DNA of 48,151 nucleotides from Nitrospinaceae bacterium (GTDB lineage Bacteria; Nitrospinota; Nitrospinia; Nitrospinales; VA-1). Position numbers and translations under genes: made by a program. Below the pieces are notes generated by a model, which saw nothing but the letters and a program-made list of their open reading frames with translations, ran no database searches and had not been told where the DNA came from. Where the stretch lies: positions 1-48,151 of the forward strand of contig JAJDBA010000173.1 of the NCBI GenBank assembly GCA_029261675.1, in the 5' to 3' direction. Numbering within the stretch: position 1 is the stretch's first letter; each line of letters begins with the position of its first letter. This document shows positions 1 through 48,151 of the stretch, piece by piece.

Positions 1-2142
1 AGAGAGCCGTATCGTATTTTGAAAGTCGCTTTAAATCATGTGCAACGGTTGATTGATTTCGAAGTTTCTGCAGTTTATCTTGTCGATGAAGAAAACTCTG
101 ATTTTATTTTAAAAGAAATTAATCCTCCCTCGAATAAGGTATCCCTTCAAGAGGAAGTGGATGCCCAAATTGAAAACGGAACCTTTGCTTGGGCTTTGAA
201 TCAAAACCGTGCTGTTGTAGTCAAAGTCCCCTCGGGAAAACATTCTCTTGTTTTCCATGTGTTGGCTACTAAAACCCGAGTCCGCGGAATGTTTGTCGGC
301 AGGGTCCTGTCTAAAGTTAAAGCTATCAATGAAACTATTCTTTATCCTCTCACTGTGATTCTGCAGAGTACTTCAAACGCATTGGAAAGTGCTGCATTGT
401 ACAGTTTGATTTGGGAACAGAATAAAAATCTTGAAGAAACAGTTAGTATTCGAACTCAGGATTTGGAAAAAAGAAAAGTCGAACTGGAAGAGGAAATTGC
501 TTTTCGCAAACTTGCAGAAGAATCATTGGTGGTAGCAAAAGAGGAGGCCGAAGCCGCGGCCAAAGCTAAAAGCGAGTTTTTGGCAAATATGAGTCATGAA
601 ATTAGAACTCCTCTAAACGCAATTCTTGGTTATGGTGAAATCCTTCAGTTCGAAGCTCGAAAAATGCAGCGCCTCGATTTTTTGGAAGATTTGTCAGCAA
701 TAGAACTTGCGGGTCGGCATTTGCTTGGGTTGATAAACGAGATTTTGGAAATATCCAAGATCCATGCTGGGAAAATTGAAGTTCATTCAGAATCTTTTAC
801 TCTAAAGCAGCTTGTTGAAGAAGTAGTCGCAACGATCAAGCCGCTGGCTCAAAAAAAGAACAATACAATTGAAACGGTCATGCTGAATGCTCCAGATAAA
901 ATGTTTTCAGACTCTACGCGCATTCGTCAAATACTGTTAAATTTAATAGGCAACTCATGCAAGTTTACAGAAAAAGGGAAAGTTACTTTATCGGTAACGG
1001 GCAAGATCGTCGAAGATGTTAATTGGCTTCATTTTACTGTTGTAGATACAGGAATTGGAATCGATCCAGAAAAAATTCCAGAATTATTTGAAGAGTTCAC
1101 TCAGGCTGATAATTCAGCTACAAGAAAATTTGGAGGAACGGGTTTAGGTTTAGCAATTAGTAAACGTTTAGCCCAATTGCTGGGGGGTGATATTCAGGCT
1201 ACCAGTGAGCTCGGAAAAGGTTCTTCGTTTACCTTATTTTTGCCTCAGGACTACTCACAGATTAAGACCTTTGAAAAGCAATCTGTCGAAGGCTGGTCCG
1301 AGTGGGCTGGGAAGTACCTTGATGAAGATAAACTGTCAAAGAAAGAAAAATATGATGATAGACGCGACGCATCTCTGGTTGAGTTTGAAGCGGATCAGGT
1401 TTTGGTAATTGATGATGACACAATTATAAGTAATTTAATTCGAAAATTTTTAGAAAGAGAAGGCTATCAGGTAGAAATTGCTGTGGAAGGAAATGCTGGA
1501 TTTAAAGTGGCTGAAAAAAATATTCCGCAAATCATCATTCTTGATGTGAGGATTGATGGAGGGAGGGGTTGGGATATCTTTAAGAGATTAAAAGATCATC
1601 CAAAGCTTAAAGATATACCTGTTGTTGCATTGACCGATGCGGAAGAGGAACAGCGTGCTAGAAAAGAAGGTGTAGCCGAGTTTCTACCCAAACCTCTAGA
1701 TTGGGATTATTTTGTTACAGTATTAAAAAAATATAAAAAAACTTCGCGTGAGTTTTCAATACTAATAGTTGAAGATGATGCTATTAACCGTGAAGCGCTT
1801 CGCAGAATTCTAGGAAAAGATGGTTGGAATGTTGTTGAAGCTTTTGATGGCCCCTCTGCTTTTGAAAAGTTAGAGGAGAAAGGTGACCTCCCCGGATTGA
1901 TTTTGCTGGATATTGTTATCCCAGGTATAAACGGTTTCGAGGTGGTGCAACGATTAAGGCAAAACCCGCTTTGGCGAGCGATTCCAATTATAATTATTTC
2001 TGCGAAGGAGCTAACGCTCGAGGAAAGAGGTCGTCTTCAGGGTGATGTTGAACAAATTTTTAAAAAGGGAGATGTTACCTGCAATGACCTTTTGCAGGTA
2101 ATTCGATATATAGCTAGCAAAGGGGCACTTGAAAGAACCTAA
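1..2142 (+). CDS. Hybrid sensor histidine kinase, 5'-truncated at the window edge (GAF-like region, coiled coil, HisKA, HATPase_c, two receiver domains)
   Basis: The frame is open from nt 1. The ORF track begins at TTG 19, inside what reads like a GAF domain. H-box '[19 protein letters not shown]'; N-box '[13 protein letters not shown]'; G-boxes 'DTGIGI' and '[13 protein letters not shown]'. REC1 'VLVIDDD...IILDV...FLPKP'; REC2 'ILIVEDD...[13 protein letters not shown]...IIISAK'. Stop TAA 2140-2142. Confidence 0.9.
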
Positions 2143-2153
2143 GGGTACTTAAG

Positions 2154-2621
2154 CTAAGGTTTTTCTTTGGCTTTTCTCATTGGTTCTACGGTCGAAAAAA
2201 ATATAGACCGAGGACGAACTTGCAAGGTGTAGCTCAGATTTTGATCTGCCACTCCTGGTTTCACGGCGAGAGTAAAATTCCATTCCGCAATCGCTCCGGG
2301 GAGGTGAGGGCTTCCTTTTAAGATGTTACCTCCTTTATGGGGATTATTGATCAGTAAAAATTTTTTACCAGGGTCAGCTGCTAATTTGTCTATCCTATAA
2401 ACCCTACCAAATATCTGACTGATACTTCGGGTCGTGTTATTTTTGATTCTAAAAACAATTGCTCGTCTATTCGCAGGTAGAGTGAATTTGTCAGAGATTG
2501 ATATTGCTCCAAGATTAGTAAACCTTTCCGCATTCTGACTCTGACCATAAGCTTGGAAACAAAGTAGGACAAGGTTTAGAGCAAAGGAGAGAGCATAGAC
2601 GAAGAACAATTTGTTTTTCAT
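2154..2621 (-). CDS. Hypothetical secreted/periplasmic protein (155 aa)
   Basis: N-terminal signal-peptide-like segment 'MKNKLFFVYALSFALNLVLLCFQAYG'. I recognise no family motif. Ends in TAG (2156-2154). Confidence 0.55.
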   Translation of the reverse strand: MKNKLFFVYALSFALNLVLLCFQAYGQSQNAERFTNLGAISISDKFTLPANRRAIVFRIKNNTTRSISQIFGRVYRIDKLAADPGKKFLLINNPHKGGNILKGSPHLPGAIAEWNFTLAVKPGVADQNLSYTLQVRPRSIFFSTVEPMRKAKEKP

Positions 2622-2665
2622 ATTGTTTAGTGTTGGAACGCGAATTTCTTTCGCCGTATAAAGGT

Positions 2666-3460
2666 TTAAGGCTTTTTGCCTATAGTTGACTCCAACTCAG
2701 ACCTAAGTTCACCAGATTCCACCATTAATTTTACGTTTAGAATAGCAGCTGGATTAAACTCCTTCATTTTATACTGTTTGCCGATTTGATTTTGAACTTT
2801 TAAATGAAGTGCGTCCCGTTCCCATTTCTGAAGGGTTTCATTCATCAATTGGGTGCCGACTATTAACGTTTCCCACATGATACTTTGTTCATTGTCATCG
2901 AGTTTTAAAGTGATGACTTTTTTTTCGGCAATTTCCCCGGTGTCGATACCTTTTTCGACTTTGTGAACTATGGCGCCTAAATTTTTTAAATCGCGATTGT
3001 AAATTGGCCAGAAATTGCATGAGGACCCTCTGTAGAATTCAGGGAGCCCGACATGTAGATTATAGATTGAATCCGGACAATAAGATAAAATCTCTTCTTT
3101 GAGTATGCCTATTCCAAATACTGCAATGAATCCTGGGGAATACTTTTTGACAAGGGATAGGGTCTCCGGTGAATTGAGTTTACTTCCTTCAAGATTAATG
3201 ATGTCCGGTTTATTTTGCGGCTTTAGCTCTAATGTTGGAGTGAGAGTGTCCTTTTCAAACTCGTTTCTTCTGTTAAAGAACCAATTCCAGGCATCATTTT
3301 CCTCCTTCGTTTTAGCTGTTGGTTTCGGGTAGTTTGATGACAGAATAAAAACTGCGGCAATGTGATGTCTGGAATTTAATTGCTTGAAGAAATATTGATG
3401 ACGAAGTCCATCTCCGATCATCAATATTATATTTTTTGATTTTGACCGGGTGTTGTTCAT
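2666..3460 (-). CDS. Formyltransferase-family protein (Fmt/PurN-like fold)
   Basis: 'IILMIGDG' N-terminus. 'NLHVGLPEFYRGSSCNFWPI' resembles the N-x-H-x-SLLP-xx-RG catalytic stretch of formyltransferases. Downstream 'VHKVEKGIDTGEI'. Confidence 0.7.
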   Translation of the reverse strand: MNNTRSKSKNIILMIGDGLRHQYFFKQLNSRHHIAAVFILSSNYPKPTAKTKEENDAWNWFFNRRNEFEKDTLTPTLELKPQNKPDIINLEGSKLNSPETLSLVKKYSPGFIAVFGIGILKEEILSYCPDSIYNLHVGLPEFYRGSSCNFWPIYNRDLKNLGAIVHKVEKGIDTGEIAEKKVITLKLDDNEQSIMWETLIVGTQLMNETLQKWERDALHLKVQNQIGKQYKMKEFNPAAILNVKLMVESGELRSELESTIGKKP

Positions 3461-3513
3461 TTGAAACGGATCACGCTGGAAAGGCTGAGTTGAAATATGA
3501 GTAGGGCTGGAAA

Positions 3514-4716
3514 TTAGGAGGACGATTCATCCAATTCATTGGTGTTGATATATTTTTGTTTGTAGTAAATTGTCAAATCTTTAAGTGAAATGATTCCTTT
3601 CACCTTGGATTTACTGGTGATCGCAATATATCTGACATCGTTTTCATGCATAAGAGCTAATGCCTCATCCATGTGTTGGTTCTCGTCTAATTTACAGGGT
3701 ACTCTCATAATCTGGGCAATTGTAGTTTTAGCGGGGTCAAGATTGTTGCCCAATACATTTCTGGCAAAATCCTCTTCGGTAACGATACCTGTGATACTTT
3801 CCTGTTCTTTAACCAGCAGAGAACCAATTTCTTTATCTTTTAAGATTTCTGTAGCTTGCAGGACAGTGAAGGTTTCATCGACGGTCTCCAAATTTTCCTG
3901 CATATAATGTTTGACCTTATCCTCATCACTTAATTTTTTGCAAAACTTAAAGTTATAATAATTAGCGAAATCTTTTATAGAAAGCATTCCGACGATTTTT
4001 TTGCCTCGGGTTGCAAATAGATGACGAACATTTTTATCTCTCATGAGTTGATAAGCATCACCCATTGATTGACCTTGTTCAATGGTGACCAATTGGCGGC
4101 TGAGAATAGATGAAACTTTGCTTGTTGCAACATCCAAGCCCTGAGCAATCACATCCATGGTCATGGCTGATTCAGAAAGGATACCTTTTGCTTTGCCCCT
4201 TTCAGTGACCAATAATGCGCCGACTTTTTTGTCTGCCATTTTTTGAGCTGCAGTAAGAACGGTTTCGTAAGATTCAATATTTATAATTGAATTCTGCATG
4301 AAATACTGAATTTCACCTTTTTCCTCACCACCTTGAGAATGTTTGTTGTTGTAGTAATTTGCAAAGTCTTTTATGGAAAGAATGCCTGTGATTTTATCGT
4401 TATCCGAAACAGCTAAGTGACGAATATTTTTTTCCTTCATACAGGCATAAGCATCTGCCATGGATCGATCTGCATCCATTGAAATTACAGATTCGCTTGA
4501 TAAAGCGGCAACCGATGTTTGTTCAGGGTCTCGATTCGTCGCGACCAGTTTGCGAGTTAAATCTGTATCTGTTAAAAAACCCGAATAATCTCCTTCTTCA
4601 CCAACGAGTAGGGAACTGATGGAGTTCTTACGCATTAACTCCGCCGCTTCCTTTGCCGTGGCTCCGGGAGTAATGGAGAGAATTGATTCTTCCATAAAAT
4701 ATCGGATTTCATCCAT
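3514..4716 (-). CDS. Stand-alone CBS-domain protein with three tandem Bateman modules (six CBS motifs)
   Basis: Six recognisable CBS units. Each pair ends in a near-identical linker: 'GILSIKDFANYYNNKH', 'GMLSIKDFANYYNFKF', 'GIISLKDLTIYYKQKY'. The ORF track starts at TTG 4731. ATG 4716 ('MDEIRYF') follows an AAGGA Shine-Dalgarno by about 8 nt and is my preferred start. Confidence 0.85.
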   Translation of the reverse strand: MDEIRYFMEESILSITPGATAKEAAELMRKNSISSLLVGEEGDYSGFLTDTDLTRKLVATNRDPEQTSVAALSSESVISMDADRSMADAYACMKEKNIRHLAVSDNDKITGILSIKDFANYYNNKHSQGGEEKGEIQYFMQNSIINIESYETVLTAAQKMADKKVGALLVTERGKAKGILSESAMTMDVIAQGLDVATSKVSSILSRQLVTIEQGQSMGDAYQLMRDKNVRHLFATRGKKIVGMLSIKDFANYYNFKFCKKLSDEDKVKHYMQENLETVDETFTVLQATEILKDKEIGSLLVKEQESITGIVTEEDFARNVLGNNLDPAKTTIAQIMRVPCKLDENQHMDEALALMHENDVRYIAITSKSKVKGIISLKDLTIYYKQKYINTNELDESSS

Positions 4717-4986
4717 AAATATTTCCTTCAAATGAATATTTGAAAATGTCTTTAATTACTTCATCTTAAAGGTTAACCAATGCGACAAAAAAATACAAGG
4801 TTTGAAAAGCAAAGGGGGTAATGGATTTGTGAAGGATAGATATGAAACTCTTTATTTCATATCCGAAAATGGGGGATGTGTTTTGTTGGTGCTCTTAACA
4901 GCTTACTTTATAGGTTGACCTTTGTTAAATTAACCTTATCATTAATTATGCCCTTAATTTTCAAATAGAAAAAGCATCTCTTATAA

Positions 4987-6123
4987 ATGATACACGAAAA
5001 ACTCCATATTCTTTTAGTTGAAGACGAGCAAACGGATGCTGAAGTTGTGTGTAGGGCATTCTATGGAAGTTCTGATAAATACAAGGTTTTCGTTGTTGCC
5101 AGTATTTTTGCGGCAAAAGCTCATATGTCGGATTCCACTCCGGATATTGTGATTACCGATTTATGCCTGCCGGATGGCAGTGGAATGGAATTGCTAACGT
5201 CAGAAAAAAGCGAAGCTAGATATCCGCTTATAGTGATGTCCGGTAGAGGTGACGAAGAAAAAGCTGTTGATGCAATGAAGGCAGGAGCATTTGATTATTT
5301 GGTTAAATCCCAAAAATCTTTAGCCTTTCTTCCAACTGTTGTAAGAATGGTTTTGAGAGAGTGGGAGACCCTTCAAAAAAAGAAAGAGGCTGAAAAAAAA
5401 CTGGTTGAAGCAAAGGAAGAAGCTGAGAGAGCCAATAAGGCCAAGTCAGAGTTTCTTTCCAGAATGAGTCATGAATTGCGAACTCCGATGAATTCCATTC
5501 TTGGTTTTGGGCAAATATTGAATATGAATTTTGATGAACCATTAACGGTGTATCAAAAAAATAATGTTGTTTATATTTTAATAGCTGGGAATCATCTTCT
5601 TACCCTTATCAATGAATTGCTTGACCTGTCTCAAATCGAGTCCGGGCAAATGAAAATTTCTTTAGAGAGTGTCAATGTTAAGAGTCTGGTTGATGAATTG
5701 ATAGTTATGGTCAAACCCTTGGCCAGTGAAAAGAATATTGAAATTACAAATCGATTATCTGTTGATCCAGAATATCATGTCCGAGCCGATAGGATGCGCT
5801 TAAGGCAAATCCTGTTGAATTTGACGTCTAATGCTATCAAGTACAATCGTGTTAACGGATCGATTACATTCGAATGTGAAAAAATATCTGATCGCAGAAT
5901 CTGCATTAAAGTGAAGGATACGGGTGATGGTATTCCTAACGATAAAATGGGTGAAGTATTTAAATCTTTTTACAGGATGGACAATGAATCGACTAAGACA
6001 GAGGGCACTGGGATTGGTCTTAATATAGTCAAGGGGCTGATTGAGCTGATGGGTGGCTCTATTGAGGTAGATAGTGTACTTGGAGAAGGAAGTTGTTTTA
6101 CTGTGTGCTTGCCAGCCTGTTAA
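4987..6123 (+). CDS. Response-regulator/histidine-kinase fusion (N-terminal REC, coiled coil, HisKA, HATPase_c)
   Basis: REC 'ILLVEDEQTD...IVITDLCLPDGSGMELL...IVMSGRGD...DYLVKS'. H-box '[19 protein letters not shown]'; N-box 'LLNLTSNAIKYN'; G-boxes 'DTGDGI' and 'GTGIGLNIVKGL'. Same transmitter subfamily as the kinase array at 32.6-41.9 kb. Confidence 0.9.
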   Translation: MIHEKLHILLVEDEQTDAEVVCRAFYGSSDKYKVFVVASIFAAKAHMSDSTPDIVITDLCLPDGSGMELLTSEKSEARYPLIVMSGRGDEEKAVDAMKAGAFDYLVKSQKSLAFLPTVVRMVLREWETLQKKKEAEKKLVEAKEEAERANKAKSEFLSRMSHELRTPMNSILGFGQILNMNFDEPLTVYQKNNVVYILIAGNHLLTLINELLDLSQIESGQMKISLESVNVKSLVDELIVMVKPLASEKNIEITNRLSVDPEYHVRADRMRLRQILLNLTSNAIKYNRVNGSITFECEKISDRRICIKVKDTGDGIPNDKMGEVFKSFYRMDNESTKTEGTGIGLNIVKGLIELMGGSIEVDSVLGEGSCFTVCLPAC

Positions 6124-6139
6124 ACTTCTCCTGTAGGTT

Positions 6140-8071
6140 TTAAATTTCTCTCCAGACTTTGAGCATTGGAAAATATAATGCTTTTTTAATAGGGCGGGTT
6201 TCGCCATACTCCTTGAGAAGAGTTGAATAACTGTCCAACTGCGGTTTGTATCGTATCACTTCGTTGTTCAAGAACTCTTCGAGGTCCATTCCTTTTCCCT
6301 CGTGACGGCTTGTTTTATAGTCGATAATCCATCGTATATCATTCTCAATAAAGGTACGGTCAATAATTTTTCGAAAAAAACGATTCTCTGAAAACTGAGT
6401 AAGGGGATATTCTGCACGACCTTCTTGGTGGTTTGCTAAAATCCATTGTCCCTTTGGATCTTGCAAGGTATTGCGTATCCCCAAAAGTGTTTGTTGCAAG
6501 ACTTTCTCAGTTTGCTCAAAAGGCAATCCTTCTCCTAAAAGCGCGGATTTTATTTTTGGAGCCATCTGGTCGACCCTTTCAAATGACCACTCGCTTAGCC
6601 CTTCCTCCGTGATGGTTTGTAGAATTCTATGCAATACATTTCCCAGACAGCGCGCGGCATTACCAGCCCAGAGGAAGGGGCTGATATTTTTTTCTTCATC
6701 AATCTCCACCATAATCTCGGTATCGATATCAAGTAAAGGTGAGGGAGGAGTAAAGTTTGTAGGTATCCGTTTAAGGGAAATAGTTTCTGAAGTTAATGCC
6801 AGCGGTTTGTCTTCTTGCTGAGCTTCATCCGATTCTGAATGGTTCCATTCACTTTTTATAAATGGCCAGAGGCTTTCTAATAAAGAATTCGATTCTGGGA
6901 TATTATTGTTTTTTGTTTTTCCAAAGAGGTGTAATTGCTTCCTGGCTCGGGTAGAGGCCACATAAAGAAGGCGAAGCATTTCATGGTCATCTTTTTCTTT
7001 ATCCATTTCAGCTAAAAAATTATAAATTGGAGAATGGTTGCCCCCTTTTTCTTCTATCGGTGCTAGAAGCAATTCATCCCCATAAGGCATCCAGAAAACC
7101 AGTTGCTTGCTCTCGGGTCGCGGTCTTTTCCCCAGGCCGGGGAGAATGACATAATCAAACTCAAGGCCTTTGGCTTTATGCATAGTCATAACTTGAACGG
7201 CATTTTCATCTAGGGTTAAAGGGCTTGCATACAGATTTTCTATAACCTGATTGATATGCTCGACTTTATTTATCTCTCCTTTTTGCATGATGCTTTCTAC
7301 CTCATCAAAAAAGGACTCAATATCTCGAGGTGGTGTTTCTTCAAGGCATGCTGGTCCGCCTAATCGTATCCAGCAGTTTTCCAGAAGGTCGCGGAAATTA
7401 TTTGAGGGTAGGGCATTCAATGTGGGGAGTAATATGGATACGATTCTTTTGGCTAGTTGCTGGCCCGTCGAGGAAAGTGAGTCAACCAGGTTCGTATCGT
7501 TTAATAACTCCCAAATCGATTTTTCTGGATTCTCTTCGCATAATAAATGAAGGTCCGATAAGGGCATGCCTGCCCAGGGAGCACGTAAAATGGATAGCCA
7601 TGCAATCCTATCTAGTGGGGAAAGCAAGGCTCGCATCAAAGATAATAGATCAATAATGGCAGGGCGATCAGTGAGGGTATAAATCGCCTCTGCTTTAAAA
7701 GGAATATGACTGGACTCCAGTTCACGGATGATTTCTTTTAAATGTGTTCTACTCCGTACAAGGATTGCAATCGATGCTGTGGGAGAATCTTTTTGAATAT
7801 TCTTAATCAATTTTGAAACTTCATGAGCCTCTTCTTTGGCAGCAAATTTGGGATCGGTATTCGGGTTGAGAGGATGTGAAATGACGCCTTGATAAGTTTC
7901 TTTACCATGAACAGCTGTCGATTTAGAAAAGGCAATGGCTCCTGAATTGGGATTATTATCGCTTGGTAATATTTTCTGAAAACATTCATTGACCCAGATA
8001 ACAACTCTTTCCTGCGACCGGAAATTAGACTCTAAATTGAGATTTATGAGCTTCAGATGGCCGATTCCCTC
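6140..8071 (-). CDS. addA: addA-like UvrD-helicase/PD-(D/E)XK nuclease, portion downstream of an in-frame TAG (same frame as 8072..9508; the gene is either interrupted or read through)
   Basis: Translation continues in the same frame directly after TAG 8074-8072: 'EGIGHLKLINLNLESNFRSQERVVIWVNECF' (helicase NFRS motif). The ORF-track protein 6140..7810 follows, with 'VMTMHKAKGLEFDYVILPG', 'LLYVASTRARKQL' and the C-terminal nuclease 'RWIIDYKTS...YKPQLDSY'. The first start codon after the TAG is TTG 7810, so 87 homologous codons would be lost if the pieces were expressed separately. Confidence 0.8.
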   Translation of the reverse strand, partial: EGIGHLKLINLNLESNFRSQERVVIWVNECFQKILPSDNNPNSGAIAFSKSTAVHGKETYQGVISHPLNPNTDPKFAAKEEAHEVSKLIKNIQKDSPTASIAILVRSRTHLKEIIRELESSHIPFKAEAIYTLTDRPAIIDLLSLMRALLSPLDRIAWLSILRAPWAGMPLSDLHLLCEENPEKSIWELLNDTNLVDSLSSTGQQLAKRIVSILLPTLNALPSNNFRDLLENCWIRLGGPACLEETPPRDIESFFDEVESIMQKGEINKVEHINQVIENLYASPLTLDENAVQVMTMHKAKGLEFDYVILPGLGKRPRPESKQLVFWMPYGDELLLAPIEEKGGNHSPIYNFLAEMDKEKDDHEMLRLLYVASTRARKQLHLFGKTKNNNIPESNSLLESLWPFIKSEWNHSESDEAQQEDKPLALTSETISLKRIPTNFTPPSPLLDIDTEIMVEIDEEKNISPFLWAGNAARCLGNVLHRILQTITEEGLSEWSFERVDQMAPKIKSALLGEGLPFEQTEKVLQQTLLGIRNTLQDPKGQWILANHQEGRAEYPLTQFSENRFFRKIIDRTFIENDIRWIIDYKTSRHEGKGMDLEEFLNNEVIRYKPQLDSYSTLLKEYGETRPIKKALYFPMLKVWREI

Positions 8072-9508
8072 CTACTGAGTTATTAGGAATAATCCTACTT
8101 CGGCATCCCTGAATCTATAGATCGATTGTTTAGGGTCGCCTACAATAAAGAGGCTCCGTCCCTTACCCGGTTCCCACTCTGCGGTGAGTTTTTTTAATAA
8201 CTCCTCTTGTTTGTAAGATGTGTCTTGATATTCATCGACAAGGATATGCTGGATTTTGTCATCTAAATATTTATCTAGGTCAGTGGGGTTCAATTCATTC
8301 CCGAATGCTTTTAAAGCGGCTAAAGAAATTTCGCTAAAATCCGTCAGTTCTTTTTCCTGGAGAATGCTACGCAACTGAAAATCTATTTCAGGTAGTAGTC
8401 GAATTGTTGATCTTAAAATATTCCATTCGTGATCTGTGAAATGGGGACTTGGCAGGGAATCTATTTTTGCCAGTGCCTCAATCAAAGGTTTGTGGCCAAC
8501 CAAGGATTTTAATAGTTGAGCGAATCTCTCTTTCATTTTTATTGCGTGCGCATTTTTATCAGCAGGGAATCCTAAATTTTTATCGGCTTTTTTGCGTAAT
8601 TCTCCGTTGGCTGTCAAAAGAAGTTTGGAAACTCCTTTCCATTTATCCAATTCATCTATAAGGGGTAGGGGAAAAGAGTCTAAACACCTCAATGAAGCAA
8701 TAGAGTTTTTAGGGGCTGACTCTGAAAGATTTTCGCCAGAGTATGTTGCCAAAGGAAGAAAGCTCTCTTGCAATAATAGAGGGAATTGATCGTGAGCTTC
8801 CTTTAAATGTATTTCAATCAACTCTGAGTAAATTTTAGCTAACTTTTCTCTATGTAAATCGTTTAATAAGTGTTCTTTTATATTTTCAAACTTATCAAAA
8901 AAGGAGATCATCCATTGATCGCGCAATTTTAATAATTGAACAATGCGCATTAAGAAAGCATTTTTATCATTATCAAGATGTGTCAATAAAGTACGGGTTA
9001 GCTCGGCGTAAAGATCATCTTTTTTTTCGATTTTTGAAAGGATTTGTTTAGCCGTTTGTAGATATAAATCCTGAATGTTTTCTTGTATTTCTGTAGGGCC
9101 ACCCATTTTTGATAGTAAGGGCGTCCTTTTGGTCAGGAAGGTGCAAAAGGAATCTATAGTAACGACCCTGAGGCGAGATGGATTATCCAGAAGTCTCCAT
9201 CCAAGCTTTCGGTTCCTTTCGAGGGCAGTTCGTGCCAGATTCCAGGTTTGATGTTGGTGTTCTTCAGCAGGAGGCGAATCACTTTGAGCGAGGGTTAATG
9301 CCGCAAAAATACGGGTCTTCATTTCCCCCGATGCTTTACGGGTAAAAGTCATAGCTAAAATTTCTTCGGGCTGGCTGACTCCGCCTAAAAGCTTGAGATA
9401 ACGTTGTATGAGAAGTTCCGTTTTTCCAGAGCCTGCGGGAGCCTGAACAATAAACGAATGCTTAGGGTCTAGTGCCTGTTCTCGAATTTGAAGGTCTGAG
9501 GGTTTCAC
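8072..9508 (-). CDS. addA: addA-like helicase-nuclease, N-terminal 478 codons ending at an in-frame TAG
   Basis: GTG start 9508-9506 overlaps the addB stop (TAGTG). Walker A 'APAGSGKTELL'; DExx box 'ILVDEYQDTS'; motif III 'FIVGDPKQSIYRFRDA'. Terminates at TAG 8074-8072. Confidence 0.85.
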   Translation of the reverse strand: MKPSDLQIREQALDPKHSFIVQAPAGSGKTELLIQRYLKLLGGVSQPEEILAMTFTRKASGEMKTRIFAALTLAQSDSPPAEEHQHQTWNLARTALERNRKLGWRLLDNPSRLRVVTIDSFCTFLTKRTPLLSKMGGPTEIQENIQDLYLQTAKQILSKIEKKDDLYAELTRTLLTHLDNDKNAFLMRIVQLLKLRDQWMISFFDKFENIKEHLLNDLHREKLAKIYSELIEIHLKEAHDQFPLLLQESFLPLATYSGENLSESAPKNSIASLRCLDSFPLPLIDELDKWKGVSKLLLTANGELRKKADKNLGFPADKNAHAIKMKERFAQLLKSLVGHKPLIEALAKIDSLPSPHFTDHEWNILRSTIRLLPEIDFQLRSILQEKELTDFSEISLAALKAFGNELNPTDLDKYLDDKIQHILVDEYQDTSYKQEELLKKLTAEWEPGKGRSLFIVGDPKQSIYRFRDAEVGLFLITQ

Positions 9509-12156
9509 TATCCTTCCTCCTCATTTTCAAAATCACGTTCTCTGATTCTACAAAGGCTATCCAGATCGCAGTTTTTGCAGGTTTCTTGGTTCAAGGCGGG
9601 TTCGATGACAGCTCGTCCTGATAAGAACTCGTTGGAAAGAAGTTCTATTTTGTTTTTCCAAAGTTCAAGGAGATCGTTCCATTCAGAAACTTTAGCTTCT
9701 TTGGTATAGTTAGTTGCCTTAAAGCCTGAAAAATCTATGGATGAATCTTTAACTCCCTTGAACTCAATTTGTCCTTTTTTAATTTTTCCGAATGCAACTA
9801 CAGAAGGAGAAATGAGTGTGGAATAGAGAGGCAGTTGTGGTGCTATGATTCTTTCTTTTAGCCAGTCTCCAGGCTTTGCTTCTCCACTTTTATAATCTAT
9901 CAAGACATGTTTTTTGTCAGCGATCTCATCAACTCGATCAATTTTTAGATTTAAAGTTAATCCGTTGATCTTTGCTGTTTCAGATTTTTCTGGTTTGAGT
10001 ACAGTGAAATCATTTCGAACTAATTCAAAATTTATAAGCCATTCTAAAGCTAAATTTTGATTTCTGATTTTCTCCATTTTCAAAAACTCGGGTTGATCCG
10101 GTAGGGATTTGCAAACTACATCCGCGGCTTCCTCAACACATTTCTGGACTTCTATTTCAAGCTGATTGGATTGGTAAAGTTTTTCCAGTTTCTTCCGGGT
10201 TTGAATTTTTTTCCAGAATAGCTCTAATATGAGGTGAATTAAATTTCCACGAACCAATGGATCAAAATCTGTATCGGGGATTTCACTTTTCTGGGCATGA
10301 AGCCTGTGTCGAACGAATGCGCGAAAAGGGCAGTCTGACTGATTTTTAAGTAAACTTGCTCCACCACTCTTCTTTCCTTCTTTAAAACGATATTTTTCAT
10401 TTTCAGTGAAGGGCAGCACTGGCGTTTCTACGAATGGCTCGGGCTTTGTTGCGTTGCAGATTTGGTCTTTGTACCTTGCTGATGGCAAGACGAAACTATT
10501 TTCATGGGGGAAATACTTAATCAAGGGGCTGGGTTCCTGAATATTATCCTTTTCTTGTGACGGATAACTAAAAACAATATCTTTTGAAGATTTTAATATA
10601 GCTGTCAGATGTTGCTCGCTATTGTCGAGCTCCCATTTCGCATTTGAGCGAGGAAGATTAAACTTCTTTCTGAATACGGAGGGAATCAATGAATTTGGTT
10701 CAGGGGAGGGGGGGAGGCTTTCGGAATGGCAGCCCATTACCCAGGTGTGGTCAAATTTCATTCCCGGGCATTCTGAGAGTTGAATGACTTGAATGAGATG
10801 ATCTCGGTTTTTTTCAGGAAACAAAAAGTTCTGGGCTATGCTGAATAATTTATTAACTGCTGCAATGCGATGAATTTTGCCCACTATATGATTCAGGGAA
10901 GCCAGTTGGTCGAGACAGTTTTTCCAGGACTCGAACACCTGATTTTCTTTATGCGTTATTTTTTCTTCATTTTTTTCGGGCCAGTTCATTTCCTGCAGGA
11001 GTAAATAAATTTTAGTTGACCAATGGCTTGGAAGATCGAATTGTTTTATCAGAACCCAATTTTTCCAAGCGATTACAAACTTGTGAAGCTCTGATGAGTC
11101 TTCAAAATTAAATTGTGCCTCGAGCTTGTTAAGGTTTATGGTCACCAATCTCTTATTTCGAAGAGTTTGTTCCATTGTTAAAGCGGCACTTTTGTCTGAA
11201 TGAAATATTGAAGTTCTGATGATTGAATAAAATATTTCTGCGGGAATATCGCAGCTAGGTGTTTCTAGGATTTGAAAAATTAGGTTTATAGGGGTGGTTT
11301 GATTGAGCGGGGACCCTTGAGAAACATTGAAAGGAAGTTCGGATTTGTTGTCTGGAAAAATAGACGCAGGGGATAATTCCGCTGCCAATTCTCTTTGTAG
11401 AAGAGAACGATAGTTTTCGAGTTCGGGGACTATTATTCCAAAGCGTTTTCCTGGTTGACTGAGTTTTCTGATCCATCTCGCACAGGTAATTGCCTCCTGA
11501 ATTTTATCATCGAATTTCTGGACTAATGTATGAGTGATTTCTTTAGTAAGGGAAGTTTTATCTGAAAAATCCAATCGGTTGGAAAAATCTATTTTGGTTT
11601 TAACACCTTTACGTTCCATGGCATCCAGAAGTCGCTGGAATTGTGGAGATTTTATTTCGAATCCTTGGAAAGAGATGGTTTGAGGTAAATCAATTCTTTC
11701 TGCATCGATAAGCTCACTAACCTGATCTATTATTTCCACAGCGTCCAGAGCATTCCACTGGAGCAGTTGGTTTTGGTATATTTGCACCCATTTATGGAAG
11801 GAGATGGTTTCCAGTGTTTCTTGGTAATCGTCCTTAGACTTGGGTAGTCTATATTCGTGGATGAGTGTATAGGCTTGGTAAGCCTGGGAAGCCGCAGCTT
11901 TTCGATGCAGTAAACTTAGCTTTGTTGAATTGGAATCACTGTTGATTATCTTTTCCCAAAGCGATTCAGATTGAAGTTTGCTGAACAGGTGTTTTTCCGG
12001 CCAGGTAGCCAGCCAGACTTGTTTCAGCCAAGCGGCGAGGGGAAGGATTTGCGAGGTTTCCCAGACTTTTTTCTGCTTTTGCCGGTCATCGTATTCAAGC
12101 ATGAGCCAGCGGGCTAATCGATTGCTCGCAGTTAAGACTAGAGGGTTATCAGCCAT
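9508..12156 (-). CDS. addB: addB-like PD-(D/E)XK nuclease subunit of an AddAB-type double-strand-break helicase-nuclease
   Basis: 882 aa. C-terminal RecB-type nuclease 'HVLIDYKSGEAK...IAPQLPLYS'. Cysteines are arranged like the AddB iron-sulfur staple: 'CPFRAF' upstream and 'CKNCDLDSLC' at the C-terminus. No N-terminal Walker A. Stop overlaps the addA start. Confidence 0.8.
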   Translation of the reverse strand: MADNPLVLTASNRLARWLMLEYDDRQKQKKVWETSQILPLAAWLKQVWLATWPEKHLFSKLQSESLWEKIINSDSNSTKLSLLHRKAAASQAYQAYTLIHEYRLPKSKDDYQETLETISFHKWVQIYQNQLLQWNALDAVEIIDQVSELIDAERIDLPQTISFQGFEIKSPQFQRLLDAMERKGVKTKIDFSNRLDFSDKTSLTKEITHTLVQKFDDKIQEAITCARWIRKLSQPGKRFGIIVPELENYRSLLQRELAAELSPASIFPDNKSELPFNVSQGSPLNQTTPINLIFQILETPSCDIPAEIFYSIIRTSIFHSDKSAALTMEQTLRNKRLVTINLNKLEAQFNFEDSSELHKFVIAWKNWVLIKQFDLPSHWSTKIYLLLQEMNWPEKNEEKITHKENQVFESWKNCLDQLASLNHIVGKIHRIAAVNKLFSIAQNFLFPEKNRDHLIQVIQLSECPGMKFDHTWVMGCHSESLPPSPEPNSLIPSVFRKKFNLPRSNAKWELDNSEQHLTAILKSSKDIVFSYPSQEKDNIQEPSPLIKYFPHENSFVLPSARYKDQICNATKPEPFVETPVLPFTENEKYRFKEGKKSGGASLLKNQSDCPFRAFVRHRLHAQKSEIPDTDFDPLVRGNLIHLILELFWKKIQTRKKLEKLYQSNQLEIEVQKCVEEAADVVCKSLPDQPEFLKMEKIRNQNLALEWLINFELVRNDFTVLKPEKSETAKINGLTLNLKIDRVDEIADKKHVLIDYKSGEAKPGDWLKERIIAPQLPLYSTLISPSVVAFGKIKKGQIEFKGVKDSSIDFSGFKATNYTKEAKVSEWNDLLELWKNKIELLSNEFLSGRAVIEPALNQETCKNCDLDSLCRIRERDFENEEEG

Positions 12157-12233
12157 TTGCGAACCATTGTAGATTTTTATTTTTTGGTTGGTTAAATCCT
12201 GATGCTATGAACACAGGGGTAAAAAGGAATGAG

Positions 12234-12671
12234 TCAGGGCGTATCTTGAACCCAGACCTCTCCATGGGTCGTGGTTTCTCTCTTCCAGATGGGGGTGACA
12301 CGCTTGAGTTCGGCGATGGCCCATTCGCAGGCTGTAAATGTTTCTTTGCGATGCTCTCCTACGGCAACGATAAGGACAATATTTTCTCCAATTTCTATTG
12401 GCCCGATTCGGTGAATGATGCTCATATCGATGATGCTGTGATCTTTAATGGCTTGTTGGCGGATTTCTTCCAGTTTTTTTTCAGCCATCTTCGGATAATG
12501 TTCAAAATTAAGCTGGGCAATGTTTTGCCCCTTGGAAAGTTCTCTTCCCGTGCCTAAAAAAGTTGTGATGCCGCCAATATTTCGCGACACTTTTTTCATG
12601 GCCTCAATCTCATCAGTAACTGAAAAGTTTTCCAGTTGGATTCTTATTTTGGAGTCTGTAGTCGTGCTCAT
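12234..12671 (-). CDS. moaE: Molybdopterin synthase catalytic subunit MoaE
   Basis: 145 aa. 'IVAVGEHRKETFTACEWAIAELKRVTPIWKRE' matches the conserved MoaE HR...F...lK...PIWKkE region. Lies downstream of moaD. Confidence 0.9.
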   Translation of the reverse strand: MSTTTDSKIRIQLENFSVTDEIEAMKKVSRNIGGITTFLGTGRELSKGQNIAQLNFEHYPKMAEKKLEEIRQQAIKDHSIIDMSIIHRIGPIEIGENIVLIVAVGEHRKETFTACEWAIAELKRVTPIWKRETTTHGEVWVQDTP

Positions 12672-12688
12672 AAAGTTACCTTTAGTTT

Positions 12689-12940
12689 TTAAGATCCACC
12701 TGAAAAAGGTGGCAGAAAAGCCACTTCATCTCCGTCATGTATGACGGTGTCTGCATCGGCCATTTCTTGATTGACCGAGATCATTATTTTATTATCCCGG
12801 ATGATATCACCCATTTTAGGGGACGTTTTAGAAATGATATCGCTCAATTGATCCATGGAAATGGAACTTTGAACTTCAATTTGTTCCTCTTCTTTTTCGG
12901 CAATCGCTTTCAGACTGGCGAAAAACTTTACTGTGATCAT
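12689..12940 (-). CDS. moaD: Molybdopterin synthase sulfur-carrier subunit MoaD (ThiS/MoaD beta-grasp), with one residue after the Gly-Gly
   Basis: 83 aa. '[11 protein letters not shown]...' and '[15 protein letters not shown]' before the stop. Overlaps the moaC stop by 4 nt (ATGA). Confidence 0.85.
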
Positions 12941-13446
12941 TGCCCCACACTTTCTTTTTCATAAGTACCGGATTTTCCGCCAGACTTATGCAGCAATCCT
13001 ATTTTGTCGAAATACATGCCTCGGTCCACGGCTTTACACATATCATAGATAGTCAATGCGGCGGTAGACACGGCTGTCAATGCTTCCATTTCAACACCGG
13101 TTTGTCCGGTCACTTTCACGGTTCCGGTGATGGTGATGGAGCATAATCCTGTTTTCGGATCGGGCTCATTGTTTTTCTCGAAGCTGATATCTATTCCTGT
13201 CAATAAAAGAGGATGACACATGGGGATAATCTCATGGGATTTTTTTGCACCCATGATTCCTGCGACTTGGGCCACAGCCAGAACATCGCCTTTTTTAATC
13301 TGCCCTTCATTGATAAGTCGAAGGGTCTCGGGTTGTAGATATATCTCCCCAGTGGCTACGGCTTTGCGGGAGGTGATGCCCTTATCGGAAACATCGACCA
13401 TGCGAGCTCGGCCTTCTTCATTGAAATGTGTTAATGGATTATTCAT
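12937..13446 (-). CDS. moaC: Cyclic pyranopterin monophosphate synthase MoaC
   Basis: 169 aa. '[18 protein letters not shown]', '[22 protein letters not shown]', '[23 protein letters not shown]'. Confidence 0.92.
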
Positions 13447-13496
13447 ATAAAATGATTGTACCTCAACTGAAGTAGCAGGGGCAACCGTTATAGATT

Positions 13497-13844
13497 TTAA
13501 TCGATTGGTGGTTCATACAGACCGAAAATATTACCCTCAGGGTCTTTGAATCGTGCCAGTTTGCCATAAGAATGGATTTCTACTGGCTCCAGAATTTGGG
13601 CACCAAAACCTTCTAAACGGTCTATATATTTTTGCATCGGTTTTGCCATAAAATAAACTATGGCACCTGCATGTTCTTTTTGTAGTAAAGTTTCCTTCTT
13701 TAGGGCGAACCTCTGCCCTTCAAGTTTGAATTCAGCCCAGTCTTCTCGATGAAACAAAGGTTCAATTCCTAAAACCTTTTGGTAGAATTCCACAGCCCGG
13801 TCCAGATTGGCAACGGGATAAGAAACAAAAGCAATTATCATCAT
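13497..13844 (-). CDS. VOC (glyoxalase/bleomycin-resistance/dioxygenase) superfamily protein
   Basis: 115 aa. '[23 protein letters not shown]' and '[18 protein letters not shown]' are typical of the beta-alpha-beta-beta-beta VOC fold. Confidence 0.75.
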
Positions 13845-13849
13845 TTTAT

Positions 13850-14755
13850 TTGGGTTTTATATTGTCCATTGAGAGCATCAGTCTAATCCTTTTATCCAGT
13901 ACCCTGCACTCGTTCTGGAACATATTGACTCAGACCAGCAAAAATTCCCAGTTCTTTTCGGGACTGAAAGGGGTGTGGATCATATTCATGGGAATTGTTG
14001 CCCTGAACTGGATAGGGCCTTCCATCTGGAATCGCGAATTGCTCTTTTGGGGAGCCGTGTCGGGAATACTTCATGGCGTCTATATTCTATGTCTCTCTCG
14101 CGCCTATAAAACTCAGGATATATCTTATGTCTATCCGATAGCCCGATCAGCACCCGTTTTTGTTCCTGCTTTTGCTTGGTTTCTATTGGGGGAAAAGCTG
14201 GACTCTGTAACAATACTTGCCATAATTCTTATTGTAACGGCTATTTATATCCTGCATTTTGATGGTCATCTGATTCGTGGATTCAGAAATTTATGGCAGG
14301 CGATTCAGCACAATGACCTGCGCTGGGCATTTTATACATTGGTCATGGTGGTCAGCTACAGTCTGGTTGATAAAAAGGGCATGGATCTTTTTCAGATCCA
14401 TTGGCCCGACCAACCCTTCGTAAACGGAGCTGCCTTCTTTTTTATGGAAGCGACGATTGGCTTCATCCTGTGTAATTTATATCTATTTTCCAATCATACA
14501 AAAACTGAGATTCTGGGCCTATGGAAAGCAGAATGGCTGAAGGGATTATTAGCGGCCATAGCTACTCTGGGATCGTATGGCCTGATTTGTGTCGTACTGC
14601 AATTTGAATCGGTGAGTGCAGTGGTCTCCCTGAGACAGGTGAGCGTTTTAATGGTGGTTTACTGGGGCTGCTGGAAATTGGGCGAACCTCTGGGAAAACA
14701 ACGCTTATTAGCGGGAGGTTTAATATTAGCGGGTGTTTTTCTTATAGGTCATTGA
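13850..14755 (+). CDS. EamA/DMT-superfamily membrane transporter
   Basis: 301 aa, about 10 hydrophobic helices in two halves, C-terminal 'GEPLGKQRLLAGGLILAGVFLI' typical of EamA repeats. TTG start only 5 nt from the divergent VOC start, so the start is uncertain. Confidence 0.7.
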   Translation: MGFILSIESISLILLSSTLHSFWNILTQTSKNSQFFSGLKGVWIIFMGIVALNWIGPSIWNRELLFWGAVSGILHGVYILCLSRAYKTQDISYVYPIARSAPVFVPAFAWFLLGEKLDSVTILAIILIVTAIYILHFDGHLIRGFRNLWQAIQHNDLRWAFYTLVMVVSYSLVDKKGMDLFQIHWPDQPFVNGAAFFFMEATIGFILCNLYLFSNHTKTEILGLWKAEWLKGLLAAIATLGSYGLICVVLQFESVSAVVSLRQVSVLMVVYWGCWKLGEPLGKQRLLAGGLILAGVFLIGH

Positions 14756-14759
14756 TTTG

Positions 14760-14787
14760 TTGACAAGAGGATGTATGGTGCTAATTT
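14760..14787 (+). promoter_or_regulatory. Candidate sigma-70 promoter for the cheY-like/cheC/kinase operon
   Basis: TTGACA (14760-14765), 16-nt spacer, TAATTT (14782-14787) preceded by TGc (extended -10 pattern). Confidence 0.4.
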
Positions 14788-14904
14788 AGATGTTATACTC
14801 CTAAGGTAAATCTAGGCTAAGGAGATATCAGGTAATCAAATTAAAAAGTTTTTGGTTATATTGATGCTTAATAGAGAAATAAGGGAAATATTGGGGAGAC
14901 CAAA

Positions 14905-15282
14905 GTGGCAAATATTGTAATCATTGATGACTCTAATTTTCAGCGGAAAATTATAACAAAATTTGTTAAAGCCGAAGGTCATGAAATCTTTGAAGGCGCG
15001 AATGGAAAGATTGGCTTGGAGCTAATCGCAACTCATAAGCCAGATGCTATTTTATGCGATTTGGTGATGCCCGAAGTGGATGGTTTTGAAGTACTGCGTA
15101 AATTACAAGAGCAGGGCTCAAATATTCCAGTCATCATTCTTACTGCTGATATTCAAGCACCAGTACGCGAGCAATGTATGCAATTAGGTGCAAAAAAATT
15201 CCTGAACAAACCCTTCAATCAAAGCCAGATGCGAGAGGCTTTAAATGAGATTTTAGGGACTGTAGCAGAGGATTCCCAATGA
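14905..15282 (+). CDS. CheY-like single-domain response regulator
   Basis: 125 aa. 'IVIIDDS', 'ILCDLVMPEVDGFEVL', 'VIILTAD', 'KFLNKPF'. GTG start 5-6 nt after GGGGAG. Stop overlaps the next gene (ATGA). Confidence 0.9.
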   Translation: MANIVIIDDSNFQRKIITKFVKAEGHEIFEGANGKIGLELIATHKPDAILCDLVMPEVDGFEVLRKLQEQGSNIPVIILTADIQAPVREQCMQLGAKKFLNKPFNQSQMREALNEILGTVAEDSQ

Positions 15283-15893
15283 AATTGACAGATAACCAAC
15301 TTGATGCCCTTGCTGAACTTTTTAATATTGGAGTAGGCAAGGGTGCAGATAATTTGAATCAGATGCTGGATTGTCAAATTCAGATCCGAGTACCACATCT
15401 TGAAGTCTTATCTTTAAATGGGTTAAAAGAACAATCGCAAAAGCTTGCACCTAAAAATGTTTCAACAATCAGTTTGCAATTCGATGGATCTATTTCCGGT
15501 AATACAATGTTGGCTTTCCCGACTCAAAGCGCCCAAAAACTGGTTGCAGCTTTGACAGGAGAAGAACCCGGTTCCCCTGAACTAGACTCTGTTACTGTGG
15601 ATACCCTATCGGAAGTTGGAAATATTATTGTTAACTCGGTTATGGGCTCTATTACTAATTTCTTTAAACAGCGTCTAGACTATTCTGTTCCGAACTATGC
15701 TGAAGATACGGTTCATAATCTAATATCCTCGCATGTAAAGGAGTCAAACTACCCAATCATTATGGCGAAAGCCGAATTTTCGATAGAAAACTTGGAGATT
15801 CAAGGTGAAATCATTCTGGTTTTTAGTGTGGGTTCTCTTGAAGTTTTAATCGAAGCCATTGAAAATTTTGGAAGTAGTTCGGAGGAAGATTAA
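15279..15893 (+). CDS. cheC: CheC-family CheY-P phosphatase
   Basis: Two exact copies of the CheC active-site pattern D-x3-E-x2-N-x22-P: 'DALAELFN' + 22 residues + P, and 'DTLSEVGN' + 22 residues + P. Confidence 0.88.
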   Translation: MKLTDNQLDALAELFNIGVGKGADNLNQMLDCQIQIRVPHLEVLSLNGLKEQSQKLAPKNVSTISLQFDGSISGNTMLAFPTQSAQKLVAALTGEEPGSPELDSVTVDTLSEVGNIIVNSVMGSITNFFKQRLDYSVPNYAEDTVHNLISSHVKESNYPIIMAKAEFSIENLEIQGEIILVFSVGSLEVLIEAIENFGSSSEED

Positions 15894-15907
15894 AATTTTA
15901 TACTTTC

Positions 15908-17065
15908 ATGAATCAATTTAAAGGGTCTGACAGTTTTATTTGCCAAAATTTTAGCTTCCTTGATTTTGTTCCAATAGGAGCTTTTATTTTGCGGAATGAT
16001 TATTCCGTTATTTTCTGGAATTCATGTGTTGCAAGGTGGGCAGGAATACCCAAGGAATCTATTCTAGGAACCTCAATTTTAGACCATTTTCCTAATTTAA
16101 AAAAGCACCAGTACTCAAATCGTATTAACGCCATTTTTGATGGTGGTCCCCCGGCGATATTTTCTTCAAAGCTTCATAAGCACCTAATTTCTTGTCCTAT
16201 AGTCGATGGAGGATTTCAAACTCACCAGACAATCGTTACAGCCATTCAGGATAAAGAGAACGATGTAACTTATGCGCTTTTCACGCTTCAGGATCTAACT
16301 GATGCAAACAAACAAATTTCTAAATTTAAATCTATTAAAGCAAAACTTGCCGCAAAAGAACGTGAATTAGAAAACACACTTCAAGAAGTTAATAAAGCTA
16401 ATGAAGAGCTTGAACGCTTTGCGTATGTAGTTTCGCACGACCTTAAAGCCCCTCTCCGAGGGATACATAATCTGATCAAATGGATAGAGGATGATCTGAA
16501 AGGAACCGGTGTTGGAAAATCTAAAAACTTCGAACTTTTGCAAGCTCAAGGTGAAAGAATGACCAGTATGATTGATGGTATTCTCAACTACTCAAAAGTG
16601 ACTAGTGGCCCATTAAAGATGGAAAAAGTTGATGTGCAAGAATTGTTAAATGAGATTGTTGACGAGATTGCTATTCCTGAGGACTTTGTAATTAAGTTTT
16701 CAACACAACTGCCTGTTCTCATTTCTCATAGAATAAAGTTGAAGCAGGTGTTTTCAAACCTTATCAGTAATGCAGTTAAGTATCATAATCGTTCGAATGG
16801 CTTGATTGAAATTTCGGCCAACGAAAAAGATGAAGAATTTGAATTCACAGTTAGAGATGATGGTCCTGGAATTGCTCCCAGATATCATAAGCATATTTTT
16901 GAAATATTTCAAACTATCGAAGCAGACTCTAAATTGAAAAGTTCAGGTGTGGGACTTGCAATTGTAGCAAAGATCATAAATGACTTTAAAGGAACTATAG
17001 ATTTGGACTCAGATGTTGGAAAAGGAGCAGTTTTTAAATTTTCACACCCAAAACTCAAAAATTAA
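15908..17065 (+). CDS. Cytoplasmic PAS-domain sensor histidine kinase
   Basis: N-terminal PAS-like region, coiled coil, H-box 'FAYVVSHDLKAPLRG', N-box 'VFSNLISNAVKYH', G-boxes 'DDGPGI' and 'SSGVGLAIVAKI'. Confidence 0.88.
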   Translation: MNQFKGSDSFICQNFSFLDFVPIGAFILRNDYSVIFWNSCVARWAGIPKESILGTSILDHFPNLKKHQYSNRINAIFDGGPPAIFSSKLHKHLISCPIVDGGFQTHQTIVTAIQDKENDVTYALFTLQDLTDANKQISKFKSIKAKLAAKERELENTLQEVNKANEELERFAYVVSHDLKAPLRGIHNLIKWIEDDLKGTGVGKSKNFELLQAQGERMTSMIDGILNYSKVTSGPLKMEKVDVQELLNEIVDEIAIPEDFVIKFSTQLPVLISHRIKLKQVFSNLISNAVKYHNRSNGLIEISANEKDEEFEFTVRDDGPGIAPRYHKHIFEIFQTIEADSKLKSSGVGLAIVAKIINDFKGTIDLDSDVGKGAVFKFSHPKLKN

Positions 17066-17220
17066 ATTCCTCAAGTTTTCGCTCTCTCTTAGTGTTTAAA
17101 TAAAAACGCTGTCCTGATAATTGCAGATTAAAAAAAATTAACTAAAAATTTAGAAAGACCTCTATATAATTGAGTAGTGATTTTGCTACGTCAGTCTTAT
17201 TTGAAAAATAATTTCCGGAG

Positions 17221-20031
17221 GTGGGTGTGCTTCATAAATATATAAGAGCTATATGGATTTTAATCTTTTTTCTGGTTTTGTTTGTCTCCACCGCAGAAGC
17301 GGTAAAGGGTGACAAACGAGTAATAAAAACCCTGACACTTGAAAACGGATTGGATGTCTTTCTGGTTTCAGACCCGGATGTTCACCGTAGCGCAGCAGCT
17401 TTGTCGGTGGGGGTAGGGCATTTGCATGACCCTAAAGAAAAGCAAGGGCTAGCTCACTACCTGGAGCATATGCTGTTTTTAGGTACTAAAAAATACCCTG
17501 AAGTGGGTTCCTATAAAAAATACTTGGATGAACATTCAGGTGCCAGTAATGCATACACTGCAGGAAATATGACGAATTATTTTTTTCAGGTGTCGCATGA
17601 AGGATTCGATGAATCTTTAGATCGATTCAGTGATTTCTTCAAGGCTCCTCTTTTTGATAAAACGTATGCAGAACGGGAAGTCAAGGCGGTTAATAATGAG
17701 CACGAAAAAAACAAACTGAATGATGGCTGGAGAGGGAATTTTGTTGCAAATTTAGTGTCTGAACCAGGGCATCCACTGGCTCAATTTGGAACGGGAGATA
17801 TAAATACTCTGGCAGGAGATAATCGCCCTGATTTACTAAAGTTTTATGAAAACTATTATGCCGCCCCGAATATGAAATTGGCGATGATCTCAAATGCTCC
17901 TTTGGAGATTCTCGTTGCAAAGGCTAAAAAATATTTTTCTAATATAGAAAATCGTCCGGTTAACGTTCCTGATGTTTCCAGTGAATTCAGAAAACCACTG
18001 AAAAATGAGTATAGGTTGTTAACGATTAAAACCATTAAAGATGTTCGTTCGCTGGAAATTGATTTTCCCACGATTCGCCTGTTAGATCATAAAGCCAGCA
18101 AGCCCGCCTCGGTAGTGGGATCTGTGCTGGGTTATGAGGGCAAGGGATCGCTGCTTTCTAAGCTTAAAGAGGAAGGTCTGGTTTTAGGGTTAAGCGCGGG
18201 AGGCGGTAGCAGTCATCCAAATATCAATTCCTTTGGTATTAGTATTTCTTTAACAGAAAAGGGATTGAAAGAGTACGATCGTATTTTAGAAATGGTGTTT
18301 GCGTATATCGATATGGTGCGAAAGCATGGCATCGAAAAATATACTTTTGAACAGGCTCAGGTTATGGCGCAAATAAACTTTGACTGGAAGAATCCGGATG
18401 AAGGTATGGGGTTCATAGCTAGCAAATCCGCATTGATGCATGATTATGCTTTGAGTGAAATCGAAAAAATGCCCTATTTACTTACAGAGTATGATCCGAA
18501 AGCGTATAAATCTGTTCTGGAAACGCTGGTTCCAGAAAACTCAATGGTGGTTCTCAGTCATAATTCTGCAGAGTTTGATAAAAAAGCCCCTTACTACGAT
18601 GCAGAATATTCATTGCGCAAAATAAAGAGCAAAGCTTTTGCGAAACTTGAAAATCCTGCCAAATTGAACGGTACATTTTATCCCAAGAAGAACGACTTCA
18701 TACCTTATAACTTACAACTGATTGATGAAGATCCTCATCTGATACGAGACGATGCTCTGGCGAAAGTTTGGTTTAAATACGACCAACGTTTCAAACAACC
18801 AAAGGTCTATTTGACTTATCAGATAGAAACCCCGCATACCTATCGCAGTCCGAAAAACTATCAGCTTGCTAAGTTGTATGAGGCAGCCGTTCGGGAAGGA
18901 TTGAACGAACTGGTTTATCCGATCCAGATGGCAGGGTTATCCTATTCTCTTTCTACTGGCAAGAAGGGTGTGGTTCTTACCATAGGTGGGTATTCAGAAC
19001 GCATTGCGGATTTATTGAAACTGGTGACTCGTAATTTGATGGAAATAAAAATTGATGCGCAAAAATTCGCTAACATCAAAGAGGCCATGGTGAGGGGGTT
19101 GAAGAATCGCAAGCTCGGTCAGGCTTATGCTCGTGGTGGTTATTACAATTGGTTGATGTTGTTGGACGAACAATACACCGAGGAGCAAAAGTTGGAAGCC
19201 TTGCTACCTTTAGAATTAAATGATGTGAAAGCATATGCGAAAAAACTCTATGAAAAAGTTTTTGTCACCGGGATGATACACGGTAATTACAGTGATGCTA
19301 AGGCCATTGAAAGTACAAAAATTCTATTGGACTCGTTAAAAAGTAGTCCTCTACCAGAAAATGAACGGTATGAACAGGTGGTCGAGAACATGCCGAAGAG
19401 TTTTCGGTTTTCTCGTGAAGTTGAAGACAATAATAATTCTTTAGCTTATGCAATTCAAATTGGTGATAAGAGCCCGGAGCTATTGGCGCAGGTTTCAATG
19501 CTTGCCTCTATTGTCGAAAGTGATTTTTATACGCAAATGCGAACCAATCAGCAGTTGGGATACATTGTTTGGAGTTTTCAACAAAGAATGGAAGACCGTG
19601 TATTTTTTCGGATGGTCATCCAGTCTTCCACCCATGAGCCCTTTGAAATGAGTAAACGGGTCAATGCCTGGATGGCGAGCACTGAAACACTTTTTTCAAA
19701 ACTGACAGATGAAGAATTTGAACGTCATCGTGAGGCTTTGATTGTCGGTCTTGAAAAAGAAGGCGACAGCATTGGTGCGGTTTTAGGCGATTTATTTGGT
19801 CTTGCTATTGATGAAAAGGGAGATTTCAGCTACAAAAAGAAACTCATCCAAGCAGTTAAATCGGTAAAGAAAAAGGATGTGCTTCACACAGCCAAGAAAG
19901 TGTTTTTGGATTCTAGTACGCCGCGACTGGAAGTCCTGATGCGCGCCAAAGGCAGCGATGCAAAGGTGCCAGGAGGAGTTATCAGTGAAGTGAGCCAGTT
20001 TAAGAAAGCCTTGATGGATAAAGCCAATTGA
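17221..20031 (+). CDS. M16-family (pitrilysin/insulinase-like) zinc metallopeptidase, exported
   Basis: Inverted zinc motif HxxEH in 'GLAHYLEHMLFLGT', downstream 'EREVKAVNNEHEKN', N-terminal hydrophobic signal 'AIWILIFFLVLFVSTAEA'. GGAGG abuts GTG 17221, so GTG 17227 may be the real start. Confidence 0.88.
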   Translation: MGVLHKYIRAIWILIFFLVLFVSTAEAVKGDKRVIKTLTLENGLDVFLVSDPDVHRSAAALSVGVGHLHDPKEKQGLAHYLEHMLFLGTKKYPEVGSYKKYLDEHSGASNAYTAGNMTNYFFQVSHEGFDESLDRFSDFFKAPLFDKTYAEREVKAVNNEHEKNKLNDGWRGNFVANLVSEPGHPLAQFGTGDINTLAGDNRPDLLKFYENYYAAPNMKLAMISNAPLEILVAKAKKYFSNIENRPVNVPDVSSEFRKPLKNEYRLLTIKTIKDVRSLEIDFPTIRLLDHKASKPASVVGSVLGYEGKGSLLSKLKEEGLVLGLSAGGGSSHPNINSFGISISLTEKGLKEYDRILEMVFAYIDMVRKHGIEKYTFEQAQVMAQINFDWKNPDEGMGFIASKSALMHDYALSEIEKMPYLLTEYDPKAYKSVLETLVPENSMVVLSHNSAEFDKKAPYYDAEYSLRKIKSKAFAKLENPAKLNGTFYPKKNDFIPYNLQLIDEDPHLIRDDALAKVWFKYDQRFKQPKVYLTYQIETPHTYRSPKNYQLAKLYEAAVREGLNELVYPIQMAGLSYSLSTGKKGVVLTIGGYSERIADLLKLVTRNLMEIKIDAQKFANIKEAMVRGLKNRKLGQAYARGGYYNWLMLLDEQYTEEQKLEALLPLELNDVKAYAKKLYEKVFVTGMIHGNYSDAKAIESTKILLDSLKSSPLPENERYEQVVENMPKSFRFSREVEDNNNSLAYAIQIGDKSPELLAQVSMLASIVESDFYTQMRTNQQLGYIVWSFQQRMEDRVFFRMVIQSSTHEPFEMSKRVNAWMASTETLFSKLTDEEFERHREALIVGLEKEGDSIGAVLGDLFGLAIDEKGDFSYKKKLIQAVKSVKKKDVLHTAKKVFLDSSTPRLEVLMRAKGSDAKVPGGVISEVSQFKKALMDKAN

Positions 20032-20095
20032 TTGCTTCGAAATAAATGGGTGCTTCTGGTTTGAAATTCGTTCGTAATGCTATATTCTTGGTGTT

Positions 20096-21628
20096 ATGAA
20101 AGAGTTTTTTAAAAGAGGCGCCAATTTGTTGAAGCTGGGTCTGGCTGCTCGCCAGATCAAAAAATCAACTACTGACGAGCAACGTCAATGGGCCAAGCAA
20201 TACCTCGTTGAATTACTAGGTAAGTCACGAGGCCTCCCTACCAAAATCGGTCAGTTTATGACCATGGACGATCAGTCCTCCCGAGAATCTCTGACTAATT
20301 CTCTTGTTCCCATGCCCTATGAAGAAGTGACCGAACTTCTGGATAAGGCATATGGCGAATCCTTCGATACTGTTTTTAAGAAACTGGATAAATCGACCAA
20401 AGCGGCCTCATTGGGACAAGTGCATTTTGGTAAGCTGAAAGAGGGCACCGAAGTTGCCGTGAAAGTTCAATATCCTGAAATTGCTAAGGGGGTAGAAGCT
20501 GAACTCGACATGATGGGGTGGTTGCCCAAAGTCGGACCGGTTGCGAAATGGGGATTCAAAATGGACGGCTACCGTGATGCGTTTTGGGACAATTTTAAAG
20601 AGGAACTTGATTACGGTATAGAGATGAAACATCAATTGCGCTATCGGCAGTTGATTCCTCCGTTAGAGCGTATTGTGATTCCAGAAGTAATAGAAGGTTT
20701 ATGCCGACCCAATGTTCTGGTGCAAAAAAAGGAAGAGGGGTTTGGACTCGAAAAAGCCGAAACCATGATGCCAGCCCAGAAACAAGCGATGGGAAGGCTA
20801 TTACTGGAACATTATTTTCATATGTTGTTTCGTCATGGTTTTGTACATGCCGACCCACAGCCAGCCAATTTGGCATTTCGCCAGTTTAAAAAAGATTATT
20901 TCGTTTTAATTCTTTACGATTTTGGCAGCGTGCTGGAGATACCCAAAGAAATGCGTTTGGCATTATTGCGTATTATTCTGGCGTTGAGGAATCATGAAGC
21001 TATTGATCCCGTTTCCTGTTTGCTGGCTCTAGGGTTCGATGGTGAAAAACTAGAAGATCTCCGTCCTACTTTACCGGCACTGCTTTCTGTTTTATTTGAA
21101 CCGTTTCTCATGGAAGCTCCTTACCATGTCAAAGACTGGAAGATGAGTGAACGGTTTGACCAAACGGTTGGTGAGTTGAAATGGTGGTTTCGTTCTGCCG
21201 CACCTCCAAAACTGATTTTCCTGATGCGTACTCTGCATGGATTGACAACGATGCTAAGCAGACTTGATGTTACTTTGCCGTGGCAGTTTTTGTTGGATAA
21301 GCATTTATCTGATGTTTATCCCGAAGCACAAGCACTCAAGTTGCCAGAGGTTAAATCATCACAAGTAATCCATTCTTTTAATGATATGGCGCGTTATTTA
21401 AAAGTACATGTTGTTAAATCGAATGGCAATAAAGTCAGTCTCACTATGCCCGCGCGTTGTGCCGAAGACCTTGAGGATGTGATGGATGAATCGGTAAAAG
21501 AATCTATCAAGAGGCAGAAAATCGATTTGCAGGCAATCCAGAAAAAAGCGCAAAAATCAGGTTTCATCCCGCAAACTCTATTTTCTCTCAGCGATGAAGA
21601 ACGTGATATGAAAGTGTGGCTGGAATAA
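20096..21628 (+). CDS. ABC1/ADCK/UbiB-family atypical kinase-like protein
   Basis: 'AASLGQVHFGKLKEGTEVAVKVQYP' and 'GFVHADPQPANL' are the ABC1-family signatures. It has a C-terminal region of about 90 aa that I cannot place. Confidence 0.8.
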   Translation: MKEFFKRGANLLKLGLAARQIKKSTTDEQRQWAKQYLVELLGKSRGLPTKIGQFMTMDDQSSRESLTNSLVPMPYEEVTELLDKAYGESFDTVFKKLDKSTKAASLGQVHFGKLKEGTEVAVKVQYPEIAKGVEAELDMMGWLPKVGPVAKWGFKMDGYRDAFWDNFKEELDYGIEMKHQLRYRQLIPPLERIVIPEVIEGLCRPNVLVQKKEEGFGLEKAETMMPAQKQAMGRLLLEHYFHMLFRHGFVHADPQPANLAFRQFKKDYFVLILYDFGSVLEIPKEMRLALLRIILALRNHEAIDPVSCLLALGFDGEKLEDLRPTLPALLSVLFEPFLMEAPYHVKDWKMSERFDQTVGELKWWFRSAAPPKLIFLMRTLHGLTTMLSRLDVTLPWQFLLDKHLSDVYPEAQALKLPEVKSSQVIHSFNDMARYLKVHVVKSNGNKVSLTMPARCAEDLEDVMDESVKESIKRQKIDLQAIQKKAQKSGFIPQTLFSLSDEERDMKVWLE

Positions 21629-21680
21629 TTTTGGAATCGCTGTTTTTTTACCCTATTTGTGATAGTGAAAAAAGAGGTGT

Positions 21681-22994
21681 GTGATGACAGGTAAAAAAGA
21701 ACGCGGTCTTTGGGAGCTTTATGCTAAGGATCCAGAAAAGGCGGATGCTGAAATTTGGGAAAGAAAACCCAATCCTTTATCCAGAAGAGGATTTTTAAAG
21801 AAAACGGGACTGGTCACCATGGCTCTGACCCTTGGCTCACAAATCCCTTTCTTTCGTAATATGCCGGGTGGATTTATTCCGCTGGCTCTAGCCGAAACGA
21901 ACGATAAAAAAATCATTGAAGGGAAAGAGGGATTGATTGTCTTAAACGATCGACCCGTCAATGCGGAACCCCCCGCCCATTTATTGGATGACGAATTCAC
22001 CCCCAAGGAAAAACATTTCGTTAGAAATAATGGCCTTCCTCCAGAAGGAAAAATTGATGCTAATCAATGGAAGTTTTCGATCGAGGGAGAAGTCCATAAA
22101 CCTTTTCAGTTAAGCTTGGAAGACCTGAAAAGTAAATTCAAGCATCATACCTATGCGCTACAGATAGAGTGCGGTGGAAATGGAAGGGCAGGGTACAATC
22201 CACCCGCAAAAGGCAACCAATGGAAATTCGGAGCGGTGGGTTGTGCTAAATACAAGGGCGTCCGACTGGGTGATGTATTGAAAGCCGCGGAGCTTAAGGA
22301 CTCTGCTGTATATACTGGCTATTACGGTGCTGATCTTCATCTTTCTGGAAACCCAGATAAAGCATCTATTTCACGCGGGACACCCATTACTAAAGCATTA
22401 GATGACCAGACTCTGATCGTTTGGGAGATGAACGGAGAGCCTCTTCCCGCTTTACACGGTTTCCCATTAAGAATAATAAGTCCTGGCTGGCCTGCCTCAG
22501 CTTCACCAAAATGGTTAAAGAGAATATGGGTTCGAGATCGAATCCACGATGGCATGAAAATGAATAAGTACAGAGTTCCAAAATATCCGGTGAAGCCAGG
22601 CGCATCTGTTCCCATGGAAGATATGGCTATCATCGAATCCATGCCGGTAAAATCTTTAATCACGAATCCGGAAACTGGGATTAAAATCAAACTTGGGAAC
22701 AAGCTTGATATCAGAGGTCATGCGTGGGCGGGTGACCTATCTGTTCAGGCACTTCATGTTTCTATAGACTTTGGGCAAACTTGGCAAAAGGCAGACCTTA
22801 AAGATCCATTGAATCCCTATGCCTGGCAGAATTGGAATGCAACGCTTCAATTTCCTAGTCAAGGTTATTATGAAGTTTGGGCAAGGGCTACCGATAGCGC
22901 GGGAGTTATGCAACCTATGGTTGTCCCAGGATGGAACCCTTCTGGTTATATAAATAACGCAATGCATCGAATCGCAGTTACCGTCAGTCAGTAG
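21681..22994 (+). CDS. Sulfite-oxidase-family molybdopterin oxidoreductase (SorA-like), Tat-exported
   Basis: Twin-arginine leader 'SRRGFLKKTGLVTMAL'. Mo-ligand Cys context 'LQIECGGNGR'; 'GFPLRIISPGW'. C-terminal Ig-like dimerisation region. ATG 21684 after AGAGG is probably the true start. Confidence 0.82.
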   Translation: MMTGKKERGLWELYAKDPEKADAEIWERKPNPLSRRGFLKKTGLVTMALTLGSQIPFFRNMPGGFIPLALAETNDKKIIEGKEGLIVLNDRPVNAEPPAHLLDDEFTPKEKHFVRNNGLPPEGKIDANQWKFSIEGEVHKPFQLSLEDLKSKFKHHTYALQIECGGNGRAGYNPPAKGNQWKFGAVGCAKYKGVRLGDVLKAAELKDSAVYTGYYGADLHLSGNPDKASISRGTPITKALDDQTLIVWEMNGEPLPALHGFPLRIISPGWPASASPKWLKRIWVRDRIHDGMKMNKYRVPKYPVKPGASVPMEDMAIIESMPVKSLITNPETGIKIKLGNKLDIRGHAWAGDLSVQALHVSIDFGQTWQKADLKDPLNPYAWQNWNATLQFPSQGYYEVWARATDSAGVMQPMVVPGWNPSGYINNAMHRIAVTVSQ

Positions 22995-22999
22995 GGGCC

Positions 23000-23383
23000 A
23001 TGGTAAAATTAGAAAGATTAGGGAAATATTGGCTCATCCAGTGCATGGTGGTAATTTTTTTGACATCCAACCTTGAAGCACAAGAGGAGATTGATTATCA
23101 GGGCCTGCCGCCGGGTGAGGGAATTGAGCTTGTGTTAGAGAACTGCACCGTTTGCCATTCGACAGACATCATTCTACAAAATCATATGAGTCGCGAAGCT
23201 TGGGATAAGACGATTACTTGGATGCAAAAAAAACAGGGATTGTGGGAACTGGGTAAAAAGGATCGAAAAACAATATTGGACTATCTTTCAAAAGCACAGG
23301 GAAGGATTATTAATAAAGCGAAACCGAATGGGACAAAAGGCAATCTCATGTACGAATTCGATTACAGGCCAAATCCTTTATAA
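23000..23383 (+). CDS. Monohaem c-type cytochrome (SorB-like electron acceptor)
   Basis: 127 aa. Signal-like N-terminus, single 'CTVCHS' (CXXCH) motif. Starts 5 nt after the SorA-like stop. Confidence 0.75.
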   Translation: MVKLERLGKYWLIQCMVVIFLTSNLEAQEEIDYQGLPPGEGIELVLENCTVCHSTDIILQNHMSREAWDKTITWMQKKQGLWELGKKDRKTILDYLSKAQGRIINKAKPNGTKGNLMYEFDYRPNPL

Positions 23384-23605
23384 ATTTAGAATACTCTCCG
23401 AGTTCTATTTTTGAATTTCATAACAAAGAACGCGATATGAGAGTATGGATGGAATAACCATATATAATTGATTATTATCTATTATACTGCTTAATCTGGA
23501 TGAATTTAAGTAGGGCTATTGGTTTAAACTTGGGGCTCAAATATTAAGCAGGAATTTTTGGATTGTTATGGTTTTAACGGATTAGTTTCTCTTCTAGGAA
23601 AATAA

Positions 23606-24979
23606 GTGGTTACTCAAAATAAAATTCTACAAGGCAAAATTTTAATCGTTGATGACGAGCCGAATAACGTTGCCTTACTTGAGCAGACTTTGCAGGGGGT
23701 GGGGTATTCCTCTTTACGAAGCACTATGGATCCGCGCGAGGTCTGTGGTATTTTTGAGGAGTTCAAGCCTGATCTTATTTTGCTGGATATGAATATGCCA
23801 CATATGGACGGCTTCCAGGTCATGCAGAAACTAAAAAAAATTGACCCCAACTCTTCCGCTTCCATTTTAGTTTTGACTGCCCTCCAAGAAAGTGAAACCC
23901 GATGGCGAGCATTGCAAGCCGGAGCCCAGGAGTTTCTGACAAAACCTATTGATCTCGCGGAGGTGATTTGCCGTATTCAAATTATGTTGGAAATAAGGAA
24001 GCTCCGTTTAGAAATTGCCACTACAGAGAAAGAAGAATTTCCGGTTGTAGGGAAGTCGCCAGCTATAGTTCGCCTGAAAGAAGTTATTCATACGCTGGCT
24101 AATTGCAGTGCGGATGTTTTGCTTCTCGGTGAAACAGGTACCGGGAAAGACTTGGTCGCACGGTGTCTGCATGATTTAAGTGATAGGAAAGAAAAGAATT
24201 TTGTCGCTATAAATTGTGGCGCCATACCTGAAACTATTATTGAAAGTGAACTCTTTGGGCATGAAGCAGGTGCTTTTACCGGAGCCAATTCACGCCGTAT
24301 CGGCAAATTTGAATATGCTGACGGAGGCACCGTGTTTCTAGATGAAATAGAAAGCATGCCTATCGACTTACAGGTAAAGCTTCTGCGGGTTATTCAGGAG
24401 CGGACTGTGGAGAGAGTTGGTTCTAATCAGTCCATTCCCATTGATGTACGTATTATTGCTGCCACTAAAGTCGATTTAAAGGAAGCCAGCGACCAAGGAA
24501 AATTTCGTCAAGACCTCTACTACCGGCTGAATGTTGTGCAAATTATTCTTCCACCTCTTCGAGAACGTCAGGAAGACATCTCTCTTTTATTTCAGCATTT
24601 TGTTTTGCAAGCCTGTGCGAGACACAATCTACCGACTCCCATTTTGTCAAAGGGGTTAATGAGCCAGCTGAGCTCAAACAAATGGGAAGGTAATATTCGA
24701 GAGCTAAAAAATGAAGCAGAGAAGCATGTTCTGGGTATGGGGCTTGGACTTTCAGACCTGACTGCTGATTGCCAGGAAGCTCTTTCAAAAGATAAATCTA
24801 ATGAGTCCTCTTTTACACTTACCGAGCAGATGGATGTTTTTGAAAAGAAAATTTTGGAACAGGAACTACTTCGTCACGAGGGTAATATTAAAAACACCCA
24901 TGCCGCACTTGGTATTCCCAGACAAACTCTTGTTGATAAAATGAAAAAACATGGGTTTGATAAGAAGAATTTTCGCTAA
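23606..24979 (+). CDS. Sigma-54-dependent response regulator (NtrC family: REC, AAA+ sigma-54 interaction domain, Fis-type HTH)
   Basis: REC 'ILIVDDEPNN...LILLDMNMPHMDGFQV...VLTAL...FLTKP'. Walker A 'GETGTGKDLVA'; sigma-54 contact loop 'GAFTGA'; Walker B 'VFLDEIE'. C-terminal HTH 'GNIKNTHAALGIPRQTLVDKMKKHG'. Confidence 0.93.
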   Translation: MVTQNKILQGKILIVDDEPNNVALLEQTLQGVGYSSLRSTMDPREVCGIFEEFKPDLILLDMNMPHMDGFQVMQKLKKIDPNSSASILVLTALQESETRWRALQAGAQEFLTKPIDLAEVICRIQIMLEIRKLRLEIATTEKEEFPVVGKSPAIVRLKEVIHTLANCSADVLLLGETGTGKDLVARCLHDLSDRKEKNFVAINCGAIPETIIESELFGHEAGAFTGANSRRIGKFEYADGGTVFLDEIESMPIDLQVKLLRVIQERTVERVGSNQSIPIDVRIIAATKVDLKEASDQGKFRQDLYYRLNVVQIILPPLRERQEDISLLFQHFVLQACARHNLPTPILSKGLMSQLSSNKWEGNIRELKNEAEKHVLGMGLGLSDLTADCQEALSKDKSNESSFTLTEQMDVFEKKILEQELLRHEGNIKNTHAALGIPRQTLVDKMKKHGFDKKNFR

Positions 24980-25062
24980 TAGCCAGCCCGCTTACCAAAT
25001 AGATATTCCCCTCGAACAACCAATCCCCCAATACTACTCGTAAGTAAGTAGCATCCCCATTA

Positions 25063-25111
25063 ATAACGGAATTTCGTTATCGTGCTCTATGAATAAACGG
25101 AATATCGGTAA
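25063..25111 (+). promoter_or_regulatory. Pair of imperfect palindromes, candidate enhancer (UAS) for sigma-54 promoter 1
   Basis: ATAACG-gaattt-CGTTAT (25063-25080) and TAAACG-gaatat-CGGTAA (25094-25111), 31 bp apart, about 95-125 bp upstream of the -24 element. The same pair recurs at 30913-30962. Confidence 0.6.
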
Positions 25112-25187
25112 AAGCAATCCTCTCATCTTGCCCTAAATATCCAATAACTATTTGTAAAAATTGGCCTTATGTCTGTCCTGTGTGTTT

Positions 25188-25203
25188 TGGCACATCTATT
25201 GCT
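25188..25203 (+). promoter_or_regulatory. Sigma-54 (-24/-12) promoter 1
   Basis: TGGCAC-atcta-TTGCt matches the consensus TGGCAC-N5-TTGC(A/T). It lies 50 nt upstream of ATG 25253. Confidence 0.8.
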
Positions 25204-25252
25204 CTACATGATTCAGTGATACGAAATTAATACAGACAAAAGGAGGTAAGTC

Positions 25253-25438
25253 ATGATTTATGAAGTTCGAGTTTTAAATTCAAAAGGTGAGATTCAAAAG
25301 ACTTTAAGCACGGATCAATTAACCCAAAGATTTTGGGAAGGGTTTCGTCTGGAAGAAAGCCAAATGGGCTTTAGAGCCGCAAACAATGCAAGTTTTTTCA
25401 GAAATTCAAGAAAAATGAAATCACGAGTCGTATCTTGA
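25253..25438 (+). CDS. Small hypothetical protein (61 aa), first ORF behind sigma-54 promoter 1
   Basis: Strong Shine-Dalgarno AAAGGAGG 6 nt before the ATG. Basic C-terminus. No family recognised. Confidence 0.5.
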   Translation: MIYEVRVLNSKGEIQKTLSTDQLTQRFWEGFRLEESQMGFRAANNASFFRNSRKMKSRVVS

Positions 25439-25454
25439 AATTTTATAAGGATAT

Positions 25455-25497
25455 GAGGGCTATGGAGTATTTAATCCGCTCTATAAGCCCTTTTAAT
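25455..25497 (+). terminator. Possible intrinsic terminator/attenuator between the small ORF and the MCP gene
   Basis: AGGGCTATGGAG ... CTCTATAAGCCCT imperfect stem (about 11 bp, one bulge, one mismatch, 11-nt loop) followed by TTTTAATT. Confidence 0.3.
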
Positions 25498-25548
25498 TAA
25501 GACATTCATATAAAAAAACAAGCTTAACTTAATAGAGGGACATTCATA

Positions 25549-27567
25549 ATGAACGCAATAAATACTCCATCACCAACCTCAAAATCCGGATTTTTCGGAT
25601 TATTTGGAAATGGTCATAATTCAGATACTTTAAAATCTGTCGGGGGGTCATTTTCAAGTCTGAACAAAGTCCAAGCAAATATTTTGGTCGCTGACGCTGA
25701 TTTCAAACTAATCTTTGCTAATGAAAATGCGGTAAAGACTCTTGGGATAATCAAGGAGCAAATTTATGCTGAGTTCGGTGTCTCAATAAATGACATGGTG
25801 GGTGGATCGATTCATCGCTTTCATAAAGACCCGGGTAGGATAGAAAGATTATTACGTAATCCATCAGCTTTGCCGCATACGGCAGAGTTTACTTTTGGTG
25901 ATGTGACTTTGGCAGCGACTATAAATTCGATTACCCATGCCAATGGAGTGGTTTCAGGGTATATCGTTAACTGGGAAGATGTCAGCCAAATCAATTTGAC
26001 AAAACTGGAAATGGAACGCATTCAATCCATGATGGAGAATGCTCCGGTCAATGTGATTTATTGTGATCCGGTAGACTTCAAGATCAACTATATCAACCCG
26101 GCTTCTGTTACAACTCTCAAGACGATCGAACAACACCTTCCCGTTGCTGTTGATAAACTAATGGGGCAATGCATTGATATTTTCCATAAGAACCCGGCAC
26201 ATCAGAGAAAGCTTCTTTCTAATCCTAGTAACCTTCCGCATAGAGCTCAAATTCAAGTAGGCCCCGAAATTCTCGATCTTCTGGTTACCGCTATTTATGA
26301 TAGCAACAAAACCTATCTTGGCCCCATGGTCACTTGGAATGTTATTACTGAAAAGTTGAGAATAGAAAATGATGTGGCGCGAGTCAATTCCATGATGGAA
26401 AACGCGCCAGTGAACGTTATTTTTGCGGACAAGGAAGAATTTAAAATCACCTATGTCAACCCGGCTTCCATTAAAACTCTCAAGACGATCGAAGAACATC
26501 TTCCCGTTGAGGTTGATAAATTAATGGGGCAATGTATTGACATCTTTCATAAGAACCCGGGACATCAGAGAAAGATATTAACCGATCCCAATAACTTACC
26601 GCACAGGGCAGAGATTCAAGTAGGCCCTGAAGTTCTTGATCTTTTGGTCAGTGCTATTTATGACAAAGACAAAAATTACTTGGGACCTATGGTGACATGG
26701 GAGTTGATAACTGAAAAGCTGGCAGCAGAAGAACGTGAGAGGAAGGCGAATGAGGCCGTAAAAACTATTCTGGAAAGTGTTTCAGAAAAAGCTCAAACAC
26801 TTGCCGGTGCCTCAGAGGAGCTGACTGCAACCAGTCAATTGATGGCGGGTAATGCAGAAGAAACATCCGCACAATCGAATGTCGTGTCTTCTGCATCAGA
26901 TCAGGTGAATCAGAATATCCAAACGGTTGCCGCTGGTTCTGAAGAGATGAGTGCCAGCATCAAGGAAATCGCCCAAAATGCCAATCAAGCCACTAAGGTG
27001 ACTGGTGATGCTGTGAAACTAGCCGAGACCACCAATCAGACGGTGACCAAGTTGGGCGCTAGCTCCGCTGAGATCGGTCAGGTAATCAAGGTTATTACTT
27101 CAATCGCAGAACAAACGAATCTTCTGGCGCTCAATGCAACTATTGAGGCGGCTCGAGCTGGTGAGGCGGGGAAGGGGTTTGCGGTGGTGGCGAATGAGGT
27201 TAAGGAACTCGCTAACCAAACGGCTAAAGCGACAGAAGATATCAGCAGTAAGATTCAGGCAATTCAAACGGATACTCAAAGTGCAGTAACCGCGATTGGA
27301 GAGATTGGCACGGTCATAGGCCAAATCAGCGATATCTCTAATACGATTGCCAGTGCTGTTGAAGAACAATCTGCGACTACCAGTGAGATCACCCGAAACG
27401 TTTCGGAAGCATCCAGAGGGTCTCAGGAGATTGCTGAAAATATCTCCGGGGTTGCTCAGGCAGCGCATAGCACAACTGAGGGAGCCAATGATACTCAAGT
27501 TGCTGCGAGCGAATTGTCCAAACTTGCAGCCGAGATGCAGAGCCTTGTTGATCAAGATAAACGTTAA
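25549..27567 (+). CDS. Soluble methyl-accepting chemotaxis protein with three tandem PAS units (Aer2-like, putatively haem-binding); no transmembrane or HAMP segment visible
   Basis: Signalling hairpin '[35 protein letters not shown]'. Three PAS units each carry 'FHK[DN]P' (His92, His213, His334) and a later 'V[NT]W'. No hydrophobic helix anywhere in the protein. Confidence 0.88.
26017..26742 (+). repeat. Tandem in-frame duplication (2 x 363 bp) encoding PAS units 2 and 3 of the MCP
   Basis: '[11 protein letters not shown]..' recurs exactly 363 nt (121 codons) later: TCC ATG ATG at 26026 and at 26389. The two units are roughly 80% identical in DNA by eye. An older, more diverged copy lies at about 25650-26016. 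Confidence 0.85.
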
Positions 27568-27657
27568 ACCTATTCCTCGAAGGGATCCGGCTTATGCCGG
27601 AGCCTTTAACGAGATTTTCCGACCATCAATACAGAAGTAATTTGGAGATAATCCATC

Positions 27658-30270
27658 ATGGGTGACAGTGAAATGATTCAAGAGTTTGTGGCCGAATGCC
27701 GTGAGAATCTGGATCAATTTGATAAAGATTTGATCCGTCTTGAAAATGAGTCGAATTCCTCTGGTTTGATGGAAAGTATTTTTCGAACCATACATACAAT
27801 CAAGGGAAGTTGCGGATTGATTGGTTTTGTTAAACTCGAATCAATTACTCATGCTGGTGAAAATCTTCTTGGAAAAATCCAGCAAGATAAGGTGACTCCC
27901 TCTAGAGAAGTAATAGGTGTCTTGCAGAAACTTGCAGATTCAGTTCGCAGGATATGTACATGCATTTTAAACCAAGGAAATGAAGGGGATCAGGATTTTT
28001 CAGAATTGATTGTGAGCCTGGAACGTTTGCAGTCAGATGAGAACGAAAAAACCTCTTCAAATAATGGAAATGGTGCAAAGGCCGCATCTCTTTTTGAGAG
28101 AATCGGAGGTCAGGAGGCAATTGATGCGACCGTCAATGTTTTCTACACCAAAGTTCTCAATGATAGCCGAATCAATCATTTTTTTGAAAATACAGATTTG
28201 AATCATTTGTTTAATAAGCAAAAGGAATTCCTGACTCTCGCATTTGGGGGATCCAGTAACTATGATGGAAAAGGATTACGGGAAGTGCACAAGCATCTGG
28301 TGGAAAAGGGGCTCAACGAAAGCCATTTTGAGGCCGTCATCGAAAACCTTGGTGCGACTTTAAAGGAACTAAAAGTTCCAGATGAGTTGATCGAAGAAGC
28401 TGCCGGTGTAGCTCTTTCTGTAAAAAATGATGTTCTTAATCAAGCTCCCTCAGCGCCACCAAAAAAAGATGAGGTTCAAATAAATGAAGCAGTAGACATC
28501 TTGCCCGAAAATGGAAAACCAATTCCAGCTAATGAAAATGTTAAAAAGACCGCGACTACTGGAAAGAAAGAAGAACGTAAGCTGGAAGACTCGAGCATTC
28601 GTGTCGATGTGCAATTGTTGGATAAACTGATGAACCTGGTTGGAGAGTTGGTTTTAGCTAGAAATCAGATCATGCAGCTCAACGATACTCATCAAGACCC
28701 TACTTTCATGGAAACCTCTCAACATTTGAATTTAGTGACCTCTGATCTTCAGGAGGGAGTAATGAAAACCCGGATGCAGCCTATAGGCGGTATATGGGGT
28801 AAGTTTCCCAGAATTGTTCGCGATTTGTCGATGGAATGCGGCAAGAAAATTCGTCTTGAAACAGAAGGTAAAGAAACCGAGTTGGACAAAACTTTGATAG
28901 AGGCAATCAAAGATCCCTTGACGCATATCATTCGCAATTCAGTAGACCATGGAATAGAAAAACCTGATATTCGGATAGATCAAGGTAAACCTGAAGAAGG
29001 AACTTTAAATTTAAAAGCCTATCACGAGGGTGGGCAGGTCATTATTGAAATCACGGATGATGGTGGTGGAATCGATTCGTCAATTCTCAAGGAAAAGGCG
29101 TTGAGTAAAGGTCTAATCACAAATGAGCAGGCCTTGAAAATGAATGATCGAGAATCCGTTAATCTTATTTTCTTACCGGGACTTTCTACGGCCAAAAAAG
29201 TTACTAATGTATCGGGTCGTGGTGTCGGAATGGATGTTGTAAAAACCAATATAGAAAAAATTGGCGGAACTGTTGATATTAATACAACTAAGGGAGAAGG
29301 CACAACTCTGAAGGTCAAGATTCCTTTAACATTGGCAATCATTCCAGCCCTGATCGTTTCAACAGGCGCAAATCAGTATGCAATACCTCAGGTAAACCTG
29401 CTGGAGTTGGTTAGACTGGAAAAAGAACAATCTGAAAATAGCATCGAGTTGATTCAAGGAACCCCGGTATATCGTTTGCGAGGAAACCTTTTACCTATTG
29501 TTAGTTTGCACGATGAGCTTGGTGTTGCAAAAAATGATACAGATCAAACCGCAACTAATATTGTTGTTTTAAACGCGAATGGCAAGCAGTTTGGTCTGGT
29601 GGTTGAGGAAATTTGTGACTCAGAGGAAATCGTGGTGAAACCTCTTGGAAGTCAGTTGAAGGGAATCTCTGCCTTTTCGGGAGCAACGATCATGGGAGAC
29701 GGGAGGATAGCATTGATCCTCGACATAATGGGTCTTGCTCAAAAAGCACAAGTAATTCGTGAAAATCAGGAGACGAGTACGAAAGAAACGAGTGGCACAG
29801 ACCTTGAAAGCAGCCATGCTTCAAACAAAGAAACCTTGTTGATATTCAGAGTTGGAAAAGAAGGGCGAAGCTCTATTCCACTTTCTGCGGTGGCACGCTT
29901 AGAGGAATTTAAGAGTTCAGATATTGAGCGTTCAGGAAAGAATAAGGTCATTCAATATCGAGGCGAAATTATACCTCTTATTTGTCTTGAAGAGTTTTTC
30001 GATTCTTTCAAAGAGATAGAGCAAAAGGAAGCAATTCAGGCTGTTATTTTTACCCAGAAAAATAAAAGTGTGGCTCTTGTAGTCGATAAAATTCTTGATA
30101 TTGTCGAAGAAAACATTTTGGTAAAACGCACGTTCTCTCGGGCGGGAATTTTGGGAACAGTGGTTGTTCAAGATAAAGTTACGGACTTGATAGATATGGA
30201 AGGTGTTGTTCGAAAAATGGACCCCACATTTTTTGAAGATTGTGAAGAGGTTTTGAGTTTGAATCATTAG
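27658..30270 (+). CDS. cheA: CheA histidine kinase with a truncated-haemoglobin domain in place of P2 and two CheW-like domains (Hpt, trHb, dimerisation, HATPase_c, CheW-like x2)
   Basis: P1 'FRTIHTIKGS' (His46); globin 'LFERIGGQEAIDATVNVFYTKVL...' at aa 144-261; P3 'IRVDVQLLDKLMNLVGELVLARNQ'. P4 'DPLTHIIRNSVDHGIE', 'DDGGGID', 'GRGVGMDVVKTNIE'. P5 'NQYAIPQVNLLELVRL...'; second CheW-like 'ETLLIFRVGKEGRSSIPLSAVARLEEF...'. Confidence 0.92.
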   Translation: MGDSEMIQEFVAECRENLDQFDKDLIRLENESNSSGLMESIFRTIHTIKGSCGLIGFVKLESITHAGENLLGKIQQDKVTPSREVIGVLQKLADSVRRICTCILNQGNEGDQDFSELIVSLERLQSDENEKTSSNNGNGAKAASLFERIGGQEAIDATVNVFYTKVLNDSRINHFFENTDLNHLFNKQKEFLTLAFGGSSNYDGKGLREVHKHLVEKGLNESHFEAVIENLGATLKELKVPDELIEEAAGVALSVKNDVLNQAPSAPPKKDEVQINEAVDILPENGKPIPANENVKKTATTGKKEERKLEDSSIRVDVQLLDKLMNLVGELVLARNQIMQLNDTHQDPTFMETSQHLNLVTSDLQEGVMKTRMQPIGGIWGKFPRIVRDLSMECGKKIRLETEGKETELDKTLIEAIKDPLTHIIRNSVDHGIEKPDIRIDQGKPEEGTLNLKAYHEGGQVIIEITDDGGGIDSSILKEKALSKGLITNEQALKMNDRESVNLIFLPGLSTAKKVTNVSGRGVGMDVVKTNIEKIGGTVDINTTKGEGTTLKVKIPLTLAIIPALIVSTGANQYAIPQVNLLELVRLEKEQSENSIELIQGTPVYRLRGNLLPIVSLHDELGVAKNDTDQTATNIVVLNANGKQFGLVVEEICDSEEIVVKPLGSQLKGISAFSGATIMGDGRIALILDIMGLAQKAQVIRENQETSTKETSGTDLESSHASNKETLLIFRVGKEGRSSIPLSAVARLEEFKSSDIERSGKNKVIQYRGEIIPLICLEEFFDSFKEIEQKEAIQAVIFTQKNKSVALVVDKILDIVEENILVKRTFSRAGILGTVVVQDKVTDLIDMEGVVRKMDPTFFEDCEEVLSLNH
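28087..28440 (+). other. Truncated haemoglobin (group I/trHbN-like, 2-on-2 globin) domain embedded in CheA
   Basis: Aligns without gaps, from 'IGG' to the proximal His, with my recollection of Mycobacterium tuberculosis HbN. Tyr-B10 (TAC 28144-28146), Gln-E11 (CAA 28219-28221) and His-F8 (CAC 28288-28290, 'REVHKH') are conserved. Confidence 0.8.
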
Positions 30271-30305
30271 AAGAATTTATTTGGAAATAACCTTAGGGAA
30301 AAATT

Positions 30306-30734
30306 ATGAGTGATGAAAAACAGTTTTGCACATTTTATCTTGGGGATAGGTTCTTTGGTGTAGAGGTGGAGCGAGTGCAGGAAGTTTTTAGATACCAAGA
30401 AATGACACAAGTTCCACTGGCGCCTTCTGTCGTGCGAGGATTGATCAATCTCAGGGGACAGATCATTACAGCCATTGATTTGAGACGTAGGCTTGGCATG
30501 AAGGAGATTTCCGAGGACCAAAACCCCATGAATATTGTCGTCAGAACCGATGATGATGTGGTGAGTCTGCTGGTGGACCGAATCGGGGATGTTTTGGAAG
30601 TAGGTGACGAAGTTCTGGAGCCCCCGCCTGAAACACTAGATGAAATAGCGCGAAAATTGATTCCAGGAGTTTATAAGCTCAACGGCTCTCTGCTGTTAAC
30701 TCTAGATACAGAAAAAACATTGGATTTTTCCTAA
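30306..30734 (+). CDS. cheW: CheW coupling protein
   Basis: 142 aa. 'FCTFYLGDRFFGVEVERVQEV', 'VRGLINLRGQIITAIDLRRRLG', 'LVDRIGDVLEV'. Confidence 0.9.
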   Translation: MSDEKQFCTFYLGDRFFGVEVERVQEVFRYQEMTQVPLAPSVVRGLINLRGQIITAIDLRRRLGMKEISEDQNPMNIVVRTDDDVVSLLVDRIGDVLEVGDEVLEPPPETLDEIARKLIPGVYKLNGSLLLTLDTEKTLDFS

Positions 30735-30912
30735 ATTAGACAAACTATTTTTAAGCATTTTTAAATTCAATCGTTATAAAACCTCATTGGATATTTACTA
30801 ATAAAATGGGTGTTTAATTTAAGTAGGTAGTACCTTCCTGACACCATTTTTATTCAATCTGCTCTCCCTTCCAAAGTTATTTATTCGCAAAGAACAAAGC
30901 TTATCAACTCTG

Positions 30913-30962
30913 ATAACGAAAAATCGTTATTCTTCCTATTTCAAAAAACGAATTTCCGGTAA
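30913..30962 (+). promoter_or_regulatory. Pair of imperfect palindromes, candidate enhancer (UAS) for sigma-54 promoter 2
   Basis: ATAACG-aaaaat-CGTTAT (30913-30930) and AAAACG-aatttc-CGGTAA (30945-30962), 32 bp apart, about 90-120 bp upstream of the -24 element. Same half-sites and geometry as 25063-25111. Confidence 0.6.
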
Positions 30963-31034
30963 AGAACCATCCAATTTTGGATCTTCAATATTGCAAGTGA
31001 TTGAAAAATAATGCTTATTTTTGTTTGTGAATTT

Positions 31035-31050
31035 TGGCAGGCATATTGCT
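31035..31050 (+). promoter_or_regulatory. Sigma-54 (-24/-12) promoter 2
   Basis: TGGCAG-gcata-TTGCt. It lies inside the TTG-initiated extension of the ORF-track entry 31021..32625 and 55 nt upstream of ATG 31105. Confidence 0.75.
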
Positions 31051-31104
31051 TTAGTAAAGTTAGTGCCGTTCATAAAAAATGTTTTCTTTGAAGGAGAAGT
31101 GGAA

Positions 31105-32625
31105 ATGAATGCAATATCGTATCAAAAAGAAACACAAACTGTGCTTCGTCTATTGATGGTTGAAGAATCGACGGAAGATGCTTTATTGCTGGCCTGTGCG
31201 CTTCGAGATGGGGGTTACCAGCCTCAATGCGAAAGAGTAGAAACAGAAGATGCGATGATTTTAGCCTTGAAAAAACAAGAGTGGGATTTGGTGATTTCGG
31301 ATTCTAGGACGACTCTATTTGATGGGTTGGAAGCTATATCAACCCTAAAAAGTCATGGAGCGAATATTCCCATCATTATCGTTTCAAGCTCTGTTGATAT
31401 GTTTTCTAAGGAGAAATTGATTAAAGCCGGTGCAAGTGAATTTGTTTTAAAAGATAAACTATCAAGTCTTATTCCTATCCTAGAAAAAATACTCCCCAAG
31501 ACGAAAGAAAACCCCAAGGCAGACCTAAAACCCAAGCAAATAGATTCAAAACCGAATGACCTAAGCGAAACTAGCGATGTAGAGCTTCTGAATGCGAAAA
31601 TTTTAATTGTGGACGATGAACCTAAAAATGTTGAAGTTATCAAACAGGTTATGGAGATGGCAGGGTATGAAAATATTCGTTTCACCTGTGACCCGAGAGA
31701 AGTTTGCGATATTTATAAAATTTTCTGGCCCGACCTGGTTTTGTTGGATTTGAACATGCCTCATATGAATGGATTTCAGGTTATGGAAGAACTTAAAAAA
31801 GTGGAGCAAAGAGACTATCTTCCGGTATTAGTTCTGACTGCTCAAACCGATAGAGAGTCTCGTTTGAAAGCCCTGCGGGCGGGGGCCAAGGATTTTTTAC
31901 TGAAACCTTTTGATCTTGTTGAGGTGATACATCGGATACAAAATATACTGGAAGTTCGACTGATCCAAAATAAGCTTAGACATCAGAATTTTAATCTTGA
32001 AGAAAAAGTTCAGGAGCGTACGAAGGAGTTATATAAAACTCAACTATCCGTAGTCCAACGGTTGGGGCGCGCAGCGGAGTATCGCGATAATGAGACCGGT
32101 AATCACGTTCTACGAATGAGTAAGGTTGCTGCTTTACTGGCAAAACATATGGGTTTTGACGAAAAACAATGCGACCTGATTCTGAATGCTGCACCCATGC
32201 ACGATGTAGGGAAAATTGGCATCCCAGACGGGATTCTACTGAAACCGGGAAAACATGATTTAGAGGAATGGGGCGTCATGAGAACCCATGCTGAAATTGG
32301 CTATCATATTCTCGCTGATGATCCATCGGAATTAATGCAGTTGGCCGCCAAGATTGCCTTGGAACACCATGAAAAGTGGGATGGGTCGGGGTATCCCAAA
32401 GGGTTAAAGGGAGAGGAAATTTCTATCGAGGCAAGGATTACTACGGTAAGCGATGTGTTTGATGCGTTGACCTCCGAAAGACCCTACAAAAGAGCATGGC
32501 CAGTTGAGGATGCTATCAAATATATTGAAGATCAAAAAGGAATCTCTTTCGATCCTCAAATTGTGGAAAAGTTCAAAAATGTTGTGCCAGATATTATTCG
32601 TATTAAAGATCAATTTGTCGATTAG
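31105..32625 (+). CDS. Dual-receiver HD-GYP response regulator (REC, REC, HD-GYP; RpfG-type putative c-di-GMP phosphodiesterase)
   Basis: Start moved to ATG 31105 (GGAG 9 nt upstream), because the upstream extension contains the sigma-54 promoter. REC1 'LLMVEES...LVISD...IIIVSSS'. REC2 'ILIVDDEPKN...LLDLNMPHMNGFQV...VLTAQ...FLLKP'. HD 'APMHDVGKIG'; 'HHEKWDGSGYP'. Confidence 0.9.
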   Translation: MNAISYQKETQTVLRLLMVEESTEDALLLACALRDGGYQPQCERVETEDAMILALKKQEWDLVISDSRTTLFDGLEAISTLKSHGANIPIIIVSSSVDMFSKEKLIKAGASEFVLKDKLSSLIPILEKILPKTKENPKADLKPKQIDSKPNDLSETSDVELLNAKILIVDDEPKNVEVIKQVMEMAGYENIRFTCDPREVCDIYKIFWPDLVLLDLNMPHMNGFQVMEELKKVEQRDYLPVLVLTAQTDRESRLKALRAGAKDFLLKPFDLVEVIHRIQNILEVRLIQNKLRHQNFNLEEKVQERTKELYKTQLSVVQRLGRAAEYRDNETGNHVLRMSKVAALLAKHMGFDEKQCDLILNAAPMHDVGKIGIPDGILLKPGKHDLEEWGVMRTHAEIGYHILADDPSELMQLAAKIALEHHEKWDGSGYPKGLKGEEISIEARITTVSDVFDALTSERPYKRAWPVEDAIKYIEDQKGISFDPQIVEKFKNVVPDIIRIKDQFVD

Positions 32626-32654
32626 ATAGAAATATAATAAAAACCTCGCAAGAT

Positions 32655-33884
32655 ATGCGGAAGGTAATTAATATGCATGATCCATTAAAACTTTTATTGA
32701 TTGATGATGATGCCATAGATCGGAAAATGTTTAAAAAGTATTTAAAGGCATTTCCTGAGGATGGTTTTTCGATTTTAGAATTTGAAACTGGGGAAGCGGG
32801 CCTGGAATACTGTAGTCGGCAAAAACCAGATTGCATGTTGCTTGATTATAGTTTGCCCGACCTGAATGGCTTGGAATTTCTTTCTCAACTGGAAAACACT
32901 TCCTTTCCCATTCTTATGTTGACGGGACAAGGTGATGAAACGATTGCTGTTGAGGCAATGAAATTGGGGGTGCAGGACTATCTTGTGAAAGATAACATTA
33001 CCCCTACCTATTTAATGAGCGCAATTAATAATGCCATTAAAATCAGTAAATCTGAGAAGCAACGGAAACACGCAGAAGAAGCGCTTATTCTAGCCAATGA
33101 TAGATTAGAAAATCGTGTTAAGGAGCGAACTTCTCGTTTAGAAGAGACTAACAAGAAATTGGTGGCCGCTAAAGAATTGGCAGAATCAGCAAATAGTGCC
33201 AAAAGTATTTTTCTTTCCAAAATGAGTCATGAATTACGTACTCCTATACATGCCATTTTAGGATTCACACAACTTTTACAAATGGATACAAAAAATCCTC
33301 TAGCCGACTACCAACAAGAAAATATGGAAAGCGTTTATTCGGCGGGTAACCATCTCTTAGACCTGATCAATGAAGTGCTCGATCTTTCGAAGATTGAAAC
33401 GGGAAACTTTCAATTGTCTATCGATAGGGTAGATATTATTCCCATTGTGGATAACGTGATATCTATTTCTCAATCACTTGCGAATGAAAAAGGTATATCC
33501 TTGAAGTATGAGGAAATTCCGCGTGAAAGTTGTTTTGTTGAAATAGATGCTATGCGATTCAAGCAAGCTGTCTTGAACCTGATTTCAAATGCAATCAAAT
33601 ACAACAAGCCCACTGGCTCTGTGCTTATTTCTTTTAAAAGGCAAGAGATTGGTAGGTTACGTATTGGAGTGCAAGATACTGGCTACGGAATTTCCGAAGA
33701 TAAGCAGGATAAAATATTTCAACCCTTTGAGCGCTTAGGTGAGGAAACAGGAACAATTGAAGGGGCAGGTATTGGGCTTACGATATCAAAACAATTTATA
33801 GAAGCAATGGGTGGAACGATCGGCTTTGAAAGTGTTTACCAAGAGGGCAGCCTTTTTTATATTGATGTTCCTGTTTCCGAATAA
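32655..33884 (+). CDS. REC-histidine kinase fusion (kinase array member 1)
   Basis: REC 'LLLIDDDAID...MLLDYSLPDLNGLEFL...ILMLTGQGD...DYLVKD'. H-box '[26 protein letters not shown]'; N-box '[14 protein letters not shown]'; G-boxes 'DTGYGI' and '[12 protein letters not shown]'. ATG 32673 after GGAAGG is an alternative start. Confidence 0.9.
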   Translation: MRKVINMHDPLKLLLIDDDAIDRKMFKKYLKAFPEDGFSILEFETGEAGLEYCSRQKPDCMLLDYSLPDLNGLEFLSQLENTSFPILMLTGQGDETIAVEAMKLGVQDYLVKDNITPTYLMSAINNAIKISKSEKQRKHAEEALILANDRLENRVKERTSRLEETNKKLVAAKELAESANSAKSIFLSKMSHELRTPIHAILGFTQLLQMDTKNPLADYQQENMESVYSAGNHLLDLINEVLDLSKIETGNFQLSIDRVDIIPIVDNVISISQSLANEKGISLKYEEIPRESCFVEIDAMRFKQAVLNLISNAIKYNKPTGSVLISFKRQEIGRLRIGVQDTGYGISEDKQDKIFQPFERLGEETGTIEGAGIGLTISKQFIEAMGGTIGFESVYQEGSLFYIDVPVSE

Positions 33885-33926
33885 AAACTATAAAATGCCT
33901 TAGTTTGTCTACAGAATTTATATTGA

Positions 33927-36572
33927 ATGTACCTTTTTATGTTTGATACCGCTTTCACAGGAAATGAGGTAACGGGCTCTTATAACCTGTGGCTTGTTTT
34001 TTTCTCTTACGTAGTTGCTTCTTTCGCTTCTTTTACGGCTTTTGACTTAGCTATTCGAATCAAAGAAAGCCATGGAACTACCCGAAATGTCTGGATTGGT
34101 GGATGCGCCTTAACTATGGGCGGAGGAATCTGGTCTATGCATTTTACCGCCATGCTAGCCTTAAAGATTCCCCTATCCATCACCTATGACTTAGGGACTA
34201 CCCTTTTCTCATTTATTATTGCTGTCGCTGTTTCTGGTATTGGGTTTTTCCAAGTTTACTCCGGGAAAACCGTTTTAATCGCCAATATCATCAAGGGTGG
34301 AGTGCTGATGGGATGCGGGGTGATAGGGATGCATTATACCGGAATGGCAGCAATGGAGTTATCTGGGACGATGCATTACAAGCCCGGTTTGTTTATTCTT
34401 TCATCGTTGATTGCAATTTTAGCCGCTATTGTTGCAATGGGTTTGACCACTCATTTCGGCAATAAAGAAGGAGCTAGGTTTTCACTAAAAGTTATTGCTT
34501 CATTGGTAATGGGTATGGCTGTTTTTGGTATGCATTATACCGGAATGGCTGCAACCGTTTTTACTGTTCCACAAAATTTTATTCCTCCCTTACAGATTAC
34601 TTCAGATTTCGACATGCTGGCATTCGGAATTTCTCTAGTAACACTTTTTATAATGGGTATGGCATTGCTCGTCTCCATAACGCAAAGAGAGATTCAAAGG
34701 CTTGTGGAAGCAAAGTCACAACTTGAAAACCGAATCAGTGCGTTACCAAAATTTCCTGAGAAAAACCCGTTTCCCGTTCTCCAAATAGACAAATCTGGAG
34801 TCATCGTTTATGTCAATTTCGCAGCGGAGAAAGCGTTGGCTAATTGGAATTGTAAGCTGTTAGATACGATTCCTGATGTTTTCAAAAATACTATTAAAGA
34901 CACGTTTGATTTTCAGGAGTCGAATCCTTTGGAAATTGACATTGGTCAACAAAAATATGTTTTTGATGCGGTTTACAATAAAGACCAAGACAGGGTCAAC
35001 ATGTATGGAAATTATAGTTTAGATTCAAAATCAACGAGTCAGGCTTTACACATAGAGCGTCAGAACTTTTTCGATATGTTAGATAACCTGCCCATTTGTT
35101 TTCATTTGCAGGCACCAGATTATTCTGTCCCTTACGCTAATAAAATGTTCCGTGAACGGTTTGGTGATCCTGAGGACAGAAAATGTTTTGATTTGATGTA
35201 TAGAAGAGACGAGCCTTGTGAAGTTTGTTCCCCTTTCAAAGTATTTGATAATAAGGAAAAACAGGCCAGTGTTTGGAGCTCAATGGATGGATATACCTAT
35301 TTGACGGTATGCACCCCTTTTAAGGGGTCGGATGGAAAAGATTTGGTGATGGAAATGGCTATGGATATTACCGATCAGGAAAATGCCAAGAAGGAAGCCC
35401 TCAGTGCAAAAGAAGAAGCTGAAATGGCTAACTATTCCAAATCCGAATTTTTGGCGAGAATGAGTCACGAATTACGCACTCCTATGAACGCTATCCTGGG
35501 TTTCACACAGCTTTTGCAGATAGATCAAAGGAATCCTTTAGCCGAATACCAAAAGGAAAACATGGAGAGGGTATCTTCAGCAGGGAAGCATCTTTTGAAT
35601 CTCATCAATGAAGTGCTCGATCTTTCTACAGTTGAATCTGGGAAATTGGATTTAACAATAGAAACGCTGGATATAGTTCCTATTGTTGATAATGTATTTT
35701 CTATTTCACAGGCACTTGCTAATGAGAAAAATATATCTCTAAAGTATGCAGGGCTTCCGCAAGAGGGTTATTTTGTTGATATAGATGCTCTGAGGTTCAA
35801 GCAAGCTGTCTTGAACCTGATCTCCAATGCAATCAAATACAATAAACCTAATGGTTCTGTAATTATTTCCTATGAAAAACTGAAGAATGGCAAAGTCCGG
35901 TTAGGAGTCCAGGATACGGGACATGGTATTGCCCAAGATAAGATAGATAAGCTCTTCCAACCCTTTGAGCGTTTTGATGTGGATGTAGAACAAATTGAGG
36001 GCACTGGCATTGGACTGACTATTTCCAAAAAACTCATTGAATCTATGGGCGGAATTATAGGCTTTGAAAGTGTGATAGGGGAGGGCAGTTTTTTTTATAT
36101 TGACGTTCCAGTTTCAGATAAAAAACCTGCGTCTCTGGAGATTGAAATACCCGCAGATTCAATCTCTGCCTCCGTAGAAACAAACCTTAAAAAAACGGTT
36201 CTCTATATAGAAGATATTCCAGCCAATATAGTCTTGGTGAAGCAAATTTTGACGAGCAGATCTCATATAGAATTGTTATCGGCACCCAATGCTTTAGATG
36301 GCATCAAAATAGCCGAGACCCACATCCCTGATTTGATTTTAATGGATATTCATTTGCCAGGGATGGATGGCCTTACAGCTTTTAAAAAGCTTCAAGCTCT
36401 CAATGTAACTAAAGACATTCCGATTATTGCTTTGACAGCAGATGCGATGGATGGAGATATAAAAAGAGCTCTGGATATGGGATTCCATTCCTATACTACC
36501 AAGCCCATTGATGTGTCCAAATTTTTGAAGGTAATAGATGGTGTGTTAAATCAACAAGCAAAACTTATTTAA
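33927..36572 (+). CDS. MHYT-domain hybrid histidine kinase (MHYT membrane sensor, two PAS-like regions, HisKA, HATPase_c, REC; array member 2)
   Basis: Three MHYT-type helices: 'WSMHFTAMLAL', 'IGMHYTGMAAM', 'FGMHYTGMAAT'. Cys-rich PAS-like region 'CFDLMYRRDEPCEVCS'. H-box '[26 protein letters not shown]'. C-terminal REC '[11 protein letters not shown]...[13 protein letters not shown]...IIALTADAM...YTTKP'. Confidence 0.9.
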   Translation: MYLFMFDTAFTGNEVTGSYNLWLVFFSYVVASFASFTAFDLAIRIKESHGTTRNVWIGGCALTMGGGIWSMHFTAMLALKIPLSITYDLGTTLFSFIIAVAVSGIGFFQVYSGKTVLIANIIKGGVLMGCGVIGMHYTGMAAMELSGTMHYKPGLFILSSLIAILAAIVAMGLTTHFGNKEGARFSLKVIASLVMGMAVFGMHYTGMAATVFTVPQNFIPPLQITSDFDMLAFGISLVTLFIMGMALLVSITQREIQRLVEAKSQLENRISALPKFPEKNPFPVLQIDKSGVIVYVNFAAEKALANWNCKLLDTIPDVFKNTIKDTFDFQESNPLEIDIGQQKYVFDAVYNKDQDRVNMYGNYSLDSKSTSQALHIERQNFFDMLDNLPICFHLQAPDYSVPYANKMFRERFGDPEDRKCFDLMYRRDEPCEVCSPFKVFDNKEKQASVWSSMDGYTYLTVCTPFKGSDGKDLVMEMAMDITDQENAKKEALSAKEEAEMANYSKSEFLARMSHELRTPMNAILGFTQLLQIDQRNPLAEYQKENMERVSSAGKHLLNLINEVLDLSTVESGKLDLTIETLDIVPIVDNVFSISQALANEKNISLKYAGLPQEGYFVDIDALRFKQAVLNLISNAIKYNKPNGSVIISYEKLKNGKVRLGVQDTGHGIAQDKIDKLFQPFERFDVDVEQIEGTGIGLTISKKLIESMGGIIGFESVIGEGSFFYIDVPVSDKKPASLEIEIPADSISASVETNLKKTVLYIEDIPANIVLVKQILTSRSHIELLSAPNALDGIKIAETHIPDLILMDIHLPGMDGLTAFKKLQALNVTKDIPIIALTADAMDGDIKRALDMGFHSYTTKPIDVSKFLKVIDGVLNQQAKLI
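36276..36485 (+). repeat. Near-identical 210-bp receiver-module repeat, copy 1
   Basis: Hand alignment: 7 mismatches/210 nt against 41599-41808 and 14/210 against 38339-38548, with no indels. Encodes '[70 protein letters not shown]'. Confidence 0.9.
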
Positions 36573-36661
36573 GCGCATGTCGCATAAATCTTGTTGTACT
36601 CGAAATGGTCATCTGAGTGTGATTTTTTTTTTAGAGGCTCAAACTTTACTGAAGTTTTGTT

Positions 36662-38629
36662 ATGCATAGATTGCTGAAGCGGCAAATAAAAAAACATTTA
36701 AGCTCTTGTGATTTGAATTCTTCATCCATTCAAAATTTTATTAATTCAGTGGATGAAACTTACCAGGAAATGGATTCAGACCATGAATTGCTGGCGCATG
36801 CGATGGATTTGGGTTCAAAAGAACTTACCGAAAAAAACCAATCCCTTTTAAATGAAGTTCTTGAAAAGAAAAAAGTTCTGAAAGAAATGGGGCAGGCAGA
36901 GTCATTGTTGAATATTCAAAAAGATGCACTTGGTAGACTTGCAAAAGGATATTCGCTTAAGGAAATATTGGATGTTTTGGCAAAAGGTTTTGAAGAAGTA
37001 TTTATTGGCGCAAAATGCTCGATTCTTTTGTTCAATAAAGAAAAGCAACGTCTCTATAATTGTTCTTCGCCTAGTTTGCCTGAGGAGTATCTTAATTATA
37101 TAAATGGTACAAAAATTGGTCCCTCTATGGGGTCATGTGGGACCGCTGTTTATGAAGGAGAAATAGTTATTGTTGAAAGTATTGCAACAGACCCTTTATG
37201 GGCTGTGGCTAGAGATGTTGCCCTATCATACGGGTTGCTATCGTGTTGGTCTTGCCCTGTTTGGGGGGGTGGGAATCAGGTTTTGGGAACCTTTGCGGTT
37301 TACTATAGCTCTACAAAAATACCAAAACAGGAGGAGTTAGAGGTAATTAAGTCTATGGCGTATTTGGTTGGTGTTGCCATAGAGAATATAGAAAATGAAA
37401 AGAAAGTTCTGGAAAACCAATTGGAATTGGAAGACAGAGTTGAAAAGAGAACTGAGGAGTTGATGCAAGCTAAAGAAGAAGCCGAAAAAGCCAGTCAGAT
37501 TAAATCCGAATTTCTGGCAAAAATGAGCCATGAGTTACGTACGCCTATGAACGCTATTCTTGGGTTTACTCAATTATTGCAAATGGATCATAAAAACCCC
37601 TTAGCCGATTACCAAAATAAAAATATGGAAAGAGTATCGTCAGCGGGTCACCATCTGTTGATGCTTATCAATGAGATTCTTGATCTTTCGAAAATTGAAT
37701 CTGGGGAAATAGGTTTGGCAATAGAAACGGTGGATATGATTCCTATTGTGGATAACGTAATTTCTATTTCCCAATCACTTGCGAATGAAAAAAACATCTC
37801 TCTAAGATATGAAAAAAATCTATGTGAGAATTGTTTTGTTGCGGTCGACCCGCTTCGATTTAAACAGGTTGTTCTGAACTTAATATCCAATGCGATCAAA
37901 TACAACAAACCCAATGGATCTGTTGTAGTTTCTTTTAAAAGTCAGGAAAGTGGAACAATGCGGTTGAGAATTCAAGATACGGGGCATGGGATTGCTGAAG
38001 ATAAGATAGATAAACTCTTCAAACCCTTTGAGCGTTTTGATGTAGATGCAGAGCAAATTGAAGGTGCCGGTATTGGGTTGACTATATCTAAACAGCTAAT
38101 AGAAATGATGCATGGAACGATTGGGTTTGATAGCAAGTTGGGAGAAGGCAGCCTTTTTTATATAGACGTGCCAATTTCAAATAAAGCACCTAGGCCACTG
38201 GAGATTGAAATACCTTCGGACTCATTTCCTGACTCTTCGACCCAAAAGATGGTTAAAAAGGTTCTATATGTTGAAGATATTCCTGCAAACGTGGAGTTGG
38301 TGAGGCAAATATTTATATGTAGGCCTTATATAAAATTATTATCGGCACCTAATGCTTTAGATGGCATCAAAATAGCCGAGACCCACATCCCTGATCTGAT
38401 TTTAATGGATATTCATTTGCCAGAGATGGATGGTCTTACAGCTTTTAAAAAGCTTCAAACTCTCAATGAGACTAAAGACATTCCGGTTATCGCTTTGACA
38501 GCAGATGCTATGGATGGCGATATAAAAAAGGCTCTCGATATGGGATTCCATTCCTACATTACCAAGCCCATCGATGTGTCTAAGTTTTTGGAAACAGTAG
38601 ATAAAGTTTTAGAACCGGATACTTTATGA
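36662..38629 (+). CDS. GAF-domain hybrid histidine kinase (GAF, HisKA, HATPase_c, REC; array member 3)
   Basis: GAF '[22 protein letters not shown]...[24 protein letters not shown]...[22 protein letters not shown]'. H-box '[26 protein letters not shown]'. REC '[14 protein letters not shown]...[13 protein letters not shown]'. Confidence 0.9.
38339..38548 (+). repeat. Near-identical 210-bp receiver-module repeat, copy 2
   Basis: 14 mismatches/210 nt against copy 1, counted by hand. In frame within the REC domain of kinase 36662..38629. Confidence 0.9.
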
Positions 38630-41600
38630 AAGAGAGATTAAACAGTTTCAGCAACGATAAGCTTGGTTCTGGAAATTTTGTGCTATTGGTAGGGTCTTTT
38701 ATTTCCATTGTGTTGTTATTTTTAATGGGTTCCTGGGTATTAAAAAATATTGAAAAGGAAATAAAATCAGGTTTAGCGGATCAGTTGCAAGTATCCCTCC
38801 AATCCAACATAGAGACCTTGAATATATGGGCCCAGCAGGAAATTCAAGCCGTCAATTTTTGGGCCAATGAACCTCGTATTCGTGAAAAAATATTCAATCT
38901 GAAGAAAACATTCAATGAGAGCAATCAGAATATAGATGTCTTACAAACCTCCCCAGATATGCTTGGTTTACGCGAAATTCTGAGACCGGTAAGCCAAGAG
39001 CATGAGCATATTGGTTTTGTTGTCATAGACCCCAAGGGAAATCAAATCGCTGCTCTTTTGGATGAGCCTGTGGGGAAAATACAAGTGAGTCTCCATTCTG
39101 ATTTTGTAAGTCAGGCGCTTAAAGGGAAGCCGATCATATCTCTTCCTTTTAAGGCAGTAGTTAAACTGCCGGATGCCAAGAACGTTTTTAAAGATGGGCA
39201 ATCTACCATGTTTAGCGCCGCCCCTGTTCGTGATGATGATGGAAATGTTATCGCGGTGTTGTCTTTTAGGATCAAACCTTGGCTTGATTTCACTCGTGTG
39301 ATGCAGATTGCCCGAGCGGGAGATACTGGCGAAACCTATGCCTTTAATCGTAAAGGGAAAATGATTTCTAAAAGCCGTTTTTTAGATAGTCTAAAAACAG
39401 TTGGCCTTCTCCCTAATGTACCTGATGCCCAGTCAATTCTCAATGTTGACATTCGTGATCCTCAAGGGAATCTATTGGATGGATATCGCCCGTCTGTTCC
39501 GCGCGAACAACAACCTTTGACTCTAATGGCGAAAAGCGCCCTTTCCGGCGAGTCGGGTTACCATGTAGATGGGTATAACGATTATCGAGGCGTGCCTGTA
39601 GTAGGGGCTTGGGCATGGCTGGGTGAATATGGATTTGGAATCGCCACAGAAATGGATGTTAGTGAAGCTTTGCGGCCTTTGAACAACCTTCGTAAATTTT
39701 TTCTTCTGCTATTTGCTCTACTTGTAACGATGACGGCAGTTTATTGGTTCAAGCGATTTTGGGAATTGAAAAAGGATGCCGAATTTAAAATATTGGAGGT
39801 AAAAAAAAGAACCTCCGACATTCGAGTCAAGACAATATTGGAAAATGTGTTGGACGGCATAATTACCATTACCCCTTTTGGGATTGTAGAGACTTACAAC
39901 CCGGGAGCAGAAAGAATATTTGGATACTCTTCAGAGGAAGTCGTTGGTGAGAATGTATCTATGCTCATGCCGTCACCTTATGCAGAAGAGCACGATGGAT
40001 ATCTGGAAAAATATTTCCGTACCGGAAAATCGACAATAATTGGTGTCGTTCGGGAAGTGGTTGGAAGACGCAAGGATGGAACAGAGTTTCCTATGGATCT
40101 AGGGATAAGTGTAACAAATTTGGAACACGAACAATTTGTTACCGGGGTCGTTCGAGATATTTCTGAGCGTAAGCTGATCGAAGAAAGGCTTCAAAATAAA
40201 GCCAATTATATCAAAATGCTTCATTCGGTTGCCATTGCCGCAAACGAGTCTAACAGCTTTGAAGAGGCTATGAAAACTTGTTTAGAGAGCATATGTAAAC
40301 TCACTCATTGGCCGGTGGGGCATTTATACCTGGCTGAAAGGGATCGTGCTGAACCGCTCCTTTCCACCGACTTATGGTATATGGATGATCCTGACCGCTT
40401 TCAAACCTTCAAAGATATTACGGAAAAGGTGAACCTTAATATAGGTGAAGGGCTGCCGGGGCGTGTTTGCGAGAGTCGCGAACCGTTATGGATAGAAGAT
40501 GTGACTCGCGATTCAAATTTTTCGCGAGCAAAAATGGCTGAGGATATTGGCGTAAAAGGAGCTTTTGCTTTTCCGGTGATGATAAAAGGTTCAGTGGTAG
40601 CTGTCCTTGAGTTTTACTCTGCAAGCCCGGCTAATCTTGATTTACGTCTTTTGGATATAATGAAAAATATAGGCCTGCAAACGGGCCGACTGATTGAGCG
40701 TTGGGAAAATGAAGCGAATTTAAAAGAGAGCAAAATTTCTGCAGAAAATGCCAACCGGGCCAAATCTGAATTCTTGGCGCGAATGAGTCATGAACTACGT
40801 ACTCCTATGAACTCTATTTTAGGGTTCACGCAACTTTTACAAATGGATAAAAAAGCTCCCCTAGCCGATTACCAGCAAGCGAATATAGAAAATGTCTTAT
40901 CAGCAGGTAGTCATCTCTTGATGCTTATTGATGAAGTGCTGGATCTTTCGAAAATTGAATCTGGCAATATAAAATTGTCCACAGAACGGGTTGATATCGT
41001 TCTCATTGTGGATAATGTAGTTTCTATTTCGCAGTCACTTGCGAATGAAATGAACATATCTCTGAGGTACGAAGCAATTTCGACAAAGAGTTGTTTTGTT
41101 GAGGTCGATCCGCTTCGATTTAAACAGATTGTTTTGAACTTGATTTCCAATGCAATCAAATACAATAAACCTAGAGGGTCTGTGATTGTTTCTTTTAAAG
41201 AACAGGATGATGGCAGGATGCGTTTAGGGATAAAGGATACAGGGAATGGAATTCCTGAAGACAAGCAAGGCAGACTCTTTAAACCTTTTGAACGCTTGGA
41301 TATAAAGGCTGAGAAGATTGAAGGGACTGGTATTGGCTTGACCATATCGAAACAGCTCATAGAGTTGATGGGAGGAACCATAGGCTTCGAAAGTGTTTAT
41401 GGCGAAGGCAGTGTTTTTTATATTGATGTTCCTGTTTCAGATAAAGCACCTGTGCCATTAGAGATTGAATCACCTTCGGACTCTTCTTTCGCTTCTTCGA
41501 TCATTGATGGTAAAAAGCAAGTTTTGTACATTGAAGATATTCCTGCAAACGTGGAGTTGGTGAATCAAATTTTGGTGAGCAGACCGCATATAGAATTATT

Positions 41601-41886
41601 ATCGGCACCCAATGCTTTAGATGGTATCAAAATAGCTGAGATCCACATCCCTGATTTGATTTTAATGGATATTCATTTGCCAGGGATGGATGGTCTTACA
41701 GCTTTTAAAAAGCTTCAAGCTCTCAATGTGACTAAAGACATTCCGATTATTGCTTTGACAGCAGATGCGATGGATGGGGATATAAAAAGAGCCCTGGATA
41801 TGGGATTCAATTCCTACATCACTAAGCCAATTAATGTACCTAAGTTTTTGAAGGAAGTAGATAAAGTTTTAGCACCGAGCGTCTGA
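38626..41886 (+). CDS. Periplasmic Cache-like / FixL-type PAS / GAF hybrid histidine kinase (array member 4)
   Basis: The start overlaps the previous stop (ATGA). TM1 '[22 protein letters not shown]', then a periplasmic region of about 330 aa with Cache-like '[33 protein letters not shown]', then TM2. PAS '[44 protein letters not shown]'. GAF; H-box '[26 protein letters not shown]'; REC. Confidence 0.9.
39829..40173 (+). other. FixL-like (putatively haem-b-binding) PAS domain inside kinase 38626..41886
   Basis: Strong resemblance to my recollection of the Sinorhizobium meliloti FixL haem-PAS: '[52 protein letters not shown]...[13 protein letters not shown]'. Candidate proximal His = His456 (CAC 39991-39993). 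Confidence 0.65.
41599..41808 (+). repeat. Near-identical 210-bp receiver-module repeat, copy 3
   Basis: 7 mismatches/210 nt against copy 1, all at what appear to be third codon positions or conservative changes. In frame within the REC domain of kinase 38626..41886. Confidence 0.9.
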
Positions 41887-41958
41887 CTGAAAAATTTATG
41901 ATAAATCGATAATATATTATTGCTAGCCAGAGAAAGTGGTGGCCGGTTGATCCAACGC

Positions 41959-43359
41959 CTAGCTACAAGCGTTGATCTCTGTTTGCAGATCGGGATAGAT
42001 AGGGTTTTGCTTTACGGTTTTTACCACATCGGCTCGGGTGTTTTTTACAGCCAGTTTATCGAACAGGAAATCTGTTTTACTTTCCAGTTCTTTGCCAATG
42101 CCCTCGCGAATTTCTTTAGACAAATTCCAAAACTCTGATTTGAATTCGCCGAAACCTTTTTTGCGGGTTTTATAGATGAACTGCTCATCGGTTTCGCCAT
42201 CTTTTTTCTCAGCGGCGAATTTTTTTCGAAGGTGGGTGTAAATTTCTTCTTTAAAATCGTTTGGGAAGAGACTGCTGCCATAGATCATATTTTGAAAATC
42301 TGTGGCCAGATGAATCTCTGCCGTTTCCAATTCGGGGAATTTATGGAAAAGGTTTTGGGGTAGGGTGGATGCACCATGTTGCACAGCTCCCGCTAGCCCA
42401 TAGCTTTCGCGTGAAATCCGCGATAAGCTTTCAAGCGTATCAAAATCGAGATTTACATCAGCGACTGTGCCATCTGGGAGAGGAACACCGCCATGCGATG
42501 TTCCAGTCTGAATGGAAATTTTGCTGATTCCTACCGCGCCTGCTTTTTCTTTTTCCAGTAACTCGTTAAAGTTGTCGAGGTAGGCGCGTAGTTCTTTCTC
42601 GTTACTATTTTCTTTTCCCACTTCACCGATTTCACCACCTACGGAAATCGTAATTCCAGCAGGTTCCAATTCGCGTACATATTTCGTGAGTTCGACTCCG
42701 ACTTCGAAATTGGCTCTTTGTTGTTCGACCACATTGGGCTTACTGAGATCCACTAGAGTGGATGTATCGATATCTATATTATAAAATCCACCCGCAATGC
42801 CGTCTTCGATGAGGGTTTTTAATCCGGCTATTTCCTTGTCTTTATCTTGCGCATAGTTTTTTGCGTTGACTTGAAAGTGATCGCCCTGAATAAAAACGGG
42901 GCCTTTGTAACCTTCCTTAATAGCTGCCGCGAGTATAACTGCGGAAAGCTCTTGTGGTTTTTGGAAGGTATAATTCATTTCAGATTTGGCCAGCTCAAAA
43001 ATGAATGCTCCTGCATCGGTTTTTATGGCGGTGCGAAAAATAGCACGGCAAAGCTCGTAAGGCAGACCGCGAATATTCAAGGCAGGTACGGTGAATCCTT
43101 TTATTTCCCCGCGTCCCCGTGCTTCATATAGCCCTTGTATTGAAGAGTTGACTATCCCCAACTCCAAAGCAGCAGATTTGATAATGAACCGACTCAACCC
43201 TTTTATCTCTGCGGAAGGGTTGGTCGCGGCGTTGAGGACCAGTTTGTCGAGAATATTTTCGCGCAACTTATCGGCGTTATTTATTACTAGATCGCCATTA
43301 TCTTGTGTCGCGATACCTTGCAGAGCCTGACTGATTTCTTCTTTATTATTGAAAAGCAT
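41959..43359 (-). CDS. Class II (metal-dependent) fructose/ketose-bisphosphate aldolase, long form (466 aa)
   Basis: 'PVFIQGDHFQ' (H-x-D-H-like zinc site), 'IQTGTSHGG' and 'GAVQHGASTLP' correspond to the conserved His ligands of class II aldolases. GGAGA Shine-Dalgarno upstream of ATG 43359. Confidence 0.8.
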   Translation of the reverse strand: MLFNNKEEISQALQGIATQDNGDLVINNADKLRENILDKLVLNAATNPSAEIKGLSRFIIKSAALELGIVNSSIQGLYEARGRGEIKGFTVPALNIRGLPYELCRAIFRTAIKTDAGAFIFELAKSEMNYTFQKPQELSAVILAAAIKEGYKGPVFIQGDHFQVNAKNYAQDKDKEIAGLKTLIEDGIAGGFYNIDIDTSTLVDLSKPNVVEQQRANFEVGVELTKYVRELEPAGITISVGGEIGEVGKENSNEKELRAYLDNFNELLEKEKAGAVGISKISIQTGTSHGGVPLPDGTVADVNLDFDTLESLSRISRESYGLAGAVQHGASTLPQNLFHKFPELETAEIHLATDFQNMIYGSSLFPNDFKEEIYTHLRKKFAAEKKDGETDEQFIYKTRKKGFGEFKSEFWNLSKEIREGIGKELESKTDFLFDKLAVKNTRADVVKTVKQNPIYPDLQTEINACS

Positions 43360-43734
43360 TTATTCTCCTGATGGATCGTTACAGGTTTGAGCCTGGGATG
43401 TTATAGTGTATTGTTTGTATCTGGATATTTTTGTGGTTGCAATTTCTGTCCCGTATAAAGAACATTGTTTTAATGCGGTGAGCATTGTAGCGAAAAAAAA
43501 CTCTTCAGGCAAAGGCAAGTTATATAAATTTAATATTTATTTAAAATTCTTTTAACTTAATGGTTTAGAGTTAACTAGTTAAAGTTTTTTATTATATAAA
43601 TTGGCTGGCCATTGGCTTTGTGTTGGTAAAAAACTAGCTTTATAATTGAGCTGAAGTTGTTGTTAAAATAAGGATTACTTTTAGTCCTTAGAAAAGGTAC
43701 GAAAGACCCATTATTACAACATTATTGTTTGTTA

Positions 43735-43762
43735 TTGACAGGTTGAGAAAATTTGCTAAAAT
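43735..43762 (+). promoter_or_regulatory. Candidate sigma-70 promoter for the USP/PCP_red gene
   Basis: TTGACA (43735-43740), 16-nt spacer, TAAAAT (43757-43762) preceded by TGc (extended -10 pattern). About 135 nt upstream of ATG 43897. Confidence 0.45.
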
Positions 43763-43896
43763 TCCCAGCGCTACTATGAAGTAGAGCACTTTTTTATGTC
43801 TTAGCATTTAGGATTTCAATAGAAAGTCCTGATTTTTGAATAATACCCTTTCAAATATTTTGTTTGCCAAGTTTCTGGCAGGGAGTGAACCACCCC

Positions 43897-45873
43897 ATGT
43901 TTAAAAATATTTATATACCTGTAGACAATTCTGATTATTCCAATGCTTGCGTAGACGTAGCAATGGAATTAGCTCAGGATTCAGATGCCATTATTACTGC
44001 TAGCCATGTTTATGCGGCTAAGATGCATGATGTCCGTTTCCGACAAATGGAAAGTGGATTGCCTGAAGAATATCAGGATGAAGAAGAACTCGAAAAACAA
44101 AGAAACATTCATGACCAACTGATCACCAAAGGCATGGAAGTTATCAGCGATTCTTATTTGGATGTACCCAAAGATAAATGTAAAGAGAAGGGCATTCCTT
44201 TTGTGGGGAAATCCCTTGAAGGTCGCAACTGGACAGAGCTGGTACGAGATATTCAAGAGTCTCCCTACGATCTAGTTGTAATGGGTGCGTTAGGGCTAGG
44301 CGCTATTAAAGATAGCCTGATCGGCACTGTAGCAGAACGTGTAATAAGACGTACGAAAAAGGACATGCTGATTGTGAAACATTGTCCTGAAATTCATGAT
44401 GACGTTGCTTCAAGTGGAAAAATTGTAGTCGCAGTTGACGGAAGTGGTCAATCCTTTGGTGGTCTGATGACAGGGATTGATTTGGCGAGAAAGTTGAATC
44501 GCCCTCTGGAAATCATTTCGACATTTGATCCTTACTTTCATTATGCAATGTTCAACAGTCTGACCGGTGTATTGTCCCGTGAAGCTTCTAAAGTTTTTAA
44601 GTTTGAGCAACAGGAAAAACTTCATGAGGACATCATTGATAAAGGGTTGGCAAAAATTTATCAGGCTCATCTGGAGATTTCCCGGAAAGTTTGTGAAGAA
44701 GAAGAAATGGAATGTACCATTCGTCTTCTGGATGGAAAGGTTTTCGAAAAAGTTCTGCAATATGCTCGCGAAGAAAATCCTTATCTCCTCATTTTAGGAC
44801 GCATTGGTGTTCATAGCGCGCCTGATATGGATATTGGGGGTAATGCTGAGAACTTATTGCGACTCGTCCCTTGTAATGTCTTGCTTTCCAGTAAAGTTTT
44901 CAAGCCGCCTATAGATTTGCAGGCTGAAGAGAGCATTGAGTGGACTGCAGAAGCTAAAGAAAGATTGAAGAAGATTCCTGGCTTTGTACGCCCAATGGCG
45001 ACCTCCGCGATTCTGCGATATTCTTTAGAGCGCGGACACAGCATGATTACTTCTAGTGTTATCACTGAAGCCGTTCAGGAAATTCTTCCTGCGGGTGCTA
45101 TGCAGGCAATGTCTGCTATCGGCGAGAGAATGAAAAATGAGGGTATGGACCCCAACAATCCGGAAGGTCTCGGTATGTTGAAAGAAGAAATGGCCGAAGC
45201 TCATGCTGGTAAGCCCCCTGAAGAGATTACTCTGAAATGTACCAGTTGTAATACTTTCTATAAAGGGGATGTTGTCAAATGTACTGTTTGTAATGCAGGG
45301 GCAGAACGCTTGCTTCCTGTTAACAAGGAAGAGTTTGAGGCATCGGAAGCAGAGGCTAAGAATTCTACTACATTCACTACTTTGCCTGATGGTGTTCAAG
45401 TGTCTTGGACTCAGGAAGCTTTGGATCGTCTTAATAGTTTCCCACAAGGTCATTTGAGAAGAAAAGCCCATGCTCGTGTTGAAAAGAATGCTCGTGTGCA
45501 GAAAGTCAATAAGGTTACGGCTGCCTTCCTAGACAAAATTCTCAATGAAAAGATCGTCAAGGATAACGGCAATGGCAACGGGGCAAGCGAAGGTATTCCA
45601 GGGGATATTCTAAGCTTGGGAGCCTCTTTAGATGCGAAAGATTTCAACTGGTCACCTGAAGCTTTAGAACGGTTGGAGCGTGTTCCTAAAGGGTTTATGA
45701 GGGACAACACTCAAAACCGAGTGATGGCTTGGTGTTCTCAAAATGATATCAAAGATATTTCACTTGATGTCTGTGAAGAAGGAATCAGGGAGTCTGTGAA
45801 ACTGATGGAAGATGCCATTAAGAATGGCGCAGGCTTAGACGACTTCCTTCCTCAAAAAGAAGTAAAGGCATAA
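43897..45873 (+). CDS. Multidomain protein: two universal-stress-protein (USP) domains, a Cys4 zinc-ribbon-like motif and three PCP_red-like repeats
   Basis: USP 'IYIPVDNSDYS...VVMGALGLGAIKDSLIGTVAERVIRRTKKDMLIVK' and 'IVVAVDGSGQS...LILGRIGVHS...NVLLSS'. 'CTSCNTFYKGDVVKCTVCN'. Three repeats: 'WTAEAKERLKKIPGFVRPMA', 'WTQEALDRLNSFPQGHLRRKA', 'WSPEALERLERVPKGFMRDNT'. ATG 43897 after GGGAG is preferred over the track's TTG 43864. Confidence 0.8.
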   Translation: MFKNIYIPVDNSDYSNACVDVAMELAQDSDAIITASHVYAAKMHDVRFRQMESGLPEEYQDEEELEKQRNIHDQLITKGMEVISDSYLDVPKDKCKEKGIPFVGKSLEGRNWTELVRDIQESPYDLVVMGALGLGAIKDSLIGTVAERVIRRTKKDMLIVKHCPEIHDDVASSGKIVVAVDGSGQSFGGLMTGIDLARKLNRPLEIISTFDPYFHYAMFNSLTGVLSREASKVFKFEQQEKLHEDIIDKGLAKIYQAHLEISRKVCEEEEMECTIRLLDGKVFEKVLQYAREENPYLLILGRIGVHSAPDMDIGGNAENLLRLVPCNVLLSSKVFKPPIDLQAEESIEWTAEAKERLKKIPGFVRPMATSAILRYSLERGHSMITSSVITEAVQEILPAGAMQAMSAIGERMKNEGMDPNNPEGLGMLKEEMAEAHAGKPPEEITLKCTSCNTFYKGDVVKCTVCNAGAERLLPVNKEEFEASEAEAKNSTTFTTLPDGVQVSWTQEALDRLNSFPQGHLRRKAHARVEKNARVQKVNKVTAAFLDKILNEKIVKDNGNGNGASEGIPGDILSLGASLDAKDFNWSPEALERLERVPKGFMRDNTQNRVMAWCSQNDIKDISLDVCEEGIRESVKLMEDAIKNGAGLDDFLPQKEVKA

Positions 45874-45900
45874 TTGAGTTTTTCATTTCTATAAAAAAAT

Positions 45901-45948
45901 AAGCCCCTGTATATTGAATTCTATTCAATATCAGGGGCTTTTCTCTTA
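45901..45948 (+). terminator. Rho-independent terminator after the USP/PCP_red gene
   Basis: AAGCCCCTGTATATTGAAT-tct-ATTCAATATCAGGGGCTT (18-bp stem with a 1-nt bulge) followed by TTTCTCTT. Confidence 0.8.
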
Positions 45949-45971
45949 GTAAATCAATTTCCTTTCTGTGT

Positions 45972-47744
45972 ATGTCTTTCCAGTTATTTAAACGGCTTTT
46001 TTTCTATGTAATGCCCTATATGTCGAGGCTATACCTCGCCATCTTCTTCTCCATCATTGTTGGGATTATTGCAACCTCGCCTGTACCCATCATTCAAAAG
46101 ACTTTTGATAGTATTTTTACTGAAAAAGATTATTTTATGCTGAAGGTTATTCCTCTTGCGTTGGTTGCGCTGTACCTCCTAAAGGCGGTCCTGATGTACG
46201 CACAAAACCTTATCATGTTTGGAATATCATGGGAGTTGGTTGTTCAGTTTAGAGAAAAATTATTTGCCCATATTCATCGTTTACCCTTCGGTTTTTTTGA
46301 GGAAAATGAAACCGGGAAACTCATTTCTAGAATAAATAATGATGTGGCTATCATGCAGTCAACGGTGACTCGCTTGCTGAAAGAGTTTCTTCAGAATAGC
46401 GTTACTTTGATAGGCCTTATGGTATGGGTGTTTTACTTGAAATGGGACTGGGCGTTAATGGCTCTCATTGTTTTTCCGGTGATGATCTTTCCTGTATCCA
46501 ATATTGGAAGAAAACTCAAAAAGTTCAGTCATAAAGGCCAGGAAATACTTGGAAATATCAATGCAACGGTGTTGGAATCTTTTTCAGGAGTAAAGGTTGT
46601 CCGAGCCTTTGGCTTGGAACCGCGCGAATTAAAAAAATTCCAAAATTACAACGATGATTACCTGAAAATAATGAAAAAGAATGTGAAATATGTCGAGATG
46701 ACATCACCCTTTCTTGAAGTTTTAGGTGTTGCTAGTTCTGCATTCATTCTTTGGTACGGTGGTTCTCAGGTTTTGAATGGTGAAATAAGTCAGGGAACTT
46801 TTTTGGCCTTCATCGTGGCTTTATTCATGATGTACACGCCGATTCGAATTCTTTTTAAAATTATTGCAAGTGTTCAAACTTCTCTCGCAGGTGCTGAACG
46901 TGTGTTTGAGATTCTTGATCTGCCAGAAGAAAAAGTGCGCGAAGGTCAAAAAGAACTGATCGATTTCAAAGGAAAAATTGAGTTTCAAGATGTATGCTTT
47001 CGCTATCCTTCTCGCGCCAAAATGGTTTTAGATAAAATAAATTTGACGGTTAATAAATCAGAAGTCATAGCAATTGTTGGCATGAGTGGTGCTGGAAAAA
47101 CGACTCTGGTAGATTTGCTTTTTCGATTTTATGAAACGACTTCAGGGAAAATTTTAATAGATGGTGAAGATATACGAAACTTCAAGCTTTCTTCCCTTAG
47201 AAGTCATCTTGCTCTCGTAACTCAAGAGACATTTTTGTTTAATGATACTATCCTCAATAATATCGCTTTTGGTAAAGAAGGTGATTCGACTCGAGAGGAA
47301 ATTATGGATGCGGCTAAGGCTGCACATGTCGACTATTTTGTAGAAAAGATAGAAGAGGGTTATGAAACTCTGATTGGCGAGAGAGGTGTAAAACTTTCAG
47401 GTGGACAAAAACAGAGAATTGCCATTGCGCGTGCGATCCTTAGAAATGCCCCGATTCTGATTTTAGATGAAGCAACCTCTGCGCTTGATTCCGAATCAGA
47501 AAAACTAGTTCAAGATGCGCTACATAACCTGATGGAACATCGGACGTCATTTGTAATAGCGCATCGTTTGTCCACCATCAAGCACGCCAATCGAATTCTT
47601 GTAATGGATGACGGTAAAATTGTAGAGTCGGGCACTCATCAGTCACTGCTGGCGAGTAGTGGGCTCTATCAGAAGTATTACAATATGCAGTTCATTGATC
47701 TTGAAGATGAAAATAAGGTGGAACCTGATAAAGATGCTGTTTGA
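45972..47744 (+). CDS. msbA: ABC exporter, fused permease/ATPase (MsbA-like lipid/multidrug flippase type)
   Basis: Six N-terminal helices. Walker A 'GMSGAGKTT'; signature 'LSGGQKQRIAIARA'; Walker B 'ILILDEATSALD'; H-loop 'SFVIAHRLST'. The msbA assignment itself is tentative, because many exporters share this architecture. Confidence 0.8.
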   Translation: MSFQLFKRLFFYVMPYMSRLYLAIFFSIIVGIIATSPVPIIQKTFDSIFTEKDYFMLKVIPLALVALYLLKAVLMYAQNLIMFGISWELVVQFREKLFAHIHRLPFGFFEENETGKLISRINNDVAIMQSTVTRLLKEFLQNSVTLIGLMVWVFYLKWDWALMALIVFPVMIFPVSNIGRKLKKFSHKGQEILGNINATVLESFSGVKVVRAFGLEPRELKKFQNYNDDYLKIMKKNVKYVEMTSPFLEVLGVASSAFILWYGGSQVLNGEISQGTFLAFIVALFMMYTPIRILFKIIASVQTSLAGAERVFEILDLPEEKVREGQKELIDFKGKIEFQDVCFRYPSRAKMVLDKINLTVNKSEVIAIVGMSGAGKTTLVDLLFRFYETTSGKILIDGEDIRNFKLSSLRSHLALVTQETFLFNDTILNNIAFGKEGDSTREEIMDAAKAAHVDYFVEKIEEGYETLIGERGVKLSGGQKQRIAIARAILRNAPILILDEATSALDSESEKLVQDALHNLMEHRTSFVIAHRLSTIKHANRILVMDDGKIVESGTHQSLLASSGLYQKYYNMQFIDLEDENKVEPDKDAV

Positions 47745-48151
47745 AAATGTTTGCATTGAAGGTTTAGGGTATCACTTACCAGAAAACCGTATTACGTCCA
47801 GTGAGCTTGAAACTCGGCTTGCTCCTATTTATGAAAGACTGAAACTTCCCTCAGGTCGTTTGGAGTTGATGAGTGGAATAGAAGAACGTCGGTTTTGGGA
47901 TGAAGGTACTTTCCCAAGTGAGGTTGCTGCTATTGCGGGAAAAAAGGCAATAGAGAACTCTGGTATCGATGCAAAGAAAATTGGCTGCCTTATTTCCGCT
48001 TCTGTATGTAGAGATTTTTTAGAACCTTCTACTGCATCTATAGTTCATCATCGCTTGGAACTTCCTGAAGAATCCTTTGTATTCGATGTTTCTAATGCAT
48101 GTCTTGGCGTGTTAAACGGCATGTGTATTGTTGGCAATATGATCGATCAGG
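47734..48151 (+). CDS. 3-oxoacyl-ACP synthase III (FabH/KAS III-like) family protein, 3'-truncated by the window end
   Basis: My own translation from ATG 47734: 'MLFENVCIEGLGYHLPENRITSSELE...GCLISASVCRDFLEPSTASIVHHRLELPEESFVFDVSNACLGVLNGM'. 'SNACLG' is the active-site Cys context of KAS III enzymes. Overlaps the ABC gene by 11 nt. Not in the ORF track because it has no stop in the window. Confidence 0.75.
   Translation, partial: MLFENVCIEGLGYHLPENRITSSELETRLAPIYERLKLPSGRLELMSGIEERRFWDEGTFPSEVAAIAGKKAIENSGIDAKKIGCLISASVCRDFLEPSTASIVHHRLELPEESFVFDVSNACLGVLNGMCIVGNMIDQ

Follow-up and report, generated by a model that had tools for sequence, protein, structure and literature searches.

A putative two-promoter σ54 regulon adjacent to an NtrC-family activator gene in a Nitrospinaceae bacterium

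At the glnAp2 promoter of Escherichia coli and Salmonella, NtrC (NRI) recognises two dyads centred near −140 and −108. Roughly three turns of the helix separate the dyads, which are far upstream of a σ54 element (TGGCAC-N5-TTGC), and IHF is not needed. NtrC itself has a REC-AAA+-Fis-type helix-turn-helix (HTH) organisation. DctD, which acts at Rhizobium dctA, is also an NtrC-family regulator that uses tandem upstream sites and a σ54 promoter. In E. coli, ZraR serves two such promoters. One drives expression of a small accessory protein (zraP) and the other that of two-component genes (zraSR), so creating feedback. The Zra promoters are divergent and have one enhancer in common.

Here, we describe a comparable arrangement in a Nitrospinaceae bacterium. 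The host group, the uncultured marine nitrite-oxidising Nitrospinota, is one in which gene regulation is almost undescribed. The window (the whole 48,151 bp stretch of DNA analysed) contains two intergenic regions of interest, named P1 and P2. We consider it probable that both are σ54 (−24/−12) promoters and that, together, they form one small local regulon.

P1 contains a perfect dyad, ATAACG-N6-CGTTAT (site 1; ATAACGgaatttCGTTAT; positions 25063–25080), centred at approximately −143. An imperfect dyad, TAAACG-N6-CGGTAA (site 2; TAAACGgaatatCGGTAA; 25094–25111), has its centre at approximately −112. Downstream, on the forward strand, is the −24/−12 element TGGCAC-N5-TTGCT (TGGCACatctaTTGCT; 25188–25203). 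The corresponding features of P2 are ATAACG-N6-CGTTAT (ATAACGaaaaatCGTTAT; 30913–30930; centre near −140), AAAACG-N6-CGGTAA (AAAACGaatttcCGGTAA; 30945–30962; centre near −108) and a forward strand TGGCAG-N5-TTGCT element (TGGCAGgcataTTGCT; 31035–31050). We predict transcription start sites near positions 25213 and 31060. The sequences and coordinates of the motifs are exactly as given in the initial annotation of the window. The centres of sites 1 and 2 are separated by 31 bp at P1 and 32 bp at P2. The start of site 2 is 94 bp (P1) or 90 bp (P2) from the start of TGGCA and, in both regions, the GG and GC doublets are exactly 10 bp apart.

We next compared the occurrence of each motif in the window with that in dinucleotide shuffles. 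Exact matches to the palindrome were found twice (0.00 expected), as were exact matches to AAACG-N6-CGGTAA (0.00 expected) and TGGCAS-N5-TTGCT (0.05 expected). The palindrome had been claimed to be absent elsewhere in the 48 kb. This was upheld; there was no third match in the window even when 2 mismatches were allowed. A half-site regex search of the window and seven related loci (L022–L028) yielded no further regulon members. P1 and P2 provide the top two matches in the window to the σ54 consensus TGGCAC-N5-TTGCW, with 0 and 1 mismatches respectively. Neither Rfam families nor tRNA genes were detected in the window.

The geometry closely resembles that of glnAp2; the dyad centres inferred here are at −140 to −145 and −108 to −113. 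In both systems the second site is weaker, suggesting cooperative oligomerisation. There are three differences. The recognition sequence is TAACG-N6-CGTTA, whereas that of NtrC is TGCACC-N5-GGTGCA. The genes downstream have signalling roles rather than roles in nitrogen assimilation. Finally, an IHF-like element is present. The Zra system is alike in pairing one activator with two σ54 promoters, one upstream of a gene for a small protein and the other upstream of two-component genes. Unlike the divergent Zra promoters, P1 and P2 are 5.8 kb apart, have the same orientation, and each have their own pair of sites.

Both −24/−12 elements are intergenic and on the coding strand. The P1 element ends 49 bp before an ATG at position 25253, and the P2 element ends 54 bp before an ATG at position 31105; both start codons have a GGAG-type ribosome binding site. 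The gene directly behind P1 is a conserved open reading frame (ORF) of 61 codons (25253–25438; forward strand; strong ribosome binding site, aaggagg), not the chemoreceptor gene. The initial annotation had omitted both this ORF and the IHF-like element. In every locus, an ORF encoding 57–61 amino acids is the first gene after P1, and the aaggagg sequence and ATG are conserved across loci. Variable columns number 26, 20 and 45 of 53 at codon positions 1, 2 and 3 respectively. Its product is a member of a broader, undescribed family of small proteins, the N-terminal motif of which is MFYEVRVLNxxGxxKKVxSxxxLSxxYW. A distant member (L035) follows a gene for a REC-LuxR regulator, with no clear σ54 promoter there. 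Searches of Pfam and NCBIfam with the small protein gave no match. The AlphaFold model is a β-hairpin plus a helix (pLDDT 76), for which Foldseek found no significant fold match in the PDB. The small protein lacks a signal peptide and is not similar to ZraP.

The small ORF is followed by a hairpin and then UUUUAAUU (25456–25491; forward strand). The hairpin possibly acts as an attenuator or a weak terminator, and might end P1 transcripts before the chemotaxis genes. Its conservation in other loci is inconsistent, and it was not called by a consensus scan. Downstream, Pfam matches on the forward strand identify a soluble PAS-repeat chemoreceptor (25549–27567), a CheA with an embedded truncated haemoglobin (27658–30270) and CheW (30306–30734). 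These chemosensory genes are variable cargo, being present, partial or absent in orthologous loci. Searching genome contigs with the CheA sequence recovered no orthologous loci; the matches were confined to truncated haemoglobins that stand alone and a single archaeal CheA. Literature searches on CheA-globin fusions, and on Nitrospina together with σ54 or rpoN, found nothing relevant.

Behind P2 is an operon of five genes, on one strand between positions 31105 and 41886, with gaps of no more than 90 bp. According to Pfam, the forward strand genes encode a REC-REC-HD-GYP phosphodiesterase (31105–32625), a REC-histidine kinase (32655–33884), an MHYT-PAS hybrid kinase (33927–36572), a GAF hybrid kinase (36662–38629) and a dCache-PAS-GAF hybrid kinase (38626–41886). 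In every locus with P2, the promoter is upstream of the REC-REC-HD-GYP gene, followed by that for the REC-histidine kinase; the pairing of these genes is conserved.

The gene upstream of P1 (23606–24979; forward strand) encodes an NtrC-family enhancer binding protein. On the basis of Pfam and the translation, this has a REC-AAA+(GAFTGA)-Fis-type HTH organisation. The Pfam domains are Response_reg (PF00072; 96 bits), Sigma54_activat (PF00158; 240 bits), AAA_lid_14 and HTH_8 (PF02954; 31 bits). No other large ORF in the window has a product with the REC, Sigma54_activat and HTH_8 combination. The receiver has residues D16, D17, D61 (the phospho-acceptor aspartate) and K113. The AAA+ domain has Walker A (GETGTGKD) and Walker B (LDEIE) motifs and a GAFTGA loop, and the C-terminal helix is GIPRQTLVDKMKK. 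The window does not contain rpoN. The intact GAFTGA activator, and the many such activators in Nitrospinota, hint that rpoN may be present in the genome.

The activator does not qualify as an equivalog of any named regulator; all scores were below the curated NCBIfam cut-offs (NtrC, AtoC, ZraR, GlrR, NtrX, DctD and others). The best bit scores and the equivalog cut-offs were 377 and 714 for AtoC, 376 and 558.6 for ntrC, 336 and 763 for GlrR, and 335 and 760 for ZraR. Orthologues of the activator are labelled DctD by the JGI pipeline. This name is a KEGG-style best-hit label and not evidence of function. In contrast to the DctD system, neither dctA nor dctB is found in the vicinity, and the genes behind P1 and P2 are unrelated to C4-dicarboxylate transport. 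The closest solved structures are those of Aquifex aeolicus NtrC1 and NtrC4, which cover the REC, AAA+ and DNA-binding domains; the best PDB sequence matches were 4l4u (E = 5.5e-78) and 1ny5. These proteins are relatives at the family level only, with unrelated targets and different DNA sites that bear no relation to those described here.

To assess conservation, we used a set of 13 promoters; the two in the window and those on ten related contigs. P1 was compared in eight loci and P2 in five. For the six loci that were retrieved using the protein, identity of the activator was 73–94%. All 13 promoters retain TAACG-N6-CGTTA and have a second ACG-N6-CG site 31–32 bp beyond the first. In each case, the centre of site 2 is 84–89 bp before the GG of TGGCA-N6-TTGC. 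This is the enhancer-type geometry that had been proposed from the window. The GG and A of TGGCA, and the TTGC, are kept at constant spacing in 13 of 13. Single base variants are GGGCA in L028, where the leading T is replaced by G, and TGGTA in P2 of L024.

The same pattern is evident when each promoter type is considered alone. Across the eight P1 loci, TAACGG..CGT.A (site 1), ACG-N6-CG (site 2), and GGCA and ATTGCT (−24/−12 element) are invariant. Overall, 22 of 25 P1 motif positions do not vary, compared with 23 of 186 other positions (Fisher p = 1.7e-14). Hence, spacer and flanking bases drift while motif positions hold. Site 1 of P2 is kept in L024, L026, L027 and L032, with differing spacers, and TGG.A-N6-TTGCT is conserved in all five P2 loci. 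A metagenome-wide scan with the compound pattern matched promoters of the P1 and P2 types only. Taken together, this phylogenetic footprinting supports the original proposal, namely that two σ54 promoters have the same two-site enhancer and that the neighbouring NtrC-type protein is its probable activator.

In locus L022, P2 has been lost through a deletion that moved the HD-GYP and kinase genes to a position behind P1, a rearrangement that co-regulated units would tolerate. More distant homologues of the activator, from N. watsonii (L029) and L030, are 50–53% identical and their loci are without TAACG dyads. Thus, the motif is specific to this clade. In N. watsonii, the upstream region differs, being rich in CCGGAA, and a separate TGGCAT-N5-TTGCT sequence is present.

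Between the dyads and the −24/−12 element is an A/T-rich sequence resembling an IHF site. At P1 this is TAACTATTTGTAA (compare YAANNNNTTGATW; 25145–25157; forward strand; approximately −65) and at P2 it is CAAGTGATTGAAA (30994–31006; forward strand; approximately −63). The pattern YAAnnnnTTGwAA is found at approximately −64, with the same offset, in 11 of the 13 promoters. In the eight P1 loci A25146, TTG (25152–25154) and A25157 are invariant, while the element is present in three of the five P2 promoters and absent from two. The elements match only 7–8 of 9 positions of the consensus WATCAANNNNTTR, and the pattern is not enriched across the window. Located between enhancer and promoter, the element may have an IHF-type role.

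From linkage and geometry, the adjacent activator is the probable binder of the dyads, and we presume that it serves both promoters. It is unlikely that the promoters depend on σ54 but that the dyads are bound by another enhancer binding protein encoded elsewhere, or by a repressor or anti-activator, with the adjacent activator acting elsewhere. Nitrospinota do have many paralogous NtrC-type regulators. In addition, the HD-GYP and kinase genes are missing from locus L023, where the activator, P1 and the small ORF are retained; the partners in the circuit are thus not fixed. However, in every locus P1 and its dyads are found 80–90 bp after the activator stop codon, despite rearranged surroundings. 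Positions near −140 and −110, on the same face of the DNA, fit activator sites and not operator sites. Furthermore, conservation of the motif coincides exactly with an unchanging recognition helix; in the outgroup homologues, the loci of which do not have the motif, the helix differs.

The identification of P1 and P2 as σ54 promoters with regulatory sites can be questioned in two further ways. The −24/−12 matches could be idle, with transcription driven by unrecognised σ70-type or other promoters, and the dyads could serve an ordinary transcription factor. A consensus scan called no σ70-like promoter in either intergenic region, although this is a crude tool and promoter rules are not established for Nitrospinota. 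We nevertheless find such an explanation very improbable; TTGGCA and ATTGCT vary little or not at all over 13 promoters, at fixed spacing and with drifting neighbours, the best two σ54 matches in 48 kb are those of P1 and P2, and a complete σ54 activator gene adjoins. Alternatively, the likeness of P1 and P2 could be the relic of a segmental duplication, with no regulatory meaning. The two regions do align beyond the named motifs. Even so, this is scarcely credible. Comparison between genomes shows divergence of spacers and flanks but retention of motif positions, and P2 of L024 and L027 has little in common with P1 beyond the functional elements. Neutral relics would not have remained invariant at 73% protein identity.

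Returning to regulation of both σ54 promoters by the adjacent activator, the circuit might operate as follows. A kinase would phosphorylate the response regulator encoded at 23606–24979 on residue D61. Dimers of the regulator would then bind the two dyads, with consensus wTAACG-N6-CGTTAw, using the C-terminal Fis-type HTH. Three helical turns apart, at approximately −142 and −110, the dyads would nucleate an AAA+ oligomer. The conserved IHF-like element near −64 would bend the DNA or allow looping, so that the GAFTGA loops could contact σ54 holoenzyme in the closed complex at TGGCA-N6-TTGC. ATP hydrolysis would lead to promoter opening. Transcription from P1 would yield the 57–61 amino acid protein and, by read-through, products of the downstream chemosensory genes (here the PAS chemoreceptor, globin-CheA and CheW). 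The products of P2 would be the c-di-GMP phosphodiesterase (REC-REC-HD-GYP) and several histidine kinases. In this scheme, the sequence elements with their conservation and geometry, the linkage to the activator gene and the domain content of the activator are observed, whereas bending of the DNA, read-through and the identities of binder, phosphodonor and signal are predicted. The presence of globin, PAS and MHYT sensors makes O2, NO or redox state a possible signal.

The receiver domains of the activator and HD-GYP protein are 49–56% identical in five of five loci compared, but 31% identical in N. watsonii, and by sequence they are close paralogues. Hence, one phosphodonor probably feeds both the activator and the phosphodiesterase. 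The donor may be the REC-kinase always encoded after the HD-GYP gene, in which case P2 would be a positive feedback arm. An attempt to assign the cognate kinase by orthology failed; the REC-kinase adjacent to the N. watsonii activator is only 24% identical to that of the window.

The architecture is textbook and reveals no new principle. What appears to be new, for an unnamed σ54 activator, is its putative recognition motif, wTAACG-N6-CGTTAw, together with a local regulon of two promoters. The arrangement ties σ54 control to a chemosensory pathway, c-di-GMP breakdown and several gas- or redox-type sensor kinases, and it draws attention to a conserved small protein, the likely main target. Its worth is that of a clean annotation that can be tested and serves as an entry point. 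A bolder proposal, which we offer as speculation and rate as unlikely, is that the invariant output is the 57–61 amino acid protein, rather than the chemotaxis or c-di-GMP genes, and that this protein, with the activator, haemoglobin-CheA and REC-REC-HD-GYP protein, constitutes a new O2/NO-responsive behavioural switch in which one phosphodonor feeds transcription and c-di-GMP turnover by way of paralogous receiver domains. If true, the switch would operate in uncultured nitrite-oxidising Nitrospinota of low-oxygen seawater.

Lastly, P1 and P2 are partly alike outside the motifs, with scattered identity, and part of this likeness could reflect an old duplication.

Both promoters in the window carry the same series of elements. 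At P1, the site 1 dyad ATAACG-N6-CGTTAT (25063-25080) is followed by site 2, TAAACG-N6-CGGTAA (25094-25111), and a -24/-12 element, TGGCAC-atcta-TTGCT (25188-25203). The corresponding P2 sequences are a site 1 dyad of the same pattern (30913-30930), AAAACG-N6-CGGTAA (30945-30962) and TGGCAG-gcata-TTGCT (31035-31050). Site 2 is centred 31 bp (P1) or 32 bp (P2) downstream of site 1, and starts 94 bp (P1) or 90 bp (P2) before the promoter element. On re-reading, every string and coordinate in the initial annotation was correct. Its claim that the dyad occurs at just two places in the 48 kb also held; no further ATAACG-N6-CGTTAT match was found there, even with up to two mismatches permitted. We compared exact counts in the window (GC ~40 %) with dinucleotide shuffles. 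The site 1 dyad and AAACG-N6-CGGTAA each occurred twice (0.00 expected), as did TGGCAS-N5-TTGCT (0.05 expected). The P1 and P2 elements are the top two -24/-12 matches of the whole window.

Related loci were collected from activator orthologues with 73-94 % identity (contigs L022, L023, L024/L025, L026, L027 and L028). Four more (L031-L034) came from scanning metagenomes for the compound DNA pattern. In every P1 locus the series starts 80-90 bp past the activator stop codon. It consists of [A/G/T]TAACGG-N5-CGT[T/A]A, an ACG-N6-CG dyad 31-32 bp beyond, a conserved TAACTATTTG[T/A]AA, TTGGCAC-N5-TTGCTCTA, and a ribosome binding site with a 57-61-aa ORF. P2-type promoters were compared from the window, L024, L026, L027 and L032; REC-REC-HD-GYP genes with their own upstream region always have both dyads and TGG[C/T]A-N6-TTGC ahead of them. 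The dyad half-sites are kept and the six central bases vary between genomes (for example gaattt, ggtttt, ccactc, atatcc). In the P1 alignment of eight loci, invariance holds at 22 of the 25 motif positions and at 23 of the remaining 186 (Fisher p = 1.7e-14). The geometry is rigid. In 13/13 promoters, the sites are 31-32 bp apart and the centre of site 2 is 84-89 bp from the GG. With the second G set as -24, the dyads fall at ~-140 to -145 and -108 to -113. Conservation of the elements and their rigid spacing across genomes support the earlier interpretation of two sigma-54 promoters with a shared enhancer architecture. P1 and P2 very probably act as sigma-54 promoters equipped with conserved activator sites.

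An additional sequence, YAAnnnnTTGwAA (compare the reverse of WATCAANNNNTTR), is found at ~-64 in 11/13 promoters. The sequence is not enriched in the window (5 occurrences, 5.8 expected). Its fixed position and conservation are what point to a candidate IHF-like role.

The gene at 23606-24979 (plus strand) encodes the sole NtrC-family response regulator in the window. Pfam and the translation reveal a complete domain set: a receiver (D61), a sigma-54 interaction AAA+ domain (GETGTGKD, GAFTGA) and a Fis-type HTH. The protein fits the NtrC-type enhancer-binding family on all domain criteria. Scores were below the cut-offs for AtoC (377 versus 714), NtrC (376 versus 559), GlrR (336 versus 763) and ZraR (335 versus 760). 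Thus, the activator is not an equivalog of any named activator. The 'DctD' identity in JGI records is a best-hit name to which gene context lends no support. The closest named homologues are from 'Nitrospinae bacterium', then Nitrospina watsonii and Ca. Nitronauta (~50 % identity), and the nearest solved structures are Aquifex NtrC-family proteins. By these homologues, the window belongs to uncultured Nitrospinota.

Several observations bear on whether this protein serves the dyads. P1 stays with the activator gene across at least two distinct genomic neighbourhoods. The recognition helix, GIPRQTLVDKMKK, is invariant throughout the clade carrying the motif and altered in homologues with 50-53 % identity. 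Two loci from this outgroup were inspected, L030 and L029 (N. watsonii), and neither carries TAACG dyads. Among 241 million metagenome records, the compound pattern had no match outside the P1 and P2 types; the recognisable regulon is therefore the P1 and P2 units only. L022 has a deletion, at 11826-12625, by which it lost the chemoreceptor, P2, the first HD-GYP receiver and all but a 37-aa Hpt piece of CheA. The two units are fused, with CheW, HD-GYP and kinase genes now behind P1. Such a fusion would be tolerable if P1 and P2 are equivalent. We infer a link between activator and sites with which these data are consistent, and the adjacent activator is likely to be the protein that binds the dyads.

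The E. coli glnAp2 promoter has two strong NtrC sites in the ~-140/-108-type arrangement seen here. P1 and P2 resemble the glnAp2/NtrC system in dyad arrangement and working architecture. The circuit logic is like that of ZraR-zraP/zraSR, where a small protein and signalling genes are under one activator. Unlike that system, P1 and P2 are separate, co-directional promoters. The kind of architecture is thus known, and the recognition motif is newly defined. We found no paper on sigma-54 regulation in Nitrospina or Nitrospinae.

The invariant product of P1 is a small protein, encoded by the first gene behind P1 in all related loci. The initial annotation described the P1 elements accurately but lacked this ORF (61 aa, 25253-25438, ribosome binding site aaggagg), which begins 49 bp beyond the P1 element. 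Conservation of the ribosome binding site and ATG, and variable columns numbering 26, 20 and 45 of 53 by codon position, indicate that it is coding. A profile search identified a wider, unannotated family of 47-80 aa, plus one 148-aa match; an 841-aa match covering only 17 profile positions was not counted. Members share the N-terminal motif MFYEVRVLNxxGxxKKVxSxxxLSxxYW. The protein matched no Pfam or NCBIfam family. Its AlphaFold model (pLDDT 76), a beta-hairpin and long helix, had no significant match in the PDB.

Chemotaxis genes behind the small ORF differ between genomes. In the window they encode a soluble chemoreceptor in which PAS domains are repeated (25549-27567), CheA with a truncated-haemoglobin domain (27658-30270) and CheW (30306-30734). 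A hairpin with a short U-run (25456-25491), inconsistently conserved in other loci, lies 3' of the small ORF and could attenuate read-through. In L024, a strong intrinsic-terminator-like hairpin (13940-13985; cagaggggctccg...cggagcccctcttttttt) separates the chemoreceptor gene from P2, which fits P2 being an independent unit there. In the window, no counterpart of this hairpin was detected behind CheW. The globin part of CheA (residues 144-258; group I, PF01152) sits between the Hpt and dimerisation domains. Its homologues are almost all stand-alone proteins of ~120 aa. Apart from the window protein, fusions were seen only in the L026 CheA orthologue, in that of the P0004 contig and in a partial protein named 'Hpt domain-containing protein [Nitrospina gracilis]' (P0189). 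The architecture looks rare, and O2 or NO sensing is possible.

P2 lies 54 bp upstream of the REC-REC-HD-GYP gene (31105-32625). Four kinase genes follow on the same strand, to 41886: REC-HK, MHYT-PAS-HK-REC, GAF-HK-REC and dCache-PAS-GAF-HK-REC. The activator receiver and the second HD-GYP receiver (23606-24000 and 31580-31960) are 56 % identical over 126 residues. For the same pair, identity is 49-55 % in five clade loci, compared with 31 % in N. watsonii. This likeness suggests a possible shared phosphodonor. The REC-kinase, always found after the HD-GYP gene, is a candidate. Its orthology to the kinase adjoining the N. watsonii activator is unsupported (24 % identity). Near their C-terminal ends, the kinases at 33927-41886 contain identical strings: TGGCATCAAAATAGC (36299, 38362) and CAAACGTGGAGTTGGTGA (38286, 41546). 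This suggests recent tandem duplication of a kinase-receiver module in three consecutive hybrid kinases with differing sensors (MHYT; GAF; dCache-PAS-GAF).

In the window (21681-23383), a sulfite-oxidase-like molybdoenzyme gene and a cytochrome c gene directly precede the activator; in L022 (15511-17219) they are located downstream of the kinase genes. Hence, the locus has been rearranged between close relatives. Elsewhere in the window, two minus-strand ORFs (6140-7810 and 8072-9508) separated by a 260-bp gap make up an AddA/UvrD-type helicase-nuclease, whose L022 counterpart is a single 1122-aa ORF. The split may reflect pseudogene formation, an insertion or a misassembly.

Follow-up and report, generated by a model that had tools for sequence, protein, structure and literature searches.

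One gene in the DNA of a marine Nitrospina-like bacterium analysed here (48,151 nt, hereafter the window) codes for a chemoreceptor that joins three PAS units to a kinase-control hairpin, and it raises the question of whether this protein is a new kind of sensor, which ligand it would detect, and how a signal could pass from the PAS units to the hairpin. A sequence-only reading had described a soluble receptor with no transmembrane (TM) helix and no recognisable HAMP domain. Both absences were borne out: the Kyte-Doolittle mean over 19 residues peaked at 1.09, which revealed no TM segment and ruled out membrane anchoring, and Pfam returned no HAMP match in the receptor even at E ≤ 1. The protein begins with a disordered N-terminus, followed by the three PAS units and then by a linker helix that leads into the kinase-control hairpin (Table 1). 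The N-terminal segment contains an SG-x3-LF motif that is kept in the consensus of 41 relatives. As argued below, the receptor represents a known kind of sensor in an uncharacterised architecture, not a new kind.

Table 1 Coordinates of the receptor gene, its parts and its neighbours in the window.
Feature	Position	Strand	Description and basis
Sigma-54 −24/−12 promoter element	25188..25202	+	TGGCAC-N5-TTGC; upstream of receptor operon, between NtrC-type activator gene and MCP gene
NtrC-type sigma-54 activator (REC-AAA-HTH)	23606..24979	+	ORF list; upstream neighbour kept in orthologous loci L081-L084
Receptor gene	25549..27567	+	672-aa soluble MCP; ORF list, Pfam MCPsignal, PAS_8 and PAS_9 matches, AF2 model
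N-terminal 33 residues	25549..25647	+	Predicted disordered; pLDDT <50 for residues 1-33 (AF2)
PAS unit 1	25648..26010	+	aa 34-154; His92 (25822-25824), Trp142 (25972-25974); divergent unit
PAS unit 2	26011..26373	+	aa 155-275; His213 (26185-26187), Trp263 (26335-26337)
PAS unit 3	26374..26736	+	aa 276-396; His334 (26548-26550), Trp384 (26698-26700); joined to output module
Linker helix	26710..26763	+	aa 388-405, between PAS3 Iβ strand and four-helix bundle; AF2; no HAMP
Kinase-control module	26764..27564	+	aa 406-672; Pfam MCPsignal, phmmer to Tsr
Hairpin tip Glu539	27163-27165	+	In kinase-control module
CheA with truncated-haemoglobin (Bac_globin) domain	27658..30270	+	Pfam; probable partner kinase
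CheW	30306..30734	+	Pfam CheW, E = 2.3e-33
REC-REC-HD-GYP protein	31021..32625	+	Pfam Response_reg twice and HD_5; candidate output of CheY-less cluster

Three PAS units with the Aer2 haem signature

The three PAS units lie end to end, each spanning exactly 121 codons. In phmmer searches, units 2 and 3 matched PaAer2 (3VOL, 4HI4) and the PAS2 domain of VcAer2 (6CEQ) at E values of 1e-13 to 1e-15 (unit 2 against 3VOL, 2.7e-15, and against 6CEQ, 5.7e-15; unit 3 against 6CEQ, 9.5e-15), and unit 1 matched the PaAer2 PAS domain at E = 3e-7 with 25–34 bits. The Pfam model PAS_8 scored above its cut-off and PAS_9 slightly under it. The AF2 model of the receptor, a monomer of moderate confidence (pLDDT 73.7, pTM 0.36) in which the PAS2-PAS3 linker has pLDDT <50, contained the PAS fold, a five-stranded antiparallel sheet with flanking helices, in all three units. 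The Foldseek matches were PAS structures, and the highest target-normalised TM-scores (TMt) all belonged to single PAS domains (6CEQ, TMt 0.84, rmsd 1.4 Å, 39% identity; 4HI4, TMt 0.81).

The earlier suggestion that each unit carries an Aer2-like haem signature, an F-H-K-[DN]-P histidine followed by a later Trp, withstood alignment to the solved PAS-haem domains of P. aeruginosa and V. cholerae Aer2. All three units aligned to these domains, with His92, His213 and His334 in register with the PaAer2 haem ligand H234 and Trp142, Trp263 and Trp384 in register with PaAer2 W283, confirming the correspondence to the Aer2 haem-pocket positions. The F, H, K and P of F-H-K-x-P were invariant in the five-way alignment, and the motif is intact in units 1, 2 and 3. 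In unit 2, the FHKNP motif, the Hβ-Leu and the Trp all aligned with the Aer2 PAS domain. Units 2 and 3 retain the Hβ-Leu (L264 of PaAer2), for which unit 1 has Ala. The DxT motif, whose Asp provides the coupling between PAS and the following domain in Aer2, reads D-V-S in unit 1, and the Asp is replaced by Val in unit 2 and by Leu in unit 3. The loss of this Asp from units 2 and 3, together with the Leu-to-Ala substitution in unit 1, indicates that the details of coupling differ from those in Aer2. As judged by alignment, all three units are Aer2-type PAS domains.

In this family the Eη-His is the defining haem ligand, the Iβ-Trp is universally conserved, and haem and O2 binding was found in nine of nine tested domains (PMC10107281). 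If the receptor works like PaAer2, VcAer2 and VvAer2, residues H92, H213 and H334 would each hold one b-type haem, and W142, W263 and W384 would stabilise bound O2. None of these His and Trp residues varied in any unit across an alignment of 41 relatives (51–93% identity).

CO and NO are likewise ligands of Aer2 PAS domains, and O2 is therefore not proven as the ligand of this receptor; the haems might instead report NO, CO or their own redox state, with ligands that may differ among the three units. Both NO and redox state would be relevant to a nitrite oxidiser at oxic-anoxic interfaces, and CO is bound by Aer2 PAS domains without help from the Trp. The PAS1 domain of VvAer2 oxidises readily, and its authors proposed a redox or radical role for it. 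The distal pocket of unit 1 differs through the Ala at the Hβ-Leu position, and the cluster holds other modules that may sense gas or redox state, namely the CheA globin and an MHYT kinase. Nevertheless, the O2-stabilising Trp is retained in all three units throughout the relatives, and four of four characterised Aer2 receptors respond to O2 (PMC10107281, PMC13401364), which makes a physiological signal other than O2 unlikely in our view. Much less probable still is that one or more units lack haem and serve only for dimerisation or spacing, or have a different small ligand, in which case the protein would not be a three-haem sensor: the weak match of unit 1 to Aer2 with its pocket substitutions, the occurrence in the wider family of some units in which a simple pattern finds no His motif, and the largely dispensable PAS1 of VvAer2 would fit this, but are countered by the intact motif, the invariant His and Trp, and the haem found in all nine of the tested PAS domains with this His/Trp signature (PMC10107281).

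An ancient duplication of units 2 and 3

Units 2 and 3 had been read as products of a 363-bp in-frame duplication, 121 codons apart and roughly 80% identical in DNA. The measurements agreed: a 300-nt direct repeat (26026-26325 versus 26389-26688) showed 78% identity at a spacing of exactly 363 nt, and over the full 363 nt the two units were 74.9% identical in DNA and 73.6% identical in protein. The codons for F-H-K-[DN]-P lie in a 37-nt block that is present three times, again spaced by 363 nt. Unit 1 shared ~21% identity with the other units without gaps and ~30% by BLAST. Tandem Repeats Finder reported no repeat at its thresholds, the repeat being too diverged for that tool.

The duplication itself is thus real and its spacing exact, but the idea of a recent allelic event that could be dated did not hold. 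Identity between units 2 and 3 at codon positions 1, 2 and 3 was 78.5, 86.8 and 59.5%, respectively, which is the pattern of purifying selection. In a tree of 232 units, the unit-3 copies were monophyletic, the unit-2 copies formed an adjacent grade, and the unit-1 copies formed a separate clade with support of 1.0. The units therefore cluster by position across Nitrospinales orthologues, with units 2 and 3 being positional orthologues in the whole set, which argues against both concerted evolution and a young event. Together, the third-codon identity and the positional clustering ruled out a recent duplication or copy-number alleles, and on these sequence grounds the unit 2/3 duplication is ancient. 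The apparent 2-unit alleles, proteins of 518 and 539 aa, are explained by miscalled starts: in L084, the case checked, the sequence immediately 5′ of the called start encodes the N-terminus and unit 1 in the same frame, and hence the gene call is truncated.

A HAMP-less junction and a long signalling hairpin

In the AF2 model, the PAS3 strand 377–386 runs directly into one continuous helix (388–465) that becomes the signalling hairpin. About 20 residues separate the end of the PAS3 Iβ strand (386) from the 19-heptad bundle, which begins at aa 406, compared with the ~96 residues of the di-HAMP in VvAer2 (410–505). All four characterised Aer2 receptors relay the PAS-haem signal through such a di-HAMP unit, and PAS-haem, di-HAMP and kinase control have been proposed as a conserved “Aer2 core” (Stuffle et al. 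2022, PMC10107281). The sequence-only reading had regarded three PAS units without HAMP as a new arrangement. The triple array is not new, since the tri-PAS-haem receptors VvAer2 and LiAer2 were published in 2022 (Stuffle et al., PMC10107281); the HAMP-less junction, however, differs from every characterised Aer2, and our literature search found no description of a HAMP-less Aer2-type receptor or of Nitrospina chemoreceptors. Judging from the sequence and the model, the missing di-HAMP of the “Aer2 core” is what remains distinctive of this receptor.

VvAer2 of Vibrio vulnificus is likewise a soluble MCP with three tandem N-terminal PAS units that carry the Eη-His and Iβ-Trp, with a duplicate pair among them. 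The NCBIfam Aer2 model was the top match of our receptor (328 bits) and was co-linear with it, the best stretch covering the PAS region (aa 35–394), and the receptor fell below the cut-off of this Vibrio Aer2 equivalog (NF041847; 328 bits versus 1200). In VvAer2, a di-HAMP connects PAS3 to a 36H kinase-control module, and the protein has an EWEEF tail; our receptor lacks both the HAMP and the pentapeptide, and its arms comprise 19 heptads each. The duplicates are PAS1 and PAS2 in VvAer2 but PAS2 and PAS3 here, and the triplication therefore arose independently. PaAer2 (McpB) of Pseudomonas aeruginosa and VcAer2 share the PAS-haem fold and signature with our receptor (32–39% identity, TMt 0.81–0.84); VcAer2 has two PAS domains and a di-HAMP in place of three and none. 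LiAer2 of Leptospira interrogans also has three PAS-haem domains, but is membrane-embedded, with hexacoordinate haem and a di-HAMP. [quoted passage not shown] AerC is not known to carry a HAMP where its PAS part meets the MCP module; if it indeed lacks one, it would be the nearest architectural analogue for PAS-to-hairpin coupling.

The kinase-control module scored 123.7 bits with Pfam MCPsignal (PF00015; cut-off 34.6), has a conserved hairpin tip, carries methylation-like motifs at aa 420, 462 and 602, and was aligned by phmmer to Tsr (E = 4.5e-24), each arm showing a single gap of 7 residues. The C-terminal arm after Glu539 measured 133 residues, or 19.0 heptads, in place of the ~128 residues and ~18 heptads estimated previously. 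This length, the 7-residue gap to Tsr in each arm, and a gap-free alignment over ~280 aa to Azospirillum and Rhodospirillales MCPs do not support the 36H class that had been considered compatible. A 34H reading of the two gaps was dropped, as both arms are conserved and helical out to 19 heptads. The class 38H predominates in Azospirillum/Rhodospirillales taxa (PMC6759762), and the sequence comparison points to a module nearer 38H than the 36H of Aer2. As it was queried with hairpin-tip peptides, a contig scan returned chiefly MCPs that share the hairpin type but are otherwise unrelated, and it informs the heptad class, not the distribution of PAS units.

The HAMP-less form made up 60 of the 109 MCP-type clusters (50% identity) among the best 150 matches, and arrays in the wider family reached 7 PAS units. 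In the relatives, the Trp-to-tip distance was 141, 148, 155 or 162 residues, that is, it changed in 7-residue steps. By these sequence counts, the HAMP-less design is common in uncultured bacteria.

Gene neighbourhood and proposed function

The sigma-54 element upstream of the receptor was the sole zero-mismatch match in the 48-kb window, and a sigma-54-like element with one mismatch was found at 31035-31049. Pfam placed the CheA globin between the Hpt and dimerisation domains (Hpt 5–97, Bac_globin 144–258, H-kinase_dim, HATPase_c, CheW), and also identified hybrid kinases in the cluster besides the MHYT kinase. The order MCP-CheA(globin)-CheW is kept in L084; in L081–L083, some of the abundant orthologues, no CheA or CheW adjoins the receptor. 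Besides this CheA, the genome encodes two others, and about ten of its MCPs have near-equal C-terminal arms (most of them 139 residues from the tip motif); together with the orthologues lacking CheA and CheW this makes the partner kinase uncertain. Pfam detected no CheR, CheB or CheY gene in the cluster (17221–38629), unlike in the 36H/F7 systems of PaAer2 and VcAer2, which include all three; the CheR and CheB genes of the genome lie only on other contigs. All 13 Aer2-like PAS units of the genome sit in 7 of its ~10 MCPs, suggesting that gas sensing dominates its chemosensory input.

We consider it likely that the protein is a chemoreceptor that forms dimers in the cytoplasm and controls the adjacent globin-containing CheA, with PAS3 wired in-line to the hairpin. 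Each chain would most likely bind three b-type haems, one per PAS unit, and the signal would be a diatomic gas, with O2 as the most probable one. The analysis shows the homology, the register of the residues, the fold, the lack of HAMP and TM segments, the heptad steps of the linker and the gene context; from these and by analogy we infer that haem is bound, which gas is sensed, in which direction the response goes, which kinase is the partner and what the output is. PAS3 would be the unit wired to the output, its last β-strand continuing as a single helix into the N-terminal arm of the hairpin. Given this continuity, ligand-induced movement at the Iβ/x-x-Thr junction would pass in-line through the coiled coil, not through a di-HAMP relay. 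As in VvAer2, the remaining units, namely the divergent PAS1 and the PAS2 that shares an old duplication with PAS3, probably have a modulating role. The receptor would act through CheW on the globin-containing CheA. As the cluster has no CheY, phosphate would probably go to the REC-REC-HD-GYP protein, and thus to c-di-GMP turnover, and possibly to other receivers.

The Nitrospinales are the principal nitrite oxidisers of the sea and inhabit O2 gradients. A broader proposal, which we put forward as tentative, is that HAMP-less Aer2-type PAS-haem arrays (1 to 7 units with a strict 120/121-residue period, joined by an in-line coiled coil of heptad-step length to a 38H-type hairpin) may form a distinct lineage more widespread than di-HAMP Aer2. 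In the Nitrospinales the present receptor might possibly combine with the neighbouring CheA(globin) into a two-tier haem sensor that would detect gas at the level of the receptor as well as of the kinase, with a c-di-GMP output under sigma-54 rather than, or besides, the flagellar motor. The receptor and its relatives provide a counter-example to the proposed “Aer2 core”, in that the haem signature is kept and the HAMP dispensed with. The family to which it belongs offers a natural test of a PAS domain driving a chemoreceptor hairpin directly, and its set of Trp-to-tip distances is a ready length series for the linker.

Aer2-type PAS units and layout of the receptor

Phmmer searches with each single PAS unit of the receptor (units 1, 2 and 3, aa 34–154, 155–275 and 276–396) gave significant matches to Aer2 PAS-haem structures only: unit 2 to 3VOL of Pseudomonas aeruginosa Aer2 (PaAer2; E = 2.7e-15) and 6CEQ of Vibrio cholerae Aer2 (VcAer2; E = 5.7e-15), unit 3 to 6CEQ (E = 9.5e-15), and unit 1 to 4HI4 of PaAer2 (E = 3e-7). 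In a five-way alignment the F, H, K and P residues of the F-H-K-x-P motif were invariant and the Trp of every unit was in register with PaAer2 W283, supporting by alignment the Aer2-type PAS assignment made in the sequence-only reading. The Hβ-Leu (PaAer2 L264) was retained in units 2 and 3 and is Ala in unit 1, and the DxT motif reads D-V-S, V-I-T and L-I-T in units 1, 2 and 3, respectively. Alignment of 41 relatives (51–93% identity) showed H92, H213, H334, W142, W263 and W384 to be invariant throughout. Among characterised Aer2 receptors, nine of nine tested PAS domains bind haem via the Eη-His, and the Iβ-Trp is universally conserved (PMC10107281). The top NCBIfam match, the Vibrio Aer2 equivalog, scored 328 bits, far under its 1200 cut-off, its strongest stretch being limited to the PAS region (aa 35–394).

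Pfam assigned MCPsignal (123.7 bits), PAS_8 and PAS_9 to the receptor and found no HAMP even at E ≤ 1; no transmembrane helix was detected either, the highest 19-residue Kyte-Doolittle mean being 1.09, so that both absences claimed from the sequence were borne out. The AF2 model (pLDDT 73.7, pTM 0.36) contained three canonical PAS folds with joining helices 146–163 and 268–284, a final PAS3 strand (377–386) leading directly into helix 388–465, and a hairpin of helices 471–536 and 540–606 followed by 612–668. The highest target-normalised TM-scores among single-domain Foldseek matches were those of 6CEQ (TMt 0.84, rmsd 1.4 Å) and 4HI4 (TMt 0.81). Three methylation-like motifs (aa 420, 462 and 602) were found in the receptor and no C-terminal pentapeptide. 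The N-terminus (25549–25647, aa 1–33), predicted to be disordered, carries an S-G-F-[FL]-G-L-F-G motif, also conserved in orthologues, which might serve in localisation or membrane association.

Age of the unit 2/3 duplication

The two copies of a 300-nt direct repeat (26026–26325 and 26389–26688) share 78% identity and lie exactly 363 nt apart, and a 37-nt block at the F-H-K-[DN]-P codons occurred in three copies at the same spacing; Tandem Repeats Finder reported nothing at its thresholds. The proposed 363-bp in-frame duplication was thus real in its spacing, with the DNA identity revised from roughly 80% to 74.9% over the full 363 nt (protein, 73.6%) when units were anchored on His 92, 213 and 334. 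Unit 1 was more remote (~21% identity ungapped, ~30% by BLAST). Identity of units 2 and 3 at codon positions 1, 2 and 3 was 78.5, 86.8 and 59.5%, the pattern of an old duplicate under purifying selection, as judged from the codons.

A tree was built from 232 units of 80 relatives, all shorter than 700 aa. In it, unit 1 formed a separate clade (support 1.0), and all 62 unit-3 copies from three-unit proteins of the main clade fell into one clade, together with the second unit from each of seven "2-unit" proteins, with the unit-2 copies as an adjacent grade. The duplication is therefore older than the split of the orthologue set, without concerted evolution, and not a recent event datable by 1-, 2- and 3-unit alleles. 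The "2-unit" proteins of 518 and 539 aa consist of a unit-2-type and a unit-3-type unit. One of them proved to be a gene-call truncation rather than a real allele: at the orthologous locus L084 (7683–9608), unit 1 and the N-terminus lie intact and in frame directly upstream of the called start of the deposited 539-aa protein, and tblastn was contiguous across aa 28–669 (81%). The remaining 518/539-aa entries are probably truncated calls likewise. Full-length three-unit orthologues were found in species-representative genomes of the same genus (84%), other genera of the family (63–66%) and another family of the order (64%), and MCPs are absent altogether from many small genomes of the genus.

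A receptor without HAMP and its wider family

The idea that three PAS units would be new was wrong, since Vibrio vulnificus Aer2 (VvAer2) is a tri-PAS-haem O2 sensor and Leptospira interrogans Aer2 (LiAer2) is cited as a further three-PAS Aer2 (Stuffle et al. 2022, PMC10107281). In VvAer2 it is PAS1 and PAS2 that form the duplicate pair (PMC10107281), whereas in the receptor PAS2 and PAS3 do, and these two are 74% identical to each other and at most 39% identical to Vibrio or Pseudomonas PAS domains; this points to an independent origin of the three-unit state. By lacking HAMP the receptor does differ from all Aer2 receptors characterised so far, and this part of the claimed new arrangement stands: a July 2026 review lists the same four receptors only (PaAer2, VcAer2, VvAer2 and LiAer2), with HAMP in every one (PMC13401364). 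The "Aer2 core" joins PAS-haem directly to a di-HAMP and a kinase-control module, the latter of class 36H in VvAer2 (PMC10107281). The receptor differs from this core in the di-HAMP and in cluster composition, and probably in the 36H class; with two or three core features unmatched, it is therefore classed as a receptor with an Aer2-like sensor rather than as an Aer2 orthologue. Azospirillum AerC is likewise not known to have a HAMP ahead of its MCP module and, if it lacks one, would be the nearest architectural analogue. AerC is located in the cytoplasm and carries two FAD-binding PAS domains at its N-terminus (PMC13401364).

The C-terminal arm measured 133 residues past tip Glu539, exactly 19.0 heptads, in place of the ~128 residues and ~18 heptads estimated earlier. 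Against Tsr (36H), phmmer placed one 7-residue gap in each arm, and both arms run on past this pattern, conserved and helical, to 19 heptads. The 280-residue hairpin region aligned gap-free with Azospirillum and Rhodospirillales MCPs, from taxa in which receptors of class 38H, paired with F5 systems, prevail (PMC6759762). Arm length and gap-free alignment point tentatively to class 38H rather than the 36H with which the sequence had seemed compatible.

A word-indexed search with the receptor gave more than 6000 matches, the best from Nitrospina, Nitrospinaceae and SAR324 MAGs. Relatives carry 2 to 7 units end to end with a strict 120/121-residue period, whereas characterised Aer2 receptors have three at most, and some have a truncated or 3/3 globin at one or other end. 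P0004, P0070, P0075, P0003 and P0067 were noted for long arrays (maximum, 7 units) or added globins; the truncated globin is N-terminal in P0003 and C-terminal, past the hairpin, in P0067, a 74%-identical orthologue. Between the last Iβ-Trp and the tip Glu, the spacing was 141, 148, 155 or 162 residues in 13, 3, 84 and 7 proteins, a heptad quantisation that is the prediction of a continuous coiled-coil connector. A second class lies at 207 (+52), and its member P0013 had a weak HAMP match (16.7 bits). An exhaustive phmmer search with PAS3, linker and N-arm (aa 276–470) against 1.84 billion representatives returned 817 clusters at E ≤ 1e-30; in the best 150 of these, 109 had both MCP tip and unit, 60 of the 109 at HAMP-less distances (44 at 141/148/155/162) and 27 at 200/207. 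HAMP-less Aer2-like PAS-MCPs occur in other phyla too, for example in the sequenced strain Planctomycetaceae bacterium SH248.

The source genome has ~10 MCPs, seven of which hold all 13 of its Aer2-like units, with both linker classes represented and no such unit in its kinases or cyclases. Elsewhere in this genome, Aer2-like PAS MCPs lie on contigs C247, C153, C18, C127 and C117; in the C153 and C247 paralogues the PAS-to-tip spacing is longer by 52 residues, which may be a single HAMP.

Gene neighbourhood and proposed function

Features of the receptor locus
Feature	Position	Strand	Remark
NtrC-type activator gene	23606–24979		upstream of sigma-54 element
Sigma-54 element, TGGCAC-N5-TTGC	25188–25202		perfect; only exact match in window
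61-codon ORF	25253–25438		strong AAGGAGG ribosome-binding site; between sigma-54 element and receptor gene
Receptor ORF	25549–27567	+	672 aa; ORF scan of window
CheA with globin	27658–30270		Bac_globin (truncated haemoglobin), aa 144–258 (~28087–28431), between Hpt and dimerisation domain
Sigma-54-like element	31035–31049		one mismatch; reported as preceding REC-REC-HD-GYP gene

The receptor gene is followed 3′ by genes for the globin-CheA, CheW, a REC-REC-HD-GYP protein and several hybrid kinases. No CheY, CheR or CheB was found in the cluster examined (17221–38629); on other contigs the genome has two more genes for CheA and several for CheB, CheR and flagellin. The NtrC-type activator is a conserved upstream neighbour of orthologous loci, and the MCP-CheA(globin)-CheW order is kept in L084; an abundant orthologue lineage has no CheA kinase at the receptor-adjacent position. 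At orthologous loci L081–L084, which lie on other Nitrospinaceae contigs, an opposite-strand Haem_oxygenas_2 (PF14518) gene is a conserved downstream neighbour, not present at the corresponding position of the window. Immediately upstream of the signalling cluster, region 21681–23383 codes for a molybdopterin oxidoreductase of the sulfite-oxidase type and for a small protein that weakly matched a haem-binding domain. The C-terminal end of the globin-CheA contains another CheW-like stretch. Contig C326 encodes a CheA paralogue with a 73%-identical core; BLAST found no counterpart of the globin segment in it and aligned it to the Hpt region at two places, suggesting that it probably carries two Hpt domains.

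Most likely, the receptor works in the cytoplasm and senses a gas, probably O2, through three haems; we infer its haem binding, ligand, response sign and partners. PAS3 would act in-line on the kinase-control hairpin via the coiled coil, with its output modulated by PAS2 and PAS1, and the receptor would control the adjacent globin-CheA, which would pass the signal on to outputs with REC domains, for example the HD-GYP protein. The receptor represents a widespread, uncharacterised architectural variant of a known receptor kind.

Follow-up and report, generated by a model that had tools for sequence, protein, structure and literature searches.

The cheA gene of a Nitrospinaceae bacterium (GCA_029261675.1, contig JAJDBA010000173.1) raises the question of what a truncated haemoglobin (trHb) would be doing inside a chemosensory kinase. 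The gene was studied within a 48,151-nt stretch of this contig (the window, read on the forward strand), where the ORF list and Pfam place it at 27658..30270 (+) and where it encodes a protein of 870 aa; all features given below lie on the same (+) strand. The original prediction had assigned nt 28087-28440 of this ORF to a 2-on-2 globin in the position of the P2 domain. Both sets of coordinates held on checking, the globin segment corresponding to aa 144-261, and profile matching, comparison with solved structures, the predicted fold and the homologues all agreed with the assignment.

Along the protein, an Hpt domain is followed by a 46-aa linker, a group I (N-type) globin (trHbN), a 50-aa linker, P3, P4 and two CheW-like domains. 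The P1/Hpt domain (aa 5-97, 27670..27948; Pfam PF01627, E 2.6e-14) carries the phospho-accepting His46 (nt 27793-27795) within 'HTIKGS', a position that was verified and that is invariant in an alignment of 36 homologues from the CheA family. Downstream of the globin lie the P3 dimerization domain (H-kinase_dim, aa 312-371, 28591..28770; PF02895, E 4.2e-16), the P4 kinase domain (HATPase_c, aa 419-558, 28912..29331; PF02518, E 5.6e-16) and the first CheW-like domain (P5, aa 564-697, 29347..29748; best stretch of PF01584). Two CheW-like domains had been claimed and Pfam PF01584 indeed reported two stretches, the second covering about aa 724-860 (29827..30237), with beta-structure at aa 724-845 in the AF2 model; 81 of 85 related loci have this second domain among the matches listed. 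The four core CheA domains (Hpt with its histidine, H-kinase_dim, HATPase_c and CheW-like) were all matched at E <= 1e-14, yet the NCBIfam equivalog cutoffs were missed (439 bits vs 950 and 414 vs 793 for the E. coli-type and Halobacterium-type CheA, respectively). Judged from its sequence, the protein is a CheA by domain content and no equivalog of either type of model CheA.

The globin module (28087..28440) was recovered by Pfam, phmmer, AF2 and Foldseek. The Bac_globin profile PF01152 matched aa 144-258 with an E-value of 4.8e-15 (56.3 bits vs a 21-bit cutoff) and over profile positions 1-118 of 121, a significant match that bears out the proposed globin. When solved structures were searched using phmmer, the best agreement was with Synechocystis GlbN (E 1.8e-33, 55% identity), followed by Tetrahymena trHb (6e-31), M. 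tuberculosis HbN (1idr, 1.2e-18) and the group II HbO (4e-3), with identities to solved trHb structures ranging from 35 to 55%. Named stand-alone homologues are annotated as 'group 1 truncated hemoglobin', and by these comparisons the module is nearest to group I rather than to groups II/III. The AF2 model of the module reached a pLDDT of 88.2 and a pTM of 0.79, and Foldseek superimposed it on 3aq5, 1dly, 1idr and 6cii with TMq values of 0.84-0.89, TMt values up to 0.91 and rmsd values of 1.4-1.9 Å; the expected globin fold was thus recovered (pLDDT 88, TM 0.84-0.91 and rmsd 1.4-1.5 Å to solved trHbNs), and the module is modeled as a 2-on-2 helical sandwich. The match scores are far beyond chance, and the stretch within CheA is a true trHb of group I.

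Pocket residues were located at Phe162 (B9), Tyr163 (B10, nt 28144-28146), Phe176 (CD1), Leu184 (E7), Lys187 (E10), Gln188 (E11, nt 28219-28221) and His211 (F8, nt 28288-28290), and Gly-Gly motifs mark the AB and EF corners at aa 150-151 and 197-198. The residue numbers given previously for His46, Tyr163, Gln188 and His211 were right, and preservation of Tyr-B10, Gln-E11 and the proximal His-F8 was confirmed. Likewise, the gap-free alignment with M. tuberculosis HbN from 'IGG' to His-F8 was reproduced: identity extends to 27 of the 67 positions, and a gap of 3 residues opens only past F8. The free proteins GlbN, HbN, Chlamydomonas THB1 and Tetrahymena trHb (~120 aa) share this fold and these pocket residues. 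Compared to GlbN, the CheA globin lacks His117, the site of the covalent haem link, where there is a 2-residue deletion, and its E10 residue is lysine as in THB1 and HbN, whereas GlbN has histidine.

To see how far these features extend through the family, 43 fused globins were aligned. The Gly-Gly positions are conserved in 41-42 of them, Phe-CD1 in 43, Leu-E7 in 40, Lys-E10 in 37 and His-F8 in 40. Position B10 is tyrosine in 32 and phenylalanine in 11, and E11 differs by clade (Gln, Glu, Met, His, Lys or Gly), which is the pattern one expects from tuning of ligand affinity. Metagenomic stand-alone trHbNs from a collection of 5.8 billion proteins are 58-68% identical to the CheA globin; a globin-only query of this collection returned such stand-alone proteins and no fused CheAs. 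Since the pocket residues are conserved and identity to free trHbNs is high, haem chemistry appears to have been retained. The CheA globin very probably binds haem. His-F8 is missing from three members (tyrosine in P0018, valine in P0088 and P0090), so haem would not be universally required across the family.

The position of the globin was examined in the full-length AF2 model. Linker 1 (aa 98-143, 27949..28086) includes a fifth helix at aa 115-125 and is then disordered, with aa 126-144 lacking regular structure and pLDDT values below 50 at aa 128-141. Linker 2 (aa 262-311, 28441..28590) is rich in Pro, Lys and Glu and is predicted to be disordered, with no secondary structure over aa 260-308 (pLDDT 25-35) and pLDDT values below 50 over aa 264-322. 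The globin is therefore modeled as flexibly tethered between P1 and P3, topologically at the position of P2. Rigid coupling through a signaling helix, as in globin-coupled sensors (GCS), was considered and rejected, as both linkers are disordered in the AF2 model; for the same reason, any transmission from the globin would have to proceed by reversible docking or steric tethering. As a point against an input role, the flexible linkers offer no obvious allosteric path, and a globin tethered in this manner might leave CheA unregulated.

In canonical five-domain CheAs (E. coli, T. maritima), which likewise have P1, P3, P4, P5 and the conserved histidine, P2 is an alpha/beta domain that docks CheY and holds no cofactor. 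The present protein differs by its haem globin in the P2 slot, its duplicated P5 and the lack of CheB/CheR nearby. The claim that P2 itself is absent was supported, as neither the P2 (PF07194) nor the CheY-binding (PF09078) domain was matched by Pfam in CheA at E <= 0.01 and the unassigned segments (aa 98-143 and 262-311) are too short to hold it. Given this position, a bead-on-a-string tethering like that of P2 and the absence of P2, the globin fold might serve mainly to dock the cognate response regulator(s), the haem being structural or vestigial. Sister CheAs, in which the same slot is filled by a second Hpt or is empty, and the three members without His-F8 would fit this explanation. Nevertheless, we consider it quite improbable: it is the haem-pocket residues that have been kept and not just the surface, identity to free trHbNs reaches 68%, and over half of CheAs are functional with no P2 whatsoever, making P2 no core feature and its replacement needless (PMC10782961).

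Among the 120 top-scoring homologues of this CheA, the globin module is present in 42, at overall identities of 50-92%. Named carriers are Nitrospinota, and rarer, divergent versions occur in Alphaproteobacteria. A profile search using the globin-to-P3 alignment ranked di- and tri-globin proteins and short fragments at the top and added few further architectures. The wider CheA family was sampled through 80 loci obtained from a contig scan on dimerization-domain patterns (among the matches listed). Purifying selection was gauged from dN/dS, which was 0.082 for the globin, 0.076-0.109 for P3/P4, 0.17 for linker 1 and 0.23 for linker 2. The globin is under purifying selection at a level similar to that of the catalytic domains, in keeping with a maintained function.

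These data also bear on whether the fusion arose from a chimeric assembly or represents a captured, functionless gene fragment in decay. The only point in favor of this is that model organisms rarely have such an architecture, and it is hardly credible for a single uninterrupted ORF with a globin dN/dS of 0.08 whose architecture recurs in dozens of independent assemblies (NCBI, JGI, ENA and Logan), some on contigs of 3-4 Mb; recurrence among homologues and dN/dS together refute it.

Covalent attachment of a haem globin to a signaling output is also found in the GCS proteins HemAT, AfGcHK and EcDosC. GCS outputs are MCPs, histidine kinases or cyclases whose signaling is governed by O2, NO or CO bound at the globin, and the aerotaxis receptor HemAT feeds a CheA pathway. 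GCS globins are 3-on-3, protoglobin-related members of the S family that are N-terminal and continue into a helical linker, whereas the CheA globin is a 2-on-2 T-family member located internally (aa 144-261 of 870) between two disordered linkers; furthermore, the GCS kinase is of the HisKA type, whereas here it is CheA. No match to Protoglobin (PF11563) was obtained by Pfam in the CheA protein. Having neither an S-family globin nor an N-terminal placement, the CheA globin is outside the GCS family. Control of signaling by haem-bound gases or redox state is likewise known from FixL and DosS/DosT (haem-PAS/haem-GAF) and from the haem-PAS MCP Aer2, which use other haem folds with the sensor N-terminal to the transmitter; to our knowledge, none of these puts the sensor inside CheA. 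In a 2023 survey of CheA architectures (PMC10782961), P2, REC and CheC/X were the only auxiliary domains recorded, and CheA was described as having no sensor domain and as reliant on separate receptors. In the literature searched, no prior description of a globin within CheA was found, in line with the original prediction, for which no described example was known either. The accompanying view that globins of chemotaxis systems are always 3-on-3 proved too strong, as receptors combining Bac_globin, PAS and MCP domains, such as Cc_4972 of Corallococcus coralloides, have been reported in silico (PMC6194562) and also occur in homologous clusters. Receptors of this type are chemosensory and use the same globin family (PF01152), with the globin on the receptor, whereas here it is on the kinase.

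Among the matches listed, trHbN forms the N-terminal domain of a soluble PAS-MCP in homologous CheA-CheW-MCP clusters. Such globin-PAS-MCPs sit beside CheAs of the same family in Acidobacteriota, Gemmatimonadota, Planctomycetota and 'delta' MAGs, and two further placements were found, a C-terminal globin on an MCP and a CheW-globin fusion. The MCP encoded in the window itself (25549..27567, Pfam) is soluble, has three PAS-like repeats and carries no globin. This MCP is 49% identical to a globin-MCP from Acidobacteria (L049; 609 bits), the alignment starting just past the globin of L049, and it is the globin-less orthologue of the globin-PAS-MCPs from other phyla. The globin sits on either the MCP or CheA and never on both among the matches listed. 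Transfer of the CheA globin from an MCP-borne globin was considered and dropped, as CheA-borne and MCP-borne globins share 33-40% identity, compared to up to 70% between the CheA globin and free trHbNs. This closer relationship to free trHbNs suggests that the globins were captured independently.

One alternative is that the globin is an enzyme or buffer (an NO dioxygenase, an O2 scavenger or an O2 store) that is anchored to any suitable component of the array and does not regulate CheA. From there it might shield or prime other sensors, for instance the PAS repeats in the MCP. Attachment is promiscuous (MCP N- or C-terminus, CheW, CheA P2 slot) and the linkers are flexible in every case, as would be expected if the globin only had to be close by and less so if a defined allosteric geometry were needed. 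Closely related trHbNs that stand alone or have several globin units are abundant. The Tyr-B10/Gln-E11/Leu-E7 pocket is also that of M. tuberculosis HbN, and Tyr-B10/Gln-E11 trHbNs such as this one are NO dioxygenases that release O2 very slowly. Conversely, no reductase partner was evident in the locus, the substitutions seen at B10 (Phe in 11 of the 43) and at E11 (Glu, Met or His) would cripple NO dioxygenase chemistry, and a globin held stoichiometrically on a low-abundance kinase would be a poor bulk scavenger. Exclusive placement on the MCP or on CheA within one pathway family also looks like the behavior of a signaling component. In both its enzymatic and its protective form, we regard this alternative as unlikely, though less so than a docking surrogate for P2. 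Against an input role of the globin, in turn, slow O2 release of this kind would be a poor fit to fast chemotactic sensing.

Under the reading that we prefer, the globin is a haem-based input or regulatory module tethered to CheA in a pathway with an alternative function; we infer this function and see the case for it as about evenly balanced. The genes surrounding cheA were used to place this pathway. A stand-alone CheW (30306..30734; PF01584, E 2.3e-33) follows, as it does at 80 of 85 loci of this CheA family among the matches listed. Directly after CheW lies the gene for a REC-REC-HD-GYP regulator, a predicted c-di-GMP phosphodiesterase (31021..32625; Pfam Response_reg twice plus HD_5/HD), in whose translation the motifs 'HDVGK' and 'HHEKWDGSGYP' were read; in 5 of 9 contexts a REC-HD(-GYP) protein is encoded close to globin-CheA, on its downstream side, and this regulator is a candidate phospho-acceptor of CheA. 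Upstream, an NtrC-type sigma54-activating response regulator is encoded at 23606..24979 (Pfam), and regulators of this type immediately precede globin-CheA in 7 of 9 contexts. Further away, 12 kb upstream of cheA, are a CheY-like single REC protein (14905-15282) and a CheC/CheX phosphatase (15279-15893), a pair spanning 14905..15893 by Pfam that may belong to the cheA pathway or to a separate one and that shows the same synteny in L003. Several hybrid kinases are also among the neighbors of cheA. Neither an MCP nor a CheW gene adjoins cheA in the close relatives L003 and L001. The divergent member L002 has a classical CheY-CheX-CheA-CheW-CheB cluster, which counts against the preferred reading.

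Neither CheB nor CheR, the adaptation enzymes of flagellar-type chemotaxis pathways, was detected by Pfam within the 48-kb window, and at the level of this locus the gene set is not that of such a pathway. Taken with the REC-HD-GYP, NtrC-type and hybrid-kinase neighbors, this gives the pathway the look of an 'alternative cellular function' chemosensory system. Wsp, by comparison, has a GGDEF cyclase plus CheB/CheR homologues, whereas here a REC-REC-HD-GYP protein follows CheW and the window lacks CheB/CheR. From the neighboring genes, the output is likely to be c-di-GMP and/or sigma54-dependent transcription, possibly together with motility. Adjacency of the genes is no proof that CheA has either the HD-GYP or the NtrC-type regulator as a substrate.

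The mechanism that we propose, in which we infer that haem is bound, which ligand it takes, that the kinase is under its control and which protein accepts the phosphoryl group, would begin with a change in haem ligation or redox state (O2, NO or CO; ferrous-oxy vs ferric) that alters docking of the globin. Its docking partners could be, for example, P1, P4 or the REC domain of a response regulator, and the change in docking would gate phosphoryl flow from His46, thereby setting the level of c-di-GMP and/or sigma54-dependent transcription and possibly affecting motility too. The arrangement suggests that the kinase itself may sense O2, NO or redox state in addition to the receptors. A more far-reaching version, which we offer tentatively and think more likely to be wrong than right, is that CheA, traditionally seen as the only histidine kinase with no input domain, here has its own haem gas/redox sensor, with trHbs having been recruited independently in this pathway family to each core component of the array (MCP, CheW and CheA). 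It would be equally doubtful, as part of the same version, that in some Nitrospinota globin-CheAs with two CheW domains and no adjacent receptor act as O2/NO-responsive kinases independently of, or in parallel to, receptors. With the same reservation, such a kinase might, in marine nitrite oxidizers, govern both c-di-GMP, by way of HD-GYP, and transcription that depends on sigma54.

If the proposed role is true, a haem globin within CheA would be a counter-example to the sensor-less CheA and would place gas or redox input at the level of the kinase. It would also extend globin-coupled signaling from 3-on-3 sensor globins to 2-on-2 truncated haemoglobins. Natural variants within the family (B10 occupied by Tyr or Phe; E11 by Gln, Glu, Met or His; loss of His-F8; placement on MCP, CheW or CheA) amount to a ready mutational series. 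Nitrospinota are the main marine nitrite oxidizers and are known from low-oxygen waters, and a direct link from O2 or NO to c-di-GMP or transcription would bear on their ecology.

The CheA of the window is encoded by a single uninterrupted ORF of 870 aa (27658-30270, + strand), in which Pfam identified an Hpt domain (P1; aa 5-97, E 2.6e-14), a globin (Bac_globin, PF01152; aa 144-258, E 4.8e-15, 56.3 bits against a cutoff of 21, profile positions 1-118 of 121), H-kinase_dim (P3; aa 312-371, E 4.2e-16), HATPase_c (P4; aa 419-558, E 5.6e-16) and two CheW-like stretches (best aa 564-697, E 1.9e-38). The original prediction of a truncated haemoglobin in place of P2 was confirmed in all details. The segment assigned to 28087-28440 corresponds exactly to aa 144-261, residues His46, Tyr163, Gln188 and His211 were numbered correctly, both expected CheW-like domains were found, and between IGG and the proximal His the M. 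tuberculosis HbN sequence aligned without a gap and was identical at 27 of 67 positions. The claimed absence of P2 also held, as neither a P2 nor a CheY-binding Pfam model matched, and a P2 domain would not fit into the short stretches left unassigned (98-143 and 262-311). The protein scores under the NCBIfam equivalog cutoffs for CheA, and is a CheA by domain content.

Among PDB sequences, the best matches of the inserted module were group I truncated haemoglobins (trHbNs), including Synechocystis GlbN (E 1.8e-33, about 55% identity), Tetrahymena trHb (E 6e-31), M. tuberculosis HbN (E 1e-18) and, also near the top, Chlamydomonas LI637/THB1/THB4, with group II proteins reaching merely ~1e-3. 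Stand-alone proteins of ~121 aa annotated as "group 1 truncated hemoglobin" in a large protein collection are 58-68% identical to it. An AlphaFold2 model of aa 139-266 (pLDDT 88.2, pTM 0.79) gave the anticipated trHbN-like fold and superposed on solved trHbNs with TM-scores of 0.84-0.91 and rmsd of 1.4-1.5 Å. The pocket is formed by Phe-B9, Tyr-B10, Phe-CD1, Leu-E7, Lys-E10, Gln-E11, Phe-E14 and His-F8. The module has both Gly-Gly hinge motifs, and sequence comparison found no equivalent of GlbN His117, the covalent haem link. Judged by sequence and predicted fold, the module is a textbook trHbN that is predicted to bind haem.

When the full-length CheA was modeled (overall pLDDT 67), the Hpt domain, the globin (pLDDT about 78-85), P4 and the two CheW-like barrels were well folded, while residues 126-144 and 260-308 lacked regular structure and pLDDT fell below 50 over 128-141 and 264-322. 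In this model the globin is tethered like a bead on a string, an arrangement it shares with the P2 of classical CheA. We consider it quite unlikely that the globin has taken over a P2-like docking role. The structureless linkers argue against a rigid helix-borne signal as in globin-coupled sensors, which the protein may resemble in its proposed mode of working, and favour a steric effect or a docking that is reversible. By composition it lies outside the globin-coupled sensor family, whose globins are S-family and N-terminal, whereas the one described here is T-family and internal.

A globin occupies the same place in 42 of the best 120 full-length homologues (50-92% overall identity), and the named globin-bearing CheAs among them are all from Nitrospinota, Nitrospinaceae or Nitrospinales. 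The assemblies behind these sequences are from NCBI, JGI, ENA and Logan, and some of the contigs are 3.1-4.2 Mb long; that the globin in CheA is an artefact is extremely improbable. Across 43 fused globins, Phe-CD1 is invariant, the Gly-Gly motif positions (41-42), Leu-E7 (40), Lys-E10 (37) and His-F8 (40; Tyr in homologue P0018, Val in P0088 and P0090) are largely kept, Tyr-B10 is found in 32 with Phe in the other 11, and E11 is Gln in 28, Glu in 6, Met in 5, His in 2, and Lys and Gly in one each. Comparison with the 90% identical CheA of the related locus L003 yielded dN/dS values of 0.082 for the globin, 0.076 for P3, 0.109 for P4, 0.059 for the first CheW domain, 0.18 for Hpt and 0.17-0.23 for the linkers; the globin module is under strong purifying selection. 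In a neighbour-joining kinase-core tree without support values, globin-bearing CheAs cluster with few globin-less forms among them and two large globin-less clades stand apart, the simplest reading being that Nitrospinota acquired the globin long ago and occasionally lost it thereafter.

Across the family, the slot that separates P1 from P3 shows evolutionary plasticity: it is empty in some members, and in others contains a globin, a second Hpt, or both of these together. In the same-family CheA of locus L013 ("delta proteobacterium" MAG; 5614-7968) it contains a helical segment of ~60 aa ('TIGEILVEAGEV...LGQILVSRGSV...') without a Pfam match, which we presume to resemble a T2SSE_N/MshEN-type repeat; if so, this would be a further case of a foreign module hosted there. 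Many fused CheAs (P0014, P0027, P0053, P0071, P0118 and others) have repeated 'DRR(S/T)G...E(E/A)(A/T)FLA...DRR.GGDRRSES' motifs in the globin-P3 linker, directly before the dimerisation domain, which are absent from the window's CheA.

A one-genome-per-species scan seeded with a globin-to-P3 profile recovered, from many phyla, at least 80 loci that belong to this CheA family. Among the loci listed, CheA (with two CheW domains), CheW and a soluble MCP form a strongly conserved cluster, in 60 of 85 the signalling domain of the MCP is 54-73% identical, and at least six encode an MCP with N-terminal Bac_globin followed by PAS repeats (L049, Acidobacteriota; L012, Gemmataceae; L051 and L073, Gemmatimonadota; L074, a "delta proteobacterium" MAG; L067); a planctomycetotal MCP (L028) has a C-terminal globin. 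The window's MCP (25549-27567) is 49% identical to the L049 receptor (609 bits) in a match that begins exactly past the L049 globin, so one and the same pathway has its trHbN on the kinase in the window but on the receptor in other phyla. No sampled locus had globin on both MCP and CheA. With free trHbNs the CheA-borne globin shares as much as 70% identity, against only 33-40% with MCP-borne globins, and the fusions therefore seem to have arisen independently.

Other attachments include a CheW-Bac_globin fusion (P0300, 293 aa) and an Hpt-globin-globin protein (P0260, 449 aa). Divergent globin-CheAs occur in Alphaproteobacteria, namely P0303 (Rhodospirillales) and the 1216-aa CheA of L022 (MAG OZ240684.1, 5497-9147), which comprises Hpt, globin (30 bits; B10 not Tyr, His-F8 retained), P3, P4, two CheW domains and a C-terminal REC, with a second globin-like insert splitting the CheW region into three Pfam stretches. 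Also abundant are "multi-unit" trHbNs with two or three globins (P0244 and many others), which share 60-65% identity with the globin of the window. Three PAS-like repeats are common to the soluble MCPs of the window, L049, L012, L051, L073 and L074. They contain a remarkably conserved His-rich motif, 'G(Q/G)(C/S)ID(I/V)FHK(N/D)P.HQR..L..P.NLPH.A.I.VGPE', whose identity between phyla is about 50-60%, and could be a second (haem?) sensor of the same pathway.

In the window, an NtrC-type regulator (23606), the PAS-MCP, globin-CheA, CheW and a REC-REC-HD-GYP protein (31021; both HD and GYP motifs found) are followed by four hybrid kinases (REC-HK, MHYT-PAS-HK-REC, GAF-HK-REC and dCache-PAS-GAF-HK-REC). 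The second of these (33927-36572) has three repeats of MHYT, a membrane domain for which sensing of O2, CO or NO has been proposed. A CheY and CheC/X pair lies 12 kb upstream of globin-CheA, and neither CheB nor CheR is encoded within the 48 kb. Among nine fused-CheA contexts, an NtrC-type regulator is directly upstream in seven and a REC-HD(-GYP) regulator close by in five, with an adjacent globin-less MCP only in the window's own clade (window and P0009); neither MCP nor CheW adjoins the gene at L003 or at L001 (51% identity), and the divergent fused CheA of L002 belongs to a CheY-CheX-CheA-CheW-CheB cluster of the classical type. Relative to L003, the window has three extra blocks in otherwise identical synteny, representing either insertions in the window or deletions in L003: a SorA-like molybdopterin oxidoreductase with a small cytochrome c (21681-23383), the PAS-MCP, and the stand-alone CheW (30306-30734). 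Motility was never seen in Nitrospina cultures, yet flagellar and che genes belong to its core genome (PMC5029188).

Elsewhere in the window, a UvrD/AddA-like helicase-nuclease apparently occupies two - strand ORFs ~260 nt apart (N-terminal helicase part, 8072-9508; UvrD_C and PD-(D/E)XK part, 6140-7810) next to an AddB-like PD-(D/E)XK protein (9508-12156), and may reflect a frameshift, a pseudogene or a genuine split. An unusual 669-aa protein (43864-45873) combines universal stress protein domains with two PCP_red repeats, which are protochlorophyllide reductase 57 kD subunit-like.

A 2023 survey of CheA architectures describes CheA as lacking a sensor domain, with only P2, REC and CheC/X as auxiliary domains, and mentions no globin in its text or supplements (PMC10782961). 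A 2020 globin review gives bacterial chimeric T globins for groups O and P only, and trHb-PAS-MCP proteins have been described in silico (PMC6194562). The full-text literature searched contained no description of a globin in CheA, its coverage being without Hade 2017 and Vinogradov 2013, the two globin censuses in which chimeras of this kind would most probably appear; the PF01152 annotation is evidently already in domain databases.

We give an even chance to the globin being a sensor (input) module of CheA. This role is supported by the occurrence of the same module as the N-terminal domain of cognate receptors in other loci, by its mutually exclusive placement on MCP or CheA in the sampled loci, by clade-wise variation of the distal pocket and by the purifying selection. 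It is weakened by the lack of a demonstrated allosteric path, and by the NOD-type pocket and promiscuous attachment points, which would be just as fitting for an enzyme or buffer localised to the array, a function we regard as doubtful. Overall, globin-CheA is real, recurrent and apparently undescribed, and the sensor function is a proposal in which haem ligation or redox state would alter docking of the tethered globin on P1, on P4 or on the REC domain of a partner. Phosphoryl flow from His46 may be gated in this way, with the HD-GYP phosphodiesterase, the NtrC-type activator or both, and possibly CheY, as the presumed recipients of the output.
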